Shown: positions 1 to 64,000 of the stretch, in pieces
Layout of the letters: every line of letters begins with the position of its first letter
Position numbering within the stretch: the stretch's first letter is position 1
Source: an uncultured Rickettsiales bacterium
Lineage (GTDB): Bacteria > Pseudomonadota > Alphaproteobacteria > Rickettsiales > UBA8987
Length of the DNA stretch: 64,000 bases
Assembly (NCBI GenBank): GCA_964588995.1
Contig: CAZPQM010000010.1
Location: 910-64,909 of the forward strand
Reading direction: 5' to 3'
Program-made: the position numbers and the translations under genes
Notes under the pieces: generated by a model
The model's database searches: none
Told to the model about the DNA's origin: nothing
Seen by the model: the letters and a program-made list of their open reading frames with translations, nothing else

Positions 1-519
1 ATCGAGGTAGGAGATTTCACACGCGCTCTCACCTTTAAGGAACAGGAACTGGCACGCGCCTTCATTCGCATAGATTTTCGCCGGGAGCGTTGTGGTGTTA
101 GAAAATTCGAGCGTGACATGCCCCTCCCATTCCGGTTCCAGCGGGGTGACATTGACGATAATGCCGCAGCGGGCATAGGTGGACTTACCGACACAGATCA
201 CCAGTACATCACGCGGGATGCGGAAATATTCCACCGTACGCGCCAGCGCGAAGGAGTTCGGCGGGATGACGCAAATATCGGTCTGCCGGTCGACGAAACC
301 CTTCTGATCGAAGGCTTTCGGATCAACGGTAGCGGAGTCCACATTGGTGAAAATTTTGAACTCATCGGATACGCGCGCATCATAGCCATACGAGGAAAGG
401 CCATAGGAAATCAGCCCCTGCGCTTTTTGATCCTGCTTGGTCTGCCCGTCGATAAACGGCTCAATCATGCCGTGCTTATTGGCCTGTTCGCGAATCCAGT
501 GATCGGGTAGAATCGCCAT
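1..519 (-). CDS. dcd: dCTP deaminase, N-terminal 173 codons (C-terminus lies beyond the window start)
   Basis: Absent from the ORF track because it runs off the edge. My translation of the minus strand from the ATG at 519-517 gives [100 protein letters not shown], the conserved dCTP deaminase core. The + ORF 118-510 is its antisense shadow. Confidence 0.9.
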
Positions 520-526
520 CGCGGTG

Positions 527-1477
527 TTACTGGGTGGTTGCGTCGGTTTCAACCTCATTCGGCGCAAGCGTCGCAGGAAGTTTGCCGGAATCTTTTACCC
601 GGTCCTGTAACTGTTCAGCTGGCGTTCCGGGGGTATCGGATTTTTCTTCCTGCATAAAGATATCCGGCTTATTGCCTTCGGGCGTATCATGCGTATCCAT
701 TTTGTTTTTCAGGTCAAGCGCTTTAGCCGGAACATCTGCCGCTTCGCGCTTAGTGGTCGGCTCATCTTTCAGCGCTTCAACATCGACTTCCGTCGGCAAC
801 TCGATATCGCCGGTCTCTTCATATTTTACATCCGGCATCGCATCATTCGGCACCTCACCTTCCGCCTCTACCGCACCTTCGACTTGCTCCACATCCACTT
901 CCGGTTCAATGATTTCCTCTTTCGGTTCCGGTAACGGCAAATCACTATCGCCCATGGAACGCATATAAGCTATCACGTCGGCATTCTGTTCATATTTCTT
1001 TTTAAAGCCAATATAAGCCATCTTGGTGCCGCGGATATATTGCTTCGGGTTCTTTAAGAAGGCATACATGCTTTCATAATCCCACCCCTGATCGGCAGTC
1101 TCCATCAAGGCTGCGGAATAGGCAAAGCCGGCCTTGCTGCCACGCGGATCATTCAGTACGCTCCATAAATTCGGCCCGGTCTTATTGGCGCCGCCCTGTT
1201 CAATCGAGTGGCAGGTAGCGCACTTCTTGTTAAAAATATCCTCTCCGCTTTCAACACTGGCATTTGCGAGCAACGTGCCGAGATCAGGATCTTTTTCTTC
1301 CTCCACGACGGCACCGGTATCTTCGGGAACATCAATCGAATAGCCACGTTTTTCTGCCTCATCGTACGTTCCTGCGCCATAAAAAATTTTGGCGATGGTA
1401 CCTGCCAACATGGCAATCAGGCCCGCCAGCAAAATGGCAGCGGCAATTTTATTGATCTCTAAGTCTTTTTGATCCAT
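527..1477 (-). CDS. membrane-anchored class I cytochrome c (CycM-like) with an acidic low-complexity C-terminal tail
   Basis: 316-aa ORF with an N-terminal TM helix ([20 protein letters not shown]), a CATCH haem-binding motif, GPNLW and a GTKMAYIGF Met-ligand region typical of mitochondrial-type cytochrome c. The last ~140 aa are E/D/P/T-rich. Confidence 0.85.
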
Positions 1478-1578
1478 CTCTATAGCTCGTGGTGGTTAGT
1501 GCTAAAGAATTGTGTTGCACTATATACCGGGGTTGTTCTGTGGATTCAAGCTTAACTGTATAAAAGGAAGAGGAAGAG

Positions 1579-2421
1579 ATGATTGAAAATACCGTGATTG
1601 CGATTCCGGCACGGATGGCCTCGGTGCGCTTGCCCGGCAAACCGCTGGTGGAAATTGCCGGAAAGCCCATGATTGCACATGTTGTCACCCGAGCACTGGA
1701 AGCGGAGTTGGGCGAGGTGATTGTCGCGTGTGATGATGCGCGGATCGCAGAAGTCGCCGAGCAGGCAGGCGCCATTCCGGTTATGACGGGCGATCATCAC
1801 CAATCGGGCAGTGACCGGATTGTAGAGGCCTTGGAGAAACAGTACGGTCTTTTGACCCCTCACCCTAACCCTCTCCCGGCGGGAAAGGGGATAAAGAAGG
1901 TAATCTCTCCCTCTGGGAGAGGTCGAGACAGCGCAGCTGTCGAGGGTGAGGGAATAAACGTCCCGGATATCATCGTCAACCTGCAAGGTGATCTGCCGAC
2001 GATTTCACCGCAAGCTATCCGCGCCGCCGTAGCGCCGTTTGTGCACACTGAGGCCGACATCGTCACGCTTGCCGCGCTGATTCACACCCCGGAGGAGCGC
2101 GAGAACCCGAATGTGGTCAAGCCGGTCGTCGCGTGGCATGCGGACGAAACCGAAGGCCGCGCGCTTTACTTCACCCGCGCAACGGCGCCTTACGGTGAAG
2201 GCACGCTCTACCATCATATCGGACTCTATGCCTATCGTCGCGATGCGCTCATGCGCTTTACCAAGCTGCCGCCAAGTAAGCTCGAGCAACGCGAGCGGCT
2301 GGAACAACTCCGTGCATTAGAAAACGGGATGAAGATTCATGTAGTGCGCGTGGATGAGGTGCCCCTCGGCGTCGATACCCCGGCTGATGTGGAAAAGGCC
2401 GAGGGGATGCTGCAAATATAG
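1579..2421 (+). CDS. kdsB: 3-deoxy-manno-octulosonate cytidylyltransferase (CMP-KDO synthetase)
   Basis: The 280-aa ORF matches the KdsB pattern throughout: IPARMASVRLPGKPL, GKPMI, DHHQSGSDR, NLQGDLP, HIGLYAYR, LEQLRALENG, GVDTPADV. It carries a ~32-aa insertion (see repeat 1857-1952). Confidence 0.9.
   Translation: MIENTVIAIPARMASVRLPGKPLVEIAGKPMIAHVVTRALEAELGEVIVACDDARIAEVAEQAGAIPVMTGDHHQSGSDRIVEALEKQYGLLTPHPNPLPAGKGIKKVISPSGRGRDSAAVEGEGINVPDIIVNLQGDLPTISPQAIRAAVAPFVHTEADIVTLAALIHTPEERENPNVVKPVVAWHADETEGRALYFTRATAPYGEGTLYHHIGLYAYRRDALMRFTKLPPSKLEQRERLEQLRALENGMKIHVVRVDEVPLGVDTPADVEKAEGMLQI
1857..1952. repeat. 96-bp palindromic element inserted in-frame in kdsB
   Basis: Termini ccctcaccct (1857-1866) and agggtgaggg (1943-1952) are perfect inverted repeats, and inner ctctccc / gggagag motifs also pair. 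The element encodes ..PHPNPLPAGKGIKKVISPSGRGRDSAAVEGEG.. between the conserved KdsB blocks DHHQSGSDRIVEALEK and DIIVNLQGD. Confidence 0.65.
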
Positions 2422-2486
2422 TTGTACTATGGACAGTCCCGTAATCCCATGCTAGCAGTCTAATTTTTAATCTTGGAGGAGCATAG

Positions 2487-3527
2487 ATGACCCCCACCGA
2501 ACCGATTGAGCACCAAATCCCAACGCCTGAGCTAGTGGGGATTGGCCACGCGATTGTCGATATCCTTGCCTATAAGGATAAACGTTTTCTGGAAAATAAC
2601 GGCTTTACGCTTGGCTCGATGCAGTTGATTGATGACGAGCAGGTGGCGAAGCTCACGCCGCTCATGGGCGCGGCAACAGAGTGTTCCGGCGGTTCTGCCG
2701 GCAACACCCTCGCCGGTTATGCCATGCTCGGCGGGCATGCGGCGTTTATCGGCAAGGTGCATAGCGACAAGATGGGCGAGATTTTCATTTCTGATATGGA
2801 GCGCGTCGGCGTGCATTATGCCGGGGTGAAGGAAAGTACGGGCGCCCCCACCGCGCGCAGTCTGGTAATGGTCACCGAAGAACCCGACCCGTATGGCGGG
2901 CAACCGGATGTGGAACGCACGATGGCAACCTATCTCGGGATTGCCGGTCAGTTGCGTGCAGAAGATATCGACGACGATGTGATAGCCTGCGCGGAAATCT
3001 TCTATATCGAGGGCTATCTCTGGGACGACGAAGCGACGAAAGACGCCATCCGTCACGCGATTGAGGTCGCGAAACAGAACAACACCAAGGTCGCCTTTAC
3101 GCTCTCCGATCCGTTTTGCGTCGAGCGGCATCACGCGGAATTTCTCGAACTGGTGAAAGAGGATGTTGATATTCTGTTTGCGAATGAGCATGAAATCGAG
3201 GCGCTCATCGGCGAAGGCAGCGACTTGAAGAAAATCCTTCACCGCACCGGGCAGATGGTGGAAACCGCCGCCATTACCCGCTCGGAGCGGGGCTCGTATG
3301 TGGTGCATCAGGGCGAGGTACACGGTATCGATCCGGTAAAAGTTGACAGCGTGTTTGACGTAACCGGCGCGGGAGATCTCTATGCATCCGGCTTTCTTTA
3401 CGGCTATATTAACGGCTTCGAGATGCCAAAAGCCGGGCGGCTTGCGAGCCTATGCGCCTCTGAAGTGATCCAGTATCTCGGCGGGCGACCGGTCACCAAA
3501 CTGCCGAAATTGTTTGAACGGTTATGA
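2487..3527 (+). CDS. PfkB-family carbohydrate/nucleoside kinase (adenosine-kinase-like)
   Basis: 346-aa ORF with the N-terminal GIGHAIVDI motif, GGSAGNT, and the C-terminal DVTGAGDLYASGFLYG PfkB signature. Confidence 0.8.
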   Translation: MTPTEPIEHQIPTPELVGIGHAIVDILAYKDKRFLENNGFTLGSMQLIDDEQVAKLTPLMGAATECSGGSAGNTLAGYAMLGGHAAFIGKVHSDKMGEIFISDMERVGVHYAGVKESTGAPTARSLVMVTEEPDPYGGQPDVERTMATYLGIAGQLRAEDIDDDVIACAEIFYIEGYLWDDEATKDAIRHAIEVAKQNNTKVAFTLSDPFCVERHHAEFLELVKEDVDILFANEHEIEALIGEGSDLKKILHRTGQMVETAAITRSERGSYVVHQGEVHGIDPVKVDSVFDVTGAGDLYASGFLYGYINGFEMPKAGRLASLCASEVIQYLGGRPVTKLPKLFERL

Positions 3528-3544
3528 TGCCTACCACTTTTACT

Positions 3545-3903
3545 GTCATCCTGAGCGGAGAGCGTTTCGCTCGCAGTCGAAGGATCTTATGAAACAGTAT
3601 TATGTATATATTCTTACCAATTATGCGTGTACCGTTCTGTATACGGGGGTCACTAACAATTTAGAACGAAGAATGTTGGAGCATATCCAGAAACGTGTTC
3701 CAGGTTTTACTCAAAAATACAATGTAACCCGCTTGGTATACTTTGAAGATAGCGTAAGTATTGAAGCTGCGCTTGCCCGGGAAAAACAAATTAAAGGATG
3801 GACACGCAAAAAGAAAATCGCCCTGATTGAAGGGGTTAATCCGAACTGGGATGATTTGACTGCAACGTGGTTTAAAGATTCTTCGGCTACGCCTCAGAAT
3901 GAC
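3545..3903 (+). mobile_element. palindromic element carrying a GIY-YIG ORF between its arms (candidate autonomous copy of the 96-bp hairpin family)
   Basis: The left arm gtcatcctgagcgg..gtcgaaggatctt (3545-3588) and right arm aagattcttcgg..cctcagaatgac (3875-3903) are inverted repeats at both their outer and inner ends. The same arms, joined by a 14-nt loop, form the ORF-less copy at 33168-33263. Confidence 0.6.
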
Positions 3904-3924
3904 AAGATGGAAGAGTACGCATGA
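3589..3924 (+). CDS. stand-alone GIY-YIG nuclease family protein (UPF0213-like, ~110 aa)
   Basis: From the ATG at 3589: MKQYYVYILTNYACTVLYTGVTNNLERRMLEHIQKRVPGFTQKYNVTRLVYFEDSVSIEAALAREKQIKGWTRKKKIALIEGVNPNWDDL, the full small GIY-YIG pattern. The track ORF start at 3514 is an upstream read-through of the left arm. The stop overlaps the ampG ATG (ATGA at 3921-3924). Confidence 0.85.
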   Translation: MKQYYVYILTNYACTVLYTGVTNNLERRMLEHIQKRVPGFTQKYNVTRLVYFEDSVSIEAALAREKQIKGWTRKKKIALIEGVNPNWDDLTATWFKDSSATPQNDKMEEYA

Positions 3925-5297
3925 CCGGCTTTGGTGCCTATCTGAAACCGAAACTGATCGTCGTGCTGCTGCTCGGCTTTTCGAGCGGTTTGCCGCGGCT
4001 GCTGATTGCTTCTACCTTAAGTGCGTGGCTTTCGGATAGCAATATTGAGCGTGCAGCGATCGGACTGTTTGCCTATGTTTCCCTGCCGTACAGCTTCAAT
4101 TTTCTTTGGGCACCGTTTATCGATAATCTGCGCTTGCCGCTCTTTTCAAGGCTGGGTCGGCGCGTTGGCTGGGGTATTTTTGCGCAAATGATGGTCGCAG
4201 GCAGCCTGATCTGGCTCGGTCTTAGTGACCCGGCGATAGCGCCCGCGATGACGGCGCTAGCCGCACTATCGGTCGCGTTCTTCTCCGCCTCGCAGGATGT
4301 GGTGATTGATGCCTACCGGACGGAGTATCTCGAAAGCGCCTATTACGGGCAGGGGGCGGCCAATGCGGTGTTCGGCTATCGGCTCGGGATGCTGGTAGCG
4401 GGTGCGGGTGCGCTCTTTTTCGCCGATCATATTCCGTGGACGCAGGTCTATTTCATCATGGCGGCCTTCATGCTGGTTGGTATGATTACGCTGCTGCTGT
4501 CGGGTGAGCCGATAGTTGCAACGTCATCGCCTGAATCGCACAGCGATTCTAGGGCGATCTCCACCAACGCAGCACATGATTCCCCTAGAATTGCCACTGG
4601 CAATTCAGGGAATGACGTTAAAGCAAACTTCTTCCACCATGCCGTGATTGAGCCATTTACCGAGTTCGCCCGTGCGCATCCGCATTGGTTGCTGATTCTA
4701 CTGCTGATCGCCTTCTACCGTATGCCGGACGGGTTTATCGGCTTTATGGCGACGCCCTTTATGCTGGATATCGGCTTTAGCAAAACCGAGGTGGCGAGCA
4801 TCAGCAAACTCTACGGCTTTATCGCGATGACGATCGGCACGATTGCAGGCGGGGCGCTGGTCGGTAAATGGGGGCTATGGCGCGCCTTGTTCTGGTTCGG
4901 CATCATGCAGGTGCTCGCCAATCTGTCGTATCTGTTGCTGGCTAGCTATGGCGCAGAGATCGCGTTGTTGATGGTAACGATTTCACTCGATCAGCTGGCA
5001 GGCGGTCTGGTGACCGCTGCTGCGATTGCCTATATGATGAAGCTCTGCGATCCGCGCTTTACCGCGACGCAATATGCATTGCTGGCAAGCCTTGCCTCCC
5101 TTGCGAGCATATTGCTTGCCGGTGCGGCCGGTTGGGTCGCCGATCAGTATGGCTGGCCGGCGATGTTCAGCCTGTCGGCCTTTATGGGCCTGCCCGCGCT
5201 CGCGCTCCTGCTGCGGTTGAAGGGGCATGTGTCATTTGAAACGCCAGACAAAGCTGAAGGTGAGGAAGCGCGCATCGTCAATCGGGATAACGGTTAA
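3921..5297 (+). CDS. ampG: AmpG-family muropeptide MFS permease
   Basis: 458-aa polytopic ORF. The N-terminus LLGFSSGLPRLLIASTLSAWL and the multi-TM layout are typical of AmpG. The central loop contains a 32-codon repeat insertion. Confidence 0.8.
   Translation: MTGFGAYLKPKLIVVLLLGFSSGLPRLLIASTLSAWLSDSNIERAAIGLFAYVSLPYSFNFLWAPFIDNLRLPLFSRLGRRVGWGIFAQMMVAGSLIWLGLSDPAIAPAMTALAALSVAFFSASQDVVIDAYRTEYLESAYYGQGAANAVFGYRLGMLVAGAGALFFADHIPWTQVYFIMAAFMLVGMITLLLSGEPIVATSSPESHSDSRAISTNAAHDSPRIATGNSGNDVKANFFHHAVIEPFTEFARAHPHWLLILLLIAFYRMPDGFIGFMATPFMLDIGFSKTEVASISKLYGFIAMTIGTIAGGALVGKWGLWRALFWFGIMQVLANLSYLLLASYGAEIALLMVTISLDQLAGGLVTAAAIAYMMKLCDPRFTATQYALLASLASLASILLAGAAGWVADQYGWPAMFSLSAFMGLPALALLLRLKGHVSFETPDKAEGEEARIVNRDNG
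4522..4617. repeat. 96-bp palindromic element inserted in-frame in ampG
   Basis: cgtcatcgcctgaat (4522-4536) is the inverted repeat of attcagggaatgacg (4603-4617) with 2 mismatches, and inner gattctaggg / ccctagaatt also pair. The element encodes ..SSPESHSDSRAISTNAAHDSPRIATGNSGND.. in the central loop. Confidence 0.65.
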
Positions 5298-5307
5298 GCG
5301 TTTATAA

Positions 5308-5457
5308 CGTCAACGCGAACGCTGTGCCGCGATCTCGGGCCGCAGCATTTCGCAAGAGATTGCCACGCGGCTTTGTCACTCGCAATGACAGACAACGGGT
5401 CATTCTGAAGACCGGAAGATCCGTTGCCGTAACTGCTATGAAGCTCCTCAGATCAAG
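5308..5457. repeat. two adjacent palindromic elements filling the ampG-phoB intergenic region
   Basis: Element 1 (5308-5389) is cgtcaacgcgaacg..gcgatctc // gagattgccacgcgg..ctcgcaatgac. Element 2 (5399-5457) is gtcattctgaagaccggaagatcc .. gaagctcctcagatcaag, a degenerate copy of the gtcatYctga / tcagRatgac family. Confidence 0.55.
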
Positions 5458-5487
5458 CCCGGAGAAAACAATCAATAAGAAAAATAA

Positions 5488-6198
5488 TTACGCCTTATCC
5501 AGCATGTAGCCTTTACCGCGCACAGTCTGGATGAGGTTTTCCAGCGGCTCATGGACTTTGGCGAGGGCTTTCCGCAAGCGACGAATATGAACATCCACCG
5601 TGCGGTCTTCCACATAGACGTCTGTTCCCCAGACAGTATCGAGCAAATGCTCGCGCGTGAACGCTTTTCCGGGATGTTCCATCAGGTAGGTTAGAAGACG
5701 GAACTCGGTTGGGCCAATGTGAATCGGCTGCTCCTGAAAACTTACGATGCAGCGGTTCATATCAGCCTTCAAGCCTTCAAAATAAAGCTCCCCGGTGGTC
5801 AGTGACGGGCGCGTTCGCCGCAGGACGGCTTTAATCCGCGCGGTCAGTTCTTTCGGTGAAAACGGCTTTACGATGTAATCATCGGCACCGGTATCGAGCC
5901 CCAAGAGCTTGTCATGCTCCTCACCGCGTGCGGTCAGCATAATCACGGGAATCGATTGCCAGTTATCATGCGCGCGGATGTTTTCGAGCACCTCCATGCC
6001 GGACATTTCCGGCAGCATCCAGTCCAGCACGATAAGATCAGGCACTTTTTCCTGCACCTGAAACAAGCCTTCCTGACCAGTTTCGGCAAGGCGAATGCTA
6101 AAACCCTCTTTTTCGAGATTATATTGCAACAGCAGGCTGATTGGCTCCTCATCCTCAACGACGAGAATATCCACTTTCATGTTGCTTGCTTTAGCCAT
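5488..6198 (-). CDS. OmpR/PhoB-family response regulator (PhoB-like)
   Basis: REC domain (ILVVEDEEPI, LIVLDWMLPEMSG, ADDYIVKPF) plus a winged-helix output domain (VDVHIRRLRKAL, IQTVRGKGY). The longest ORF reaches 6231; the likely start is the ATG at 6198 or 6180. Confidence 0.8.
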   Translation of the reverse strand: MAKASNMKVDILVVEDEEPISLLLQYNLEKEGFSIRLAETGQEGLFQVQEKVPDLIVLDWMLPEMSGMEVLENIRAHDNWQSIPVIMLTARGEEHDKLLGLDTGADDYIVKPFSPKELTARIKAVLRRTRPSLTTGELYFEGLKADMNRCIVSFQEQPIHIGPTEFRLLTYLMEHPGKAFTREHLLDTVWGTDVYVEDRTVDVHIRRLRKALAKVHEPLENLIQTVRGKGYMLDKA

Positions 6199-6246
6199 AG
6201 ATAAAAGTGTACGGCAATTCTCAGACTGCAAGCAAGTATAAAGTCG

Positions 6247-6663
6247 CTAACGTACGAGTATAAAACCGAATTGGGCAAGTATGACTGCGGCCAGAATCAA
6301 CATGGGAAATAACGTCAGCTGCATACCGCGCATACGAAATGTGCTGACATTTTGTAAGGCGTTATTATCTATTTTTTCCGCTTTCAAAAAGGCATAAGCA
6401 TGAAAAATGCGGCCGAGTAGAAATGCGAACGCAAGGATGGCAAGTGCCGGCGAAGAAAAGCCATTCACCTCAGCTAATAGCAGCAGGATGGCAAAGAGCG
6501 GTGTATACTCCCCGAAATTTGCCTGTGCGCGTATACGTTGCTGTAAATACAGCTCATTATTATCCAGAATCGGCACTTGTAGCTTGCGCCGAGCCTTAAT
6601 CACCTGCAGTGAAAGAAACACATACATGAACACAAATAGGGGAATAAAAAGTGAACTTACCAT
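6247..6663 (-). CDS. MAPEG-family membrane protein
   Basis: 138-aa protein with four hydrophobic segments. RIRAQANFGEYTPLFAILLL and GRIFHAYAF resemble the MAPEG/YecN pattern. Confidence 0.65.
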   Translation of the reverse strand: MVSSLFIPLFVFMYVFLSLQVIKARRKLQVPILDNNELYLQQRIRAQANFGEYTPLFAILLLLAEVNGFSSPALAILAFAFLLGRIFHAYAFLKAEKIDNNALQNVSTFRMRGMQLTLFPMLILAAVILAQFGFILVR

Positions 6664-6675
6664 GATTATCTCCTG

Positions 6676-8100
6676 CTAAAATAACCCGCGCAACCGATCC
6701 CTAAGGCCCTCAACATTGCGGTCGATACGGCCTTTATACCGGTCCAGCATATTCTGTTGGAATTCTTTAAGACTTTTCGGATCTACATCGGCTTTGAAGG
6801 TGGGCATCTGCCCGTAATAGCTCGGATGCGACGACAGATGCTCCGCTGCTACGGTGAAAACGGGGAAGCCGGGGATGAGGGTCACCTCTTCCAGTCGGAG
6901 CGACTTGACGACCCAGGCGGCGTGCGGTGCAAGTAGATCGTAGTTCGCATCCCGCAACAGGCGGATGACTTCCGGGGACGTGCCTTGCTCCGCTTCCATC
7001 CGGTCTATCGCGGTGGGAGCCACCTGCTCATAGCGTTTCAGCCATCCTTTGAAATCCTCCGCGCGCTGTTTGAGCGCCTGTATATAATCATAATAAGCGC
7101 GCACATCACCCATCCGGAACTCGGTCGACGGAAGGCTAAGCCCTTTGCGTTCGCGCTCCTGCGCTTCAGCGGCTGCCTGAGTACGCGGCGTATCCATCGC
7201 CGCGCGGAATACAGAAACATCATCCAACACCACCCGCCCGCGTAAGAGCTCATAGAGGGAGAGGTCGGCCGATATACGGTAGGCATCAAAGATATTAAAT
7301 TCCGGCTTTTGTGGGTCGGCAATCAACAGGTCTTTGACGTGCAGGCTGCCAAAGATCAGCGAAACATCCACCGAGGAGACGTTCACTTCGCTTTGCGCAA
7401 TCGAAGACAGCGCGATCTCAATCGAGCGTTTCGCGATCCGATCCGCAGTAAACATGTAGATTACGCTTATGATCACGAACGCACAGAGCGCTCCGAATAT
7501 ACGCATGACCGCAAACAGCCCGGGATATTGATAGGCCTGATCAATTCCCTCACGCTCATCTAAGATGAACCGGAGCAGCGAGCCTATCGCCGGTTTTTCG
7601 AGCAGTTTAGCAAGTTTGGCGTCGGCTTCGCTACCATATTCTATGACGCTACCTACGCGCCGCAGCAGACCAGCGCCCAGCATCGCGAGCAAAAGCCCGC
7701 CTATCAGCATAATCGGCACACTTCCGGCAAGTGCATAAACATGTAAATCCATCAATGCGAGCACCGGCTTCGTACTCGCATAGGTTACGAATTCCGCATA
7801 GGGCGTCTCCCGCATCATCCATTGCCCGATGCCATGCGTAACAGGGGCAAGCGCCAGCTTGCAGATCAACCCCAGACTGTAGCTCAGGGCAAACAGCATG
7901 CCGTTCACATTCAGAAACAAAAACAGCATGAACAGGAGGACAACCGTCGCATTCAAGCCCGGGGTCATCCCCGCGGCAAAGCCAAGAAAGATGGCACCGA
8001 ACAGTTGCGTGTAGGTATGCCCACCGCGAAGCACTTTGAGCAATTCAATGCCATTACGGATGGCGAAAGACACAAGAGAAAACAGGGATCTAACGGCCAT
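6676..8100 (-). CDS. polytopic membrane protein of unknown function (possibly a fused TIGR03546/DUF2062-like plus TIGR03545-like protein)
   Basis: The track ORF reaches 8298, but its first 66 codons overlap the upstream lipoprotein gene and look non-coding, so the ATG at 8100 (MAVRSLFSLV) is preferred. An N-terminal multi-TM block is followed by a TM helix and a ~300-aa soluble part. The family assignment is from memory only. Confidence 0.45.
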   Translation of the reverse strand: MAVRSLFSLVSFAIRNGIELLKVLRGGHTYTQLFGAIFLGFAAGMTPGLNATVVLLFMLFLFLNVNGMLFALSYSLGLICKLALAPVTHGIGQWMMRETPYAEFVTYASTKPVLALMDLHVYALAGSVPIMLIGGLLLAMLGAGLLRRVGSVIEYGSEADAKLAKLLEKPAIGSLLRFILDEREGIDQAYQYPGLFAVMRIFGALCAFVIISVIYMFTADRIAKRSIEIALSSIAQSEVNVSSVDVSLIFGSLHVKDLLIADPQKPEFNIFDAYRISADLSLYELLRGRVVLDDVSVFRAAMDTPRTQAAAEAQERERKGLSLPSTEFRMGDVRAYYDYIQALKQRAEDFKGWLKRYEQVAPTAIDRMEAEQGTSPEVIRLLRDANYDLLAPHAAWVVKSLRLEEVTLIPGFPVFTVAAEHLSSHPSYYGQMPTFKADVDPKSLKEFQQNMLDRYKGRIDRNVEGLRDRLRGLF

Positions 8101-8332
8101 AGAGTCGGTAATCTTCGCGGATACGTTCCTGCTGCTCGAGCGTACGGTTGATATCGCGCTCAGTGGCCCGCATCTGCTCCCATTGGCGGCGCTCCAACTC
8201 GCGGATGCAATTGCTAAAGGCGGCAGTGCCTTCGCTGAAGCCGCGTTGCTCGCACGTAGCGTGATTTTGCTCGTCCAGCGTGGCGGAACAGGCAGCAAGC
8301 AGCGCTAAAATGAGGAAACTGAAATACTTCAT
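8090..8332 (-). CDS. small lipoprotein
   Basis: From the ATG at 8332: MKYFSFLILALLAAC|SATL, a signal peptide with a lipobox. The mature part has a C..RGFSEGTAAFSNC motif. It overlaps the next gene start by 11 nt. Confidence 0.6.
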   Translation of the reverse strand: MKYFSFLILALLAACSATLDEQNHATCEQRGFSEGTAAFSNCIRELERRQWEQMRATERDINRTLEQQERIREDYRLYGR

Positions 8333-8375
8333 AGCGCGGAGTATAACGCAGAACGATAGCCGATTGAAACGGAAA

Positions 8376-8726
8376 TTATTTGCTGCGGCTGTCTTTGACC
8401 GAAACATGCTCCGCGAAAAGCGATAGCGCCTCAGGCTTGATCAGCTCGCAGGTGACGGAGTCTGCCAGCTCGTCTTTCAACACGAAATCGAGCACGAAAT
8501 CCATAAGCTTTTCAATCAGCACGAATTCAGTTTCATTGACCGCTTCCACCAGTGATTTGGTGAGTTCGCAGTAATCGAGCGTATCGTTAATATCGTCACT
8601 TGCCTTTGCTTTGCTGCTATCCATCTCAATCCACAAATTGATCAGGATCGGCTGACGGCGGTGGCGCTCATGCGTATAAAGCCCGATAACGGGCTGAGTG
8701 CGGATATGTTTGAGAGAAATTTGCAT
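8376..8726 (-). CDS. folB: dihydroneopterin aldolase (FolB family)
   Basis: 116 aa. GLYTHERHRRQPILINLWIEMD..DDINDTLDYCEL fits the FolB/tunnelling-fold pattern. Confidence 0.75.
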   Translation of the reverse strand: MQISLKHIRTQPVIGLYTHERHRRQPILINLWIEMDSSKAKASDDINDTLDYCELTKSLVEAVNETEFVLIEKLMDFVLDFVLKDELADSVTCELIKPEALSLFAEHVSVKDSRSK

Positions 8727-8755
8727 GAGGTCTTCTTTTTGGTTGATGAGGGTGA

Positions 8756-9472
8756 TTAGAGCAGGTGGTCGCCGTTATCAAGGAAGATACAGCCACCGGT
8801 CATGGCGCGCTGGTGCAGCAGAAAGGTAATCGTCTCTGCAATATGTTCCAGCTTGACCACATTATTAAGCGGTGAGCGTTTAATACGCGTTTCGATATAT
8901 TCAGGTTTAATATTATCGTTAAATTCAGTCATTCCAAGCGCAATACCATTTACGCGAATTTTCGGTGCGAGTGAGCGAGCCGCCATTTCATTAATCGCGA
9001 ACAGGGTCTTTTTTGAGAGCAGGTAAGGCACATAGCGCTCGGTCACGCGGGTAATATAGGTATCGATGATGTTGATCACCGCCCCGTCCTCCGTCTGCTT
9101 TGCCATCGCCTGCATGAGGAAGAACGGTGCCTTGGCATGGATCGCCATATTCTGATCGAACTTACTTTCATCGGTATCCTCAAATCGGTCCGGCTCAAAA
9201 ATCGAAGCATTATTGATCAGCACATCGACAGGGCCGAGCGCGTCATTAATGCGAGGGATTAGGGCGAGTGTTTCGTCATTATCGAACAGATTCGCCTGAA
9301 AAACTTCCACACGGCGGCCGGTCTCGGTGCTAACTTGCTCCGCAACGTCTTTCGCGCTCTCTTCTCCACGGTAATAATGCAAGGCAAGGTCATAACCCTG
9401 TTTAGCCAAATGGGTTGCCACCCCACTGCCGATACGGCCAGAGGCGCCTGTTATGAGTACGGTTGAAGTCAT
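8756..9472 (-). CDS. short-chain dehydrogenase/reductase (pteridine-reductase-like, adjacent to folB)
   Basis: TGASGRIGSG Rossmann motif, NNAS, and a YxxxK-type catalytic region (YLLSKK). 238 aa. Confidence 0.8.
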   Translation of the reverse strand: MTSTVLITGASGRIGSGVATHLAKQGYDLALHYYRGEESAKDVAEQVSTETGRRVEVFQANLFDNDETLALIPRINDALGPVDVLINNASIFEPDRFEDTDESKFDQNMAIHAKAPFFLMQAMAKQTEDGAVINIIDTYITRVTERYVPYLLSKKTLFAINEMAARSLAPKIRVNGIALGMTEFNDNIKPEYIETRIKRSPLNNVVKLEHIAETITFLLHQRAMTGGCIFLDNGDHLL

Positions 9473-9519
9473 AGCGGCTCTGCATAGCAGAGTTTGCAGC
9501 CAGAGTCATGCAATAATCC

Positions 9520-9771
9520 TCAGTAATGATAACGACAGGCGGCAATATAGCGCATATCTTTATCCGGTTATAGATAAGCCGGTGTTTTTTATCGATACGA
9601 CGAGACCAGTAGCGCTCCATTGGTATTTCAGCGGTTCCGGACTACCAGTACCTTCTAAAGGCTGGCGGAGTGTTTCCTTAATAAGTGCGTTAATGCGCTT
9701 GAGCATTTTTTATCGGTCTGTTGCCAATAAAGATATTCCTCCCGTGCATGGCTTGACCAAACGAGATTCAT
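9520..9771 (-). pseudogene. yoeB: yoeB/txe-family toxin pseudogene (at least 3 frameshifts)
   Basis: My three-frame reading of the minus strand gives MNLVWSSHAREEYLYWQQTDKK | MLKRINALIKETLRQPLEGTGSPEPLKYQ | YWSRRIDKKHRLIY | YIAACRYHY*. This is collinear with YoeB over its full 84 codons. The first frame break lies at an A-run (9704-9715). Confidence 0.8.
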
Positions 9772-9851
9772 TCTTCGATAAGTGAATGTGCTTTTGCCTT
9801 GCCGGCTTCAACCTCCTCGATCGACGCAGCTCTGCGGGTGATCTCATGCAT
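9768..9851 (-). pseudogene. yefM: 3' fragment of a yefM/phd-family antitoxin gene
   Basis: The fragment encodes ..ITRRAASIEEVEAGKAKAHSLIEE*, resembling the YefM C-terminus. Its stop overlaps the yoeB ATG (ATGA). The N-terminal ~55 codons are missing: only 18 nt separate it from the upstream gene. Confidence 0.5.
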
Positions 9852-9868
9852 AAATGAGAAAAAGATAC

Positions 9869-10492
9869 TTAAGAGGTCCAGCTGCGGACGCGGCCCGTAT
9901 CAAGGTGCACAAAGCCCGAGCGGGAATAATATCCAACGCCGCCTTCGCCCATATTCAGTGCTACTTTTTTCACATCGCGCAAATCGCGATCCGGCAGACG
10001 AATATCGATCGCCTGTCCTTTAGTATGGTAACTGCTTTTCGCAACACCCTTGCCGCGCGCGCGAAGCATTTCGTTGGTTTTCGGCGAGCGGTAAGCAGAA
10101 ATAACCTGAAATTCCGATGAACTCCCTACTTGTTCCTGTACCCGCACGAGCAGCTTCAGCAAATCTGTATCAATTTGAGTCACATCGCCGCTGCGGTGAT
10201 CGCGCAGCAGGTAGTTGATTTCCCGCAGCGCATCCCGGTTAAACCGGCCACGCTCATAAAAGCAGACATCGTTCAACCGCTCACCGGTATGCAGGTTATG
10301 CAGGCTGAGCACCTGTTCGCGTACAGTGCGGCTACGACGCCGGAAAAAGGACGAGAAAGCGTTATCGCTGCTACCCGATAAACTATTAATATTCAATGAA
10401 AAAGCGTCCGCAACCTCCGGAAGTAACATTCCGGTTACAGCGGCTCCCCCTACAACAGATTTGACAAAATCCCGACGACTGCGATCAGCCAT
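9869..10492 (-). CDS. DUF882 / peptidase M15A family murein endopeptidase (YcbK/MepK-like), Tat-exported
   Basis: Twin-arginine signal MADRSRRDFVKSVVGGAAV, then YRSPKTNE, HTKGQAIDI and GVGYYSRSGFVHLDTG motifs. Confidence 0.85.
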   Translation of the reverse strand: MADRSRRDFVKSVVGGAAVTGMLLPEVADAFSLNINSLSGSSDNAFSSFFRRRSRTVREQVLSLHNLHTGERLNDVCFYERGRFNRDALREINYLLRDHRSGDVTQIDTDLLKLLVRVQEQVGSSSEFQVISAYRSPKTNEMLRARGKGVAKSSYHTKGQAIDIRLPDRDLRDVKKVALNMGEGGVGYYSRSGFVHLDTGRVRSWTS

Positions 10493-10539
10493 ACCAGATC
10501 CTCCTCACGCCTCTTTTATTTTTTCAAAGCCGGCATCCC

Positions 10540-12321
10540 CTACAAAACCAGCTTGCTTTCGAGAAGACGGTCTTTACCGTATTTGTCTTCTCTATAAATA
10601 ATTGTACCATCTTTTTGCGCCCATGTCGTCATATAGATCATATAGAGCGGAATAGGCTTCGTATTTGTTCTTACACTAACCGGATTGCCTTTGTCACTCG
10701 ATTTTTCGCCGTAATAAAACTCGTTTACTTTTTCCGGGGTAAACTCCTCGTTTCCCTGCAATAAGAGATTGGCCAGCTTATCCGGCTCTTTAATACGCAC
10801 GCAGCCCGAACTGAAATTACGCGCATCCGATGCAAATAGATGTTCTTGCGGGGTTCCATGCATATAAATGACCCCCCCGCCCACCAGATTAAACCGGATT
10901 TTACCCAGTGCATTGCTGATACCGGGCTTCTGCCGGATGATGTAAGGTAAGTTCTGTTTATTATATTTCGTTAGCGACGCCCAGTCGACACCTTCGGCGC
11001 GTACCAGCTTCCCGTCCTGATAGTGCAGCAGTTTGAACCCTTCCTGTTCTGCCAGTTCGGGATTTTTCGCCATACGGGGAATTATATAATCAACGGCGAT
11101 ACGCTGCGTCGCAGTCCAGTGCGGGTTGAATGACACTTCGTTGATCTCAGAAATCATAGTGGGTGTGGGATGCGCCGGTTTACCGACGATAATCGGCATG
11201 GAAAACAGCTCTTCATTGCGCTCGATCGCATAGAGCCAATAGGTCGGAATATTGACGATAATGAATTTTTCACCGAAATCTTCCGGCAACCAGCGCCAGC
11301 GTTCCATATTCAGCTTTACTTTACGAATTCGCTCCAGCACCGGCACGTTCAGACTCTCAATGGTTTTCGGGCCGACAATGCCATCATCATCCAGTTGATG
11401 CGCATATTGAAAGCGCCGCAGCGCTTCGACCATAGTTTGGTCATAAAAATGACGCTGTTGCTTGCGGTTGGTTTCATAGATTGTATTAAATTCCGGGCTA
11501 TCTGCGCTGAGCCAGCCGCCCTCCACCAGCCGCTTCCGCAATAAGGGCACCCGCGGATCATCCATTTGCGGATAGAGCGTTTTGCCTTCCGGAATGAAGG
11601 TAAGTCCGCCATAGCCGTGAATATCAATCAGCTTTTTTAGCCCCTTGCGGAGCAAATGATATTGGTCGTGACGGGGGCCGAGCTTATCCAGCTCACCGAT
11701 TGCGTTGCGGGATTTTAGAGCGCGTGACAAAATGGCCACTTCGTCCACCGCGCGCGTTGTATAAATATTATCTGCTCCGACCGTTTCCGGATCGTACCGT
11801 CCGGTCATCACATGGTGGATAAAGTTAAGCACCATCTGGCTGATATACAGATCAGTCGCTGCCGGTTGCTGCATGAGCTCGATACGCGCTCGGATAATGC
11901 CAAGGTTATAATCGAGTGGATTCAGGCCGTGCAGTTCGGCCGCCGTGAGAAAAGTAATCAGCTCTTCTGCCAGCGGTGTGGCTTTACCGTTGGTTTTAAG
12001 CCAGATAGGCCGGTAACCGCGCGTAGAATAGAGTTTGGTCAGTTCCTGCTGTTGTAGTTCGATGCCACTTACAATAAGAGGCGCTTCATCCTGCAAAAGC
12101 TGTTGAAGCGGGGCAGCGCCAATAACGGTCGGCGGCCCAAAGGCTATAGCATCTTCTGCTTGATGCGGGGACACCTCAGTATATTCCTCTTCCGTGGTGT
12201 CCGTATTCTCAGCAGCCGTTTCCTGAGTAGAAGCATCCGCATCCGTCGCTTCGGCGTGTGCAGAAAAGGGAAGCGTGACACCAAAGAGCAGCGCTAGCAA
12301 TGCAACAATCGTTATTTTCAT
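10540..12321 (-). CDS. L,D-transpeptidase (YcbB/LdtD-like) with a PG-binding domain
   Basis: Signal peptide, then PG_binding_1 (LRRFQYAHQLDDDGIVGPKT) and a YkuD catalytic region (IYMHGTP....SSGCVRI). Adjacency to the DUF882 gene mirrors the E. coli ycbB-ycbK pair. Confidence 0.85.
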   Translation of the reverse strand: MKITIVALLALLFGVTLPFSAHAEATDADASTQETAAENTDTTEEEYTEVSPHQAEDAIAFGPPTVIGAAPLQQLLQDEAPLIVSGIELQQQELTKLYSTRGYRPIWLKTNGKATPLAEELITFLTAAELHGLNPLDYNLGIIRARIELMQQPAATDLYISQMVLNFIHHVMTGRYDPETVGADNIYTTRAVDEVAILSRALKSRNAIGELDKLGPRHDQYHLLRKGLKKLIDIHGYGGLTFIPEGKTLYPQMDDPRVPLLRKRLVEGGWLSADSPEFNTIYETNRKQQRHFYDQTMVEALRRFQYAHQLDDDGIVGPKTIESLNVPVLERIRKVKLNMERWRWLPEDFGEKFIIVNIPTYWLYAIERNEELFSMPIIVGKPAHPTPTMISEINEVSFNPHWTATQRIAVDYIIPRMAKNPELAEQEGFKLLHYQDGKLVRAEGVDWASLTKYNKQNLPYIIRQKPGISNALGKIRFNLVGGGVIYMHGTPQEHLFASDARNFSSGCVRIKEPDKLANLLLQGNEEFTPEKVNEFYYGEKSSDKGNPVSVRTNTKPIPLYMIYMTTWAQKDGTIIYREDKYGKDRLLESKLVL

Positions 12322-12441
12322 GCTTCGAGTTTAACCATGGTTGGGCTGTATTGGCAACGATTTGTGAATAAGCAGCGCATACGGCATAGAGTTCATTACC
12401 ATCTCATTGCCGGGTTACCAACTATTTGGCAGTATTATTTC

Positions 12442-15102
12442 ATGCAAGGGTTATTTATTTTATTTGCGCTGTTTGCCGCTATTTCCGCTCTGATAATGCC
12501 CTGGGTGGCGCTTGCGCGCATCAACCGGCTGGAAGATGAGCTGATCAAACTCCGCAAAATACTTGGTGCATTAACCAGAGGCGAGACACGCTCCGCACCG
12601 ACAGCCGCAACCACGGCAAGCGTAACGGAGCCGTCTATTTCAGCTAAACCAACGCCTACCGAAAGCAAGCCGGTAGCCCCTGAACCGCCTGCGGATAGCA
12701 CCCCTCAGCGTGCCGAGCCGGAGCCGGATACGCCCAAACCTTCTTTTGAAGAACGGTTCGGGGCGCGGATGCCGGTCTGGATTGGCGGGATAGCCCTAGC
12801 CCTCGGCGGGCTGTACCTCGTGAAATACTCCATTGACGCCGGCTGGTTGAGCCCAATGAACCGGGTGATTCTGGGATTACTGCTTGGGCTTGGCCTGCAA
12901 TGGGGTGCAGCGCAGTGCCGCAAACGTCCGGATATGGCGAACGGTCGGCGCATAGGTCAGGCGCTTGCGGGGGCGGGCATTGTCGTGCTCTATGTCGCCA
13001 TCTTTGCCGCTGCTTCGCTCTACAGCCTGATTGCGCCGTGGCTTGGGTTTCTGGGTATGGGTGTCGTTACGGCAGCCGCGCTCGTCCAGAGCCTCAAATT
13101 CGGTGCTCCGATAGCGCTGATCGGTTTGCTGGGTGGTTTTCTCACCCCGGCGCTCATCAGCAGCAACCAGCCGGATGTCATGATGCTCCTGCTGTATGTG
13201 TATATCGTCTTTTCCGGGCTGATGGTGGTGATCCGCAAAGAACGCTGGTGGATGCTCTCGCTCCCGACGATGCTCGGAGCGTTTGCGTGGGTTGCCCTTT
13301 GGCTCGGCACCAGCTTTACACCGGATGATACGATCTGGCTCGGGCTGTTCCTCGTTGCCGTCAGTGCAACAACGGTGATTACCAGCCACCGGGAATTTAT
13401 TGAAGGTGAAAAGGCGGTCACGCTAAAGGGCCATCTGCGCCCCACCGCGATCCTGAATTATATCAGCCTTGCCACCGCCCTGCTTTTTACCGGGATCCTT
13501 GCCGCGGAAGGCGGCTTCGGCATGATGCAGTGGGTCTTATTCCTGATCTTATCGCTCGGCGCGGTCGGGCTGGCCTGGTTTGACGACCGGCATTACGGCT
13601 TTGCCCCCTGGGCAGCAATGGCGGTCAATCTCATCATGCTATTTGTCTGGGAGCCGCATGATGCGAACATCGCCCGCTGGGGCTTCTATGCCGTCCTCTT
13701 CGGCGCGCTCTTTGCCGGGCTAGGCTATCGCCTGATGTGGAAAGCACGGCTACCGCTGCTCTGGGCCGGTTTGTGCGGATTCGCGCTGATAGGCTATTAC
13801 CTGCTCGCCGCCTATCGGTTGTATGATGTCGAAACCATCGGCAATATCTACCTGTTCTGGGGTTGGGTAGGGCTCGCACTCGCCGCCTTTGCCGCCTATA
13901 CGGTTACGACGCTGCAACGCGCCATGCGCCCCGGCAAGACGCAGGATTACTGCATTGCCCTGTTTGCGCTGGTTTGTACGGCACTTCTGACCCTCGCTCT
14001 CGCGCTGGAGATGCGCTACGAATTCCTCTCGCTCGCCGTTGCGCTGGAGATGCTCGCCGTCATGTGGATCTATCACCGCCTGCTGCTGCCGGGCCTGCCG
14101 CATATTGCGATTGCGCTTGCAGTGGTGTTCGGTTTTCTCCTCCTGCCGCAATGGCTGCTTGCAGGCCAGCTTGCGCTGAAAGGGTTGTTTGATCAAACGG
14201 TGCGTCTTCCGGTGGATCTGCCGGTGATGCAATGGCCGCTCGTGCAGCTCGCGATCCCGGCTGGCTGTTTTATCGCGACCGCGCGCCTGTTCGAGCGGCA
14301 TCGCCTGATCCCGCGTTTTATGAAAGTGGCGGATATCATCGCAATCGTGCTGCTTACGCTTGCGGGCTATTACCTGATGCGGACATTCTTCCTGACAGGG
14401 AATGCGGACCCGCTTTATTTCAAGCCGAGTTTCTGGCAGCGTGGACTGGTCACGACTGGCTGTTTTCTCGCCGGGTTACTCTGCGTGTGGATTGCGCAAA
14501 AACGGCAGGCCTCGCATATCGGCGTGACCGGTATGGTGCTTTGCGCTGTTGCGCTGTTCCGGGTGGTGTATTTTGATATCGTTATTTCCAACCCACTTAT
14601 CATCTGGCACCAGATACACGGCGTACCCCTCTTCAACACGCTCACGCTGGTTTACATGGTGCCCTTTGCGCTGACGCTGCTGCTCGAGCGGATGATAAAT
14701 CTCGAGCATTTCCCGAAATGGCATAAGGCGCTGCACATTGCACAGTTTCTGATATTGTTTGCGTTTATTACCCTTTCGGTGCGGCAGGTATTTGATGATA
14801 ATAATGTGCTCGCACACCAACCGGGTCAGGCTAGCAATTTGGAAATGTACAGCTATTCCGTCGTCTGGCTGTTATTTGGTATTGGGCTCTTATTTGCAGG
14901 GATTTACAAGCAAAGCCGCTCTATCCGCTATGCTTCGATGGGTGTCATGCTGCTCGCAATCGGTAAGGTGTTCCTGTATGACGCGAGCGAGCTGGAGGGG
15001 CTGCTCCGCGTCGCCTCCTTCCTTGGGCTGGGCGCAAGCCTCATTGGCCTCAGCTGGGTCTATTCCAAATATGTATTGGTAAGCCATGCAAAGGCTGATT
15101 AA
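12442..15102 (+). CDS. DUF2339-like polytopic membrane protein
   Basis: The preferred start is MQGLFILFALF (12442); the track ORF starts at 12337. One TM helix plus a short coiled segment (RLEDELIKLRKIL) and a proline-rich linker are followed by more than 20 predicted TM helices. Confidence 0.65.
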   Translation: MQGLFILFALFAAISALIMPWVALARINRLEDELIKLRKILGALTRGETRSAPTAATTASVTEPSISAKPTPTESKPVAPEPPADSTPQRAEPEPDTPKPSFEERFGARMPVWIGGIALALGGLYLVKYSIDAGWLSPMNRVILGLLLGLGLQWGAAQCRKRPDMANGRRIGQALAGAGIVVLYVAIFAAASLYSLIAPWLGFLGMGVVTAAALVQSLKFGAPIALIGLLGGFLTPALISSNQPDVMMLLLYVYIVFSGLMVVIRKERWWMLSLPTMLGAFAWVALWLGTSFTPDDTIWLGLFLVAVSATTVITSHREFIEGEKAVTLKGHLRPTAILNYISLATALLFTGILAAEGGFGMMQWVLFLILSLGAVGLAWFDDRHYGFAPWAAMAVNLIMLFVWEPHDANIARWGFYAVLFGALFAGLGYRLMWKARLPLLWAGLCGFALIGYYLLAAYRLYDVETIGNIYLFWGWVGLALAAFAAYTVTTLQRAMRPGKTQDYCIALFALVCTALLTLALALEMRYEFLSLAVALEMLAVMWIYHRLLLPGLPHIAIALAVVFGFLLLPQWLLAGQLALKGLFDQTVRLPVDLPVMQWPLVQLAIPAGCFIATARLFERHRLIPRFMKVADIIAIVLLTLAGYYLMRTFFLTGNADPLYFKPSFWQRGLVTTGCFLAGLLCVWIAQKRQASHIGVTGMVLCAVALFRVVYFDIVISNPLIIWHQIHGVPLFNTLTLVYMVPFALTLLLERMINLEHFPKWHKALHIAQFLILFAFITLSVRQVFDDNNVLAHQPGQASNLEMYSYSVVWLLFGIGLLFAGIYKQSRSIRYASMGVMLLAIGKVFLYDASELEGLLRVASFLGLGASLIGLSWVYSKYVLVSHAKAD

Positions 15103-15424
15103 GGCCTTCGGCTACTCGTGCAGCGGGCTGATGCGGTGCTACCGTGAAGATCCCGCGTTCCAGCAGGAGATATGGCTTGCCGCCGTCTTAATTCCGCTGG
15201 GGCTTTGGATAGGCGAGAGCTGGCTCGAAAAAGCAGTCCTAATCGGCTGCGTGCTGCTCGTAATCGCCATTGAACTGCTTAACAGTGCGATAGAATCGCT
15301 GGCTGACTTAGTAAGCCCGGAATTTCATCCGCTGGTGCAAAAAGCCAAAGATGCCGGTAGTGCTGCCGTACTCATCAGCCTGCTTTCGCTATTGGCGTTC
15401 TGGGTGCTGGCGTTGGTTGCCTGA
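15086..15424 (+). CDS. dgkA: diacylglycerol kinase
   Basis: 112 aa with three TM helices and the IAIELLNSAIESLADLV and KDAGSAAV motifs. It overlaps the upstream gene by 17 nt. Confidence 0.9.
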   Translation: MQRLIKAFGYSCSGLMRCYREDPAFQQEIWLAAVLIPLGLWIGESWLEKAVLIGCVLLVIAIELLNSAIESLADLVSPEFHPLVQKAKDAGSAAVLISLLSLLAFWVLALVA

Positions 15425-15428
15425 ATCC

Positions 15429-15917
15429 TTAAGCGGCCTGCTGCTGACGCTGTGCATAGAGGCGGCCGAAATCAATCGGGTCCAGCATCAATGGCGGGAA
15501 GCCACCGTCACGCGTCGTATCGGCAATCACACGGCGGGCAAACGGGAAGAGCAGGCTCGGGCAGAAGACGAGCAGTGCCGGCTCTTTTTCTTCATCGGCA
15601 ATACCTTTGACCGTAAACAGGCCCGCATAGGTGAGCTCACAGACAAACACATCATCGGACTTATCTTCTCCGCGCGTCGCCTTACAGGTTAGTGTCAGGC
15701 TGACTTCGTACACGTCTTCGCCTGCCGTACCGGCTTTCACGTCAACAGAAATATCGATATTCGGGCGATCGGCATTGCCCATCAAGCTACCGGGTGCCTT
15801 GGGATTTTCGAAGGACAGGTCTTTGACATACTGCGCGTTAACGGCGATCTGGCGTTGCTCCTGCGCTTCACCTTGTTGTGCGTTTCCAGGCGCTGCATCG
15901 TTCTTCTCTTCAGCCAT
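15429..15917 (-). CDS. secB: protein-export chaperone SecB
   Basis: 162 aa. YVKDLSFENPKAP, CELTYAGLF and LFPFARRVIADTTRDGGFPPLML match SecB. Confidence 0.85.
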   Translation of the reverse strand: MAEEKNDAAPGNAQQGEAQEQRQIAVNAQYVKDLSFENPKAPGSLMGNADRPNIDISVDVKAGTAGEDVYEVSLTLTCKATRGEDKSDDVFVCELTYAGLFTVKGIADEEKEPALLVFCPSLLFPFARRVIADTTRDGGFPPLMLDPIDFGRLYAQRQQQAA

Positions 15918-15997
15918 AATGACGTTCCTTCTTTTGAGTGTGATATTATCTAACTGCGTTCTTTATAACAATTACGTGGTTTATGGCAAGCAAGGAT

Positions 15998-16780
15998 TTA
16001 GAACGCATCTTTTCTGGCGCGCAATTCGGCGAAGACGGCCTCATCGGAAGCACTCTTAAGCCCTAGTCTTTCCCTGATTTCCGGGCTATCGGTCCGCAAA
16101 AACGGATTTGTTTGCTTCTCCTGCCCGATTGTAGTCGGCTGGCTGGGTTTGCCATCAGCTCGTAAAGCGCCTATCTCAGCCTTTCGCAGTTGCAGGGCCT
16201 GATTCTCCGGTTCAACGGTTACGGCAAAAGCGGCGTTGGTTTCAGCATACTCATGCCCGGTATAAATTGCCGTATCGTCGGGTAATGAAGCAAGCTTTCG
16301 CAGCGAATGCAGAAATTGCGGCGGGTTGCCTTCAAACATACGGCCACATCCCATCGCAAAGAGTGTATCACCGACAAAAGCTACCTTCTCCGTTTTCGCG
16401 TAATAGCTGATACCGCCTGTCGTATGGCCGGGATTATGAATAATGGCAAAGGTTGTGCCGCAGACCGAGTAGCTGTCACCTTCTTCCAGTGCCGTATCGA
16501 TTGCGGGGATACGCTCCGCATCATAAGCCGAACCCACAATCTCACAGCCATAGCGTTTTTTGAGTCCTTTGACACCGTTGGTGTGATCCCAATGATGATG
16601 GGTCGTGAGGATGTGCGTGGGGCTAAGGTCATGTTCCTGCATGTAGTCAAACACCGGCTCGGCAATGCCCGGATCCACCACAGCCACGTCATCCGAATCC
16701 GCATCCGTCAGTACATAGATATAATTATCCAACAACTGCGGATAGCGGTCTTTCAGCACAGGAATGATGTCAATTTGCAT
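15998..16780 (-). CDS. gloB: hydroxyacylglutathione hydrolase (glyoxalase II, MBL fold)
   Basis: THHHWDHTNG metal motif, GHTTGGISYY, and the C-terminal NPFLR motif. Confidence 0.85.
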   Translation of the reverse strand: MQIDIIPVLKDRYPQLLDNYIYVLTDADSDDVAVVDPGIAEPVFDYMQEHDLSPTHILTTHHHWDHTNGVKGLKKRYGCEIVGSAYDAERIPAIDTALEEGDSYSVCGTTFAIIHNPGHTTGGISYYAKTEKVAFVGDTLFAMGCGRMFEGNPPQFLHSLRKLASLPDDTAIYTGHEYAETNAAFAVTVEPENQALQLRKAEIGALRADGKPSQPTTIGQEKQTNPFLRTDSPEIRERLGLKSASDEAVFAELRARKDAF

Positions 16781-16849
16781 AAAATTCCAACATTAGGTTG
16801 ACGGTTTAACCTATGATATAATACATCAGCAGAGGAGTAGAGGAAAGAC

Positions 16850-17776
16850 ATGGGTGCGACAAAAAAAGCGACGGCAAAAGTGGGTAATCAGATCATGACC
16901 GATAACGAGTTGGACTCATTACGCAATTCGATCGATAAAATTGATGACCGTTTGATTAAGCTACTAACCGAACGCAACAATGTCGTAAAGCAGGTCGGTA
17001 ATCTAAAAGCGCGGCGCGGTGATGGGCATTCCATTATCCGCCCCGGACGTGAAGCCGATATGATCCGCCGCATTGTGGAAAAAGGCGGTGCGGGTTTTTC
17101 CTCAGCAGCACTTGCACTCATGTGGCGGCTGATTATTTCCAGCGCGATCAATATTGAAGAGGACCCGAAAATCAGCACCTATTCTTTACCGAATAATCGG
17201 GAGGCCTACTGGCTCGCACGGGAATATTTTGGTGCGTTCACCCCGATGGAAGAGCATCCTACCACCGCAGAGGTGCTTTCTGATATTCTTCGGCGTAAGG
17301 CAACAGTTGGTGTCGTGCCCCTCAAAGATGAGGGAAATTCGCAGCCTTGGTGGAGCCGCATTTCCTCCGAGAAAAAGCCGCCGCATGTGTTTGCAAAATT
17401 GCCTTTTGTGCAGATGGCGTCCAGTGATAAGCCTGTGCTGGTCGCACTTGGTTATGTCATTCCCGAACCCACGGCGGAAGATGAGAGTTTATGGGTACTT
17501 AAAGCACCAGAAACAGTGATCTTCAGCTGGCTCGAACCCTTGCTGAAAAAAGCGGGCATTGCCTTTAAGACTGAGGCCAATTGCCGGGTATTGCAAGTCA
17601 CCACCTACCAGCACTACCTGATTAAAATGGAGGGTTTTGTAGATCAAAACGATAAGCGCATCAAGGACTTCTTCGAAGAGGCCAATAAGGAGTTTGGCAC
17701 CGAAACGGCTTCGATTGAAATGGATTTCCTTGGCAGTTACGCCACCCCCATTTGCTTTGATATGGGAGCGGTGTAG
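16850..17776 (+). CDS. chorismate mutase domain protein with a C-terminal extension
   Basis: The N-terminal LDSLRNSIDKIDDRLIKLLTERNNVVKQVGNLK....IRPGREADMIRRI is an AroQ-type chorismate mutase helix pattern. The C-terminal ~200 aa are unassigned. An alternative start is the ATG at 16895. Confidence 0.6.
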   Translation: MGATKKATAKVGNQIMTDNELDSLRNSIDKIDDRLIKLLTERNNVVKQVGNLKARRGDGHSIIRPGREADMIRRIVEKGGAGFSSAALALMWRLIISSAINIEEDPKISTYSLPNNREAYWLAREYFGAFTPMEEHPTTAEVLSDILRRKATVGVVPLKDEGNSQPWWSRISSEKKPPHVFAKLPFVQMASSDKPVLVALGYVIPEPTAEDESLWVLKAPETVIFSWLEPLLKKAGIAFKTEANCRVLQVTTYQHYLIKMEGFVDQNDKRIKDFFEEANKEFGTETASIEMDFLGSYATPICFDMGAV

Positions 17777-17804
17777 GTTAGTTGGGGTTTGGACTCTGGC
17801 CCTA

Positions 17805-17960
17805 CGTCATTCCTGTTTTACCCCGTCATCACAAGGAGGGTGTTTGCCCGACGCGGTGATCTCAGGCCATATGTCTGTCATTACAAGCCGAATGCGACGT
17901 AATGTCATTATGGGTTCCCCTGCACGAGATTGCTTCGTCGTTTCACTCCTCGCAATGACG
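17805..17960. repeat. cluster of CGTCAT...ATGACG palindromic elements in the intergenic region
   Basis: A solo cgtcattcctg end at 17805 is followed by cgtcatcacaaggagg..gcggtgatctc (17824-) paired with gagattgcttcgtcgtttcactcctcgcaatgacg (-17960). An internal gtcattac..gtaatgtcat palindrome lies between them. Confidence 0.55.
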
Positions 17961-18067
17961 CAACCACCCGCTAATCACCATCTGGTCACAACCCTCACAC
18001 CCCTCTTTCCTTCTGCGCATAATTTGGTATAACCATCTCCTACAGTAAATGGTAAAAGGATTAGACC

Positions 18068-19168
18068 ATGCGCAAACGGCCCGCGCCACATCACCCCTCC
18101 CTGTTAACGCTTGAGCCTTACGTGCCGGGCCGGTCGGCCATTGCCGGGCGCGACAAGGTCATCAAGCTGTCCTCGAACGAGAACCCGTTCGGGTGTTCAC
18201 CGCGGGTTGAAGAGGTGCTGGATCAGAATTTCGCGCTGCACCGTTACCCGGACGGCGGACATAGCGCGCTTAGGGAGGCTATTGCGGAGATGTACACGGT
18301 CAATCCGGAGCAGGTAGTCTGCGGGGTCGGATCGGACGAATTGATTAATTTGCTGGCCGATGCCTATGCCGGTGAAGGGGATGATGTGCTCTATAGCGAG
18401 CATGGCTTCCTGATGTACCCGATTGCAGCCACGCGCGTAGGTGCAACGCCGGTAGCGGTGCAGGAAACCGGGCTGAAGGCCGATGTCGAATCCTTAATCG
18501 CAGCCCTCACCGAGGACACCAAGCTGCTTTACCTTGCCAATCCGAATAATCCGACCGGCAGCTATCTAAGCGAGCAGGAGCTATATAAGCTGCACAAAGC
18601 ACTGCCGGAAGATGTGTTGCTGGTAATTGATAACGCCTATGCCGAATATGTGACAGCAGAGGATTATACGGACGGGCGCGAGCTGGTAGCCGAGTTCGAT
18701 AATGTGGTGATCACGCAGACATTCTCGAAAATATATGGCCTCGGCGGCATGCGGGTCGGCTGGTGCGTCGCCCCGCCGCATATTGCAGAGACGCTGAACC
18801 GTATTCGTAGTCCGTTCAACCTCTCCGTCGTAGCGCAGGAACTCGCAGTCGCCGCCTTGAACGATCAGGATTTTGTAGAGCAATCAGCCAAGCATAACAG
18901 CTATTGGCGCAATAAATTAAGCAAGGCGTTAGGCGAGCTAGGCTTTACCGTCTATCCGAGCGAGGCCAATTTTATTCTGATGGATTGTGAGGATGCCAGG
19001 TGGGCGGATAAGCTGAATGGCTATTTGCTCGATAAGGGCATTATCGTTCGGCAGGTGGGTGCCTACAAACTTCCAAGCTGCTTGCGGGTTACGGTCGGTT
19101 TAGAGGCAGAAAATGAAGCGTTTCTGAACGCAATAGAACAGTTTATCGATGAACACGCGCGCACTTAG
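18068..19168 (+). CDS. hisC: histidinol-phosphate aminotransferase
   Basis: LSSNENPFG, NPNNPTG, TFSKIYGLGGMRVGW (PLP lysine) and LRVTVG motifs. Confidence 0.9.
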   Translation: MRKRPAPHHPSLLTLEPYVPGRSAIAGRDKVIKLSSNENPFGCSPRVEEVLDQNFALHRYPDGGHSALREAIAEMYTVNPEQVVCGVGSDELINLLADAYAGEGDDVLYSEHGFLMYPIAATRVGATPVAVQETGLKADVESLIAALTEDTKLLYLANPNNPTGSYLSEQELYKLHKALPEDVLLVIDNAYAEYVTAEDYTDGRELVAEFDNVVITQTFSKIYGLGGMRVGWCVAPPHIAETLNRIRSPFNLSVVAQELAVAALNDQDFVEQSAKHNSYWRNKLSKALGELGFTVYPSEANFILMDCEDARWADKLNGYLLDKGIIVRQVGAYKLPSCLRVTVGLEAENEAFLNAIEQFIDEHART

Positions 19169-19259
19169 CATTCTAATTCTGGTCATTGCGGCGCTGCTGT
19201 GGCTCGCAGTGATCCTTGCCGCCCGCTAACTTTACTCCTTCACATGACCAAAGTGAAGG

Positions 19260-20201
19260 TTAATCCGTCACAAACTTACTTGGATTCTCGACGGCGTTCA
19301 GATCCACCGGTTGGCGCTGTTCAAGAAAGTTTTCTGCCTTCGGTTGCGCAGAGCCAGCTGCCGGTGAGATTTTGGCAATCGCTTCCAGCTCATCCCGTTC
19401 GGTTACATCGCCGTCGACCAGTAAGACACGGCGTTTGCCTGAGGGCTTTACGATGCCAGACTTCTCCGCACTGGCCCGCTGGGATGCAGGCGCAGGGTCC
19501 TGCTCGCGGCTTGGGCTATCTGTAGCCGGGAGCGCGTCACGACCTTTTACACTCACGGTGCCCCGCTGCTCGGTATAGGTAGCGAGGTTATCCAATTCCG
19601 CTTCAGTAGCACCTTCATTCACCAGCAGGACTTTCCGCTTTTTCGGGGTAGCAGCTTTTACGGATTCCGCCTGTACAGGCCGGGTGGTTGCAGTTGCCGC
19701 TTTAGGCTTGACCGAAGGCGACACAGTTGAAGGTTTACGCGGCTTTTCCGCCTTTAGATTGGTAAGCAGGGTGTCATTAGCGAGCTTGCGCGTTGGTTTG
19801 ATTTCAGGTGTTTCCGCTATTTCCGGTTCCATATCGTGTTGCTTCCCCTCTATCTCCGGCTTGAGAGAGGCTTCGATCGCACGTTTTTCATCCTCGGTCA
19901 GCGGCATCGCCTCCGCAGGTTTAGATGCTTCTTCCGGTACGTTAGCGGCAGGGACTGGCATGTCTTCTGCCATCAAGGCTTCGCTGGTTTCTTCAATTAT
20001 CGTTTCATAGGAAGGAGGCGCATTCGCCGTGACCGGGGCGTGAATGCCGTTCGTTTCCGGCTCAGGTTGCTGTGTAATAGTCAGCGTGATGCCGGTTGCG
20101 ATAAAGATCCCGATTAATACCGAAATGACCGCCGCGCGGTGCGTGATAAATAGTGCAGCTAGAATAGATGCAATCAGAGCAAGAACGATAATATAAAGCA
20201 T
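19260..20201 (-). CDS. membrane-anchored hypothetical protein with an internal duplication
   Basis: Two N-terminal TM helices are followed by an E/P/A-rich region and two related segments, KRKVLLVNEGATEAELDNLA and KRRVLLVDGDVTERDELEAIA. I recognise no family. Confidence 0.45.
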   Translation of the reverse strand: MLYIIVLALIASILAALFITHRAAVISVLIGIFIATGITLTITQQPEPETNGIHAPVTANAPPSYETIIEETSEALMAEDMPVPAANVPEEASKPAEAMPLTEDEKRAIEASLKPEIEGKQHDMEPEIAETPEIKPTRKLANDTLLTNLKAEKPRKPSTVSPSVKPKAATATTRPVQAESVKAATPKKRKVLLVNEGATEAELDNLATYTEQRGTVSVKGRDALPATDSPSREQDPAPASQRASAEKSGIVKPSGKRRVLLVDGDVTERDELEAIAKISPAAGSAQPKAENFLEQRQPVDLNAVENPSKFVTD

Positions 20202-20305
20202 AGCTTCTCCCGTATAGGTTTCGTCCCTCCTGCCAACCGCTGGTGGTTATAACGGAAGCAGCAACGAAAATCCAGTGGAAAAGTTTTAATTATGGAAAAT
20301 AAAGG

Positions 20306-21484
20306 TCAGGCCTTTAACTTCTCGGCCAAATCGGTCTTCTCCCAGCTGAAGTGCCCTTCCTCAGTCGGTATACGACCAAAATGGCCATAAGCTGCACTGG
20401 GCTTGTAGATCGGCTTATGCAACTCCAGATGTTGCCGCAAGCCCCACGGTGTAAGATCCACCAGCTCAGTAAGCCGGTCTGCGATCTCATCTTCTGTGAT
20501 AACCCCCGTACCATGCGTATTCACATAGAGTCCGAGCGGTTTTGCCACCCCAATCGCATAGGCAAGCTGGATCGTACATACATCGGCCAGCCCGCTCGCC
20601 ACCACGTTTTTCGCGAGGTAGCGCGTCATGTACGCCGCCGATCGGTCTACCTTAGAGGGGTCTTTACCGGAAAACGCACCACCTCCGTGTGGCGCGGCTC
20701 CGCCATAGGTGTCGACGATAATCTTGCGTCCCGTCAGCCCGGCGTCGCCGTCCGGACCACCAATGACAAATTTTCCGGTGGGGTTGATATATATCTCCTC
20801 TTCCGGTGGCATCCAGCCTTTAGGCAGCGTTTGCTCAATGTAAGGCAGCACCAGTTCACGCACCTTATCGAGTGTGTAATCTTCATGATGTTGGATCGAA
20901 AGCACAACATTATGCGCCGCATAGGGCTCCACACCGCGATATTTAACCGAAACCTGACTTTTCGCGTCCGGCCCGAGCCCTTGCAGCTTGCCGCTGCGGA
21001 TATCCTTGAAAATGTTTTGCAGTAGCTTATGTGAGTAATAGATCGGTGCCGGCATCAGCTCATCGGTCTCACGGCAGGCATAGCCGAACATAATGCCCTG
21101 ATCGCCCGCGCCTTCGGTTGCACCGCCCTGATTATCAACGCCCTGTGCAATATCAGCCGATTGCTCGTGCAGGAAATTCTGGATTTCCACATCCTGCCAG
21201 TGAAAGCCCTCTTGTTCATAACCGATTTCGCGGATCAACTCGCGCACCAGCGCATCAATTTTTGTCGCTACCTTACCGGGGCCGCGTACCTCACCCGCAA
21301 TGATCACTCGGTTGGTGGTCGTCAGCGTTTCAATCGCCAAACGTGAATACGGGTCTTCCTGCAGATACGCATCGGCGAGCGTGTCAGAAATCTGGTCCGC
21401 GACCTTATCCGGGTGTCCTTCCGATACGGATTCCGAAGTAAAAATAAATTCGCGCTTTGCGTAATGCTCCTGATCCAACGCCAT
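20306..21484 (-). CDS. metK: S-adenosylmethionine synthase
   Basis: [51 protein letters not shown]: canonical MetK. Confidence 0.95.
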
Positions 21485-21704
21485 ACCATACCCCTCTGAT
21501 TCTGTAACTGCACTTTCGTTCGGCGGAGATTAGCCGAGCGTTACGGTAAATGCAAAGATTAAAGTTACGATCTCAGGAGCGAGGTGTCAAACAAGGAGCG
21601 TACAACAACTTAATGCAGTTGGGCTAAGCAACGTTGCGACGTAGGTTATCATTATATGAAGTGGTGATATCTGAAGCGGTGAGGCTAAAATGAGCCCACT
21701 ATAC

Positions 21705-22406
21705 CTAAAACCCGTGATAGGCTCGGTTATCGGAATCGATGGAGCGCATCAGCTCGTTATAGGGCGACTCATCCATTTTATATTTCCACTCAGGATGTTC
21801 CTCATGTGGTTTGAGCGGGGCGGATTGGTAGATCGGGGGAGCCTGTTGTTCTGGCGCCAGCGGTTCCAACCCGGCCTGCATGCGCATTTGGTTATAAGCG
21901 GCATCGGCCTCCGTTCCTCCGCCTCCGGTCGGTGCCTTCGTGGCAGAGCGCCCTATGCCCGCCGGGTCCCAGTTTGCCGGAGGGGTCCAGGCGCCGGCCG
22001 TATTTTGCGGCGGTGTAGGTTGCGCTTGCGGATAGTTGCCATAATGTGACGGCGGGGATGGCGGTGCAGGTAAAGGACGCTCGGTTGCGGAATGAATATC
22101 GTAACGTTGGGATAGTGGCGTCATTGTCTGAGCGCCTTGTGGCATCGGTGGCGCATCGCCTTGCGGCTGGGTTGCCGGTGCAAGAGCCTGCATAGCGCCG
22201 GGTTCCGCTCTTGCAGGGGACCGTGCCGGCGGCGGACTGCCGCCGAAGCAGAATGATCGTCCTTCGCAAGCCGGCGTATCACCCCATGTCGGCATCTTCT
22301 CACCGATGCGGTAACTGAAATCCTTATAAGCGCGCCATACACCGCAGCCGGACAGGCTGGCGGTAAGCACCACACATACGGATGTAAGGACTAAAACCCG
22401 CTTCAT
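21705..22406 (-). CDS. proline-rich lipoprotein, unknown function
   Basis: MKRVLVLTSVCVVLTASLSGC lipobox signal. The mature part is P/A/Q-rich. Confidence 0.55.
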   Translation of the reverse strand: MKRVLVLTSVCVVLTASLSGCGVWRAYKDFSYRIGEKMPTWGDTPACEGRSFCFGGSPPPARSPARAEPGAMQALAPATQPQGDAPPMPQGAQTMTPLSQRYDIHSATERPLPAPPSPPSHYGNYPQAQPTPPQNTAGAWTPPANWDPAGIGRSATKAPTGGGGTEADAAYNQMRMQAGLEPLAPEQQAPPIYQSAPLKPHEEHPEWKYKMDESPYNELMRSIDSDNRAYHGF

Positions 22407-22438
22407 GACTGTAGTATAGCATAAAAGCGGCGGATAAC

Positions 22439-22906
22439 CTAACGAATAGCAAAGGTACCTGCGACCTCGACCGCAACGCCCATCGGCAGGGTAGCGACGC
22501 CGTAGGCCACGCGGGCATGTGCGCCGATGTCATCGCCAAAGGCTTTCAGGATGATGTCCGAGGCGCCGTTTGCGACTACATGCGGCTCGGTAAAATTCGG
22601 GGCGCTCGCAACCAGAATCTCCAGCTTGAGCACCGCACTCACGCGGGACAGCTCCCCCTCACAGGCATTTCTCAGATGGGAGAGGATATTTAACGCGCAG
22701 ACGCTTGCAGCCGCCTTACCGTCCTCTACGGCTACGCCGCTGCCCAAATGACCTTCCGCTGCCACTTCACCGTTGATGATCGGCAACTGGCCGGACACAT
22801 AAACGACATTATTTTCAATACGGTAAGGTACATAGGACGCCGCCGGGGCGGACACGGCCGGAAGCTCGATCCCGGCTGCTTTCAAATTTTCTTCAGGGGT
22901 AGACAC
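22439..22906 (-). CDS. RidA/YjgF family protein
   Basis: YVSGQLP..G, the endoribonuclease L-PSP fold pattern, and a C-terminal VEVAGTFAI. I prefer the GTG start at 22906, which is preceded by AAGGAG 7 nt upstream; the track ORF starts at 22939. Confidence 0.8.
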   Translation of the reverse strand: MSTPEENLKAAGIELPAVSAPAASYVPYRIENNVVYVSGQLPIINGEVAAEGHLGSGVAVEDGKAAASVCALNILSHLRNACEGELSRVSAVLKLEILVASAPNFTEPHVVANGASDIILKAFGDDIGAHARVAYGVATLPMGVAVEVAGTFAIR

Positions 22907-22996
22907 GGGTAACTCTCCTTTATAAAAACAACAGCGCATTCATACGCAGCGTACAAAGGGAAGTCTATAAACTATTTCTAAGAAGGCAACCGCTAT

Positions 22997-23395
22997 TTAC
23001 ACCGAACGGGATGCATCGCCACGATTCTGGGCCTGCAGTACGCGCATTTCGGGATCGGTGAGATTTGGCATGTTTTCTGTAGGGTTCAGACCTTTTCCAA
23101 GCTCAGCAGCTTCTCGCCCCATTGCCAGGGCTTGACCCGCTCCCTTATTATATTCGGCTTCGTATCTAAGATTTTCTAAAGTAATAACACCTCCATCCAG
23201 AGCATAGATGGCTGGTATAGCAACATCCTGATATGCGATAGCAGCTAATCGCACGCCGTCAGGTAATTCCGGGTCGGTTGGATCAACTTGTGCCAGATTA
23301 ACGCCCCCGAACTTGTCCAGATCAACCGGCGGTTCCTGCTTAAGCAATTCGTACCGTGTGGCCTCCAATGCGTATTCTTCTATTTCTGTAGGCAT
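22997..23395 (-). CDS. hypothetical protein
   Basis: 132-aa ORF with plausible composition. I recognise no family. Confidence 0.4.
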   Translation of the reverse strand: MPTEIEEYALEATRYELLKQEPPVDLDKFGGVNLAQVDPTDPELPDGVRLAAIAYQDVAIPAIYALDGGVITLENLRYEAEYNKGAGQALAMGREAAELGKGLNPTENMPNLTDPEMRVLQAQNRGDASRSV

Positions 23396-23658
23396 GCTGT
23401 CTAACCTTTAAATAAGTTTTTAGCATAGTAGCACATTTGTCAAAAGTATGCAAAATCAGCTTGCCCACCTTACACGCGGTAGGTGCTGCGGCGTTGAATA
23501 TCTGAGTAATTAAAACAATAATGTACACATTTGTATCTATAGCATCCAGAAAGGTGAGCCTTGTTCATTGTCCCCACCGTATAAAACGCTTCCCTGTAGG
23601 CTCATTTTGTTTTACTCATCCTTTGCCTAGCAACGGAGCAAAGGAAACATAAGGTAAA

Positions 23659-25107
23659 ATGACACCGGAAATTTTACTAATGATGATGTTATTTGCACTT
23701 GTAGGCGGGTTGCTATCCGGTTTCCCCGTCGCGTTTGTGCTACCAGGCATTGCCCTCCTGTTCGCATTTCTGGGCGCGAGCCTTGGCGCGTTTGATCTAA
23801 CCTACATCCACGCCTGGCCGGAGCGTATTTTCGGAATTATGATGAATGAGCTTTTGCTTGCCGTTCCGCTGTTTATTTTTATGGGCGTCTGCCTCGAAAA
23901 AGCACGGATTGCCGAAGAATTACTGGAGACAATGGCGAAGCTCTTTAAAGGCCTGCATGGCGGCATGGCGCTTTCGGTTGTCGTAGTCGGGGCGCTGCTC
24001 GGTGCTTCCACGGGTATTGTCGGTGCGACCGTGGTGACGATGGGGCTGATATCTTTGCCTGCGATGCTGCACAATAAATACGGCCATTCGATCGCCTGTG
24101 GCACGATCTGCGCCGCCGGTACGCTCGGCCAGATCATCCCGCCCTCCATTGTGCTCATCCTGCTCGGCGATCAGCTCTCCAGCGCCTATCAGAACGCGCA
24201 GATGCAGATCGGTAATTTTGCCCCCGAGCCGCTTTCAGTGGCGGATTTGTTTGTCGGCGCGCTTTTGCCGGGGCTGATGCTCGTACTCAGCTATATGGCG
24301 TGGATTGTGATATACGGATACTGGCGGCCAAATGCGATTCCGCGCCGCGATAGCATTCAGGGTGCAGTCAGCTTCCGACAAACGCTCCGTATTCTTTTAC
24401 CCCCGCTCTTACTGATTATTATCGTGCTCGGCAGTATTCTGGCAGGTATTGCAACTGCCACCGAGGCCGCTTCCATCGGCGCGGTCGGCGCGATGATACT
24501 GGCTGCCTTCCACCGCCGGCTAAACCGTACGACGCTGCACGATATCTGCGTGGAAACGGCTACGGTTACCTGTATGATTTTCGCGATTCTCATCGGTGCG
24601 GCGCTGTTTACTCTGGTGTTCCGGGGCTATGGGGGCGATGAGATGATCCATGCCCTGCTGGCCGATTTACCGGGTGGGCTGTTTACGGCGATGCTCGTCG
24701 TCATGCTCGCCATGTTTCTGCTCGGCTTTTTTCTCGATTTTATCGAGATCATTTTTGTGGTGGTGCCGATTGTCGCCCCGGCCCTGTTCTTGCTCGGGGC
24801 GAACCCGATCTGGCTGGGCGTAATGATTGCCATCAACCTGCAAACCTCGTTCCTCACACCGCCTTTCGGCTTCTCACTGTTTTACTTGCGCGGAGTAGCG
24901 CCTAAACGGGTGAAGACCACAGCCATTTATCACGGTGCCATTCCTTTCGTTATCATTCAGCTCCTGATGCTCCTGTTGATAGCGGCGGCTCCCCAGATAA
25001 CGACCTGGCTGCCCGGTGCACTGTATGAAACGGACTTTTCGGGCGAAACGGGCGTTCTGCCACCAAGCTTGCCGGAGGTAGAAGTCGAACAAATGATTGA
25101 CTTTTAG
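23659..25107 (+). CDS. dctM: TRAP transporter large permease subunit (DctM family)
   Basis: 482-aa polytopic protein. LLAVPLFIFMG, GGMALSVVVVGALLGASTG and GQIIPPSIVLILLG match DctM. No dctQ or dctP lies nearby. Confidence 0.85.
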   Translation: MTPEILLMMMLFALVGGLLSGFPVAFVLPGIALLFAFLGASLGAFDLTYIHAWPERIFGIMMNELLLAVPLFIFMGVCLEKARIAEELLETMAKLFKGLHGGMALSVVVVGALLGASTGIVGATVVTMGLISLPAMLHNKYGHSIACGTICAAGTLGQIIPPSIVLILLGDQLSSAYQNAQMQIGNFAPEPLSVADLFVGALLPGLMLVLSYMAWIVIYGYWRPNAIPRRDSIQGAVSFRQTLRILLPPLLLIIIVLGSILAGIATATEAASIGAVGAMILAAFHRRLNRTTLHDICVETATVTCMIFAILIGAALFTLVFRGYGGDEMIHALLADLPGGLFTAMLVVMLAMFLLGFFLDFIEIIFVVVPIVAPALFLLGANPIWLGVMIAINLQTSFLTPPFGFSLFYLRGVAPKRVKTTAIYHGAIPFVIIQLLMLLLIAAAPQITTWLPGALYETDFSGETGVLPPSLPEVEVEQMIDF

Positions 25108-25363
25108 GTTTTTTCTTTAACCAACAGTTTGTTCTGTCTCATTTAGGGACAATCCTGTTAACGCAGTTCGGTTAAAATGTTGGTCATGCTTTAATGAAAT
25201 ATGCGTAAAATACGTAATTTCAAATAGCTTTGGTTTCAGTCACTTAATAAGATAGCAACAGATCACCGAAAAATTAGGTAAAATTTTAGTTAATTTGCAA
25301 TTGTATTTTCTTTGACCACACGTCTCTTTTTACATAATATTTAAGTAGGGAGAGAGAAAGAAA

Positions 25364-25786
25364 ATGATGCAGAGTGGGGATAAAGAAGGAAGCAATGTCG
25401 TTGCGCTGCAAGCGGACGATTTCGTCAGTTGCAACAGATTTGGAATGCGGCTGATAGCGGCGGGGCTTATTACACCGCAACAGCGTGACGAGATTGTTTC
25501 TAAACAGAACGAATACCGAGAAAAAGGCGTGATCGTACGTTTTGGCGAAGTCGCGCTTCTGGAAGGTTATTGTACGCGCGATCAATTGGAAAACTTACCC
25601 GGATATATTGGAAATGCCTTAGTACAGCTTGGCGTGATTACGCGCGCTGATAAGGAGCAAATACTACGCTGGCAATATGATTTACGCGCCAAAGGCACTG
25701 ACCTGCGCTTCGGGGATATTGCAGTGAATGAAGGCTATTGCACACGCGACGATGTCGAAATGGCGGCTGAAGCTGTATCCAGCTGA
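25364..25786 (+). CDS. small protein with tandem T2SSE_N/MshEN-like repeats (candidate c-di-GMP binder)
   Basis: Four helical repeat units: RFGMRLIAAGLITPQQRDEIVSKQ, RFGEVALLEGYCTRDQLENL, YIGNALVQLGVITRADKEQILRWQ and RFGDIAVNEGYCTRDDVEMA. Unit 1 fits the published MshEN motif RLGxx(L/I/V)(L/I/V)xxG(L/I/V)(L/I/V)xxxxLxxxLxxQ at nearly all positions. Confidence 0.4.
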   Translation: MMQSGDKEGSNVVALQADDFVSCNRFGMRLIAAGLITPQQRDEIVSKQNEYREKGVIVRFGEVALLEGYCTRDQLENLPGYIGNALVQLGVITRADKEQILRWQYDLRAKGTDLRFGDIAVNEGYCTRDDVEMAAEAVSS

Positions 25787-26983
25787 TTACACATCCAGCA
25801 ACAAGCGCGTCGGATCTTCCATTGCCTCTTTAATCCGAACAAGGAACGTCACGGCCTCACGACCATCCACAATGCGGTGATCGTAAGACAACGCAATATA
25901 CATCATGCTGCGGGCCTGAATCGAACCGTCCGGCATGACCATCGGGCGCTTGACGATATTATGCAGCCCGAGAATCCCCGATTGCGGCGGATTGATAATC
26001 GGCGTGGAGAGCATAGAACCATAAATCCCGCCATTGGTGATGGAGAACGTGCCACCCTGCATTTCTGAAACCGACAGTTTACCCGCGCGTGCTTTCTTCG
26101 CCATATTGATAATTTCATTTTCAATGTCGGCAAAGCTCATCTGGTCCGCATTGCGGATAACCGGGACAACCAGCCCCTGCTCCGTACCGACCGCAATGCC
26201 AATATCGTAGTAATTTTTATAGATAATCTCATCACCGGAAATTTCTGCGTTGATGCCGGGCAGTTCTTTAAGAGCGCGAATCGCCGCCTTGGTGAACAGG
26301 CTCATAAAGCCGAGCTTGACGCCATGACGATCTACGAAATTATCCTGATATTGCTTCCGCAGCGCCATGATATCCGTCATATCGACTTCATTAAACGTCG
26401 TCAGAATCGCGGCGGTATTCTGGGATTCTTTCAACCGGCGCGCAATCGCCTGACGGAGACGGGTCATTTTTACCCGCTCTTCGCGTGGCCCGGCCTGTGG
26501 TGCTTCCACTCCACCAAAGCCGACATTGAGCGCATGAAGCACATCACCTTTGGTGACCCGGCCATCTTTACCGCTGCCTTCAATCTGGTTTTCGGAGATA
26601 TTATTCTCTGCCATCAGCTTGCGCGCAGCCGGACCGGCGTTCGAATCTACATTAGCCGCCTCTTTGCTTTCCTGCGGTTTCGGCTCGGTGCTGGTCGCCT
26701 CGGCTGCTTTTTCCTTCGGCGCTTCGCCGCTTTCCTTACCGCTAGCCCCAGCCTCCATGACCGCCAGCAGCTGATCAACCTCGACCGTATCACCCTCTTC
26801 GGCTTTCACCTCTGTCAGCGCGCCATCGTCTGGCGCATTCACTTCCAGCGTTACCTTGTCGGTTTCCAGCTCAACAATCAGCTCGTCTTTCTTAACGGCG
26901 TCACCGGCCTGCTTATACCATTTTGCAACCGTCGCTTCTGATACGGATTCACCGAGCGTGGGAACGAGAATATCGATAGCCAT
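25787..26983 (-). CDS. sucB: 2-oxoglutarate dehydrogenase E2, dihydrolipoyllysine-residue succinyltransferase
   Basis: Lipoyl domain ([11 protein letters not shown]), a PSBD-like segment ([10 protein letters not shown]), and a catalytic domain ending [15 protein letters not shown]. Confidence 0.95.
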
Positions 26984-27056
26984 CTAAATACCTTATACCG
27001 AGATTGAAAAAGTCGAGTGCAGGTATGCACTTTAGCGAGGGATTAGTCAAGTCCCA

Positions 27057-30000
27057 TTACGGGGCCTGAATCGTAAAGGGAATACTGCGCTTAAAGAGGT
27101 CGCCCGCTACCAGCACCTGAATGGCGCGAATATCAAAATCCGGATCAAAGCCATAGGTCACAACACCATTGCTGGAACTGACGCTGTTGCGCTCAATGGT
27201 CTGCGAGCGTTCGTCATAGGCGACCACCCCGATGATGCGGTCCTGCATGTCGGGTGGTAAGGTGACGTTGACCGAACGCATCATACCCTGCTCTTCAAAC
27301 GAAATGGTTACCCCATTATATGCCGTTGGAGTAAAACGGTCCTCCATGGAATTCACACGATACTGCAGCACATCAACATTGACCGGCAGCGTCAATCGCA
27401 CATTACCTTCGACCAGCCCGATATTACCCAGCTCCACCGCATTGTTCAGCGCAATAGAACGGTCTCCGCCAACATCACCTCCAGGCAAGGGCTCAAGCTC
27501 CATTTCTGTAAATATACCGCTTTCAAAATCCGATTCGGCCGCATACACTTCATTACCGGCAACATCTTTCACGCTATTAATATCTACCGAAACCGTACCG
27601 CCTTTACCGGACTCCACGTTCATCAACCCACTGAAGCGTCCAAGCAGCGGGAGTTGCACTTGGTCACCCGTTTCCCGGATCTGGCCCAGACGGAGCGCGA
27701 ACGGACCCGCATTAAACACATATGGCCCTTCGAAGACGACCAGCTCGCTTTGCAGGATCTTTTCGTATTGCTCCGCCGACACTTTATACGGGAGCGGCGG
27801 CACATCCATCGGTCGACCACTGCTTGTAAACAGGTCGTCCGGTAGATTGACCGGCGGTGCAGGTGGCAACGCCTGCGTCTCAGGCTGAGGAGCGACTATC
27901 GGCGGCGGCGCAATGGGCTCTGCAGGCACGGGAGATGGCGGCGCTATAGGCTCACCCGGCAGCGGCGGCACTCCGACATCTTCACCCGGAAGCGGGGGCG
28001 GCATATCACCGCCTAGTTGTGCCGGAGGCGCCGGCGGTGGTGGCTCTAACGATTGACCCGGAACCGGTGCGGGAGGCGGCGGTGGCACCGCCATGCCCTG
28101 ATTTACGGGGGCCGGTGGCGGGGGCACATTGACAGGTTGATCAATCTGCTCAGGCGCATCCGGCGCCTGAATCGCAGGTGGCGGCGGAGCCATCGGTGGA
28201 GCACCAATCGGGCGTTGTTTGCTGGCAGGCGGGGGAGCTACACTGCCCTGAATCGCATCACCGATCATACTGCTGATCACCGCATAGGCCGCATAGGATG
28301 CAATCAGGAACAATACGAACAGGATAATAAAGAATTTCCAGAATTTAGACTTTTTGTAACGATGCACTTCGGTCTTCGCGATAATATCGTGCAGGGCCTG
28401 TTTACGACGCGTAAAGAGCGCCATAAAATAGCCGAGGAGCAGTGGTATCGTCGAGACGATTTTCATCAGATTTCTAACAAAGGCGTTACCTTTACTGACT
28501 TTTTCACCACCAGAACGGACGACCTTAATCCCACAAATGCGCTTACCAAAGGTGGCCTGATATTTTCCGCCTTCAAGCAGCGTTGCATAGATCAACCAGA
28601 GTGAAAGACCAAGCAAACCGGCAATGACTTCGCCTCCGTCCGGGCCGATCATCATAACTAAACCGACCGTTATAACGACCAGCAATAGATTGACAATCAA
28701 CCCGTCGATAAGCGCTGCGCCAAACCGGCTCATAAAGCCTGCGAACTGTTGATTCGGATCATTTTTCGCAGCAATAAAGTCCGGCATATCCTCCTGGTGA
28801 TCGTCTGCAGGGGAGGCTTTGGAAGCCGGTTTTCGCGACGGAGCGGAAGGCGGTTCAGGCGGTTGCTCGGATGCGATCCCTTCACCATGCCCGGCATCAA
28901 TATTGCTGGTTGCGGCGCTGGCCGCCGCGAGCGGGTCAATACCCTGACCGATTTCTTCCGGCTGCACATCTTTTCCGGACTCAACGTCGGACCAGGAGCT
29001 GGAAAGCCCTTCTCCTGCTGGCGCAGGTTCTGCAGGTTGGGGTGGTACGGCACCGGAAGGGTGTTGCGGATGTGGCGGCGGCCCGGCAGCCGGCGCAGGC
29101 TCTGAAGTTTGCGGTTGTGGCTGTAGCGGCGGAGGTGACGCCACGGTTTGTGACGGCGTTTCCGCGTTGGGCGCTTGCTGCATCGTATCGGTCACGGGCG
29201 GTACCTGCCCTTGCGCTCCGTGCTCAACATCGGACCAGGAGGATTTGCTTCCCGGCATGGCATTCATCGTATCTGTAACGCTGGACGGCTGATTGACAGG
29301 CGCTTCCGGTTGCGGTTGCGGGCTGGGCATATCCGTGGAGGCGCTCGCAAACGGGCTGGCTTCTTCTTGTTGTGACTCCCCTGATTGTTCGGCTGCAGGA
29401 GGAACTGCTTCCGGTTCGGGGGGAGGCTCTGGTGTTGCCATTGGTTGCTCGCCACCGGCTGCCGTTTCAGAAAAAGGCGAGGCCATTTCACCATATTCCG
29501 GTAGCTGCCCGGGTAATTCCTGAACGGATTGTGTTGGTTCAGCTGCAGGTGGGGCGGGCTGCTCGGGCACCGGTTCCGGCGGTACAATAGGGTTGATGGG
29601 CTCGGGTGGCGCATTTTCCTGCATCGGGGGCTGCTCAGGCTGCGCTGGCGGCAACTCCGGTTGAGGAGGCGGTTGTTGCGCTGCGGCAGGCTCTACCGAT
29701 TCAACTGGCGCTGGCTCGGGCGGCTGCGGCATTTCCATTTGCGGCTCCGACGCCTCGTCACCGCCGGATTCAATCGTGCTCCAACTGCTCGTGGCCAATG
29801 CTTCGCTGGGAGAATCACTTTCTGGCTGCGGGGTGTGCACAGGCTCAACCTCGGGCATTGGCGCAAGTTCCTCAGCTGGCGGCTCTACCCTGTTTTCAGA
29901 GGGTTGTGCCGAAGACAGTTCAGCTGCAGCAGGCTGTTCATCCATAAAAGAAATTGGCTCCGGTTCGGCGGGTAACTCCGGCTGCGCGGGTGCATTCGCA

Positions 30001-30635
30001 ACGGTTTCTGCCGACGGTTGCTCCGCAGGCGACGCTTCCGGTACAGGCGGCATTACCGGGTCGACCATAGGCTCCGGCGAGGGTGGTAACTCGGCATCAC
30101 GCCCCGGAATCGGTGGCGTATTATCTGCTGAAGGTGCGGGTGGCTCGGGTTGCACATCCCCTTCAGGCCGCATATGTTCAGGTACCGGGTTTTCCGGCAG
30201 CGGAGGTTCAAAAGCCGGCGGTGGTGCAATTTCCGGTGCTTCTTGAGAGGCCGCTTCCGAGTCCTCTGGCGCTTCGGAACCGGTCTGGCCGGACATATCC
30301 AATGTCGTCACCGGCTGCTCACCGGTCATCACCTGCGGATCGTCGGGACGGCTTTGTGGCTGGGGCTGCTCCGGCGCGGCTTCCGTTTCCTGCGGCTGTG
30401 TTTCTGTTGCAGCTTGGGGCTCTTGCGGTAGTGTTTCCTGCGGTTCGGCAGCAGGCTGATTCGGATCGGGCGGGGTGTTTTCCGGTATAGGAGCAGCAGC
30501 ATCACCCGGATCGCCCGGCATAGCGAACGGGTTGGCATAGGGGTCGTGCCCCTGATTATCCTCCGTAGGAGGTGGCTGATTTTCGGGTGTTTTTTCGTCC
30601 CCACTCATAGATTTATCTACCTGATTAACCTTCAA
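27057..30635 (-). CDS. 1192-aa proline-rich protein with a central RDD membrane domain
   Basis: aa ~631-770, FAGFMSRFGAALIDGLIV...ATFGKRICGIKVV...QALHDIIAKTEV, is an RDD-family pattern with TM helices. The N-terminal ~590 aa are P/E/Q-rich and carry three SSWS(D/T)(V/I)E(S/H)G motifs. The C-terminal part is a proline-rich linker plus a ~300-aa domain with ordinary (non-low-complexity) composition. Confidence 0.75.
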   Translation of the reverse strand: MKVNQVDKSMSGDEKTPENQPPPTEDNQGHDPYANPFAMPGDPGDAAAPIPENTPPDPNQPAAEPQETLPQEPQAATETQPQETEAAPEQPQPQSRPDDPQVMTGEQPVTTLDMSGQTGSEAPEDSEAASQEAPEIAPPPAFEPPLPENPVPEHMRPEGDVQPEPPAPSADNTPPIPGRDAELPPSPEPMVDPVMPPVPEASPAEQPSAETVANAPAQPELPAEPEPISFMDEQPAAAELSSAQPSENRVEPPAEELAPMPEVEPVHTPQPESDSPSEALATSSWSTIESGGDEASEPQMEMPQPPEPAPVESVEPAAAQQPPPQPELPPAQPEQPPMQENAPPEPINPIVPPEPVPEQPAPPAAEPTQSVQELPGQLPEYGEMASPFSETAAGGEQPMATPEPPPEPEAVPPAAEQSGESQQEEASPFASASTDMPSPQPQPEAPVNQPSSVTDTMNAMPGSKSSWSDVEHGAQGQVPPVTDTMQQAPNAETPSQTVASPPPLQPQPQTSEPAPAAGPPPHPQHPSGAVPPQPAEPAPAGEGLSSSWSDVESGKDVQPEEIGQGIDPLAAASAATSNIDAGHGEGIASEQPPEPPSAPSRKPASKASPADDHQEDMPDFIAAKNDPNQQFAGFMSRFGAALIDGLIVNLLLVVITVGLVMMIGPDGGEVIAGLLGLSLWLIYATLLEGGKYQATFGKRICGIKVVRSGGEKVSKGNAFVRNLMKIVSTIPLLLGYFMALFTRRKQALHDIIAKTEVHRYKKSKFWKFFIILFVLFLIASYAAYAVISSMIGDAIQGSVAPPPASKQRPIGAPPMAPPPPAIQAPDAPEQIDQPVNVPPPPAPVNQGMAVPPPPPAPVPGQSLEPPPPAPPAQLGGDMPPPLPGEDVGVPPLPGEPIAPPSPVPAEPIAPPPIVAPQPETQALPPAPPVNLPDDLFTSSGRPMDVPPLPYKVSAEQYEKILQSELVVFEGPYVFNAGPFALRLGQIRETGDQVQLPLLGRFSGLMNVESGKGGTVSVDINSVKDVAGNEVYAAESDFESGIFTEMELEPLPGGDVGGDRSIALNNAVELGNIGLVEGNVRLTLPVNVDVLQYRVNSMEDRFTPTAYNGVTISFEEQGMMRSVNVTLPPDMQDRIIGVVAYDERSQTIERNSVSSSNGVVTYGFDPDFDIRAIQVLVAGDLFKRSIPFTIQAP

Positions 30636-30728
30636 AACCTACTATAAAGGGTAGCATGTATGCCAAGGCTTTGGCAAGCGGTGGCGACAGATACTCTCTT
30701 CTTTACCCGCAACGTTGCCGATAAGTAA

Positions 30729-32363
30729 CTACTTGATGAGCGCCGCTTTCAGCAACCGTTTAGTATAAGCTCGTTTCGGCTCCTTAAAGAGTTGTTCACG
30801 AGTGCCTGACTCGATAATTTTCCCGTCTTTCATAACCACGATATGATGCGCGATGGTTTTGATCACCCGCAGATCATGCGTGATGAACAGATAGGCTATT
30901 CCGCGCTTTTTCTGAATGTTTTTCAACACTTTTAAAATGGCAGATTGTGTCGAGACATCCAACGCGGAAGTAGGTTCATCGAGCATGATAATATCGGGTT
31001 TGAGAATCAGTGCGCGTGCCACACCGACGCGCTGACGCTGCCCACCGGAGAGCGCATGCGGGTAACGGTGGTAAAATTCCGGGTCCAGCTCCACCTCCTC
31101 TAACGCCGCTTCCGCCAATGTTTTCCGTGCCTGCTTATCCTTACCGATCTGATGCGCGAGCAACCCCTCTTCCAGAATCTGCCCGATGGTCAGGCGCGGA
31201 TTCAGGCTCGCATAAGGGTCCTGAAACACCACCTGCATCGATTGGCGAAGCTCGCGCATATGCTCCTTGCCGTAGCCATGTATCGGCTTGCCGTTCAGCG
31301 TAATTTTCCCTTCGCTTTCTATCAGCCGCAAAAGCGCCATCGCCATGGTCGTCTTGCCGGAACCGCTTTCCCCCACCACACCAAGCGTCTCGCCCTTTTC
31401 AATCGCGACCGAAATGCTATCCACCGCGGTGAAGGAGGCTTTCACCTTGCCAAAAAACCCTTTTTTCGTCGGGAAGCGAACGGAGACCCTGTTCGCCTCG
31501 ATCACTTTCTGCCCTTGATTGGCGGCATTTAGTTTCACCGGACGACCGCGCGGCGCGGCGCCAAGCAGCATTCTGGTATAATCATGCTGCGGTGCATTAA
31601 AGAGGGTCTTTGTTTCACCTTGCTCGACCAGATTGCCCTGATGCATGACAGCAACCTCGTGTGCCATGTGCTTTACGATGGTGAGATCATGCGTGATCAA
31701 TAGCAGCGCCATATTATGCTGTTTTTGCAATTGCTTCAGCAGCTCGAGAATTTCCGCCTGTACCGTTACATCAAGCGCGGTGGTCGGTTCATCAGCGATG
31801 AGGATATCCGGATCATTAGCAAGCGCCATGGCAATCATCACACGCTGCCGCTGACCGCCGGATAGCTGGTGCGGGAATGCATCAAGCCGGTCGCGTAAAC
31901 TTTCCAGTCCGACTTTAGCAAGCAATGACTGTGCTTTTTCTAACGAGGCTTTATCCGATAGCGGCTGGTGCAATTGGATGGCCTCGATCAGCTGTTTCCC
32001 CAGTCGGTGAAGCGGGTTAAGGGAGGTCATTGGCTCCTGAAAAATCATGGCAATTTCACGACCACGAATCGCTCGCAGATTGCCCTCCTTCATCTGCAGC
32101 AGATCCTGTTCCTTATAGATAACCTGTCCGCTCGGATGGCTCGCCGCCGGATAGGGGAGTAATTTGAGAACCGAGAGCGCCGAGACGGACTTACCGGAGC
32201 CGCTTTCACCGACAAGCGCGATCGTTCTCCCGGCTTTCACATCGAATGAAACCCGGTCTACCACGCGGTTTTCTTCCATCTCACCAGTCAGTCGATTACG
32301 GCCGCGAAACGCGACTGAGAGCTGCTTTACCTGCAGTAGAGATGGAGGAGAATCCTGTGCCAT
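30729..32363 (-). CDS. ABC transporter ATP-binding protein with duplicated ATPase domains (YejF/oligopeptide type)
   Basis: Two Walker A motifs (GESGSGKS twice), two LSGGQRQR signatures and two Walker B motifs (LIADEPT, IMLDEPT). No permease or binding-protein genes are adjacent. Confidence 0.8.
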   Translation of the reverse strand: MAQDSPPSLLQVKQLSVAFRGRNRLTGEMEENRVVDRVSFDVKAGRTIALVGESGSGKSVSALSVLKLLPYPAASHPSGQVIYKEQDLLQMKEGNLRAIRGREIAMIFQEPMTSLNPLHRLGKQLIEAIQLHQPLSDKASLEKAQSLLAKVGLESLRDRLDAFPHQLSGGQRQRVMIAMALANDPDILIADEPTTALDVTVQAEILELLKQLQKQHNMALLLITHDLTIVKHMAHEVAVMHQGNLVEQGETKTLFNAPQHDYTRMLLGAAPRGRPVKLNAANQGQKVIEANRVSVRFPTKKGFFGKVKASFTAVDSISVAIEKGETLGVVGESGSGKTTMAMALLRLIESEGKITLNGKPIHGYGKEHMRELRQSMQVVFQDPYASLNPRLTIGQILEEGLLAHQIGKDKQARKTLAEAALEEVELDPEFYHRYPHALSGGQRQRVGVARALILKPDIIMLDEPTSALDVSTQSAILKVLKNIQKKRGIAYLFITHDLRVIKTIAHHIVVMKDGKIIESGTREQLFKEPKRAYTKRLLKAALIK

Positions 32364-32495
32364 GCGGCTACCTTATACGAAAAGCAGGCGCGCAAGGGAA
32401 CGGAAAAACGGGTGTTTGAGAAAAAATCACGCGCGGCGCTTGCTTTTTTGCGTTTATGCCGTTATATACATGGCTCTTTTTTACACCATCGGCAT

Positions 32496-32571
32496 GATCC
32501 CGTAGCTCAGTTGGTAGAGCGTCTGACTTTTAATCAGAATGTCACAGGTTCGAATCCTGTCGGGATCACCA
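32496..32571 (+). tRNA. tRNA-Lys (anticodon UUU)
   Basis: Hand-folded cloverleaf: acceptor gatcccg/cgggatc, D arm gctc-agttggta-gagc, anticodon arm tctga-cTTTTaa-tcaga, T arm acagg-ttcgaat-cctgt, discriminator A, encoded CCA. 76 nt. Confidence 0.95.
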
Positions 32572-32684
32572 ATTTTTAATGTGAGATTTCAACGCTTTTC
32601 TTTACCTACTGCGATTCACATGGGGGAATCAGGTCATTGCCCTTTTTAATGGTATATGTGCCTTTCTATGTTATGTAGCGTGCT

Positions 32685-33740
32685 ATGGAGCAGTTGCCTA
32701 CTATTACCCATATCCACGCCGTACTCGTCACCTATCGGCCGGATCCGGCAGTTACGGATCGGCTGGAGGCAACCCATAAGCAGGTGGAAAAACTCATAAT
32801 TATAGACAATGCTTCCGATGCGGCAACCGTAGAAAGGCTGCAAACCTATGCGGCACAGCATGAGAAAACGGTGGACCTTATCCTGAACGAGCATAATAAA
32901 GGCCTCGCAGCTGCGCAGAATCAGGGCATCCGCTACGCGCTGGAGCATGGCGCGGACTGGATATTGCTGCTGGATGATGACTCCACCCCAGCCGAAGCTA
33001 TGGTGCAGATATTATTGGATTTCCTGCCCCGGCGTGGCGACGGTGGCCCTCAAGGCAAACCAACCGCCCTGCTGGCTCCGCATATAATCCAGCCCGACAG
33101 CCCGCACCCGACGCGTTATGTCGTACCGAGGGGTAAGCTCGGCTTTCGGCGAGTGCATTTTAGTGGCCGTCATTCTGAACGAGGCGCAGCCGAGTCGAAG
33201 AATCTTCCTCCTGACCAAGTAAGATCCTTCGATTCCGTGCAAGCGCGCTTCACTCAGGATGACAACGAGCAGAACACCCTCTACCCGACAACCGTCATCG
33301 CCTCCGGCTCGCTGATCCATGCGGATGTGCTGCGGGAAATCGGGCTGATGCGGGAGGATTTTTTTATCGACTATATCGATACGGAATTTTGTCTGCGTCT
33401 GCGTAAGCATGGCTACCCTATCATTGTGGTGCGTGATGCTGAACTGACGCACCATATTGGCGCTAAGCAGGCCCATGCGCTGGGTGTGGTCACCTCCAAC
33501 CATAGCGCAAAACGCCGCTATACCATCTTCCGCAACCGCTTCATCGTCTGGAAACAGTATCATCGCTCCTCCCCACACTATGTTCTCTATGACGCGATGG
33601 CAGCGTGTTATGATCTCTTCCGCATTCTTGCTTTTGAGCAGCAAAAACGTAGTAAGCTAGGCGCCGCTTTAAGGGGTTTATGGCATGGGGTACGCGGCAA
33701 AATGGATTTTGTCCCTTACATATTGTTAAAAAATGAATAG
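32685..33740 (+). CDS. family 2 glycosyltransferase (rhamnosyltransferase-like)
   Basis: VLVTYRP, IIIDNASD, GLAAAQNQG and LLLDDDS (DxD) motifs. It carries a 32-codon repeat insertion at aa 162-193. Confidence 0.8.
   Translation: MEQLPTITHIHAVLVTYRPDPAVTDRLEATHKQVEKLIIIDNASDAATVERLQTYAAQHEKTVDLILNEHNKGLAAAQNQGIRYALEHGADWILLLDDDSTPAEAMVQILLDFLPRRGDGGPQGKPTALLAPHIIQPDSPHPTRYVVPRGKLGFRRVHFSGRHSERGAAESKNLPPDQVRSFDSVQARFTQDDNEQNTLYPTTVIASGSLIHADVLREIGLMREDFFIDYIDTEFCLRLRKHGYPIIVVRDAELTHHIGAKQAHALGVVTSNHSAKRRYTIFRNRFIVWKQYHRSSPHYVLYDAMAACYDLFRILAFEQQKRSKLGAALRGLWHGVRGKMDFVPYILLKNE
33168..33263. repeat. 96-bp hairpin element (ORF-less relative of the GIY-YIG element) inserted in-frame in the GT2 gene
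   Basis: Left arm gtcattctgaacgagg..gtcgaagaatctt (33169-33206), 14-nt loop, right arm aagatccttcg..cttcactcaggatgac (33221-33263). Position 33168 is codon position 1 and the length is exactly 32 codons, encoding RHSERGAAESKNLPPDQVRSFDSVQARFTQDD. Confidence 0.7.
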
Positions 33741-33859
33741 GTTGCGCTCTTAAATAAAGTCTCGAATAGTAATATGGATACAGAAACCATACTCCAGCAG
33801 TTGCGAGAGGCGTGAGAACAGGATAGAACAGCGCAGAGGTAATAAAGCGGATTAAGCAT

Positions 33860-35605
33860 ATGACAGACGCATTGGATATGAACACGCTGCTGAGCGCGAA
33901 TAGCTGGCCGTTTCAGGAGGCAAAAAAGCTCAAAGAGCGTATCGAAAAAACACCGCCGGAAAAAGGCTATGTGCTGTTTGAAACCGGCTACGGCCCTTCC
34001 GGCCTGCCGCATATCGGCACGTTCGGCGAAGTGTTCCGCACGACTATGGTCCGTCAGGCCTTTGCGCGGATTTCCCACTATCCGACCCGGCTGATCGCCT
34101 TCTCGGATGATATGGACGGTTTGCGTAAAGTTCCGGATAACGTGCCAAACCCGAAGCTACTTGAGGCAAATCTGGGCAAGCCACTCACCGAAGTGCCCGA
34201 CCCGTTTGAGCAATATGACAGCTTCGCCGCGCATAACAACGCTAAGCTTCGTGAGTTTCTTGATCAGTTCGGCTTCGCCTATGAATTCAAAAGCGCAACG
34301 GAATGCTACCGCTCCGGTGAGTTCGATGAGGCGCTACTGGCCGCCCTGAAGCAATATGACGCTATTATGAAAATTATGCTGCCGACGCTCGGAGAAGAAC
34401 GTCAGCAAACCTATTCGCCCTTTATGCCGATTGACCCCGAAACGCGGCAGGTCTTACAGGTCAAAACCTTAGAGACGCGACCCGAACAAGGTACGATTAT
34501 ATATGAGCACCCTGAACACGGGCCAACCGAAACCAAAGTCACGGGCGGCGCCGTCAAACTGCAATGGAAACCTGATTGGGGCATGCGCTGGGCGGCGCTG
34601 GGTGTCGATTATGAAATGCACGGTAAGGATCTAACGCCATCGGTGGTGGTGTCGAGCAAGATTGCACGTGTGCTGTTGAAAGAGATGTATACTCGTAACT
34701 CCCCCTTGACGGGGGAGCCTGAGAATGCGGATGCATTGTCAGGTGGGGGTGGTATTATCCAAACCCACACCCCCCCTCCTGCATCTAAGATGCAGACTCC
34801 CCCGCAAGGGGGGAGTTACACCCTACCCGAACCGCCACTGACCTACGTCTATGAAATGTTTTTGGATGAGAAGGGCGAGAAAATTTCCAAATCCAAAGGC
34901 AACGGCATCAGTCTGGAGGATTGGCTGAGTTACGGTACGCCGGAAAGCCTTGCACTCTATATGTTCAATAATCCGCGCAAGGCCAAACGGCTGTATTTCG
35001 ACGTGATCCCTCAGCATGTCGATGAATATCTGAAACATCTGCAAGCGGTTGACCCCGAGAATCATGTGAAGCTGCTGCTGAATCCGGTCTGGCATATTCA
35101 TAACGGTGAGGTGCCGGAGGACGCAGTACCGATAACTTTCAGCCTGCTGCTCAACCTCGCAAGCGCGTGCAACCCGGAAGATAAATCGGTGCTCTGGGGC
35201 TTTATTACGCGCTATCAGCCGGACGCTATGCCGGAAACGCATAAACTGCTCGATGAGCTGGTGGAATATGCGATTGCGTACTATGAAGATTTTGTGAAAC
35301 CGCATAAGGAATATCACACGCTCTGCGACAAAGGCCGCGCGATCATGGAAGATATGAAGGACCGGCTACGCAAGGTTGCTGATCCGAATGATCCGGCAGA
35401 ATTGCAGCAAGTGGTGCTGGATACGGCAAAAGCGCATGGTTTTGAAAAAGACACGATGCGTGATGCCTATAAGCTGCTGTACCGCACCCTCTTCGGGCAG
35501 GAATCCGGGCCGCGCATGGGGAGCTTCATCGCGCTTTACGGGGTCGAGGAAACAATCGGGCTGATAGACGAAGCGCTCGCGCGGACCAACGATGAAGCGG
35601 CGTAA
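33860..35605 (+). CDS. lysS: lysyl-tRNA synthetase, class I
   Basis: FETGYGPSGLPHIGTFGEV (HIGH-type) and GEKISKSKGNG (KMSKS-type) motifs with class I LysRS organisation. A ~45-50-aa repeat-derived insertion lies ~25 aa upstream of the KISKS loop. Confidence 0.9.
   Translation: MTDALDMNTLLSANSWPFQEAKKLKERIEKTPPEKGYVLFETGYGPSGLPHIGTFGEVFRTTMVRQAFARISHYPTRLIAFSDDMDGLRKVPDNVPNPKLLEANLGKPLTEVPDPFEQYDSFAAHNNAKLREFLDQFGFAYEFKSATECYRSGEFDEALLAALKQYDAIMKIMLPTLGEERQQTYSPFMPIDPETRQVLQVKTLETRPEQGTIIYEHPEHGPTETKVTGGAVKLQWKPDWGMRWAALGVDYEMHGKDLTPSVVVSSKIARVLLKEMYTRNSPLTGEPENADALSGGGGIIQTHTPPPASKMQTPPQGGSYTLPEPPLTYVYEMFLDEKGEKISKSKGNGISLEDWLSYGTPESLALYMFNNPRKAKRLYFDVIPQHVDEYLKHLQAVDPENHVKLLLNPVWHIHNGEVPEDAVPITFSLLLNLASACNPEDKSVLWGFITRYQPDAMPETHKLLDELVEYAIAYYEDFVKPHKEYHTLCDKGRAIMEDMKDRLRKVADPNDPAELQQVVLDTAKAHGFEKDTMRDAYKLLYRTLFGQESGPRMGSFIALYGVEETIGLIDEALARTNDEAA
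34695..34819. repeat. composite palindromic element inside lysS, translated in-frame
   Basis: The outer units gtaa-ctccccc-ttgac-gggggag (34695-) and ctccccc-gcaag-gggggag-ttac (-34819) are each hairpins and are inverted repeats of one another. Further hairpins lie between them (cctgagaatgc/gcattgtcagg, ctgcatct/agatgcag). Confidence 0.55.
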
Positions 35606-36179
35606 AGAAGATGCTTCCGGCAATCTCTCCGCTCGTAATCAGGGTGGGAGAGAGGGGCTACGCTCTGGAGAGGATGGGGGTGAGATGGCCCCCCTCCCAA
35701 CCTCCCCGCGCACGCAGGGGGAGGAGTTAAAGGTAAACAGCACGCCGGGAGAAAAGCTAAAGAATATCTCTCTCCCGCCTACGGAAAATCCACTCATCTC
35801 CCCCCCCCTTGCGGAAAATCCCCCTATCTCCCCCCCGCCTGCGGGGGGGATTAAGGGGGGGCCAAAAGCCCCTGCCAGTCATCCTACCCATCTCCTGCGC
35901 TTTGTCGTCCGCCGGGTTATCGGGGCGAATGTCCTGCTGCTGACCGTCATCGGAGTGTGCCTGCTTGAATACCGCCATGCGCTGCTTTTGGCAGGGCTTT
36001 GCGCATTCGGATTCCTACATAATTTCAACCTGCTGAGATGGTATATCACGGAAAAGGCAGATTACCTCACTCCGGAGATACGTTCGCAGCTCGCTCCCAT
36101 CATGTTCATCATACCCGGCTTGCTCACCACGCCATACCTGATCGCTGCGTTGGCAGGGCTCGTGCTGTTTACGGTGTGA
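35592..36179 (+). CDS. possible small membrane protein (only the C-terminal half looks genuine)
   Basis: In the 195-aa ORF the first ~95 aa are a translation of the repeat cluster. The last ~95 aa have three hydrophobic helices (VIGANVLLLTVIGVCLL, LLLAGLCAFGFL, IMFIIPGLLTTPYLIAALAGLVLF). The true start is unknown. Confidence 0.3.
   Translation: MKRRKEDASGNLSARNQGGREGLRSGEDGGEMAPLPTSPRTQGEELKVNSTPGEKLKNISLPPTENPLISPPLAENPPISPPPAGGIKGGPKAPASHPTHLLRFVVRRVIGANVLLLTVIGVCLLEYRHALLLAGLCAFGFLHNFNLLRWYITEKADYLTPEIRSQLAPIMFIIPGLLTTPYLIAALAGLVLFTV
35640..35870. repeat. cluster of C-tract/G-tract hairpin repeats downstream of lysS
   Basis: ctctggagagg..gggggtgag resembles the kdsB element's right arm. 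There is a hairpin cctcccc-gcgcacgca-ggggagg, direct repeats cggaaaatccNcNNatctccccccc at 30-nt spacing, and a hairpin tccccccc-gcctgc-ggggggga. Confidence 0.5.
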
Positions 36180-36261
36180 CAGATTTTGCGTATATCCCTT
36201 GCATCGCCACGCCGATTCAATTAGATAGGAATTTTGGGTAACCTGAACTTACTATAGCATT

Positions 36262-36735
36262 ATGGATAAAGCACCTATTACCAAGGAGGGCTTTGCTCGC
36301 CTTGAAGCGGAACTGAAGCAACTGAAAACCGCAGAGCGCCCGGCTGTAGCCGAGCAGATAGCGGCAGCGCGAGAGCACGGCGATCTGAAAGAAAACGCGG
36401 AGTATCATGCCGCGCGCGAGAAACAGAGCTTTCTGGAAGGGCAGATTGCGCAGTTTGAAGACTGGGTGGCCCGCGCCGACATTGTGGATACAGGCAAACT
36501 CACCGGCAATCGCGTCGTATTCGGCGCACGCGTTGAGCTCTATGATGTGGATACGGAGGAGGAACACACCTATCGTATCGTCGGCGAATATGAGGCGGAT
36601 ATAAATAACAATCTGGTCTCGATAACGTCACCGATTGCACGCGGCCTGATCGGCAAGGAGGTCGATGATGTCGTGAAAATTAAAACACCGGGTGGTGTAA
36701 AAGAGTACGAAATTGTGAGTGTTAGCTTTTCCTGA
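36262..36735 (+). CDS. greA: transcription elongation factor GreA
   Basis: 157 aa. PITKEGFARLEAELKQLK, EHGDLKENAEYHAAREKQ and SITSPIARGLIGK match GreA. Confidence 0.95.
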   Translation: MDKAPITKEGFARLEAELKQLKTAERPAVAEQIAAAREHGDLKENAEYHAAREKQSFLEGQIAQFEDWVARADIVDTGKLTGNRVVFGARVELYDVDTEEEHTYRIVGEYEADINNNLVSITSPIARGLIGKEVDDVVKIKTPGGVKEYEIVSVSFS

Positions 36736-36894
36736 TTAGACCAAACGCGTTACGTCCGGAATTGGCGTGATTGCGTGCCTGTTCGCATCAAATGATTGGC
36801 AATTCTGGTGCAAGAAGATAAACAGCCATGTTTTCCGTTGGATTTTCCAAAAGATATTGTATTACTTACGGTAAGATATCTTGTTAGGGGGCGT

Positions 36895-39800
36895 ATGCCG
36901 ATAGGAGCTTATTTCCGTCGCAGTACAGCTATTGCGTTCATCGCGGGCAGTTTAATCACTGTCACCGCCCCTTTCGTGATGGCGCAAGCGATTGATTTCG
37001 GTCGTCCACTTATCAATGCTGCCGATCAGGGCAATCTCGAACAGGTAGAGCAGATTCTGGGCAAGGGCGTTAACCCTAACCGCCGGGGTAAATTTGAAGC
37101 GACCGCGCTGATGCGAGCCGCCTATAACGGCCATACTGACGTAGCTAAAGCATTGCTGGGCGCCGGTGCCGACGTCAATGCCCCCGATGTCGGTGGTGCG
37201 ACCGCGTTGCATCTGGCTGCGCGGGAAGGTCATAGCGAGCTCGCGACACTGCTGATCCGAAGCGGCGCTGATGTTAATTTGCGCGACGGAGAAGGTTGGA
37301 CGCCGCTGATGCGCGCCGTAGCCTCGGAAGAACCGCTCATTGTACAGAAGCTACTGGATGAAGGCGCTACCACCGGCGCCCGCGCCTTTACCGGAGAAAC
37401 CGCGCTGATCCTCGCCGTACGCCGCCGCAATGCCGAACTCGTGAGTACGTTGCTGCAATATGGCGCCGATCCTTCGCTGACCGATAACGACGGCTACAGC
37501 CCGATTGATATCGCTACCCAGCAAAACAGCGATGCGATGCGCTCACAGTTGATTGCGGCGAAGAAAGCGCCGCGCCCTGCACCGCGTCAGGATCCGCTAC
37601 CGCCTGCGTCCCTGCCTCCGGGCCGCTCCCCGGCAGCCGCATCCGAGCCGGTGCCTCCCTCCGATACCGGGCCGATCAGCGAATATAGTGCAGGGGCTAC
37701 TTACCTGCCACCGTCGATTGAGACGCCACTCGGCGAGGCGTTTGACGCACGGCTTTCCCGCTTTCCCGAGGGTGATCCCTACCGCTCTAAAGCAGTTGAG
37801 GCGGCGCGCCGTGTCGAGCAGGCACAGGCAGCACAACTTGCCGCCGAACGGGCCGCACGCAATGCCGCCGCCGAGCTGGAAGCCTTGCGCGAAAAAGAAC
37901 GGGAAGTGCAGCGTGCCGCCGTTGATGAGGAAGCCGCTCGCACTGCTGCTGCTCAGGCCGAAATTGAACGCATCCGTGCCGAGCTGGTGCTTGCAGAACG
38001 GGCCGTAGGCGAAGCCGAGAAAGATCTAAACCGTGCAAATGCGGAGCTGGAAGCGGTCAAAACACAGGCGGTGGAAGCGCTTGCCTCCCTTAATAGCGAG
38101 GTGAGTAGCGAAACGGCCCGGCTCAATCAGGAACTGCAGCAGGCGCAAGCTGCTATCCAGCGGGCGAAGGTCAATCGTCAGTCCGCTCAGCAACGAAAAA
38201 CCGAAGCGCTAGACCGGCAGGAAAAAGAAAATGCGCGCATGATGGCCGCCCGTAAAGCGGCGGATGAAGCGCTCGTGATCGCGCAGCAACGCGCTGCCGT
38301 AGTCGATGAGGCGCGGTCGGAGCTTCGTGCGTTTCAGCGGCAGGCGCAGGATCTGATTATCCGCGAAAGCCGCGGCGAAACACCGAATGGCCGCCGCCGT
38401 CCGGCCGCCAATGCTGCCCGTACCGATGAAGAATGGTGGAAGGAGCGCGCCGGGATCGAAGATACACCCCCGGAATCCGCTGCTACCCGCTTAGCCGGCT
38501 CACAAAGCGCCATGCAGCAAAGCCTGCAGAAGGCCGAATCGCTGGAGGCCAAAGTACGTGAGGAAAATGAGGCGCGTCAGGCTGCGCAGCGTGCTGAGAC
38601 CGAGGCTATGCGGGTCGCGGTCGAAGTCTCGCAGGTCGCGGCGCAAACCGCGGCAACAGTGGAGAATGCCGAGCAGGATATGCGCAAGGCCGCTGCCGCT
38701 ATCACTGCCGGGGAAACGCGCATCGCGGAAATTCAGGCTGCACTCGAACGGCAGGATCGTAAAATTGCCGATACGCGCCGTAAGATCGAGCAGCAGAATG
38801 CACTTGCCCTTAAAAAAGCCGAAGCCAATCAGGACGCGGCAGAAGTACAACTTGCCGAGGCACAGCAAACGGTCGGACAGCTTCAGGAGCAACTGGAGGC
38901 AGCACGGTTGATCGCATCCGAACGCACGCAGAAATTCCGCCGGATGCAAGCTATTTCCGCGCAAGAGGCCGAGCAGCGCGCACTTGAAGCGCGGCAGCGT
39001 TTAGCCGCAGCAGAAAAAGCAGCACGGGAAGCGGATAAGCGTATTGAGGCCTCCGTTGCCGAGGCGCGCAGGGCGGAACGCCTCGCACAAGCTGCCGAGG
39101 CGAAACGTCTCGCTGCGATTGAGGCAGAGAAAAAACGCCGCGAAGTGGAACTGATTAAAAAAGCGGAAACCGAGCGTATCCGCCGTATGCAACTGGCAAA
39201 AGCGCAGGAGGAGGCGGATCAGATTCTGGGTGAAGCCCGGCGGATGGAAGAACAGGCGGCGAATATTGCCGGTGCGGCCTCCGAACGGATTGAGCAGGCG
39301 CAGGCGGAAGAGCGGCTGGCGCAGGAAGCGATTGAAGAGGCCGAGGCAAAAATCCGCGCAGCGCAAATGGCGGAGGATAGCGTGGTTATGGCCAAGCAGC
39401 GCGCCGCAGAAGCTACGGAGCGGGCGCGACTGGCAGCGGCTGAGATCAAAGCCGCGCGTGCAGCAGCGCAGGCGGAAGAGGCGCGGAAGCGTCGCGAACT
39501 AGCCGAAGAGCAGGCGCGTATCATCGAAGAAGCCCGCAAGCGCCGCCGCGAAATCGAGCAGGCGGAAATTGCCGCTGCGCGTGAACGTGCCGAGAAAGCA
39601 GCGCAGGCAGCGCAACTGCTTGCTCAGAAAATGCAGGAAGCGGAGCGTATGGCAGCCGATGCGGCGCGGCGTGACAAATTCCTTGCCGCGCAGGATGCCG
39701 CAGCCGAGCTCAAGGAAAACCAGATCAGGCAGGAAGAGGCAAGCGCAGCGGAACGGCTCGCAAGCGCGATGGTCCGTGCGGCTGAAACCGAGTCGGAAGC

Positions 39801-41811
39801 CACCCTCGCGCAGGCAAAGGTGCGCCGCGCCGAACTCGATGCACAGGCACGTGAAATGGAAGCCGAGCTGAAAGCGGCACGCGAAGAGGCGGAACGTATC
39901 GCGCAGGCCACCATCCTCGCCGCCGAGGAAGAAGCCGCAGCTCGGATAGCAGCGGCGCAGCGGCGCATTCAGGAAGAGGAAGCGCGCCTCGCCGCCGCGC
40001 AGGAACAGGCGGAGATTGCCCGTATCGCCAAGCTGGAAGCGGCTGAGAAAGTGAAGGAAGCAAAAGCACGCGAAGCCGAGCGCCTCAAGCGTATCAAACT
40101 GGCCGAAGCGCAGGCCGAAGCCGAACGCAAGCTGGAGGAAGCGCGCATTCAGGCGCTGGAAGAAAAAGCGCGTGAGCGTATTCAGGCAGCGCGTCTGAAG
40201 GCGGAAGAAATCGAGAAAGCACAGCTGCAGGCGGCGCGAATCAAGGCCGAGGCCGAAGAAGAGAAACAGCTTGCTGAAGCACGTATACAGGCGGCGGAGG
40301 ATGCAGCACGCATAGCCGCGATGCGTATCCGTGCCGAAGAGGAAGCCGCGAAACGCGTCGCCGAGATGCGTATCCGCGATGCAGCGGAAGAAGCGGCCTT
40401 ATTGCAGGCGGAAAAGATCCGTGCAGCAGAAGAAAAAGCGATCGAAATCGCGAACGAAGAGCTGCAGAAAGCCGAGCAGCAGGCGAGTGCAATCCTGGAA
40501 GAGGCCGAACAGCAGGAGCAGCAATCGGCTGAGCTTTCCGCCACGATGCTGCGTATGGCGGAAGAAGAAGCCGAGCAGAAACGTCGTACGGCGGTTGAAG
40601 CCCTTGCCCGCGCCGAACTGGAAGCAGAGCAAAAACTGACACTGGCCGAAATCGAAGCCGAGCGGGCGCGTGCACGGGAATTGGCGCAAGCCCGGCGCGA
40701 TGCAGCCTTAACGGCTGAACAAATCCGGGCCGAAGCACGCGAACTTGCCCGTCTGGCCCGTGAGCGCGCACGCTTGGAGGAAGAACAGTCCGCGGAGATA
40801 GTTGAACAGCGCCGCGCAGAAGCCCGCCGGATTGCCGAGCAGGCTGACCGCACGATTGAAGAAGCCGAGCGCGAGGCGGAGCGCATAAAAGAACTGAAAA
40901 TCAAGCAGGCTGAGATTGAAGCGCTGGAGCGTGCCGCCCGTACCGCGGCAGAAGAACGGCTGCGGGCAAAAGAGCGCGCGGCCGAAGCGGCAGCTGCAGC
41001 AGAAGCTGAGCGCATCCGGGCTGAGGCGGCCAACCGCCGGGCTCTTGAGCAGGAACGGCTGATCCGTGAGCAATATCAAGGCCTGCCGGACTTTGTCGAT
41101 GAAACGGTGATCCGTGAGGATTTACAACGCGCCCGCGAAGAGGCCGAGCGGCTACAACGTGAAGCGCTGCAGGCTACTCCCACGGTAAAACCGCGCTCAC
41201 CGCGCCCTGAACCCGCACCGCCTGCCCAGCCTGAACCGCCTCGTGAGCCTGCCCCTGCCCCGCAAACTCCACCACAACAGCCACAGCTGGATTTACCGGA
41301 AGTGCAGGAACTAAGCCTGCCGGAATTAGAGGCGTCCTCCGATAAACCGTTACCGCGTGCAGCCAATCAGGAACCTACCACGGCAACCCTGCCGGAAGCG
41401 CTGAACGAAGAGATCGAATCGATCATTGCCGAACTGCCGGCACGGGAGAACCTCCCCTCACGGGCGCGTGATTCGGCGCGGGTACAAATCGCCGAAGCGG
41501 TCCGTGTCCCGGCTGACCAGAACGGCAATGTCGAATATGAATGGTTTGACCCGTCCGCCTCACCGGATACGGCGGCGCCCCTCTTTATTCAGGTCGGCCC
41601 GTTTGATTCGGAGGATTCCGCCGCGACCTATTTCACGACTGTGGTGAGCCGCAACCGCCTGACCGAATATAGTCTGAATGTCATGCCGCCCGCGGAAAGC
41701 CGCCCGGGCTATCGCCTCAAGATAGGCCCGATCGCGCGGCAAGGGCAGATTGCTGAACTCTGCGTCCTCTTCGGCAGTGAGGGCCTTGTCTGCTCGCAGC
41801 ATACCGAGTAA
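36895..41811 (+). CDS. 1638-aa exported protein: ankyrin repeats, a ~1150-aa A/E/R/K/Q coiled-coil region and a C-terminal SPOR domain
   Basis: The preferred ATG at 36895 follows AGGGGG and gives a signal-like MPIGAYFRRSTAIAFIAGSLITVTAPFVMAQA. Five or six ANK repeats lie at ~37015-37546 (TALMRAAYNGHTDVAKALLGAGADVN, TALHLAAREGH.., TPLMRAV..). The C-terminus LFIQVGPFDSEDSAATYF...GYRLKIGPIARQGQIAELC fits SPOR. Confidence 0.8.
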   Translation: MPIGAYFRRSTAIAFIAGSLITVTAPFVMAQAIDFGRPLINAADQGNLEQVEQILGKGVNPNRRGKFEATALMRAAYNGHTDVAKALLGAGADVNAPDVGGATALHLAAREGHSELATLLIRSGADVNLRDGEGWTPLMRAVASEEPLIVQKLLDEGATTGARAFTGETALILAVRRRNAELVSTLLQYGADPSLTDNDGYSPIDIATQQNSDAMRSQLIAAKKAPRPAPRQDPLPPASLPPGRSPAAASEPVPPSDTGPISEYSAGATYLPPSIETPLGEAFDARLSRFPEGDPYRSKAVEAARRVEQAQAAQLAAERAARNAAAELEALREKEREVQRAAVDEEAARTAAAQAEIERIRAELVLAERAVGEAEKDLNRANAELEAVKTQAVEALASLNSEVSSETARLNQELQQAQAAIQRAKVNRQSAQQRKTEALDRQEKENARMMAARKAADEALVIAQQRAAVVDEARSELRAFQRQAQDLIIRESRGETPNGRRRPAANAARTDEEWWKERAGIEDTPPESAATRLAGSQSAMQQSLQKAESLEAKVREENEARQAAQRAETEAMRVAVEVSQVAAQTAATVENAEQDMRKAAAAITAGETRIAEIQAALERQDRKIADTRRKIEQQNALALKKAEANQDAAEVQLAEAQQTVGQLQEQLEAARLIASERTQKFRRMQAISAQEAEQRALEARQRLAAAEKAAREADKRIEASVAEARRAERLAQAAEAKRLAAIEAEKKRREVELIKKAETERIRRMQLAKAQEEADQILGEARRMEEQAANIAGAASERIEQAQAEERLAQEAIEEAEAKIRAAQMAEDSVVMAKQRAAEATERARLAAAEIKAARAAAQAEEARKRRELAEEQARIIEEARKRRREIEQAEIAAARERAEKAAQAAQLLAQKMQEAERMAADAARRDKFLAAQDAAAELKENQIRQEEASAAERLASAMVRAAETESEATLAQAKVRRAELDAQAREMEAELKAAREEAERIAQATILAAEEEAAARIAAAQRRIQEEEARLAAAQEQAEIARIAKLEAAEKVKEAKAREAERLKRIKLAEAQAEAERKLEEARIQALEEKARERIQAARLKAEEIEKAQLQAARIKAEAEEEKQLAEARIQAAEDAARIAAMRIRAEEEAAKRVAEMRIRDAAEEAALLQAEKIRAAEEKAIEIANEELQKAEQQASAILEEAEQQEQQSAELSATMLRMAEEEAEQKRRTAVEALARAELEAEQKLTLAEIEAERARARELAQARRDAALTAEQIRAEARELARLARERARLEEEQSAEIVEQRRAEARRIAEQADRTIEEAEREAERIKELKIKQAEIEALERAARTAAEERLRAKERAAEAAAAAEAERIRAEAANRRALEQERLIREQYQGLPDFVDETVIREDLQRAREEAERLQREALQATPTVKPRSPRPEPAPPAQPEPPREPAPAPQTPPQQPQLDLPEVQELSLPELEASSDKPLPRAANQEPTTATLPEALNEEIESIIAELPARENLPSRARDSARVQIAEAVRVPADQNGNVEYEWFDPSASPDTAAPLFIQVGPFDSEDSAATYFTTVVSRNRLTEYSLNVMPPAESRPGYRLKIGPIARQGQIAELCVLFGSEGLVCSQHTE

Positions 41812-42401
41812 TGACCCATATTATCGGGCTGACCGGAGGGATTGCGAGCGGTAAAAGCCTCGTAGCCGATACGTTTCGCTCGCTACACATCCCGGTTTAC
41901 GACGCGGATCAGGAAGTGCACCGCCTGCTGCGCGAGGACCGCGAGGTGATCGATGCGGTCCGCAAACGTTTCGGCGTGAAGGTGATAGCCGATGGTGTCG
42001 TGGATCGCCGGGCGCTCGGAGCCGTTATTTTCCATCAGCCCGATGTCCGGAAACAGCTCGAAGCCATACTTCATCCGAAACTTGCCGGGATTCGCGACCG
42101 CTTTGTCGAGACGCACCGGGGTCGCGCGTCGAAAGTGATCCTGCTGGATATTCCGTTACTGTTTGAAACCGGAGCCGATCAGCATTGCGATGCGGTCTGG
42201 ATGGTGATGGTCACGCCTGAGCTGCAGATAGAGCGAGCCCTCGCGCGCGGGAAACACGATAAGGCCACGTTGAACGAAATCATCGCCGCGCAGGGTGATC
42301 TCGCTGCAAAGGCGGCTAAAGCAGATGTGATAATCGATAATAATGGATCCAAAGCGGCCACGCGTGAAACGGTCGAGCGACTCCTCACCCCCTACCTCTG
42401 A
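41811..42401 (+). CDS. coaE: dephospho-CoA kinase
   Basis: IGLTGGIASGKS P-loop, LDIPLLFE, 196 aa. The start overlaps the upstream stop (TAATG). Confidence 0.9.
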   Translation: MTHIIGLTGGIASGKSLVADTFRSLHIPVYDADQEVHRLLREDREVIDAVRKRFGVKVIADGVVDRRALGAVIFHQPDVRKQLEAILHPKLAGIRDRFVETHRGRASKVILLDIPLLFETGADQHCDAVWMVMVTPELQIERALARGKHDKATLNEIIAAQGDLAAKAAKADVIIDNNGSKAATRETVERLLTPYL

Positions 42402-42403
42402 TT

Positions 42404-43123
42404 CTATTGCCGGAAGCTGAGCTCCCATGCATTGCCGATATCCAGCACGAGATGTTTCGCCAGAGACGGAATATTCGTAATCTCTGGCGTGATGATCACC
42501 GTCTCGCCGGGTTCAAGCAGGTCTTTCTGCACCGGATAGGTCAGCCTGCCGATTTCGCGCCCCTGCTTACTCAGCAGGGTGATGACCACATCGGGCATAA
42601 CGCGGATGGTGTCAGCGTCGTTGCTTATCTCTCCCTCAAGCCATAATTCCAGTTGATCGCCAAGGGGTTTGCGCTCCACCTCAAGCCGCGTAAATCCCAG
42701 CCCATCGGTGTTTTGCAGCCCGATCCCCTCAAACAGATCGCTCAGCATCGGGTAATGCTCGTGATGGGCGATCAGCCCGGTCGTAATGGCAAGCAGCAGC
42801 GAAGCAACTGCGCCGAGTTTCAGTAAAACTCCTGCCTGCTTCGGCGGCACTTCCACAGCGTTAACCGGCTCATAGCGCAGCGGCTCATCTCCGCTGTCAT
42901 CCGGCTGTTCCTCCTCCAGCAGCATAGCGAAGGGGTCGGCCTCCTCCGCAGCCTCCGCAGCAACCTTCTCTTCTGGCAGGGCTTCTTCCGGTTGTTCCTC
43001 GACACGCGGATCATAATACCAGCTATGCCCACAGCGCGAACATTTGACCATACGCCCGTCTTCCCCTATCGCTTCGCGCGGGGCGGTAAAATGCGTGGTG
43101 CAGGCCGGGCAGATAATAATCAT
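42404..43123 (-). CDS. MJ0042-type zinc-ribbon protein with a TM helix and a DUF3426-like C-terminal domain
   Basis: MIIICPACTTHFTAP....VKCSRCGHSW zinc ribbon, an acidic linker, one TM helix and a C-terminal beta-rich domain. Confidence 0.75.
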   Translation of the reverse strand: MIIICPACTTHFTAPREAIGEDGRMVKCSRCGHSWYYDPRVEEQPEEALPEEKVAAEAAEEADPFAMLLEEEQPDDSGDEPLRYEPVNAVEVPPKQAGVLLKLGAVASLLLAITTGLIAHHEHYPMLSDLFEGIGLQNTDGLGFTRLEVERKPLGDQLELWLEGEISNDADTIRVMPDVVITLLSKQGREIGRLTYPVQKDLLEPGETVIITPEITNIPSLAKHLVLDIGNAWELSFRQ

Positions 43124-43178
43124 AGTGGCATGATACGCGATTCAGGGTTATAAAGTACAGCGTAAGAAGAGGTGCCGT

Positions 43179-43748
43179 GTGATCCGCATTGCTTTCATAA
43201 CGTTTCTGTGCCTGCTCATGATCGCCATGGCGGGCTTTCTGTGGTATATATCCCGCTTTCAGCCCGAGCCGGACATTGCCGACCTGCAGGAAGCGGATAG
43301 CGTCATCGTACTAACCGGGGGGACGAACCGCATTCGGCAGGGGTTGAATATCCTACAGGAAGGCAAGGCTGACCGGCTCTTAATTTCCGGCGTTGGGGAA
43401 GCCACAGAGCTCCCTGATATTGCGGTGAACCATCCGGAAATAGCGGATTATGCCCAGCGGATTACCCTCGGCCGGGAAGCCAGCAGCACGCGTGAGAATG
43501 CCAGTGAAGTCCGCAGCTATATTCAGGAACATGACCTCGAATCCATCATTCTCGTCACCTCGTATTACCATATGCCGCGCAGTCTGCTGGAGCACCGCGC
43601 CTTGCTACCGACCGTCAGCATTACGCCTTTTCCGGTGCAGCCCGATCAGCTGCAACATACGGGCTGGTGGAAAACGCCCTCGACGATTCGTCTGTACCTG
43701 ACGGAATATTATAAATACCTCGCCAGTCTTATCATCCCGGGATATTGA
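43179..43748 (+). CDS. YdcF/ElyC-type DUF218 protein
   Basis: GTG start and an N-terminal TM helix. VIVLTGGTNRI..G..L......LLISGV, then TRENA and ILVTSYYHMPR, are typical of DUF218. Confidence 0.75.
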   Translation: MIRIAFITFLCLLMIAMAGFLWYISRFQPEPDIADLQEADSVIVLTGGTNRIRQGLNILQEGKADRLLISGVGEATELPDIAVNHPEIADYAQRITLGREASSTRENASEVRSYIQEHDLESIILVTSYYHMPRSLLEHRALLPTVSITPFPVQPDQLQHTGWWKTPSTIRLYLTEYYKYLASLIIPGY

Positions 43749-43751
43749 ACC

Positions 43752-44474
43752 ATGGCAAAATTACGCACTATCGTATTCAAACTATATTTTGCTGTGCTGA
43801 CCAGCCTGCTATGCATTGGCTTTATGCCGTTTTTCTTATTGCCGCGTCGCTTTACCGTCTATGGAGCCGGTATATGGTGCTGGCTGGTCATTAAGGGTTT
43901 ACGCCTTATTACCGGGGTGAAATATGAACTTGAAGGGCTCGAACATATCCAAAAACGCCCGGTGATTATCGCAAGCCAGCATCAGTCGATGTGGGAAACG
44001 CTTGTGCTCTACAGCCGTTTCATGCACCCGAATTTCGTGCTGAAAAAGGAGCTTACCCAGATTCCAATTTTTGGCTGGTATTTAACGCTCGCGGAAAATA
44101 TTCCGGTGAAGCGGGGCGGCGGTGCAAGTGCGTTAAAAGGTATGTTGGCCCATGTGAAGGATCGGCTGAACAAAAACCGTATTATCGTGATTTTTCCGCA
44201 TGGCACGCGTGCAAAGCCCGGTGAAGCCAAGCCGTTGCATCCTGGGATCACGGCGATTTACCGCTCGCTTCCGAAAGATAGTGACATCCATGTGGTACCG
44301 GCAACGCTCAATTCCGGCGCGCACTGGCCCAAGCGGGGCACGATCACCCCTGGCACGATCCGCTGGACCTTTCATGAACCGATTCAGGGAGGTCTGGACA
44401 AAAATGTCTTTATTGCCCAGCTGGAGGCTACATTGAATCACTCACCCCCTTCGGAAAAAAAGCATGAGCGATAA
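43752..44474 (+). CDS. plsC: 1-acyl-sn-glycerol-3-phosphate acyltransferase family protein
   Basis: The acyltransferase block SQHQSMWETL (an HxxxxD/E variant) and IFPHGTR (an FPEGTR variant). Confidence 0.75.
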   Translation: MAKLRTIVFKLYFAVLTSLLCIGFMPFFLLPRRFTVYGAGIWCWLVIKGLRLITGVKYELEGLEHIQKRPVIIASQHQSMWETLVLYSRFMHPNFVLKKELTQIPIFGWYLTLAENIPVKRGGGASALKGMLAHVKDRLNKNRIIVIFPHGTRAKPGEAKPLHPGITAIYRSLPKDSDIHVVPATLNSGAHWPKRGTITPGTIRWTFHEPIQGGLDKNVFIAQLEATLNHSPPSEKKHER

Positions 44475-44919
44475 ATATCAGGATTATGGCTGGATGGCAG
44501 CGCAGTTGGGATTATTACTGATCGTCTTTATCCTGCCGCTCCGTCACGATTTTAACCTGCCGGAAGCGGCGCAATATGGTTTGATAGCGGTTTTTGCTTA
44601 CGGGCTCTATTTGCTTTTTGCAGGTATCTACCGGCTAGGGCGAAATCTAACGGCTTTTCCGACCCCGAAAGCCGATGGAAGCTTCGTAGTGCAGGGGGTG
44701 TACCGCGTTGTACGCCATCCGATGTATGGCGGTTTGATTCTCGCGCATCTCAGCTTTGCTTTCATTATGGGCAGTGTTTATCACTTGCTGCTGCACCCCT
44801 TCATCCTGTTGTTTTTCTTTCGCAAAGCGCTGAAAGAAGAAAGCTATATGCTCGATACTTATCCGGAATATGCAGAATATATGCGTCGTACGCGCCGTTT
44901 TATCCCGTTCATTGTATAA
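44464..44919 (+). CDS. ICMT/PEMT-family membrane methyltransferase
   Basis: Four TM helices and GVYRVVRHPMYGGLIL. It overlaps plsC by 11 nt. Confidence 0.7.
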   Translation: MSDKYQDYGWMAAQLGLLLIVFILPLRHDFNLPEAAQYGLIAVFAYGLYLLFAGIYRLGRNLTAFPTPKADGSFVVQGVYRVVRHPMYGGLILAHLSFAFIMGSVYHLLLHPFILLFFFRKALKEESYMLDTYPEYAEYMRRTRRFIPFIV

Positions 44920-45091
44920 AAAGAGGCGCAGAGATTACTCCGCGCCTCACCTTCTTAACGCCCTAAAACGTTTTCTGAAATCCGACACGCAGGCGATAAT
45001 CATACACGCTATGGTGAGGGAAATCCGCATCGGCTCTGTTTATACGCAAATAAAGATTGACTATCAAGCAGCTTGCAACAACTATCCGCTT

Positions 45092-45943
45092 ATGAGTCAC
45101 CTTGCACTGATTATCCTCGGTATGCATCGCAGCGGAACGTCCTGCATTACGCGCCTCGCCAACCTGCTCGGCGCGGAATTGACCGAACATCTCGTGCCCG
45201 CCGGGCCGGATAACGCACAAGGCTTTTTCGAAGATGCGCGCATGGTCGCCATGAACGAAGAAGCGCTGGAGGGCTTCCGCACCTCGCATCTGGGTAGGCG
45301 CCTGCTTCCTCCCCAATGGCAGGAGAAAAAGCCTGCGGTCGCGCTGCGCTCACAAGCGGCGGAACTTATCAGCACGGACTACGCGCAGAAGCCTTTTTTC
45401 GCGCTGAAAGACCCGCGCCTTTGTCGCTTGCTGCCTATTTGGCAGGAGGTACTGAATTACCATCAGATTACCCACCGCTATATTTTCGCTTTCCGCAATC
45501 CGCTCGAAGTGGCGCATTCGCTCAAACGCCGCAACAAGCTGAAAGTGAAGGACGGTTTGCTGCTCTGGCTGCTCTATACGGTCGAGGCGGAGCGCTACAC
45601 GCGGGATCAACACCGCGCGTTTCTCTATTATCCGGATGTGATTAAAGACTGGCGGGTGAGTATGGTATCGACCGCCCGTCACCTTAATGTGCACTGGCCG
45701 CGCACGCCGGAAAGTATCGCAGCCGATGCGGCGACGTTTATTCAGCACGATATGCGCCATAACCATGCGGAAGAGCTGCATTATTCGCGCGAAATCCCGA
45801 CGGATTACCTGCCGTTTCTGCACGGTGTCTATTCCTCGCTGATGTCGGCTTCGGAATCGAATAAGCTCGACCCGAAATCGTTTGATCTGGCCGAGGAATT
45901 TCTGGAGGCGAAGTTGGGCAGTCGTTTTCGGCTATTCGCCTGA
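45092..45943 (+). CDS. sulfotransferase family protein
   Basis: From the ATG at 45092: MSHLALIILGMHRSGTSCITRLANLLG, a 5'-PSB-type P-loop. The track ORF start at 44870 overlaps the upstream gene and a hairpin. Confidence 0.7.
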   Translation: MSHLALIILGMHRSGTSCITRLANLLGAELTEHLVPAGPDNAQGFFEDARMVAMNEEALEGFRTSHLGRRLLPPQWQEKKPAVALRSQAAELISTDYAQKPFFALKDPRLCRLLPIWQEVLNYHQITHRYIFAFRNPLEVAHSLKRRNKLKVKDGLLLWLLYTVEAERYTRDQHRAFLYYPDVIKDWRVSMVSTARHLNVHWPRTPESIAADAATFIQHDMRHNHAEELHYSREIPTDYLPFLHGVYSSLMSASESNKLDPKSFDLAEEFLEAKLGSRFRLFA

Positions 45944-46915
45944 GGGCGCTTCCCGGTTGGCAAAAAGCCATGCGTGCTGAATTATAGTTTCCAGATCGGA
46001 AAGCATCGGCTTCCAGCCAAGTTGTTCGCGAAGCTTTTGGCCTTCTGCAACCAGTACCGCCGGATCGCCCTCGCGCCTCGCGCCGATAATATGCGGAACG
46101 GGCTTTCCCGTGACGATTTCAGCCGTTTGCACCACCTCGCGTACCGAATAGCCCTGCCCGGTGCCAACATTGAAAACCGCGCGCTTCTCGCCTTCGCGTA
46201 ACGCATGTAGTAGCTTGAGATGCGCATCGCACAAATCCCACACATGGATATAATCGCGGATACAAGTGCCGTCTTCCGTGTCATAATCTTCGCCGAAGAT
46301 CGTCATTTGCTCGCGCTTGCCCTGAATGGCTTCTAAAATAATCGGAATAAGGTGTGTCTCCGGCTCATGGCGCTCGCCGAGTTCACCTTCCGGATCAGCC
46401 CCGGCGGCATTGAAATAGCGCAATATGCCATAGGGCAGCCCGCGCTCCTGCCCGGCCTGCTCCAGCAAGGCTTCACAAGCGCGCTTGCTTTCGCCGTAGG
46501 GATTAATCGGCTGCAACGGGTGTGCTTCATCGATCGGCGCATATTCCGGATTACCATAGACCGCCGCCGTCGAAGAAAAAATAAACGGAATCTGATGCTT
46601 TGCCGCCTCCGCTATCAGCACCTTCGTACGCTCAACATTATTGGTGAAATATTTTTCAGGATACTGAACAGACTCCCCTACCTGAATGTAGGAGGCAAAA
46701 TGCATGACGGCATCAAATGCGACATTCTGAAACAGGGTCTCTAATAGCGCCGCATCACCGATATTACCCACAACCAGCTTACCGCCGGTCACCGCATCAC
46801 GGTAGCCGTTCTCCAAGCTGTCGAGCGTTACGGTTTGGCAACCGCTCGCCTGCAGCATTTTGACCATGTGCGAGCCGATATAGCCCGCCCCACCGGTTAC
46901 CAGAATCGTTGGCAT
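45932..46915 (-). CDS. galE: UDP-glucose 4-epimerase
   Basis: ILVTGGAGYIGSH, a YGESK catalytic motif (PYGESKRACE), DYIHVWDL. Confidence 0.9.
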   Translation of the reverse strand: MPTILVTGGAGYIGSHMVKMLQASGCQTVTLDSLENGYRDAVTGGKLVVGNIGDAALLETLFQNVAFDAVMHFASYIQVGESVQYPEKYFTNNVERTKVLIAEAAKHQIPFIFSSTAAVYGNPEYAPIDEAHPLQPINPYGESKRACEALLEQAGQERGLPYGILRYFNAAGADPEGELGERHEPETHLIPIILEAIQGKREQMTIFGEDYDTEDGTCIRDYIHVWDLCDAHLKLLHALREGEKRAVFNVGTGQGYSVREVVQTAEIVTGKPVPHIIGARREGDPAVLVAEGQKLREQLGWKPMLSDLETIIQHAWLFANREAPSGE

Positions 46916-47619
46916 CCTGCCTGCTCCAGTTCATTTAGATAGTGTTCCAACGACTCCATGCTACCATGATAGAGCTCCTCGAGTACAGGCCGCAGGCTGG
47001 GGCGCAAGCTATCAGAGGCACCGGCGAACACTTTCTGTTGCAATTCCGCCTTCATTTCGGTTGTGAAATAATGTGCGTCTGCCCCTAAAAAACCCGCTGT
47101 TCGGTTCAAAAGCTCAAGCGGCTGGTCCTTTATGCGGTCAAAATGAATCACTAGTAACTGCGATGGGTCAAAATAGTCCATCCAGTTACGCAAACAGGCT
47201 TCATACGCACCGCGCATACGCGAGCCTTTGGAATGAAAATGGTCGATAAACCACTGATCGCTTGCTTCTTCCAGCTCCATATGGCAATACCACAGGGCCA
47301 TTTTAGCCGATGACAACGCACGATCTATCGGATTACGCACCATATAAATAATTCTAATATCTGGATAATGCTTTTTAATCTGCTTTATGATGTTTCCTTG
47401 TAGTGTTGCATAGGCCGGAGTGATTTCACCTTGCTTCACATCCTGCATATCCTGCGCAAAGATACGGTCATACCAGTCAAAACCACGATCAAAATGACGG
47501 TCGAAAAAGTGAATTTCCTTCTCACGCGCCGGAAAATTAATCTGCGGGTGCTTCGATAAGTGTTTATACAGCCAGGTGGTACCCGCTTTTTGCGCTCCGA
47601 TGCCTAAGAAATCAAGCAT
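46897..47619 (-). CDS. sulfotransferase domain protein
   Basis: FLGIGAQKAGTTWLYKHL (5'-PSB), RNPIDRALS (3'-PB-like). Its ends overlap both neighbours. Confidence 0.8.
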   Translation of the reverse strand: MLDFLGIGAQKAGTTWLYKHLSKHPQINFPAREKEIHFFDRHFDRGFDWYDRIFAQDMQDVKQGEITPAYATLQGNIIKQIKKHYPDIRIIYMVRNPIDRALSSAKMALWYCHMELEEASDQWFIDHFHSKGSRMRGAYEACLRNWMDYFDPSQLLVIHFDRIKDQPLELLNRTAGFLGADAHYFTTEMKAELQQKVFAGASDSLRPSLRPVLEELYHGSMESLEHYLNELEQAGCQRFW

Positions 47620-48919
47620 GGTCCGCTATATCCACATGGTAGCTTGGAGAGAAATCAATCGTTCCGGTGGCGTTATGGTCACTATCAGATATGACTTTGA
47701 ACATCAACGCATCGTGAATTCGATGCAAAAAAGTCCGCTCTTCACCGCGTTTGGCCGAACAGCCGCAATTTATAAAATACGTGCCTTCTAACAGCCGGTT
47801 GACAAATTTAATCCTCACTTCCACCCGCTGACCGGCTTCCACCTTCGCAAGCGTATCACTCATCATACTGGCACCGCCAATTTCCATACCGCTGATGCCC
47901 TTTATTAACATACCGAAACGAACATCTTTCGCTGCCTCATCAAAGGTCACATCATAACATAGCCGATAAGTCTTTCCCGTCTCAAGGACGTTGACAATCG
48001 CATCCTCCTCATCCTGCAAGCGCACATGCTGTATTTCCGCACCGTTCGGCGCATAAACCACCGTCGTCTCCACTTTCAGCGACGGTAAAAAGCCCGGCGC
48101 AGTCGGCTCTTCGGCAATGCGCTCCTCGCGATGTTCACGATCATGCCGCAACGCATGCAGGTAGCTCGCCTGCTCTTCCTCCGGCGCGTAAAGAAACCGC
48201 TGGTAGCGGCTAAGCACATACTTGGGTGTGTCATCAAGGATAAGGTGCCCGCCATCCAGCCAGATGGCTCGGTCGCACAGCTCCAGAATCGCACGCGGCG
48301 AATGGCTGACAAACAACACCGTCGTACCCCGGCTTTGCAACTCGCGGATGCGCGCATAGCATTTACGCTGAAACGCCTCATCCCCCACCGCGAGCGCCTC
48401 ATCGACAATAAAAATATCCGGCTCCACACTTGCCGCGACCGCAAAGGCAAGCCGCACATACATACCGCTGGAATAGGTGCGTACCGGCTGCGCAATATCC
48501 TCAGCGCTCAATCCGGAAAACGCGATAATATCGTCATATTTTTGAGCAATTTCCGGCTCGGACAGCCCAAGAATCGCCGCATTTAACTTCACATTCTCTT
48601 TACCGGTAAATTCGGGATTAAACCCTGCGCCCAGTTCCAGCAGTGCCGAAATACGCCCATTTACCTCCAGCTCACCACCGCTTGGCGTCAGCGTTCCACA
48701 TAATAGTTGCAGCAACGTCGATTTACCGGAACCATTCCGCCCGATAATCCCGACCATTTCGCCCGGCCCGATCGTCAGATCCAGCGGATGAAGCGCGTGC
48801 TTTTCGCGATAATAGGCGCCGCTTCGGATGAGCGCCTGCTTAAGCCGGTCCGCGGGGCGGCGATAGACCTGATAACGCTTATAAAGGCCATGCGTCTTGA
48901 CGGCAACTTCGCCAGCCAT
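47612..48919 (-). CDS. polysaccharide/O-antigen ABC exporter ATP-binding protein (Wzt/TagH type) with a C-terminal beta-sandwich (Wzt_C-like) domain
   Basis: GRNGSGKST, YSSGMYVRLAF, IFIVDEALAVGD, plus a ~180-aa C-terminal extension. The ATG at 48919 overlaps the TGA of the upstream DUF2155 gene (TGATG). No wzm permease is in the window. Confidence 0.8.
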   Translation of the reverse strand: MAGEVAVKTHGLYKRYQVYRRPADRLKQALIRSGAYYREKHALHPLDLTIGPGEMVGIIGRNGSGKSTLLQLLCGTLTPSGGELEVNGRISALLELGAGFNPEFTGKENVKLNAAILGLSEPEIAQKYDDIIAFSGLSAEDIAQPVRTYSSGMYVRLAFAVAASVEPDIFIVDEALAVGDEAFQRKCYARIRELQSRGTTVLFVSHSPRAILELCDRAIWLDGGHLILDDTPKYVLSRYQRFLYAPEEEQASYLHALRHDREHREERIAEEPTAPGFLPSLKVETTVVYAPNGAEIQHVRLQDEEDAIVNVLETGKTYRLCYDVTFDEAAKDVRFGMLIKGISGMEIGGASMMSDTLAKVEAGQRVEVRIKFVNRLLEGTYFINCGCSAKRGEERTFLHRIHDALMFKVISDSDHNATGTIDFSPSYHVDIADHA

Positions 48920-49722
48920 CAACTACAGCCTTTCAGCGTCACATCGTACACCGCATGGCTAGGCCCTGAGACATAGGGCACATCCGAAATCAACCAGCCG
49001 GCATAGATCGTTTCGACCCGCTCACTTTTTTGCGTCTGCCCATCCGGAGTAAAGCGCAGGTTCGGTACGCGCTCGCGGATATTCACCAGCGCCATTGCCC
49101 GGTCAATGCCGCTACGAGGTTCGATTACGCAGCCCAGCACCTCCAACTCCAGCATATCAAATTCCCCAACTTCCTGCCCTTTGGTTCGTAAGGTCATCTG
49201 CTCGTTGTTAAGTGATATACGGTTGAGCAACTGCACCGTCGCATGATCGATTCCCTTGGAAATCGTTACTACGGGCAGGGGTTTTACAGCGCGTGCATTT
49301 TCGGGCAAAGGTTGTTGTGGTAGAGTCGGGCGTTCCCGTTCTGTGATAATATCCTGACGGTCCACCGGCATCAGAATTTCGCCCTCTTCGTTAATAATGG
49401 GAATTTTCCGGGGCGATGTTTCAACGGCTGCATCAAAAGAAGGGGACACATCGCCGAATGGGTTTTCATATCCCTGTTGCGGCGGTTGCTGTGTTTCTTC
49501 AAAATTTAGCTGCCAGTTGCGCTCCCGCGGCGGTTCCGCTTCTCGGAGTGGCTTCCTTTCATCGGTGCCAGGTTCGTAATTCCGCGGCGTGGTAAACTCA
49601 TATTCCTCAAGGAGCCGCTCTAGCCGCGTCGTTGCGTCTTCAGCCTCAGGCGATTGCGCTGTTACCAAATCCGCCGTAAAGAGACAGGCGATACCGATTA
49701 CAAACGATCCGGTACGGCTCAT
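48919..49722 (-). CDS. DUF2155 domain protein
   Basis: The preferred start is MSRTGSFVIG (49722). The C-terminal block VQLLNRISLN...LEVLGC...AGWLISDVPYVSGPSHAVYDVTLKGC matches the DUF2155 pattern (GW..S....HxVYDVxLxxC). Confidence 0.7.
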   Translation of the reverse strand: MSRTGSFVIGIACLFTADLVTAQSPEAEDATTRLERLLEEYEFTTPRNYEPGTDERKPLREAEPPRERNWQLNFEETQQPPQQGYENPFGDVSPSFDAAVETSPRKIPIINEEGEILMPVDRQDIITERERPTLPQQPLPENARAVKPLPVVTISKGIDHATVQLLNRISLNNEQMTLRTKGQEVGEFDMLELEVLGCVIEPRSGIDRAMALVNIRERVPNLRFTPDGQTQKSERVETIYAGWLISDVPYVSGPSHAVYDVTLKGCS

Positions 49723-49735
49723 CCTGACGAGCCTC

Positions 49736-50224
49736 TTAGAAAACATCATCTTCCGGTGGCAGGTGGTTCTCATCTCCGTCCGAGCTGTCTCCACTGAAGA
49801 CAAAACGCGCGATCAAAGACTCAATCGAGATGGCGGGTTGCGTCATGGTAATCTGCCCGCCATCCTGCAGAAACTCCTCTGAACCGCCCGGTACAATGGC
49901 AAGATACTTCGCACCCAGCAAGCCGTCGCCGATAATTTCCGCCCGGCTGTCTTGCGGTAGCTTGATTTCCTCATCCACGGTGAAGAACACCTCTGCAAGA
50001 TAGGATTTTGGCAGAATTTCCTGTCGCACCACCTGTCCGACTACAAGCCCGCTTACCCGCACATCGCTACCCACCTTCAGTCCGTCAATACGGTCAAACT
50101 TTGCCGAAAGCTTATAATGTGCATCATCCTGTTTGCCGGCACTACTGTAAACGGTTAGCAGAAACCAACCCGCAATCAGCAGAACAACGGCACCGATCAA
50201 TGTTTCGAACAGACTTTTTCCCAT
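49736..50224 (-). CDS. mlaD: MCE-domain protein MlaD (outer-membrane lipid asymmetry)
   Basis: An N-terminal TM helix, then the MCE fold pattern Y.L.A.F....GL..GS.VR.SG..VG.V. Confidence 0.8.
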   Translation of the reverse strand: MGKSLFETLIGAVVLLIAGWFLLTVYSSAGKQDDAHYKLSAKFDRIDGLKVGSDVRVSGLVVGQVVRQEILPKSYLAEVFFTVDEEIKLPQDSRAEIIGDGLLGAKYLAIVPGGSEEFLQDGGQITMTQPAISIESLIARFVFSGDSSDGDENHLPPEDDVF

Positions 50225-50295
50225 GCGCTTTCTATAACGCAGCCTTACCGGCTTGTCACGCGCTTATGCAACAAAACGTAACATGGCGTCTTATT

Positions 50296-50640
50296 TCAGG
50301 CCGCCTTGGCGTAGTAATCCCGGCTACTGGCAAAATAAGCCGCCTCTGCTTTGAGGGAAGGCACATGGTTTTTATCGAAATTTGGCGCTTCTTCCAGCGT
50401 TCTTTTATCCAGTGGCAGCTTCAGGCAATCTTCCTGTTCATCCCAGCCGAACTGATTATACGGCACCGCAACCAGCTTATCGTTTAGCTCGGTACCGAAG
50501 ATGCCGCCGTAAGAAATGATAATATATTCAGCCTGACCTTCCGGCGTCAGCACCATATCTTCTACGTGACCTAAATTGTCACCTTCATGATTCTTGATAT
50601 CTCGATTCATACTATCTTTTACATAATAATTTGTTGCCAT
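50296..50640 (-). CDS. PRC-barrel domain protein
   Basis: G.NLGHVEDMVLTPEGQAEYIIISYGG.....KLVAVPY fits a PRC barrel. The start is at 50640 or 50661. Confidence 0.6.
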   Translation of the reverse strand: MATNYYVKDSMNRDIKNHEGDNLGHVEDMVLTPEGQAEYIIISYGGIFGTELNDKLVAVPYNQFGWDEQEDCLKLPLDKRTLEEAPNFDKNHVPSLKAEAAYFASSRDYYAKAA

Positions 50641-50712
50641 ACTATCCTCACTTGTTTCCAAGCATGGTCAGGCATGTGGCATGAAGGTTCGATAAGAAAA
50701 TATAATAGCTGG

Positions 50713-52020
50713 CTAAAAATCCGATAAAGATTGTTTCTTGCTTAGAAATGCTATCATTCCATCCAGCGGTACATTCTCTTTCGCCCCCGATGCGCGGAAT
50801 TTTACCTCCACTTCACCAGCTTCAACGCCGCGCGGGCCAACGACCAGCTGTATCGGCGTGCCGATCAAATCCTGCGTAGCAAATTTCTGCCCGGCTGATA
50901 CATCTTTCCGGTCATCCATCAGCACCTCATAGCCTGCTCGTTGAATGTCCTGATACAATGTAGTAGCAACGGGGTCACAGGCATCATGGCCCGGCTTCAT
51001 ATGAATCAGCCCGAGATCGAACGGCGCAACCGCACGTGGCCAGCGAATGCCGTCCACATCATGATTCGCTTCAATGATCGCACCCACAAGCCGCGAAATG
51101 CCAATGCCATGCGCACCCATTTTAACTGGCTTACTCATGCCGCCCGGATCGGTCACGCTCGCTTTCATCGGCGCGGAATATTTATCTCCGAAATAAAAAA
51201 TATGCCCGACTTCAATACCGCGCCGGGTTTTGAGTTTACCTTCTGGAACGTCACACTGTGCAGGATCGTGCAGCTCATCCGCCGCGGCATATAGCTCCTG
51301 CATAGCTTCCACGTCCCAATCTTCCTGTGCAAGCAATTCTTCAAACCGCTCATCATAGAAAATTTCGCTTTCACCCGTATCCGCAAGCACCTGAAACTCA
51401 TGGCTCAGCTTACCGCCGATCATACCGGTTTCCGCACGCACCGGAATCACTTTTAAGCCCAGCCGGTTAAAGATGCGCAGATAGGTGTGGTACATCTGGT
51501 TATACATCTCTACATGGCTATCCTCATCCAGAGAGAAGGTGTAGGCATCTTTCATCAGAAATTCACGCCCGCGCATCACACCAAAGCGGGGTCGGATTTC
51601 ATCACGGAATTTCCATTGAATCTGATAGAGATTAAGCGGCAATTGCTTATAGCTTTTGACCGTGCGCCGAAACAGGTCGGTGATAACCTCCTCGTTCGTT
51701 GGCCCGTAGATCATATCAATATCGTGACGGTCACGCACTTTCAGCGTTTCCTTGCCATAGCTGCCTCGGCCTGATTCTTCCCATAGGGAGGCAGGTTGCA
51801 TGGTGGGCATCAATACTTCCAAGGCTCCGGACTTATCCATCTCGTCGCGCACGACTTTTTCTATTTTGCGCAACACTTTGAGGCCAAGCGGCAACCAGTC
51901 ATAAATCCCACTGGAGAGTTGGCGGATCATACCGGCACGCAGCATCAGCCTGTGGGAAGCAATGCTGGCTTCAGCCGGGTCTTCTTTCAGAAGCGGCAGC
52001 AGGTACTGAGATAATTTCAT
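50713..52020 (-). CDS. proS: prolyl-tRNA synthetase (short type lacking the editing insertion)
   Basis: 435 aa with class II motifs: FRDEIRPRFGVMRGREF, KDAYTF, GHIFYFGDKYS, MGAHGIGISR. Confidence 0.95.
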   Translation of the reverse strand: MKLSQYLLPLLKEDPAEASIASHRLMLRAGMIRQLSSGIYDWLPLGLKVLRKIEKVVRDEMDKSGALEVLMPTMQPASLWEESGRGSYGKETLKVRDRHDIDMIYGPTNEEVITDLFRRTVKSYKQLPLNLYQIQWKFRDEIRPRFGVMRGREFLMKDAYTFSLDEDSHVEMYNQMYHTYLRIFNRLGLKVIPVRAETGMIGGKLSHEFQVLADTGESEIFYDERFEELLAQEDWDVEAMQELYAAADELHDPAQCDVPEGKLKTRRGIEVGHIFYFGDKYSAPMKASVTDPGGMSKPVKMGAHGIGISRLVGAIIEANHDVDGIRWPRAVAPFDLGLIHMKPGHDACDPVATTLYQDIQRAGYEVLMDDRKDVSAGQKFATQDLIGTPIQLVVGPRGVEAGEVEVKFRASGAKENVPLDGMIAFLSKKQSLSDF

Positions 52021-52079
52021 AGAGGTCGTATTTGCTTCATTTTCAGGAAAAAGGCAAGGGCTGTTTTGCCCGTAACCTG

Positions 52080-54650
52080 TTATTTATCCCGGCTTTCCAT
52101 GATATCTTTTACCTTGGAAGCGAGCTGATTAAGCGTGAAGGGTTTCGGCAGAAATTCAAAATCACGCGTATCGCCGAAGGTTTTGATAAATTCATCCTCG
52201 CCATAACCGGAAATAAAAATCACCGAGATATCCGGATTTTTTGCGAGCAACTGTTGTACCATTTCCGGCCCGCTGATACCCGGCATCATCACATCGGAAA
52301 TGATCATATCGATTGAATTCGCATGCTCGGCAAACTGCCGCAGCGCATCTTCTGCATGTTCGGCGACCAGCACATCGTAGCCCTTGTTTTTCAGTGCGCG
52401 GCTGGCAAACAACCGCACCGGCGCTTCATCTTCCACCAACAGAATTTTACCCGAGCCGGTGAGGTCCTGTACTTTCTTGGTCTCCACCTTTTCGACCTGT
52501 GCATCTGCGGAAACTTCGTAGCGCTTCAGCAGAATCATAAACGTCGTGCCCTGATTCACCTTACTCGAAACCAGCACGAAACCCCCGGTCTGCTCAATAA
52601 TGCCGAGCACGGTAGAAAGTCCGAGTCCCGTACCCTTACCCAGCTCCTTCGTGGTAAAAAACGGCTCAAAGATCTGTTCCTGCACTTTTTTCGGCATCCC
52701 ACATCCCGTATCCTGCACTTCGATCGCAACGTAATCACCGTTCGGAATGTCGTCGATACTTTCCGCTGACACAAAATGAGCAGGAATCGGGTTGAGCTTC
52801 TTATCGATCGTGCGGTTGGAGGTACGGATGGTCAAAACGCCTTTACCCTCCATTGCATCACGCGCATTGACAGCAAGGTTGATAATCACCTGCTCCAGCT
52901 GCCCGGTATCGGCTTTGACTTTCCACAAATCGCGTCCATGCCGGATTTTAAGCTCGATATTCTCCCCGATAAGTCGCCGCAGCAGGTTGGACAGATCGGC
53001 AATCGTATCGGTGATGTCGACCACTTCCGGCTGTAAGGTCTGCTTACGGGAAAAGGCGAGTAACTGTCGCACTAGCCCGGCAGCCCGGTTTGCATTCTGC
53101 TTGATTTGCATGATATCGGCAAAGGATTGTTCGCCCGGCGGGTGACGCATCAGTAATAGATCACAAAAGCCGATCATTGCCGTAAGGAGATTGTTAAAGT
53201 CATGCGCTATACCGCCCGCCAGTTGCCCAACTGCCTGCATCTTCTGCGAATGAATCATCTTATTTTCGAGCTGTTTCTGCTCCGAGGTGTCAATCAGGTA
53301 GCCGATAAAGCCCGGATTCTCCTCATCCTGCTGTGCAGGTTCAATGGGATTTACATACAAATCACCCGTGCCGTTCTTCCGATGCGGCAAGGGGATGGTC
53401 AACGGCTTATGATCGGCGCGGCCACTTAAGCGCTCCTGCTCCAGCAGCTGGGAAAGGTCGTTGCGGTGGCTGGTCTCTACGATATCGAAAATGGAAAGAT
53501 GCTGCTGATCGGTCAGTTTTTTCCCAGCCAGCTTGCGAAAAGCTGCATTGGTTTCCGTTACATTTCCCTGCGTGTCCATCAGCACGATACCAATTGGCGA
53601 GGTCTCTAAAAAGCGGCTCCATAACTCGGTAATGGATTGCGCCAGCGTTTCCGGCAGGTTCGATTGTTTACGAACACTTGCCATCGGTGCATCTTTTTTT
53701 GACACCACGAAGCCGCAGCGTAGCAGGCCCTGATCCAGATCATGATCCTTACTCAGCATAAGCTGCTTCAGGTTCGCCGCAACCGGGTGCCCATCTTTAT
53801 GTTTGAAAGTAACTTTAGCTTCCCATTGCTCGTTGAAGCTTTCTTCATCCAGCACGTGATTAGCAAAGACCAGATCCCGGAACCTGATATTTTCTTTCAT
53901 CAGCTCCAGTTGTTCATAACCCAGCATGTCAGCAAAGGCCGGGTTCACGTAATACAGCACACCTTCTTCGGATGCTTTATAAATTCCGGTGTTCATCTCA
54001 TCAAATACGCGTGTCAGCGCATGCGGCTGATAGCCACCTTCATCCGTTGCCGATATTCTGAAGACTTTAATAACACAAAACCCCCGTGGGCGTCGGATAG
54101 GCTCCAATACAAAATCCACCATGACACTCTTGGTTTCATTACGCATGAGCTCGACATCGAAGTTTCGCGCTTCACGGCTCATCACAGCATGTATAATCTT
54201 ACGCGCGGTCATGTGCTCGATGCCGAGATTTTCCAGAAAGCTATCAAGCCGCTTAAATTGTTTTTTGGGCGTTTTAAGATAATTACGGCTGTTGGGGCTA
54301 TAATAGACCACTTGCTGATCCTGCTTTATAATCAGCATGAATTCCATTCCCGTATTGGCCGCCCCCGCGAAGAGGGCATTCTCAAACTCATTCGAAAACA
54401 AATAACTCGCAAGCTGATGCGTATAGAGCATGAGCAGTATCACCAGGCAGACGAAACCGAGCGTAAAGGCAGCAAGTATTTTGATCGGCACCAGTTCGGT
54501 CACGGCCAGGAAGCTCACGAAGCTTATACCCATTGCGATAAAAGCGGATAGGATAATCTGCAGCATCAGGCTGCGGCTGCTGCGACGGCGGATAAAGAGC
54601 TTATCGCGTTCGGTCAGTTTGCTGATATCGTGAAAGCGGGATTGCGTCAT
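52080..54650 (-). CDS. hybrid sensor histidine kinase/response regulator with PAS domains (CckA-like)
   Basis: N-terminal TM helices and two PAS-like regions, then DHp (AGGIAHDFNNLLTAMIG), HATPase (NLAVNARDAM, DTGCGM, GTGLGLS) and a C-terminal REC (ILLVEDE...DMIISDVMMPG...KPF). Confidence 0.8.
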   Translation of the reverse strand: MTQSRFHDISKLTERDKLFIRRRSSRSLMLQIILSAFIAMGISFVSFLAVTELVPIKILAAFTLGFVCLVILLMLYTHQLASYLFSNEFENALFAGAANTGMEFMLIIKQDQQVVYYSPNSRNYLKTPKKQFKRLDSFLENLGIEHMTARKIIHAVMSREARNFDVELMRNETKSVMVDFVLEPIRRPRGFCVIKVFRISATDEGGYQPHALTRVFDEMNTGIYKASEEGVLYYVNPAFADMLGYEQLELMKENIRFRDLVFANHVLDEESFNEQWEAKVTFKHKDGHPVAANLKQLMLSKDHDLDQGLLRCGFVVSKKDAPMASVRKQSNLPETLAQSITELWSRFLETSPIGIVLMDTQGNVTETNAAFRKLAGKKLTDQQHLSIFDIVETSHRNDLSQLLEQERLSGRADHKPLTIPLPHRKNGTGDLYVNPIEPAQQDEENPGFIGYLIDTSEQKQLENKMIHSQKMQAVGQLAGGIAHDFNNLLTAMIGFCDLLLMRHPPGEQSFADIMQIKQNANRAAGLVRQLLAFSRKQTLQPEVVDITDTIADLSNLLRRLIGENIELKIRHGRDLWKVKADTGQLEQVIINLAVNARDAMEGKGVLTIRTSNRTIDKKLNPIPAHFVSAESIDDIPNGDYVAIEVQDTGCGMPKKVQEQIFEPFFTTKELGKGTGLGLSTVLGIIEQTGGFVLVSSKVNQGTTFMILLKRYEVSADAQVEKVETKKVQDLTGSGKILLVEDEAPVRLFASRALKNKGYDVLVAEHAEDALRQFAEHANSIDMIISDVMMPGISGPEMVQQLLAKNPDISVIFISGYGEDEFIKTFGDTRDFEFLPKPFTLNQLASKVKDIMESRDK

Positions 54651-54692
54651 GGGCGCATTATGACCCGCTTATGCTAACGAGGCAATGGAGGA

Positions 54693-55418
54693 TTAGCCAT
54701 TCTGATTCGTATCGAATGGATTCGGAGTAGAAGAGGCCGGTTGGGCAGGATCGCCCTGCCCCTGCTGAATCGCCTGTACTTGGTTAGCGCTTAGTTCAGG
54801 GTAATTCTGCGGGTTTTTGATCATATCGATGGCTTTATAGGTTTCCTGCCGGAACTGATTCGGATCTTTAATCCGCTTGATTTCCATATGCTCCATGCCG
54901 ATACCGGTAATCAGGATATTACCGCGATGAATAATCCGGTCGAGCGCACTTTGCTTGACTTTCACGCCCTCTACGTGATCCAGCGGTATTTCGACTTCAT
55001 TCACCTCGACCAATCCGCGCTTGTAAATCACCTTGCGGGTGGTGATCGCCTGTTCGACACTGATCTTACGGATCATAGACATGGTGAAGGTAAAAAAGCC
55101 CATAGCGAGCAACGCCGTTCCAATCAGTCTCTGGCGCGCTTCATTCGCCGTAATCAAGAGATTATATAACTCTTCCGGCAGGCTGGCTAAAAAGTTATGC
55201 ACATAACCCCACACCAGATCGACATAATACCAGAAGCGATCAAGATAGGGGTGTTCGACCCGGGCTCCTGAAATGTCTGGTGGAAATAGAAATAATAGCC
55301 CGATACCCATCAGCAGAATTCCCATATAGCGGGAGAAGGGATGTAATTTCCCGGCATATAAAATCCGCTCGTTATTCAGGAGGGTATGCCGCGTATATTT
55401 GGTGAGTGGTTTTCCCAT
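54693..55418 (-). CDS. membrane protein with a bacterial PH domain (bPH_2/YdbS-YdbT-like)
   Basis: TM helices, then ITTRKVIYKRGLVEVNEVEIPLDHVEGVKVKQSALDRIIHRGNILI, the bPH_2 pattern. Confidence 0.7.
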   Translation of the reverse strand: MGKPLTKYTRHTLLNNERILYAGKLHPFSRYMGILLMGIGLLFLFPPDISGARVEHPYLDRFWYYVDLVWGYVHNFLASLPEELYNLLITANEARQRLIGTALLAMGFFTFTMSMIRKISVEQAITTRKVIYKRGLVEVNEVEIPLDHVEGVKVKQSALDRIIHRGNILITGIGMEHMEIKRIKDPNQFRQETYKAIDMIKNPQNYPELSANQVQAIQQGQGDPAQPASSTPNPFDTNQNG

Positions 55419-55427
55419 GACGGCGCG

Positions 55428-56057
55428 TTAATCGACCTTGACGGCGACACCCATGCGCCGTGTCGTATGTTCTTCTTCTGCCTCAGCCGCACGGAATCCA
55501 TACATTTCTATTGCATTCAATACGGCTTTTTTCATCTGCCCGGGATGCGCCACACTATCAATCACGATCTGATGCTTTTCTTTTTGCTTTTCATTACCGT
55601 GAATTGCCACCTTGTCCTTTACCGTTACCTTGCCTTTGGCAATCAGCCGGTCGAACATCGATTGTTTAGCTTTGACGTCACCGATCCGATGCAGATACAT
55701 TTGTTGCCGCTTGGAAAACAACATCCCGGTAAGCGCAATAACGCGCTGCGTTGTCACCAGAATCAAATTATGCTTACGTGCAGAATGAATCTGCGTCGCA
55801 ATAACTACGCCGAATCCGGCAATCAAATAGCCGAAATACGTTTCGCGTGCACCGCGCAGCATCTCTTCCACCGGGCTGTGATAGCGCACTGGCGTGTATT
55901 GCAACACAACGTCGGGGTAATGCATCAGCACGATACCAAGCAACATAAGGCAGACGGGAAATACATAGGCGGTAGCACCCACTTTGGCTTCGAATACAAC
56001 ACGCTCTTTGTGATGTAAGACCTCGCGAATGCGCTCATCTCTAGATTTTTTTGCCAT
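55428..56057 (-). CDS. membrane protein with a bacterial PH domain (bPH_2), paralogue of the downstream gene
   Basis: The preferred start is MAKKSRDERI (56057). VTTQRVIALTGMLFSKRQQMYLHRIGDVKAKQSMFDRLIAKGKVTV. Confidence 0.7.
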   Translation of the reverse strand: MAKKSRDERIREVLHHKERVVFEAKVGATAYVFPVCLMLLGIVLMHYPDVVLQYTPVRYHSPVEEMLRGARETYFGYLIAGFGVVIATQIHSARKHNLILVTTQRVIALTGMLFSKRQQMYLHRIGDVKAKQSMFDRLIAKGKVTVKDKVAIHGNEKQKEKHQIVIDSVAHPGQMKKAVLNAIEMYGFRAAEAEEEHTTRRMGVAVKVD

Positions 56058-56133
56058 ATAAACCAGCTCCCTCTTCCTTCTCCAGTATAACCTGATTGCA
56101 AGTATACCTATAGGAAAAAATGGGGAAATCCGG

Positions 56134-56535
56134 TTAGGAGGATTGGTTCTGTTCGAGTTGTTGCCGGGCGCTGCGAATAACTTGGTACAACTCATCGCGG
56201 TCGAATGGTTTTTTTACCGTCGCGAACACACTGTCCAGCACCTCAGCATTTTCGGCCATCTGATGAAGGTGGGCACTGACAAAGATAATGGGGATATGCT
56301 TGCATCCAGGGTGATTCTGCATGCGTCGCGCCAACTCTAATCCATCCATGACGGGTAATTTACAGTCCAGCAGCGCAATGTCGATCTGATCGCCATGCTC
56401 TTTCAGATAACTCCAAGCCGTGACAGCTTCCGTAAAAGTCACCGGATCATAGGTTTCATCCAATAAAAGCTTTTCGATAATCTCCAGATTGAAGGGGTCA
56501 TCTTCAACACAGAGCAAACGTAACGGATCTCTCAT
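56134..56535 (-). CDS. single-domain response regulator (REC only)
   Basis: LLCVEDDPFN, IALLDCKLPVMDG (phospho-acceptor Asp), VKKPF. The start is MRDPLR at 56535. Confidence 0.85.
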   Translation of the reverse strand: MRDPLRLLCVEDDPFNLEIIEKLLLDETYDPVTFTEAVTAWSYLKEHGDQIDIALLDCKLPVMDGLELARRMQNHPGCKHIPIIFVSAHLHQMAENAEVLDSVFATVKKPFDRDELYQVIRSARQQLEQNQSS

Positions 56536-56596
56536 AACCGCTGAAAATACCAAAAAGAGAGCGAGTTAGCCAGATAATTGCATTCGCCAACGTGTA

Positions 56597-57094
56597 TTAT
56601 TCGTGGGATAGTTGCATAATCGCCTTACATACTCGCCGTGCGGTCGGCTTTGTTACCGGCAGGAATGTATGCCGTAAGCGCCCCTCCTTATCGATCAGGT
56701 ATTTCTGAAAATTCCACCATGGTCCTCCCCACATGCCAAACGCTCCCCGCGCATCAGCAAAAAACGGATGCGCATCTTTGCCTTTAACCGCGACCTCATC
56801 CGTCACCGGAAAATTGATCTGAAACCGCTTTTGGCAGATCTTTTGGTTGTCCTCACCCTTCTCCGGCTGCTGGCCGACAAAGTCGGACGGTACCGTAATC
56901 ACCTGCAAGCCATCATCCTCAAAATCACTTTGTAATCTTACAAGAGATTTAAACTGCTTAGTAAACAAGCAGCGCGTCGCCGTATTCACCACCATAACGA
57001 CCTTGCCGTGATACGCATCAAGATGATATTCACCGCCTCCTACTTTCGGGAAGCTATGATGCAGAACGGATAGCGGTTTTTTTGCTTTACACAT
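56597..57094 (-). CDS. glutathione peroxidase family protein
   Basis: GKVVMVVNTATRCLFT (peroxidatic Cys), FPVTDEV.V.G...HP, WNFQKYLIDKEG. Confidence 0.85.
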   Translation of the reverse strand: MCKAKKPLSVLHHSFPKVGGGEYHLDAYHGKVVMVVNTATRCLFTKQFKSLVRLQSDFEDDGLQVITVPSDFVGQQPEKGEDNQKICQKRFQINFPVTDEVAVKGKDAHPFFADARGAFGMWGGPWWNFQKYLIDKEGRLRHTFLPVTKPTARRVCKAIMQLSHE

Positions 57095-57138
57095 AAAATT
57101 TAATTCGTACCGGGCTAAATCTATGTTACTAGAAATGT

Positions 57139-58020
57139 ATGGAAAAGCTGATCATCATGTGCGCGCCAAACGGAGCCCGCAAGACCAAAGCGGATCACCC
57201 CGCTATTCCGATCACGCCGGAAGATCTGGCGGCGGAGTCTGCGCGGCTGGTCGAAGCGGGCGTTACCATGCTGCATCTGCATGTGCGCGATGACGAGGAG
57301 GGGCATACGCTCGAGGTTGCGCGCTATCAGGAGGCAATCGCCGCAATCCGCGAGCGTGTTGGCGATAAGCTCATCCTGCAGGCCACTTCGGAAGCGGTCG
57401 GCATCTATCGGCCGGAAGAGCAGATGGCGATGGTCGAAGCCCTGCAACCGGAAGCGGTCAGTCTTGCGCTCCGCGAACTTGCCCCAAGCGAGGCGGAAGA
57501 AGCACGCTTTGGAGCATTTCTGAAATGGCTGATGGCGGAGCAGATTATCCCGCAATATATTCTCTATTCGCCTGAAGAAGTCCGGCGCTTTGCTAAACTG
57601 CGCAAGAACGGGCTGATTCCGGGTAAGAAAGTCTTTGTGCTGTTTGTGCTTGGTAAAAAAACCGGCAACCCGGAAGCGGCGAGTGACCCGTCCCAAAGCT
57701 GGGCGAAGCCGGAGGACCTCGACCCGTTTCTGGAGCAATTCGAGCACGGTCTAAAATTGCAGGAGACGCTCTGGGCCGGCTGCTTCTTCGGCGGCAATGA
57801 GGCCGCCTGTGCGGAATATGCCGCGGATTGCGGCGGTCATATCCGCATCGGGTTTGAGAATAATCATTTGCTGAGCGATGGCACGGTTGCTGCGCATAAT
57901 GACGCGCTGATCCATGATGTGACCGAGCAGCTGGTCGATAACCGGCATCCGCGTATGATCGCCCGCGTGGAGGAGGTGCGTGAGATGCTGAAACCCTGCG
58001 TGCAGATCAAGGCTGCTTAG
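57139..58020 (+). CDS. 3-keto-5-aminohexanoate cleavage enzyme family (BKACE/DUF849)
   Basis: IIMCAPNGARKTKADHPAIPITPEDLA....GVTMLHLHVRD fits the BKACE N-terminal pattern. The overlapping minus ORF 57121-57747 is rejected. Confidence 0.8.
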   Translation: MEKLIIMCAPNGARKTKADHPAIPITPEDLAAESARLVEAGVTMLHLHVRDDEEGHTLEVARYQEAIAAIRERVGDKLILQATSEAVGIYRPEEQMAMVEALQPEAVSLALRELAPSEAEEARFGAFLKWLMAEQIIPQYILYSPEEVRRFAKLRKNGLIPGKKVFVLFVLGKKTGNPEAASDPSQSWAKPEDLDPFLEQFEHGLKLQETLWAGCFFGGNEAACAEYAADCGGHIRIGFENNHLLSDGTVAAHNDALIHDVTEQLVDNRHPRMIARVEEVREMLKPCVQIKAA

Positions 58021-58206
58021 CAGTGTGGACAGCCTGCTCGGGCTATGCTAAAAAGCCGCTACTTATTTAATGCCGTGACGCATCAATGGGCTGAGTGCAA
58101 AAGCGCAGCCGCTTGTGCCGAAGGCGCGGAAAACGGGTGCCGAGGCCGCGGAAAAAATAGGTACCAGCTGCGGGTTAAGATGCTGGAGCAACATATAGAA
58201 GAATGT

Positions 58207-58283
58207 CGGGGTGTAGCGCAGTCTGGTAGCGCACTTGTCTGGGGGACAAGGGGTCGTGGGTTCAAATCCCGCCACTCCGACCA
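58207..58283 (+). tRNA. tRNA-Pro (anticodon GGG)
   Basis: Hand-folded: acceptor cggggtg/cactccg (one G-U), D arm gcgc-agtctggta-gcgc, anticodon arm cttgt-ctGGGgg-acaag, T arm gtggg-ttcaaat-cccgc, discriminator A, encoded CCA. 77 nt. Confidence 0.95.
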
Positions 58284-58311
58284 TATCTTGGCTTAACGTT
58301 CGAATCTTTCT

Positions 58312-58584
58312 TAGACAATGTTAGCTAATTCTGAAGTATTTTGCCATGAGACTGATGTTGTTAAAGAACAAGGAAAATATCGCCGGGAATAGTGGGCTTA
58401 TTTCCAAGAGATTTTTCGCCGTTATTTGGCAACATCAGCCATGGTTCTGCTAATTGCAGCCTAAATCGCTGCTCGCAGCGTTAAAGCGCTTGCCAATAGA
58501 ACCACTATTAACTGCACGCTTTGTCTTGCGAATCAACGATTTAGGCTAGCAACAAAATATTTCAGAATTAGCTAACAGTGTCTA
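58312..58584. mobile_element. 273-bp non-coding element with 32-bp terminal inverted repeats (MITE-like) 29 nt downstream of tRNA-Pro
   Basis: tagacaatgttagctaattctgaagtattttg (58312-58343) and caaaatatttcagaattagctaacagtgtcta (58553-58584) match as inverted repeats at 30/32 positions. The interior has nested inverted repeats (ccatgagactgatgttg/caacatcagccatgg; gcctaaatcg/cgatttaggc) and no ORF. Confidence 0.6.
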
Positions 58585-58636
58585 GAGCTTGGGCTTTCCG
58601 ATGGGCTTTCCGATTATTGCCAATAACTCATATTGA

Positions 58637-59137
58637 TTAAAGATTGAAAGCAATAAGCCCTAATGTCAGGACAGCAAACAGAATCAGGGTGATTTGAAAC
58701 CCGCGCCCTAATCGCCCTTTCAAATCCTGCCTGAGCGCTTCATAAAGGTCGGGGAAGGTATGCGCCACAAAATCACCCTGACTCATCATATTCACCAGCT
58801 TTCCCTCCGCATCCACAACAGGAAGATGCCTAAAACGCTCACTGGACATGGTGTGCATCCAATCAACTAAATTATCATCTTCATTTGCAGAACGAATGTC
58901 CGTGCTCATAATCTCCGAAAGTTTGGCTTTATCCGGATTTAATTTTTTCCCCAGCACACGGATCATCATGTCGCGCTCCGTTACAATGCCCGCAATCGTC
59001 TGGTCAGGATGAACCACAATAATTGAGCCAATATTCTTCTCACACATCACATCCAAAGCGCTTCGGACACTGTCATCGGGTAGGAACGTGACGGGCTTGG
59101 GCTTGGTTTTGAAGTCTGGTTTATCTTTTATTTTCAT
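58637..59137 (-). CDS. CBS-pair domain protein with a C-terminal TM anchor
   Basis: Two CBS motifs (IGSIIVV..D..IAGIVTERD; RHLPVVDAEGKLVNMMSQGD) and a terminal hydrophobic helix ITLILFAVLTLGLIAF. Confidence 0.8.
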   Translation of the reverse strand: MKIKDKPDFKTKPKPVTFLPDDSVRSALDVMCEKNIGSIIVVHPDQTIAGIVTERDMMIRVLGKKLNPDKAKLSEIMSTDIRSANEDDNLVDWMHTMSSERFRHLPVVDAEGKLVNMMSQGDFVAHTFPDLYEALRQDLKGRLGRGFQITLILFAVLTLGLIAFNL

Positions 59138-59231
59138 GATAGGACCACTACTAAAATTATTGAAATTTCACTGTTAAATCTTATATTTTCAGTATATACT
59201 GAAAATTCAGAAAATAAAGTGAGAAATAAGC

Positions 59232-59813
59232 ATGAAGCTGTCACCCCTTGTGCAAACCTTTGTTCTTCACTTCGGTGAAATGGGGTCTCGTTGGGGTATT
59301 AATCGCACAGTGGGGCAAATTTATGCACTCATTTATTTATCGGATAAGCCCTTAAATGCGGACCAGCTGGTCGAGGCGCTGGGCTTTTCGCGCTCCAACG
59401 TTGCCATGGGCATCAAAGAACTCGTCTCCATGAATCTTGTGATGTTACGTCACATACCCAGCGATAGAAAAGATTATTACACCACGCATGAAGATATATG
59501 GGAGATTGTAAGAAATCTCGTGGAAGAACGTAAGAAAAGAGAGATCGACCCGACGCTTTCGATGCTACGTTCGGTGATGATGGAAACGCCCAGCTCAGAG
59601 GAAGAGAAGCACGCGCAGGATAAAATGCGTGAGATGCATGATCTGATTGAGATGCTGACCAAATGGTATGATGACATGCAACAATTGGAGACGGAAAGAC
59701 TGGTCAATCTGATGAAGATGGGAGCTAAAGTGTACCATCTCTATCAAATGAAGGATAAACTTACCGTCATACCGGGAGGAAAAAACACAGATAAAAGAGG
59801 TAAAACAGAATGA
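59232..59813 (+). CDS. GbsR/MarR-family transcriptional regulator
   Basis: FVLHFGEMGSRWGINRTVGQIYALIYLSDKPLNADQLVEALGFSRSNVAMGIKEL is a winged-helix pattern of GbsR-type regulators. The gene overlaps cydA by 4 nt. Confidence 0.7.
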   Translation: MKLSPLVQTFVLHFGEMGSRWGINRTVGQIYALIYLSDKPLNADQLVEALGFSRSNVAMGIKELVSMNLVMLRHIPSDRKDYYTTHEDIWEIVRNLVEERKKREIDPTLSMLRSVMMETPSSEEEKHAQDKMREMHDLIEMLTKWYDDMQQLETERLVNLMKMGAKVYHLYQMKDKLTVIPGGKNTDKRGKTE

Positions 59814-61201
59814 TGGAACTTGATCCCTTTATGTTATCGCGAATTCAATTCGCAGCAAACATTACATTTCATATTATGTTCCCGTCCATCACCATCGCAT
59901 TGGGATGGATATTGTTGTTTTTCAAACTTCGGTTCAATGCAACGCAAGATGAAGCATGGATGAAAGCATACTTCTTCTTTACCAAGGTCTTTGCCTTAAG
60001 CTTTGCCATTGGCGTGGTCAGTGGCGTTACCATGTCCTTCCAATTCGGCACCAACTGGCCGGGCTTTATGGAGCGAGTTGGCAATGTCGCAGGTCCACTC
60101 CTGGCCTATGAAGTATTAACCGCCTTTTTCCTGGAGGCAACCTTCCTTGGGGTTATGCTATTTGGATTCCGCAAGGTGCCCGGATGGCTTCATACCACGG
60201 CCACTGTGCTGGTTGCAGTGGGTACTACCTTATCAGCCTTCTGGATTCTGGTGCTCAATAGCTGGATGCATACGCCAGCCGGCTTTGAGATGATTGCCAA
60301 TGAGGCAGGCGTGATGCAGGCACATGTGACAAGCTGGTGGGAGGTTATCTTCAACCCATCCATGCCGTATCGCTTAGTACACATGTTAATAGCCTCCGGT
60401 TTGACTGCCTCTTTCCTTATTGCGGGGCTATCTGCCTACAGGCTGCTCAGAGGAGATACATCAGCACCAGTAACGAAAGCACTTAAAACCGCCATTTTTC
60501 TGGCTGCCATCCTGATGCCGCTGCAAATATTGGCTGGGCATGAACATGGCCTGAACACCAAAGAATATCAGCCTGCCAAACTGGCAGCGATGGAAGGCGC
60601 CTGGGAAACCAAACAAGGCGCTCCGCTGGTGATATTTGGCTTGCCGAATGAAGAAGAGCGGAGAAACGACTTCTCCATTGAAATCCCTTATCTCGCTAGC
60701 ATTATTGTCACCCATACGATGGACGGTGAGATTAAGGGACTGAATGATTTCGAAGTCCATCCACCCGTTGCTCCCGTATTCTATGGCTTTCGCATCATGG
60801 TGGGCATTGGTATGCTGATGTTAGCCGTCTCATGGGTAGGATCATTTCTGCTGCTCAAGGGGAAAGAGCTGCCCAAATACTACCTCTACACACTTGTTGG
60901 TATGACCTTATCGGGATGTGTTGCCACCATCGCAGGCTGGTATGTGACCGAGATTGGCCGTCAGCCTTGGCTGGTACAGGGCGTGCTCTCAACGAAAGAT
61001 GCCCTTGGGCCTGTCACCGGTGGGATGGTGCTTTCTACTCTACTTGTGTATCTGGCTATCTATGCCTTTCTGACAGTTGCTTATATCTACAGTTTATTCT
61101 TTCTAGCCAGAAAAGCAGGTGCTGGAGATAAGCGCGACCCACAACGCTCAACCCCCCTGCTTGGAGAACGGCATTCATCTGCCGCTGTTACAACGGAATA
61201 A
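59810..61201 (+). CDS. cydA: cytochrome bd-type ubiquinol oxidase subunit I
   Basis: LSRIQFAANITFHIMFPSITIAL, the GFRKVP region, AAMEGAWETK (Q-loop) and GWYVTEIGRQPW. Confidence 0.95.
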   Translation: MMELDPFMLSRIQFAANITFHIMFPSITIALGWILLFFKLRFNATQDEAWMKAYFFFTKVFALSFAIGVVSGVTMSFQFGTNWPGFMERVGNVAGPLLAYEVLTAFFLEATFLGVMLFGFRKVPGWLHTTATVLVAVGTTLSAFWILVLNSWMHTPAGFEMIANEAGVMQAHVTSWWEVIFNPSMPYRLVHMLIASGLTASFLIAGLSAYRLLRGDTSAPVTKALKTAIFLAAILMPLQILAGHEHGLNTKEYQPAKLAAMEGAWETKQGAPLVIFGLPNEEERRNDFSIEIPYLASIIVTHTMDGEIKGLNDFEVHPPVAPVFYGFRIMVGIGMLMLAVSWVGSFLLLKGKELPKYYLYTLVGMTLSGCVATIAGWYVTEIGRQPWLVQGVLSTKDALGPVTGGMVLSTLLVYLAIYAFLTVAYIYSLFFLARKAGAGDKRDPQRSTPLLGERHSSAAVTTE

Positions 61202-61213
61202 AAAGGGTAAGAG

Positions 61214-62218
61214 ATGGAACATATATTAGCACACTGGCTGCCATATACTTTTGCATTCCTGATGGGGCTTTCCATGCTGATCTATGCCGTGTTGGATGGC
61301 TATGATCTTGGTGTAGGGATGTTGATCGATAGTGCCACTTCGCATGAAAAGGACCGCATGATTGCCTCGATCGGTCCATTCTGGGATGCAAACGAAACAT
61401 GGCTGATTTTAGGCGTTGGCCTGTTGCTGGTCGCGTTTCCGATGGCACATGGCGTGATTCTCACTCACCTTTACTTACCCGTCGCGGTGATGCTGTTTGG
61501 TCTGATCTTTCGTGGTGTGGCGTTTGATTTTCGTGCGAAGGTCCCCTTCCAGCAGAAATGGCGCTGGAACACTAAATTCTTCTATGGCTCATTGCTGACT
61601 TCGCTCGCTCAAGGCTATATGCTGGGTTCCTATATCATTGGTTTTGATACCTCGCTTTCTGGCATCATGTTTTCTTGCCTTATTGCCATCGTGCTGGCTT
61701 CAGCTTACTGCCTTATAGGTGCATGCTGGTTAATTATGAAGTGTGAAGGAACGCTTCAAAAAAAGGCTATAAAATGGGCCAAATATCATTTGCTAAATTC
61801 GGTGATTGGGTTAGCGGTGATCTCTCTTGCAACACCGCTCATCTCGGATCGTATATTTGAAAAATGGTTTAGCTTTCCTGCCATGCTATGGCTCGCGCCG
61901 ATCCCTATGCTAACAGGCGCGCTGATTGTGTGGCTCTATACGCTGCTGCGAAGCATGCCGCTATCCGGTGACCGCCTGAACTGGTTACCTCTGGTGATTA
62001 CTGTCGGAATCTACGTGCTTAGCTTTTGTGGGCTGGCTTATAGTTTTTTCCCTTATATCGTTCCGGAAAAAATGACGATTGTTGAAGCGGCGGCAGCTCC
62101 GGATTCGCTCATGATCATGCTGGTAGGCGCACTCATCGTATTACCCATCTTGTTAAGCTACACGGCACTGTCTTATTACATATTTCGTGGCAAAGCATCC
62201 GACCTCAGCTACGATTAA
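61214..62218 (+). CDS. cydB: cytochrome bd-type ubiquinol oxidase subunit II
   Basis: YAVLDGYDLGVGML, GPFWDANETWLI, FRGVAFDFR. 334 aa. Confidence 0.95.
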   Translation: MEHILAHWLPYTFAFLMGLSMLIYAVLDGYDLGVGMLIDSATSHEKDRMIASIGPFWDANETWLILGVGLLLVAFPMAHGVILTHLYLPVAVMLFGLIFRGVAFDFRAKVPFQQKWRWNTKFFYGSLLTSLAQGYMLGSYIIGFDTSLSGIMFSCLIAIVLASAYCLIGACWLIMKCEGTLQKKAIKWAKYHLLNSVIGLAVISLATPLISDRIFEKWFSFPAMLWLAPIPMLTGALIVWLYTLLRSMPLSGDRLNWLPLVITVGIYVLSFCGLAYSFFPYIVPEKMTIVEAAAAPDSLMIMLVGALIVLPILLSYTALSYYIFRGKASDLSYD

Positions 62219-62261
62219 GTAAGGGGTTGAAGCTTCTGCATGCAAAGACAATAGCAGCAAA

Positions 62262-62375
62262 ATGCATATTGGTGTGGATGCATTCATCCTCATTTGGAAG
62301 CAATCAAAGCATTGGCGCGTGTTAACGGTGCTGGTTGGGCTGCCTGCAATAATCTCTTTGAAAATCCACAGTTGA
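62262..62375 (+). CDS. possible 37-aa small membrane protein after cydB (CydX/DUF2474-like position)
   Basis: My translation is MHIGVDAFILIWKQSKHWRVLTVLVGLPAIISLKIHS. Only its position after cydB and one hydrophobic stretch support it. Confidence 0.2.
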   Translation: MHIGVDAFILIWKQSKHWRVLTVLVGLPAIISLKIHS

Positions 62376-62422
62376 AGTTTGAAGCACATGCATTTGTGTA
62401 GTGAAAAACAGTTTTTGTAGCT

Positions 62423-62451
62423 TTGACCTGGATGACTGTATATTTTACAAT
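62423..62451 (+). promoter_or_regulatory. candidate sigma-70 promoter upstream of the chemoreceptor-like gene
   Basis: TTGACC (62423-62428), a 17-nt spacer, then TACAAT (62446-62451), 30 nt upstream of the GTG at 62481. Confidence 0.35.
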
Positions 62452-62480
62452 TAATATTTGACGAAAAAATTGGGAAATGA

Positions 62481-63458
62481 GTGTCTACCGATCCGGTTAA
62501 AATCATTGATGCTTTGATCAAAGGAGATTACTGCGTAAACGTAGAATCTGAAGATCCGTTAGGCCTGAAACTGAGTGAACTGGCCACAGTGCTTCGTAAA
62601 CGTAGCGAAGAAGACATAAGCCGCGTTGTTTCCTTATCCGTTGAAGCAAACGAAACAGCGATCTTTTCTGCACAAATGCTCTATGAACTAAGGTTGGTAG
62701 ATGAAAAAGCTCAGACTGTCGCTGCAGCGGGCGAAGAGATGACGGCTACGGTGTCAGAAATTGGAAAATATGGAAAGAATATATCTGAGCAGGCGTTGCA
62801 GGCGCAGGAGGCGACTATATCGGGTGAACAGGCTTCTGTAGATGCCAAAAATCAGATGATGGAAATTACGAAAGCCGTGCAAGAGACAGCAGAGCGCTTT
62901 GCTACACTGGATGGTTTGTCTAAAACGATTTCCTCGATATTGGAGACTATCAAAAAAATTGCTGCACAAACCAACCTCCTGGCACTTAATGCTACGATTG
63001 AGGCGGCCAGAGCAGGTGAAGCAGGAAAAGGCTTTGCCGTAGTAGCAGCTGAAGTAAAGAATTTATCCAATCAAACGGCAGAAGCGACTGAGCAAATAGC
63101 GGATATTATTGAGCAGCTTCAAGGCGAGATATCGGTTATTCTTGAGTCTATGAATAAAAGCTCTGAAGCAGAGGGAAGCGGCGAAGTGTCCATAGAGAAT
63201 CTTGCCAGTAAAATTCAGGCCATTCGTGAAAGAATTGATCAGGTGTCAACGAATACACAACACATTTCTCACACCCTATCTGAGCAAGCAGTTGCGTCTA
63301 ACGAAGTTGCGGAAGGAATTAGTAGCATATCTACGAAACATTGGCAACGTGCAGTTTGCCGGAGCAATGGAGGAGCAAGCCGACACGCTCAATGTCTCAC
63401 TCTCCAATATGGGGGATGCCTTTTCCAAGCTGGTGAAAGCGATCGGCGATGGCATTAA
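62481..63458 (+). CDS. soluble methyl-accepting-chemotaxis-protein signalling-domain protein; reading frame breaks near 63335
   Basis: [46 protein letters not shown] is the canonical MCP hairpin tip. There is no TM or HAMP region. The last ~40 codons ([14 protein letters not shown]...) look out of frame, while the +1 frame continues with plausible sequence. Confidence 0.65.
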
Positions 63459-64000
63459 GTGGCTGGCAGAGAAAATCACCGCTGCCATTCCACTCTTCAA
63501 GCTGGGCTTTAAGGCCTTCATCGCGGAGGTGATCAAGTTCGGCAATCTCTTCATTGCCGTATTCAAAGGTGTTGGCTTGCATTTCAGGCATTTGGCGAAA
63601 CGATTTCCTCCCGGTTTGAGGCGCTGGGTAAAGACCTTGCCGCATTCATTAAAGACCCGCTGGGCGGTGTCTCGTTTGAAAACACCCGCGCTGCTCTGGA
63701 AACCGGCCTGCTTGATGCGATGAGCAATGCGTTTGATAAAGCGTTGGCGGAAGCACGAGAGTTCAATGCAGCCGTCGATGCTGAGATTCAGGGCGCGGCA
63801 CTGAAAATCTACGAGGCGCGGCAAAAGAAGAACGCCTCACTCGCTGGTCTGTTTGAGGAAACCGAAACACCTGAAAAAACGGATGAAACCAGCAAGGCTA
63901 CGGAGAAATTCACCAAACTACAGCAGGAAGCCGAGCGCATCATCGAATCCACACGCACCCCGCTGGAGCGCTACAATAAAGAGATGGAATTGCTTAATAA
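63335..64000 (+). pseudogene. tape-measure-like coding sequence read in two frames, running off the window end
   Basis: Frame of 63202: [80 protein letters not shown]. After ~63585 a different frame reads AFGETISSRFEALGKDLAAFIKDPLGG...KFTKLQQEAERIIESTRTPLERYNKEMELLN. Both resemble the N-terminal parts of phage tail tape-measure proteins; the assignment is from memory only. Confidence 0.4.

Follow-up and report, generated by a model that had tools for sequence, protein, structure and literature searches.

A probable mobile palindromic repeat carried in frame by a class I lysyl-tRNA synthetase gene

Introduction

The palindromic elements of Rickettsia, or RPEs (Ogata et al. 2000, 2002; see PMC10969869, PMC1779305), are interspersed palindromes of 100-150 bp that lie both between and within coding sequences. 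Many copies sit in frame in unrelated housekeeping genes, including dnaE and the aminoacyl-tRNA synthetase gene pheT, and lengthen their apparently functional proteins by a peptide segment. Di Nocera et al. (2013, PMC3733652) reported that intragenic REPs tagged with GTAG or CGTC cluster in genes for replication and repair, tRNA synthetases and pseudouridine synthases. The CGTC type is the predominant one in Alphaproteobacteria; it has a terminal CGTC tag, a CCA tail and a stem of 8-9 bp, with two A-T pairs at its start and a loop of 4-5 nt. Bacterial MITEs such as Correia/NEMIS, ERIC and Nezha are small, multicopy elements with terminal inverted repeats and occasional in-frame intragenic copies (PMC10969869). 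A further comparison is offered by the whalefall-1 motif (Rfam RF01762), which Weinberg et al. (2010, PMC2864571) described from metagenomes of whale falls as a non-coding orphan RNA.

We analysed a composite hairpin segment inside a class I lysS gene in a 64-kb stretch of DNA (the window; GC content ~52%). An earlier note on this DNA had drawn attention to the C and G homopolymer runs of the segment and had suggested that either they are unusually stable or the locus is a weak point or switch. We conclude, with a probability of roughly 0.85, that the segment is a copy of a mobile palindromic repeat that inserted in frame and is translated as a disordered loop, and that its tracts were inherited with it.

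Results

The host gene

33860-35605, plus strand: class I lysyl-tRNA synthetase gene (581 aa), host of the insertion (NF001968, 1irx, retained invariant columns)
34880-34894, plus strand: KISKS, the KMSKS signature loop, aa 341-345 (columns invariant or nearly so in alignments A1 and A4)

The product of ORF 33860-35605 scored 796.8 bits against the NCBIfam profile NF001968 (lysine--tRNA ligase; cutoff 648). Its sequence matched PDB entry 1irx, and the predicted model aligned with 1irx_A (E = 3.8e-26, TM 0.74). The HIGH-type motif PHIGT is found at aa 50-54 in invariant columns, and KISKS starts 17 residues past the C-terminal end of the extra segment described below, which agrees with the earlier placement of the element just upstream of the KMSKS loop. 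Profile, signature motifs and 1irx-like fold all identify the enzyme as a class I LysRS. Of 93 columns without variation across 119 orthologues, 90 are conserved in it; it departs from the other three, all C-terminal (G523A, W536A and F537Y), which could hint at some relaxed constraint. Its nearest relatives are encoded by alphaproteobacterial MAGs, at no more than 67% identity. The gene is probably essential.

Architecture of the lysS element

34695-34819, no strand assigned: complete palindrome, made of two half elements in inverted orientation and bounded by inverted repeats of 27 nt (folding, inverted-repeat analysis and covariance model R1)
34694-34749, plus strand: left half element, comprising H1, H2 and the GGTGGGGG tail at 34742-34749 (R1 59.3 bits, E = 4e-13, model positions 1-57 of 57)
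34771-34820, minus strand: right half element, comprising H4, H3 and the C7 tail at 34770-34776 (R1 58.2 bits, E = 7.5e-13)

The lysS element is a 125-nt composite palindrome made of four hairpins. Its termini, GTAACTCCCCCTTGACGGGGGAGCCTG (34695-34721) and CAGACTCCCCCGCAAGGGGGGAGTTAC (34793-34819), are 27 nt long, 85% complementary and spaced by 71 nt, in agreement with the earlier description of the outer hairpins as inverted copies of each other. These outer hairpins are H1 (CTCCCCC-TTGAC-GGGGGAG, 34699-34717) and H4 (ACTCCCCC-GCAAG-GGGGGAGT, 34796-34816); they enclose H2 (CTGAGAATGC-GGAT-GCATTGTCAG, 34719-34742) and H3 (CTGCATCT-A-AGATGCAG, 34779-34795), and the structure is closed by a central GTGGGGG / CCCCCCC pairing. 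The predicted RNA fold of positions 34670-34840 has an energy of -84.2 kcal/mol; dinucleotide-shuffled sequences gave -53.2 ± 4.2 (z = -7.46), and none of 200 equalled it. This bears out the composite hairpin first noticed here. The range originally given for it, 34675-34825, was right in location and slightly wider than the true unit. The pattern CCCCC-N5-GGGGG occurs twice in the 64 kb, where 0.08 occurrences are expected, and both are within the element.

Both halves were recovered by R1, which found no other strong match in the 64 kb, and the window holds only one full copy of this subfamily. Just one of the six frames of the element is free of stops, and that frame is the lysS frame, through which the element is read; the translation quoted in the earlier note was correct.

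Comparison with orthologues

34700-34828, plus strand: 129 nt (43 codons, S281-P323) that P0002, the nearest orthologue, lacks (alignments A1 and A4 of the proteins; codon comparison with locus L001)

Aligning LysRS with its orthologues allowed the insertion to be sized. Here 74 aa separate SSKIARV from YEMFL; the nearest relative has 31 aa in this span, the other 118 of the 119 orthologues have 25, and the element itself is absent from all 119. At the lysS locus of the nearest relative the site is empty at the codon level and gives no R1 match. The palindrome measures 125 nt and the extra segment 129 nt; the exact insertion boundaries are uncertain because the nearest relative is only ~67% identical. 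No more closely related empty-site allele was found. Comparison of the flanks of ten full copies revealed no convincing direct repeat that could be a target-site duplication. In most copies TA stands before and after the core, and this TA belongs to the palindrome itself.

The insertion site already carries a 6-aa expansion in common with the nearest relative (LKEMYTRN / SKHMDRKT, vs GG), so the loop is evolutionarily plastic. This expansion and the proximity of the KMSKS loop would suit a lineage-specific functional module of LysRS, an interaction or regulatory loop in which the palindromic DNA is incidental or exapted. We consider this very unlikely: other copies of the element lie outside long reading frames or in genes for unrelated proteins (see below), none of the orthologues has it, and the peptide shows a simple composition and a predicted lack of order. 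The hairpins are also still near-perfect, which suggests a recent insertion and not a refined protein module.

A dispersed repeat family

The half element is the repeat unit of a dispersed family: a hairpin ACTCCCCC/GGGGGAGT is followed by a variable, covarying hairpin and then by GGTGGGGG, and the units are mostly arranged as inverted doublets. A genome scan with one terminus gave five matches in the genome of the nearest relative (JAUIEX01) and more in alphaproteobacterial MAGs, with like architecture. R1 identified 29 half elements in genome loci, and inverted doublets were found in the lysS element, L012, L021, L027 and L032. The base of the H2 hairpin covaried, with 100% of cells paired and 22 cells changed on both sides, a result that none of 500 shuffles reached. 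A stricter pattern located at least 120 loci in metagenomes; the matches listed comprise 140 clusters, with 21 '+-' and 10 '-+' doublets, and most of these copies appear to be intergenic. A BLAST search with the consensus half element against 72,556 plasmids returned only chance partial matches, and the family is therefore not on known rhizobial replicons. We found no published description of this GC-rich family. It occurs in uncultured lineages other than Rickettsia, apparently including some outside the Alphaproteobacteria.

Several copies lie in frame within genes. In the genome of the nearest relative, one dnaE gene contains four (L021) and a PF00133-type class I aminoacyl-tRNA synthetase (aaRS) gene contains two (L027). 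Among the genome loci, mfd also has one (L032), and the AlaRS gene contains one half element (L019). Among the matches listed, further in-frame hosts encode CysRS, ArgRS, another PF00133-type aaRS, a second DnaE and exonuclease VII, and others are fmt, truA, ligA, mutS and tatD. The Pfam-confirmed hosts in this set are chiefly aaRS, tRNA-modification and DNA replication/repair genes. Around the metagenome copies, 25 frames were open for 300 aa or more; the eight of these that had no Pfam domain were taken to be spurious GC-rich frames. A translated motif, NSP[LF]xGES..SGGG...PPQGGSY, recurs across the in-frame copies.

These host genes also bear on whether the segment is translated at all. It could be removed from the transcript, or be bypassed by ribosomes in the manner of byp elements; its RNA structure, at -84 kcal/mol, is very stable, and GC-rich mobile hairpins in yeast mitochondria, which are bypassed during translation, offer a precedent. 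The host frame is nevertheless open through the element in ~20 Pfam-confirmed intragenic copies examined, and since a removed segment would not need to preserve the frame, the open frames argue against removal. Rfam at gathering thresholds returned only two tRNAs in the window, and no intron or ribozyme family matched at these or at relaxed thresholds. We regard an untranslated segment as extremely unlikely; the element is most likely part of both transcript and protein, as its kept reading frame suggests.

The sequence, which lies on a single 67-kb contig, appears to be metagenome-assembled, and repeats are a classic source of misassembly, so we also considered whether an assembly or binning error placed the repeat inside lysS. 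Both flanks are collinear with a single gene, the join keeps the frame by using the sole stop-free frame of six, and comparable in-frame copies are present in the independently assembled data of many projects. We give an artefact of this kind almost no credence.

The C/G tracts

The homopolymer runs of the lysS element are C5, G5, G5, C7, C5 and G6. Runs are thus present as first reported, with a range of 5-7 nt instead of 5-8 nt. The G7 runs that had been attributed to the element belong to a separate hairpin cluster, at 35843-35861.

Six such runs in 125 nt of coding sequence could in principle form a slippage or contingency switch, in which changes in tract length toggle lysS or a weak point is selected. 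With a ±1 change in any run, translation would reach a stop within the element and the protein would end short of KISKS, and tract lengths do vary among family copies (C5-C7 and G5-G8). However, the runs are the family's consensus stems and tails and occur in every copy, whether intergenic or in dnaE, mutS, ligA or other aaRS genes, and a contingency switch is therefore unsupported. Phase-variable tracts are usually longer and lie in surface or restriction-modification genes. The lysS element has neither the long tract nor the dispensable host of a contingency locus: its longest run is C7, and a probably essential aaRS gene is the opposite of a typical contingency gene. Class I LysRS is normally the sole LysRS in Alphaproteobacteria, and an off state would therefore be lethal. 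The lysS ORF is unbroken across all six runs. The switch proposed earlier is thus highly improbable; the weak point proposed with it is possible, as the tracts may be a mutational liability for lysS.

Predicted effect on the protein

An AlphaFold model built with 120 sequences had a mean pLDDT of 90.1 and a pTM of 0.87. The sole segment with pLDDT below 50, residues 285-312, falls within the insert. The loop concerned is flanked on one side by a long helix (aa 256-280) and on the other by the beta-strand (aa 327-331) that precedes the KMSKS loop. The inserted peptide is rich in Gly, Pro, Ser and Thr. The model suggests that the 43-residue insert most likely forms a disordered loop at the surface of a class I LysRS that is otherwise normal and would have kept its activity.

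Related sequences in the window

1840-1965, plus strand: second in-frame palindromic insertion, of a sister subfamily, in kdsB (ORF 1579-2421), adding ~36 aa (inverted repeat 1846-1866 / 1943-1963)
35620-35865, no strand assigned: cluster of related, degenerate C/G hairpins directly 3' of lysS (inverted repeat 35820-35859)

Alignments of the kdsB product to PDB KdsB chains break at query residues 87/130 vs chain residues 90/97. A half element at 1901-1953 in this gene scores 16.1 bits with whalefall-1 and 10.8 bits with R1. The presence of this second in-frame element counts in favour of reading the lysS element as a mobile repeat. The cluster 3' of lysS includes a perfect hairpin, TCCCCCCC-GCCTGC-GGGGGGGA (35829-35850); it gives weak R1 matches of 12-14 bits and a fold z of -2.6.

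One candidate for a reciprocal empty site, a 1192-aa ORF (27057-30635) considered as a dnaE gene, was rejected and proved to encode a Pro-rich RDD-domain protein.

Comparison with described elements

Like RPEs, the family of the lysS element consists of interspersed palindromes of ~100-150 bp in many copies, some of them in frame in unrelated and apparently functional genes of alphaproteobacterial hosts. It differs, in a comparison made by description only, in being GC-rich with C/G runs (in a region of ~52% GC) and in its modular build, a two-hairpin half unit that occurs singly or as an inverted doublet and has a hypervariable, covarying second hairpin. By contrast, the GC content of Rickettsia genomes is ~30%, and RPEs are rich in A and T.

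The pairing of stem-loop units in inverse orientation into a larger hairpin is the layout of a REP doublet, or REPIN, and H1, with its 8-bp stem and 4-5-nt loop, resembles a CGTC REP. The termini, in contrast, are GTAAC, ATAAC, TTAAC or CCAAC and not GTAG (GTRG). The tag is CGAC or GTAAC in place of CGTC, the first stem pair, A-T, is followed by C-G, there is no CCA tail, and the unit comprises two hairpins and a G-rich tail. None of the strings CTCCCCC, GGGGGAG, NSPL and SPLEGE occurs in the supplements of PMC3733652.

With MITEs the lysS element shares terminal inverted repeats in the 15-30-bp range (27 nt), multiple copies and a non-coding origin; its termini are themselves hairpins, which is more REP-like, and no target-site duplication was seen. 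The CcrM-associated CIRs of Caulobacter, which Chen and Shapiro reportedly described in 2003, are said to be 110-190 bp long, with inverted repeats and conserved GANTC sites, and to be strictly intergenic. In the lysS-element family, 22 of the 29 half elements have GAGTC where H1 meets H2, and many copies are intragenic.

The likeness to whalefall-1 extends over the whole model, to which each lysS half element aligns (positions 1-56 of 56). Both have GUA, a CUCYCC...GGRGAG hairpin, a variable second hairpin closed by ..GA/UC.. and then GGUGRGG, and the kdsB copy is closer still in sequence (CUCUCCC/GGGAGAG, GGGUGAGGG). Scores were 15.5 bits for the left and 16.7 bits for the right half, and 22.3-23.4 bits in L004, L021 and L043; all these matches, like that in kdsB, span the full model and lie below the gathering score of 37 for membership. 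At relaxed thresholds Rfam also returned miRNA, snoRNA and CRISPR-repeat families, which we regard as chance hairpin matches; whalefall-1 alone was consistent. Its description is that of a non-coding RNA; neither mobility nor insertion into coding sequence forms part of it.

Discussion

The lysS element is most likely a non-autonomous palindromic interspersed repeat with a REPIN-like layout and the behaviour of an RPE. It would have inserted into lysS in the host lineage, presumably by transposition, after the split from the nearest sequenced relative. This copy would have survived because the element's one stop-free frame is used and because the loop in which it landed tolerates extra residues. 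Transcribed and translated with the gene, it would give rise to the 43-residue disordered surface loop, and its C/G runs would have come with the insertion, with no selection for them at lysS. The nature of the element as a mobile repeat thus explains its structure, its tracts and its in-frame state without selected instability.

It is possible, though we put this forward tentatively and with some doubt, that the family is part of a large, undescribed superfamily of GC-rich, REPIN-like double hairpins that includes whalefall-1 and is found in frame in aaRS, tRNA-modification and replication/repair genes. Such a superfamily may have spread through uncultured Alphaproteobacteria and some other phyla, with preferential persistence, and perhaps preferential insertion, in these genes. 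If this is true, protein-coding palindromes would be a general phenomenon and not a curiosity of Rickettsia. Through the conserved GANTC (CcrM) site where the hairpins meet, the biology of the family might be tied to DNA methylation or replication.

For annotation, inserts of this kind lengthen proteins and create seeming lineage-specific loops in aaRS and polymerase genes, and they can pass for structured RNAs or for contingency tracts. A possible identity is also offered for the orphan whalefall-1 motif. In place of a frameshift switch, the lysS element would exemplify a mechanism already documented, in which selfish palindromic DNA survives in essential genes through its translatability. 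RPE-like behaviour would thereby extend to a family of GC-rich repeats in uncultured bacteria other than Rickettsia.

A palindromic insert in class I lysyl-tRNA synthetase

The open reading frame at 33860-35605 (581 aa) encodes a class I lysyl-tRNA synthetase (LysRS; NF001968, 796.8 bits against a cutoff of 648) whose product matched PDB 1irx in a sequence search. Among 5.8 billion proteins searched, a single identical one turned up, on a 67-kb NCBI contig, and the remaining homologues among the matches listed were 513-551 aa long with at most 62% BLASTP identity. We aligned the window protein with its 119 best orthologues (120 sequences). The span from SSKIARV to YEMFL was 74 residues in the window protein, 25 in 118 orthologues and 31 in P0002, the closest orthologue (67% identity in the alignment), from the nearest relative (MAG GCA_030429725.1, contigs JAUIEX01). 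Measured against P0002, the insert comprises 43 aa (S281-P323; 129 nt, window 34700-34828) and ends 17 residues before KISKS; the 119 best orthologues, examined for a segment shared with unrelated LysRS lineages, did not contain it. A tRNA-Lys(UUU) gene (32496-32571) lies on the lysS strand 1.3 kb 5' of lysS, with a family-2 glycosyltransferase gene between them.

The DNA at this site is a composite palindrome of 125 nt (the lysS element, 34695-34819). Its ends, GTAACTCCCCCTTGACGGGGGAGCCTG and CAGACTCCCCCGCAAGGGGGGAGTTAC, are 27-nt inverted repeats with 85% complementarity, and both fold as hairpins in their own right.

Hairpins of the lysS element (window coordinates)
H1, 34699-34717: terminal hairpin, stem CTCCCCC/GGGGGAG
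H2, 34719-34742: inner hairpin
H3, 34779-34795: inner hairpin
H4, 34796-34816: terminal hairpin, stem ACTCCCCC/GGGGGAGT

In the middle of the element, GTGGGGG pairs with CCCCCCC. The RNA fold of the region reaches -84.2 kcal/mol (z = -7.46 against dinucleotide shuffles), and CCCCC-N5-GGGGG occurs at two sites in 64 kb, both within the element (0.08 expected). These data confirm the composite hairpin element with inverted outer copies that the earlier note had placed in class I LysRS, just 5' of the KMSKS motif, while its interpretation was only partly supported.

Several features may explain why lysS tolerates this copy. Of the six frames that cross the element, a single one lacks stops, that of lysS. 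A structure modeled with AlphaFold2 from the 120-sequence alignment had a mean pLDDT of 90.1 and a pTM of 0.87, and aligned to Pyrococcus horikoshii class I LysRS (1irx) with a TM score of 0.74. The sole stretch with pLDDT below 50 was residues 285-312, within the insert; the adjoining helix (256-280) and strand (327-331) were confidently predicted. Of the 93 columns invariant among the other 119 sequences, the window protein retained 90, and of the 167 columns conserved at 95% or more it retained 162. The three changes at invariant columns (G523A, W536A and F537Y) fall in the C-terminal helical domain, distant from the insert. A slight enlargement of this loop predates the split from P0002, being shared through a common ancestor, and the near-perfect hairpins suggest that the insertion itself is a relatively recent event.

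A family of half elements

A scan for one terminus (GTAACTCCCCC-N4-6-GGGGGAG), with each species represented by a single genome, gave scattered matches at roughly chance frequency. Besides these, five matches fell in the JAUIEX01 genome, where the lysS site is empty, and at four further loci from alphaproteobacterial MAGs (L004, L012, L032 and L043) identity with the element extended past the scan pattern. The repeating unit is a half element, found singly or as inverted doublets such as the lysS copy. It consists of (G)TAAC, a hairpin ACTCCCCC(C)-loop-GGGGGAGT, a C, a second hairpin varying in sequence and length, and GGTGGGGG(G). The first hairpin was almost invariant across 19 aligned sequences. 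The base of the second covaried: 100% of cells were paired, with both sides changed in 22 cells, which 0/500 shuffles matched, and shifted registers paired in just 42-58%.

R1, a covariance model of the half element, scored the two lysS halves at 59.3 and 58.2 bits, with no other strong match in the window. It retrieved 29 half elements from the fetched genome loci and none from the lysS locus of the nearest relative. A stricter three-part pattern matched at least 120 loci in JGI metagenomes, so the family is widespread. Lower-scoring half elements (33-37 bits) in a Fimbriimonas sp. MAG (L019) and a gammaproteobacterial MAG (L010) suggest that the family, or its horizontal spread, extends to other phyla.

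In 22 of the 29 aligned half elements from genome loci, GAGTC stands where the two hairpins meet (GANTC is the CcrM methylation motif of Alphaproteobacteria); the lysS copy has lost the motif in its left half (GAGCC) and retained it in its right (GACTC). This placement brings to mind the Caulobacter CIR repeats, a putative link.

In-frame copies in other genes

Copies in frame with a host gene recur across the family. The dnaE gene of the nearest relative (JAUIEX010000006.1; locus L021, 3366-7757; 1463 aa, Pfam domains complete and in order) holds four separate full elements, each in frame, which add about 300 residues to the replicative polymerase. A PF00133-type aminoacyl-tRNA synthetase (aaRS) in JAUIEX01 contains two elements, mfd of a different MAG one, and the Fimbriimonas AlaRS gene one half element in frame. 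Among the metagenome matches listed, 25/140 element clusters lie in open frames 300 aa or longer; the others mostly look intergenic, some near contig ends. Pfam confirmed a genuine host gene in about 17 of these 25 frames. No Pfam domain was found in the other eight, which are probably spurious.

Pfam-confirmed host genes of metagenome copies
aaRS and polymerase: CysRS, ArgRS, a further PF00133-type aaRS, a second dnaE
DNA and repair: Exonuclease VII, RecN/SMC-like protein, LigA, MutS, TatD
tRNA-related: Fmt, TruA
Other: type ISP restriction enzyme, P-type ATPase, PMT glycosyltransferase, aminotransferase

A recurrent translated motif is xSP[LF]xGES..(S)GGG ... PP ... PPQGGSY, with NSPLTGEPENADALSGGGGIIQTHTPPPASKMQTPPQGGSYT as its lysS counterpart. 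The hosts show a striking excess of aaRS, tRNA-related and replication/repair genes, in a sample biased to long genes that cannot be lost. This excess echoes the study of intragenic REPs by Di Nocera et al. 2013 (PMC3733652).

The homopolymer runs of the lysS element are C5, G5, G5, C7, C5 and G6. The C and G runs described in the earlier note thus exist, and since no G7 is present their range is 5-7 nt rather than 5-8. A change of one nucleotide either way in any run leads to a stop within the element, ahead of KISKS. Alphaproteobacteria normally have no LysRS other than the class I enzyme, so switching it off would be lethal. The runs are the stems and tails of the family consensus, shared by all copies, both in genes such as dnaE, mutS, ligA and other aaRS and at the many sites outside long open frames; nothing supports the suggestion of a selected switch in lysS. 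That the runs make lysS a mutational liability, the weak point also proposed, is possible.

Other repeats and features of the window

The kdsB gene (CMP-KDO synthetase; 1579-2421, + strand) carries a second in-frame palindromic insert of about 36 aa (~1840-1965), translated as ..LLTPHPNPLPAGKGIKKVISPSGRGRDSAAVEGEGINV.. and missing from every solved KdsB structure. It belongs to a sister subfamily (GTAATCTCTCCCTCTGGGAGAGGTCGAGACAGCGCAGCTGTCGAGGGTGAGGG) with stem CTCTCCC/GGGAGAG and tail GGGTGAGGG. Directly past the lysS stop come degenerate C/G-rich hairpins clustered at 35620-35865, among them TCCCCCCC-GCCTGC-GGGGGGGA, with one C9 and two G7 runs and weak kinship to the lysS family (R1, 12-14 bits). 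This cluster is enclosed by an open frame (35592-36179, 195 aa) that had no Pfam match and whose hydrophobic C-terminal half is possibly membrane-spanning; it represents either repeat DNA between genes or a further region of translated repeats. The 64 kb contain just four perfect pyrimidine/purine hairpins, all of them in the lysS element, the kdsB insert and this cluster.

Beginning 29 nt downstream of tRNA-Pro(GGG) (58207-58283) is an AT-rich 273-bp unit with 32-nt inverted repeats (58312-58343 and 58553-58584, 94% complementary); it may represent an unrelated MITE or the scar left by an integration. Two unusual giant proteins are also encoded: one of 1671 aa (36796-41811), with N-terminal ankyrin repeats, which hint at a host-associated lifestyle, and a very long Ala/Glu/Arg-rich region, probably coiled-coil; and a proline-rich one of 1192 aa with one RDD domain (27057-30635).

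Relation to known repeats and significance

The lysS element is a protein-coding palindromic repeat, an already established phenomenon. Rickettsia palindromic elements (RPEs) are palindromic repeats of 100-150 bp that lie between genes and also, in frame, within housekeeping genes such as pheT (PMC1779305, PMC10969869). The lysS element matches them in behavior, as judged from their description, but differs in composition and host. Its architecture is similar to that of REP/REPIN sequences, with stem-loop units paired head-out; it carries neither the GTAG nor the CGTC tag that Di Nocera et al. use as criteria, and its strings were not found in the supplements of that study (PMC3733652). Terminal inverted repeats are compatible with a MITE, and comparison of the flanks did not establish a target-site duplication.

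Whalefall-1 (Rfam RF01762), which was published from whale-fall metagenomes as an orphan non-coding RNA (PMC2864571), aligned end to end with each half element and has conserved bases in common with it; its consensus is closer to the kdsB than to the lysS subfamily. The half elements score 15.5-23.4 bits, where the gathering score is 37, and so fall outside the Rfam family. As a lead, whalefall-1 may be a repeat of the same superfamily.

The literature searched apparently describes neither this GC-rich family nor its breadth in uncultured bacteria, its multiple insertions into essential genes or a possible identity of the family with whalefall-1. We consider the lysS element to be of moderate interest, as a known phenomenon represented by an apparently undescribed GC-rich family.

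Follow-up and report, generated by a model that had tools for sequence, protein, structure and literature searches.

The locus lies in a 64-kb stretch of DNA, called the window below, where open reading frames and Pfam matches define five genes (mlaD, a DUF2155 gene, wzt, a sulfotransferase gene and galE) at positions 45932-50224, all on the minus strand. They are listed here in the order in which they are read, after their two upstream neighbours and before a convergent gene.

50713..52020, minus strand: proS (Pfam tRNA-synt_2b and HGTP_anticodon)
50296..50661, minus strand: PRC-barrel protein gene, directly upstream of mlaD (Pfam PRC, 1.3e-7)
49736..50224, minus strand: mlaD, single MCE domain with an N-terminal transmembrane anchor (Pfam MlaD PF02470, 4.5e-18)
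48919..49722, minus strand: DUF2155 protein gene (Pfam PF09923, 1.2e-9), the start being Met28 of the longest open reading frame
47612..48919, minus strand: wzt, with an ATPase domain (residues 1-250, ABC_tran 2e-20) and a binding domain (about 290-425, Wzt_C 1e-31)
46897..47619, minus strand: PAPS-dependent carbohydrate-type sulfotransferase, candidate glycan-modifying/capping enzyme (Sulfotransfer_1 and Sulfotransfer_3, about 1e-17)
45932..46915, minus strand: galE, UDP-glucose/UDP-galactose 4-epimerase (Pfam Epimerase 3e-53; NCBIfam TIGR01179)
45092..45943, plus strand: convergent, putative second sulfotransferase (weak, sub-threshold Sulfotransfer_1), overlapping the 3' end of galE by 12 nt

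When the junctions were read from the sequence, the TAA stop codon of mlaD was found to be separated from the ATG of the DUF2155 gene by 13 nt (gaggctcgtcagg, including GAGG). The DUF2155 gene overlaps wzt by 1 nt (agtTGATGgct), wzt overlaps the sulfotransferase gene by 8 nt and the latter overlaps galE by 19 nt. The open reading frames, Pfam and the sequence reading all agree with the preliminary description as to the five genes, their domains and the four junctions. A promoter and terminator scan gave no signal above chance within the five-gene string. A single transcription unit is plausible, and proS is possibly its first gene; a terminator-like hairpin was detected at 52052-52071, upstream of proS. 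The base composition of the string is native, with no trace of recent import. GalE scores 404.8 bits against the NCBIfam equivalog model TIGR01179 (cutoff 262.3), and an epimerase also follows the sulfotransferase genes in three related loci (L002, L171 and L173).

The preliminary description had assumed that mlaD belongs with mlaE and mlaF. This premise found no support: in almost every one of 80 mlaD loci from Alphaproteobacteria the mlaD-DUF2155 pair is on its own, and an NDUFA12-mlaD-DUF2155 operon has been reported in Alphaproteobacteria, e.g. Thioclava AKL02_06520-06530 (PMC9226611). The DUF2155 open reading frame is directly downstream of mlaD in 78 of the 80 loci and NDUFA12, searched for by HMM, is directly upstream in 79. 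Any ABC ATPase within 10 kb was found in only five, never adjacent to mlaD, with an HMM that passed its positive control. Neither MlaE nor MlaF was seen in the Pfam-annotated relatives L008-L010. The window MlaD has a hydrophobic N-terminus in translation and passes the NCBIfam equivalog model TIGR04430 (137.4 bits for a cutoff of 135). A neighbour-joining tree nests it among the NDUFA12-linked orthologues and indicates that it and the MlaD of another contig, L173, are ordinary orthologues and not a specialised paralogue. The DUF2155 protein is built from a signal peptide, a Pro/Glu-rich linker of ~150 aa and a C-terminal DUF2155 domain. Judged from sequence and gene order, the mlaD-DUF2155 pair is a stand-alone alphaproteobacterial module that was already known.

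The window resembles the reported operon in having DUF2155 directly after mlaD and no adjacent mlaE or mlaF, and differs from it in the long Pro/Glu-rich linker of the DUF2155 protein, in the glycan genes that come next in the same orientation, and in the lack of NDUFA12. The NDUFA12 HMM had no match anywhere in the 64-kb window, and the PRC-barrel gene occupies the usual position of NDUFA12, with proS further upstream. An N-terminally anchored MCE-domain MlaD, matching the equivalog model, is common to the window and to the MlaFEDCB system of E. coli. In contrast with that system, MlaF, MlaE, MlaC and MlaB are missing from the 64 kb and the neighbouring ATPase is of the Wzt type, not the MlaF type.

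This ATPase is, by its sequence features, an orthodox Wzt. Its best match among solved structures is the Wzt of Aquifex aeolicus (E 9e-67), and its residues Y16, Y19 and R25 align to gate-helix Tyr11, Tyr14 and Arg20 of that protein (chain numbered +1); A. aeolicus Lys12 is replaced by Gln in the window Wzt, with Arg20/Arg21 close by. The motifs GRNGSGKST, YSSGMYVRLAF, IVDEAL and SH were read in translation and are invariant in 35 clade members, so that the YSSGMxxRLAF signature, the Walker B DE and the H-loop are all intact. Both the Wzt signature (Y-S-S/T-G-M-x-x-R/K-L-A/G-F) and the gate-helix residues facing Wzm and undecaprenyl diphosphate (UndPP) have been described (PMC6379404). The nucleotide-binding domain is ~59-64% identical to those of Wzm-adjacent and wzm-less orthologues alike. 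The model of the carbohydrate-binding domain reached a pLDDT of 90.4, and Foldseek ranks 1 to 17 were all Wzt carbohydrate-binding domains (5HNO/5HNP, 2R5O, 8DKY, 6O14 and full-length A. aeolicus Wzt), with TM scores for these 17 best matches of 0.54-0.68 when query-normalised and, for the stand-alone domains, 0.66-0.75 when target-normalised. The best PDB matches correspond to three solved Wzt domains, the top one being the Kdo-cap binder 5HNO. The basic residues K340, H399 and R400 are kept in the binding domain across the clade and would fit an anionic ligand. The gate helix, the YSSGMxxRLAF signature and the C-terminal beta-sandwich are shared with the Wzm-Wzt O-antigen transporters that have a cap-reading domain (E. 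coli O9a/O8, Klebsiella O12, A. aeolicus), where a small modifying enzyme is likewise encoded beside the transporter.

The claim that no permease accompanies these genes held for the entire 64-kb window. Pfam detected no ABC2_membrane, MlaE or Mla-type ATPase domain in its ~50 open reading frames, and tblastn with three Wzm queries gave no match; one of these queries, run on 80 unrelated wzt loci, recovers an adjacent wzm in most of them at identities as low as 24%. No glycosyltransferase gene was found alongside wzt in the window. Among the eight loci of the wzt clade, the orthologues in L004, L171 and L172 have wzm directly upstream, as in the O-antigen transporters. In contrast to these transporters, wzm is absent from the window and is not adjacent to wzt in five of the eight clade loci; this is unusual, generic wzt loci having it adjacent in most cases. 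Lineages without wzm beside wzt include the window genome, GCA_030429725.1 and GCA_002423155.1.

A gap of this kind could also come from a decaying remnant, in which a rearrangement took out wzm together with the polymerising glycosyltransferase and left wzt-sulfotransferase-galE as a non-functional leftover expressed by read-through. Consistent with such a loss, a triple-GT2 gene of 987-991 aa lies directly before wzt in L173 and L002 and is missing from the window, and relatives have undergone rearrangements, kdsB-cytC and an ankyrin protein being differently placed. We nevertheless regard decay as improbable, since all the open reading frames are intact with precise overlapping junctions, the catalytic motifs and clade-invariant residues of Wzt are all kept, the composition is native and other wzm-less loci (L002, L006, L173 and L174) are intact too.

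The sulfotransferase at 46897-47619 carries the motifs GAQKAGTTW and VRNPIDRALSS, read in translation, and its closest solved structures are heparan sulfate 3-O-sulfotransferases (E 4e-14). Of the two sulfotransferases previously proposed to flank galE, this one was clearly recovered and the one at 45092-45943 was weakly confirmed: its Sulfotransfer_1 match (E 0.003, 17.3 bits) falls below the Pfam cutoff of 22, it carries the PAPS-binding-like motifs GMHRSGTS and FRNPLEVAHS, and a 38%-identical homologue is present in the wzt-sulfotransferase cluster of L174. An orthologue of the sulfotransferase at 46897-47619 is directly downstream of wzt in all eight clade loci, and a sulfotransferase appears in none of 80 unrelated wzt loci. 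The two proteins are fused in one case (P0006), and related Wzts carry a fused methyltransferase at the equivalent place. Methyltransferases are established capping enzymes, and methyl is a proven cap. Taken together, the constant adjacency, the fusion and the parallel methyltransferase fusions give good comparative support to the idea, raised in the preliminary description, of a sulfated and possibly sulfate-capped glycan. The substrate of the exporter is probably a sulfated sugar chain of the cell surface, with sulfate as the possible cap recognised by the Wzt binding domain.

A comparable gene order is known from the wb(salmo) O-antigen cluster of Aeromonas salmonicida, in which Wzt is followed by ORF19, with a sulfotransferase domain, and then by WbbB (PMC4483657). 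As in the window, a small sulfotransferase-domain gene comes directly after wzt; unlike the window, this gammaproteobacterial cluster keeps wzm and glycosyltransferases together, and its O-antigen has no known sulfate. It is also conceivable that Wzt and the sulfotransferase cooperate while sulfate is an internal decoration and not a cap, or that Wzt, in the lineages without wzm, is mostly a scaffold that binds glycan for the sulfotransferase, or works with another permease. The terminators named in PMC11231755 are a methyltransferase, a kinase-methyltransferase or a Kdo transferase, and characterised terminators have a coiled-coil ruler, whereas the candidate capping enzyme of the window is a PAPS sulfotransferase without one. 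Several clusters contain two or even three sulfotransferase-like genes, no wzm is found near the P0006 fusion and no sulfate has been reported in the A. salmonicida O-antigen, all of which would suit these variants. They appear rather unlikely to us, because the adjacency in 8/8 loci and the P0006 fusion have their counterpart in the Wzt::methyltransferase fusions, methyl being a proven cap (8DKY), the conserved K340, H399 and R400 fit an anionic ligand, and the invariant catalytic residues of the ATPase imply real transport.

The linkage of the two gene groups is not unique to one strain, whereas such uniqueness was part of what the preliminary description had named as grounds for refutation. 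The deeply diverged L173 contig has the order mlaD-DUF2155-GT2-wzt-sulfotransferase-sulfotransferase-galE with equally tight packing, a recurrence that a single chance event does not account for and that may point to selection. The mlaD-DUF2155 pair flanks sugar-nucleotide/glycan genes in 4/7 close relatives, and in GCA_030429725.1 mlaD (L011) and wzt-sulfotransferase-epimerase (L002) are on separate contigs.

It had been proposed that MlaD works with Wzt, in a new transporter that would combine MlaD (and DUF2155) with the Wzt-like ATPase and move a sulfated glycan or glycolipid in the absence of Wzm, MlaE and MlaF. The TGATG translational coupling, 64 kb without a permease, the same linkage in L173, the five of eight clade loci without wzm beside wzt and the missing NDUFA12 upstream of the window mlaD would all be compatible with such a machine. 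It is nonetheless very improbable. An ABC ATPase requires a transmembrane domain, none is present, and MlaD has one transmembrane helix and no coupling helix. Wzt keeps its Wzm- and UndPP-facing features (gate helix and signature), its orthologues pair with Wzm, and its nucleotide-binding domain is as close to Wzm-adjacent as to wzm-less orthologues. Neither Wzt_C, sulfotransferase nor Wzm was found in any of the 80 mlaD loci, 6/8 wzt-clade loci are without mlaD, and the MlaDs of the window and L173 are ordinary orthologues. There is an equally slim chance, or one barely higher, that a sulfotransferase-coupled Wzt lost Wzm in a small alphaproteobacterial lineage (the window genome and L173) and flips a sulfated glycolipid with another membrane partner, the MCE protein carrying it across the periplasm and co-expression arising from this cooperation.

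Our preferred reading, to which we assign a probability of about 0.68, is that two independently conserved, known envelope modules stand side by side, probably co-transcribed and forming no joint machine. The first, mlaD-DUF2155, would be the standard stand-alone MCE pair, any MlaE or MlaF partners being normally encoded elsewhere. The second, wzt-sulfotransferase-galE with the putative second sulfotransferase, would be part of an ABC-transporter-dependent glycan pathway. GalE would provide UDP-hexose, and glycosyltransferases encoded elsewhere would make an undecaprenyl-diphosphate-linked chain in the cytoplasm. The PAPS-dependent sulfotransferase(s) would sulfate this chain, most likely at its non-reducing end as a finishing mark, and the carbohydrate-binding domain of Wzt would recognise the finished end. 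The Wzt ATPase would then drive export through a Wzm channel whose gene lies in another part of the genome. Most likely the juxtaposed modules are co-transcribed neighbours by inheritance and Wzm acts in trans; the adjacency would reflect inherited locus architecture and not function.

Several observations count against reading the locus as two modules: the stretch of 64 kb without wzm, the 5/8 clade loci without adjacent wzm, the recurrence in L173, an mlaD lacking the near-universal NDUFA12, a wzt lacking a glycosyltransferase in the window and, in A. salmonicida, a sulfotransferase-domain gene by wzt together with an O-antigen without known sulfate (PMC4483657).

Cooperation between MlaD-DUF2155 and Wzt, if true, would for the first time connect an MCE system with a Wzt-type exporter and a Wzt carbohydrate-binding domain with a sulfate-capped substrate. 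With an MCE-Wzt hybrid a new class of transporter would have been found; the evidence speaks against one, which spares follow-up work. The analysis leaves a coherent clade of uncharacterised Wzt exporters, present in Rickettsiales/Holosporales-like and other uncultured Alphaproteobacteria, that is strictly tied to carbohydrate-type sulfotransferases, with one fusion. The frequent separation of wzt and wzm in this clade is relevant to the assembly of such transporters. Should the binding domain read sulfate as its cap, this would be a new chemistry for the terminator-checkpoint model of ABC-dependent glycan export, and would suggest that ankyrin-rich, probably host-associated bacteria carry sulfated surface glycans resembling host glycosaminoglycans.

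The five ORFs from mlaD to galE lie on the minus strand and were recovered at the positions proposed in the preliminary description, all domain calls being upheld by Pfam and NCBIfam.

ORFs of the mlaD-galE string and the gene preceding it; domains of the five string members confirmed by Pfam/NCBIfam
50296-50661, minus strand, PRC-barrel protein, upstream of mlaD, in the place of NDUFA12
49736-50224, minus strand, ORF, mlaD
48919-49722, minus strand, ORF, DUF2155 gene
47612-48919, minus strand, ORF, wzt
46897-47619, minus strand, ORF, sulfotransferase (ST)
45932-46915, minus strand, ORF, galE

As read from the sequence, the TAA of mlaD is followed by 13 nt, including GAGG, and then by the ATG of the DUF2155 gene, and a TGATG holds both the stop codon of the DUF2155 gene and the start codon of wzt. 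The wzt and ST genes overlap by 8 nt, and ST and galE by 19 nt. Promoter and terminator scans gave no signal above chance within the five-gene string, and a terminator-like hairpin was detected upstream of proS; we infer that proS, the PRC-barrel gene, mlaD, DUF2155, wzt, ST and galE may form a single transcription unit. The convergent gene next to galE is a putative second sulfotransferase: its Pfam match is sub-threshold only, but PAPS-loop-like motifs are present, and a homologue of 38% identity occurs in a further wzt-ST cluster.

The lack of a permease holds for the whole 64-kb window. Pfam scans of its ~50 ORFs revealed no ABC2_membrane (Wzm), MlaE or Mla-type ATPase, the sole other ABC ATPase being a double-domain Opp-type protein (30729-32363), and the Wzm sequences of three orthologous loci gave no tblastn match in the window. 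This absence of wzm is meaningful, because one of the three Wzm queries picks up wzm beside the majority of 80 unrelated wzt genes, at identities as low as 24%.

To place mlaD in its usual context, 80 alphaproteobacterial mlaD loci were collected by an alignment-based scan. DUF2155, detected with a local iterative HMM (for the DUF2155 protein, a word-index search retrieved the query alone), lies directly 3' of mlaD in 78 of the 80 loci; one of the two misses, L011, yet has a weak Pfam DUF2155 match. An NDUFA12 HMM placed this gene directly 5' of mlaD in 79/80. Any ABC ATPase at 10 kb or less from mlaD was found in five loci and adjoining mlaD in none, using an ABC-ATPase HMM that passed a positive control and detects the unrelated Opp-type ATPase of the window; tblastn with the Wzt nucleotide-binding domain failed its positive control and was discarded. 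Neither Wzt_C, nor a sulfotransferase, nor Wzm was present in any of the 80 loci. The genes that Pfam annotates around the nearest MlaD homologues give the same picture, and an NDUFA12-mlaD-DUF2155 operon has been noted in the literature (PMC9226611). In this group, mlaD thus has no mlaE/mlaF neighbours as a rule, and this is no anomaly demanding a new ATPase partner. The unusual feature of the window is mlaD without NDUFA12, which the HMM found nowhere in the window, and with the PRC-barrel gene and proS in that place. The possibility of a specialised MlaD paralogue was rejected: the window and L173, the locus with the closest Wzt homologue, have MlaDs that group by neighbour joining as ordinary orthologues, in a nine-member clade with the NDUFA12-linked L010, L011 and L013. 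The DUF2155 protein of the window (48919-49722, minus strand) has 267 aa, with a Pro/Glu/Gln-rich linker of ~150 residues between signal peptide and domain, relatives being mostly of ~120-260 aa; it scores 4e-22 against the family HMM, far weaker than the ~1e-40 of most members.

The ATPase of the string is a conventional Wzt, with a nucleotide-binding domain that aligns to Aquifex aeolicus Wzt at an E-value of 9e-67; residues Y16, Y19 and R25 fall on gate-helix residues Tyr11, Tyr14 and Arg20. In the A. aeolicus crystal structure, these gate-helix residues form a positively charged pocket where Wzt meets Wzm, the presumed binding site of undecaprenyl diphosphate (UndPP) (PMC6379404). It also keeps the Wzt-specific signature YSSGMxxRLAF, the Walker B Asp-Glu and the H-loop, none of which varies among 35 members of the Wzt clade. 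The alternative that wzt, ST and galE, found here with these motifs intact and with no wzm in the window, are a decaying remnant is judged unlikely. The model of the C-terminal domain (pLDDT 90.4) retrieved only three solved Wzt carbohydrate-binding domains in its 17 best PDB matches, the top one being the Kdo-cap binder 5HNO. By sequence, the match to solved Wzt domains (E about 0.3) is too weak for transfer of ligand-contact residues; the basic residues K340, H399 and R400 are kept across the clade's binding domain.

ABC ATPases depend on a membrane-spanning subunit that carries a coupling helix; MlaD, with its one transmembrane helix, and DUF2155, which is secreted, cannot fill this role for Wzt. 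The proposed partnership between an MCE protein and Wzt thus finds no support, mlaD being usually without an adjacent ATPase and Wzt being orthodox with its Wzm-facing elements; a true MlaD-Wzt machine, which would lack a coupling-helix partner in MlaD or DUF2155 and would employ a Wzt that keeps its Wzm- and UndPP-facing elements, is highly improbable. With a probability of about 0.7, Wzt would pair with a candidate Wzm encoded elsewhere in the genome, this pair would export a sulfated UndPP-linked glycan, and MlaD-DUF2155 would keep its usual lipid-related role, still poorly defined. We favour this reading because MlaD and DUF2155 have no coupling helix, the interface elements of Wzt are kept, and its nucleotide-binding domain is ~59-64% identical to Wzm-adjacent and wzm-less orthologues alike.

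The closest Wzt homologues are 52-55% identical. Eight distinct clade loci were compared, namely the window, L002, L004, L006, L171, L172, L173 and L174. An ST orthologue lies directly 3' of wzt in all eight, fused to it in one (protein P0006, 692 aa), and an epimerase gene lies 3' in four; ST was found in 0 of 80 unrelated wzt loci, generic Wzt/TagH loci of at most 41% identity among the matches listed in a metagenome scan with a Wzt alignment. The wzm gene is directly 5' of wzt and overlaps it in L004, L171 and L172, and was not found in the available sequence of the window, L002, L006, L173 and L174. Among 50%-identity representatives near the clade, three proteins with ATPase, Wzt_C and methyltransferase parts (P0264, P0265 and P0270) parallel the Wzt-ST fusion P0006; the methyltransferase is C-terminal in two (FkbM-type/Methyltransf_12) and N-terminal in one (Methyltransf_25). 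Methyl is an established cap read by Wzt binding domains (PMC11231755; structure 8DKY), and ST thus stands where a known capping enzyme is found in these relatives. The solved structures closest to ST are heparan sulfate 3-O- and N-sulfotransferases (E 4e-14), which are glycan-acting enzymes. Taken together, the adjacency in 8/8 loci, the fusions, the glycan-type ST and the conserved basic residues support the earlier suggestion that the exported glycan is sulfated, and make sulfate a plausible but unproven cap. In a published cluster of Aeromonas salmonicida, a sulfotransferase gene likewise adjoins wzt, yet no sulfate is known (PMC4483657), and no literature on sulfate as a Wzt-recognised terminator was found in a search that did not include the survey of Mann, Kimber and Whitfield 2019 (Glycobiology). 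It is rather unlikely, although somewhat less so than a remnant, that sulfation is an internal decoration or that Wzt works with another partner.

In GCA_030429725.1, a SulP/STAS sulfate transporter gene (L002 11858-13399) directly follows wzt-ST-epimerase, which would fit a sulfate demand of the cluster. L002 (311-3963) and L006 (4140-7602) have in common DnaA_N/Phage_rep_org_N, DUF6362 and a serine recombinase, 2-6 kb 5' of wzt-ST, and a mobile element may thus lie near the module in both. Three Wzt-like proteins of 790-820 aa (P0304, P0341 and P0345) have two tandem ABC_tran domains without Wzt_C, an architecture of which we know no description. Elsewhere in the window (52080-56195, minus strand), an 856-aa hybrid PAS histidine kinase/response regulator has as neighbours two membrane proteins in tandem, each of the bPH_2 (bacterial PH domain) type; a bPH_2 gene is also located ~4 kb downstream of the L171 wzt cluster. 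A 1192-aa ORF (27057-30635, minus strand), unusually long for the RDD family, has a central RDD as its sole recognisable domain.

The arrangement is not unique to one strain, mlaD-DUF2155 and wzt being linked also on the 6.7-kb L173, where mlaD (partial, 54% identical), DUF2155, a triple-GT2 gene (987 aa), wzt, two ST genes and galE are tightly packed on one strand. In GCA_030429725.1, a 49%-identical triple-GT2 gene directly precedes wzt-ST-epimerase-SulP on L002, and a normal ANK-NDUFA12-mlaD-DUF2155-ybgC order is found on a separate contig, L011. The Wzts of the window, L173 and GCA_030429725.1 tend to group in neighbour-joining trees, with weak support (the exact trio in 27% of bootstraps, two of the three as sisters in about 70%). 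Among mlaD-bearing relatives, L010 has a 56%-identical galE, convergent and directly after DUF2155, and L008 an rml/GT cluster 3 kb downstream; no glycan genes of this kind were found near mlaD-DUF2155 in L009, L011 and L013. As glycan loci are flanked in 4/7 close relatives and in 0 of the wider 80, we infer only weakly that mlaD-DUF2155 generally flanks them.

The divergent cytochrome c/kdsB pair of the window (527-2421) is 52% identical to the pair directly flanking GT2-wzt-ST-epimerase in L002 (4285-5678), but is apart from the window's glycan genes; the glycan cluster is therefore placed differently in the two relatives. A protein of 1671 aa (36796-41811, plus strand), in a stretch of high GC (0.61-0.62) and strong AT skew (0.28-0.38), begins with ankyrin repeats, and its N-terminal part shares 51% identity with the ankyrin protein just 5' of NDUFA12-mlaD in L011; this is a hint of host association. 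The window homologues of both the wzt-cluster flank and the mlaD-module flank of GCA_030429725.1 sit elsewhere. By GC3, wzt, ST and galE fall inside the window's spread, and their recent horizontal acquisition was rejected on base composition. The simplest reading is that of a variable glycan locus, a long-time neighbour of mlaD-DUF2155 in this group, which has been repeatedly reshuffled, the polymerase gene no longer lying between DUF2155 and wzt in the lineage of the window. The Wzt clade as a whole is coupled to ST and often unlinked from wzm.
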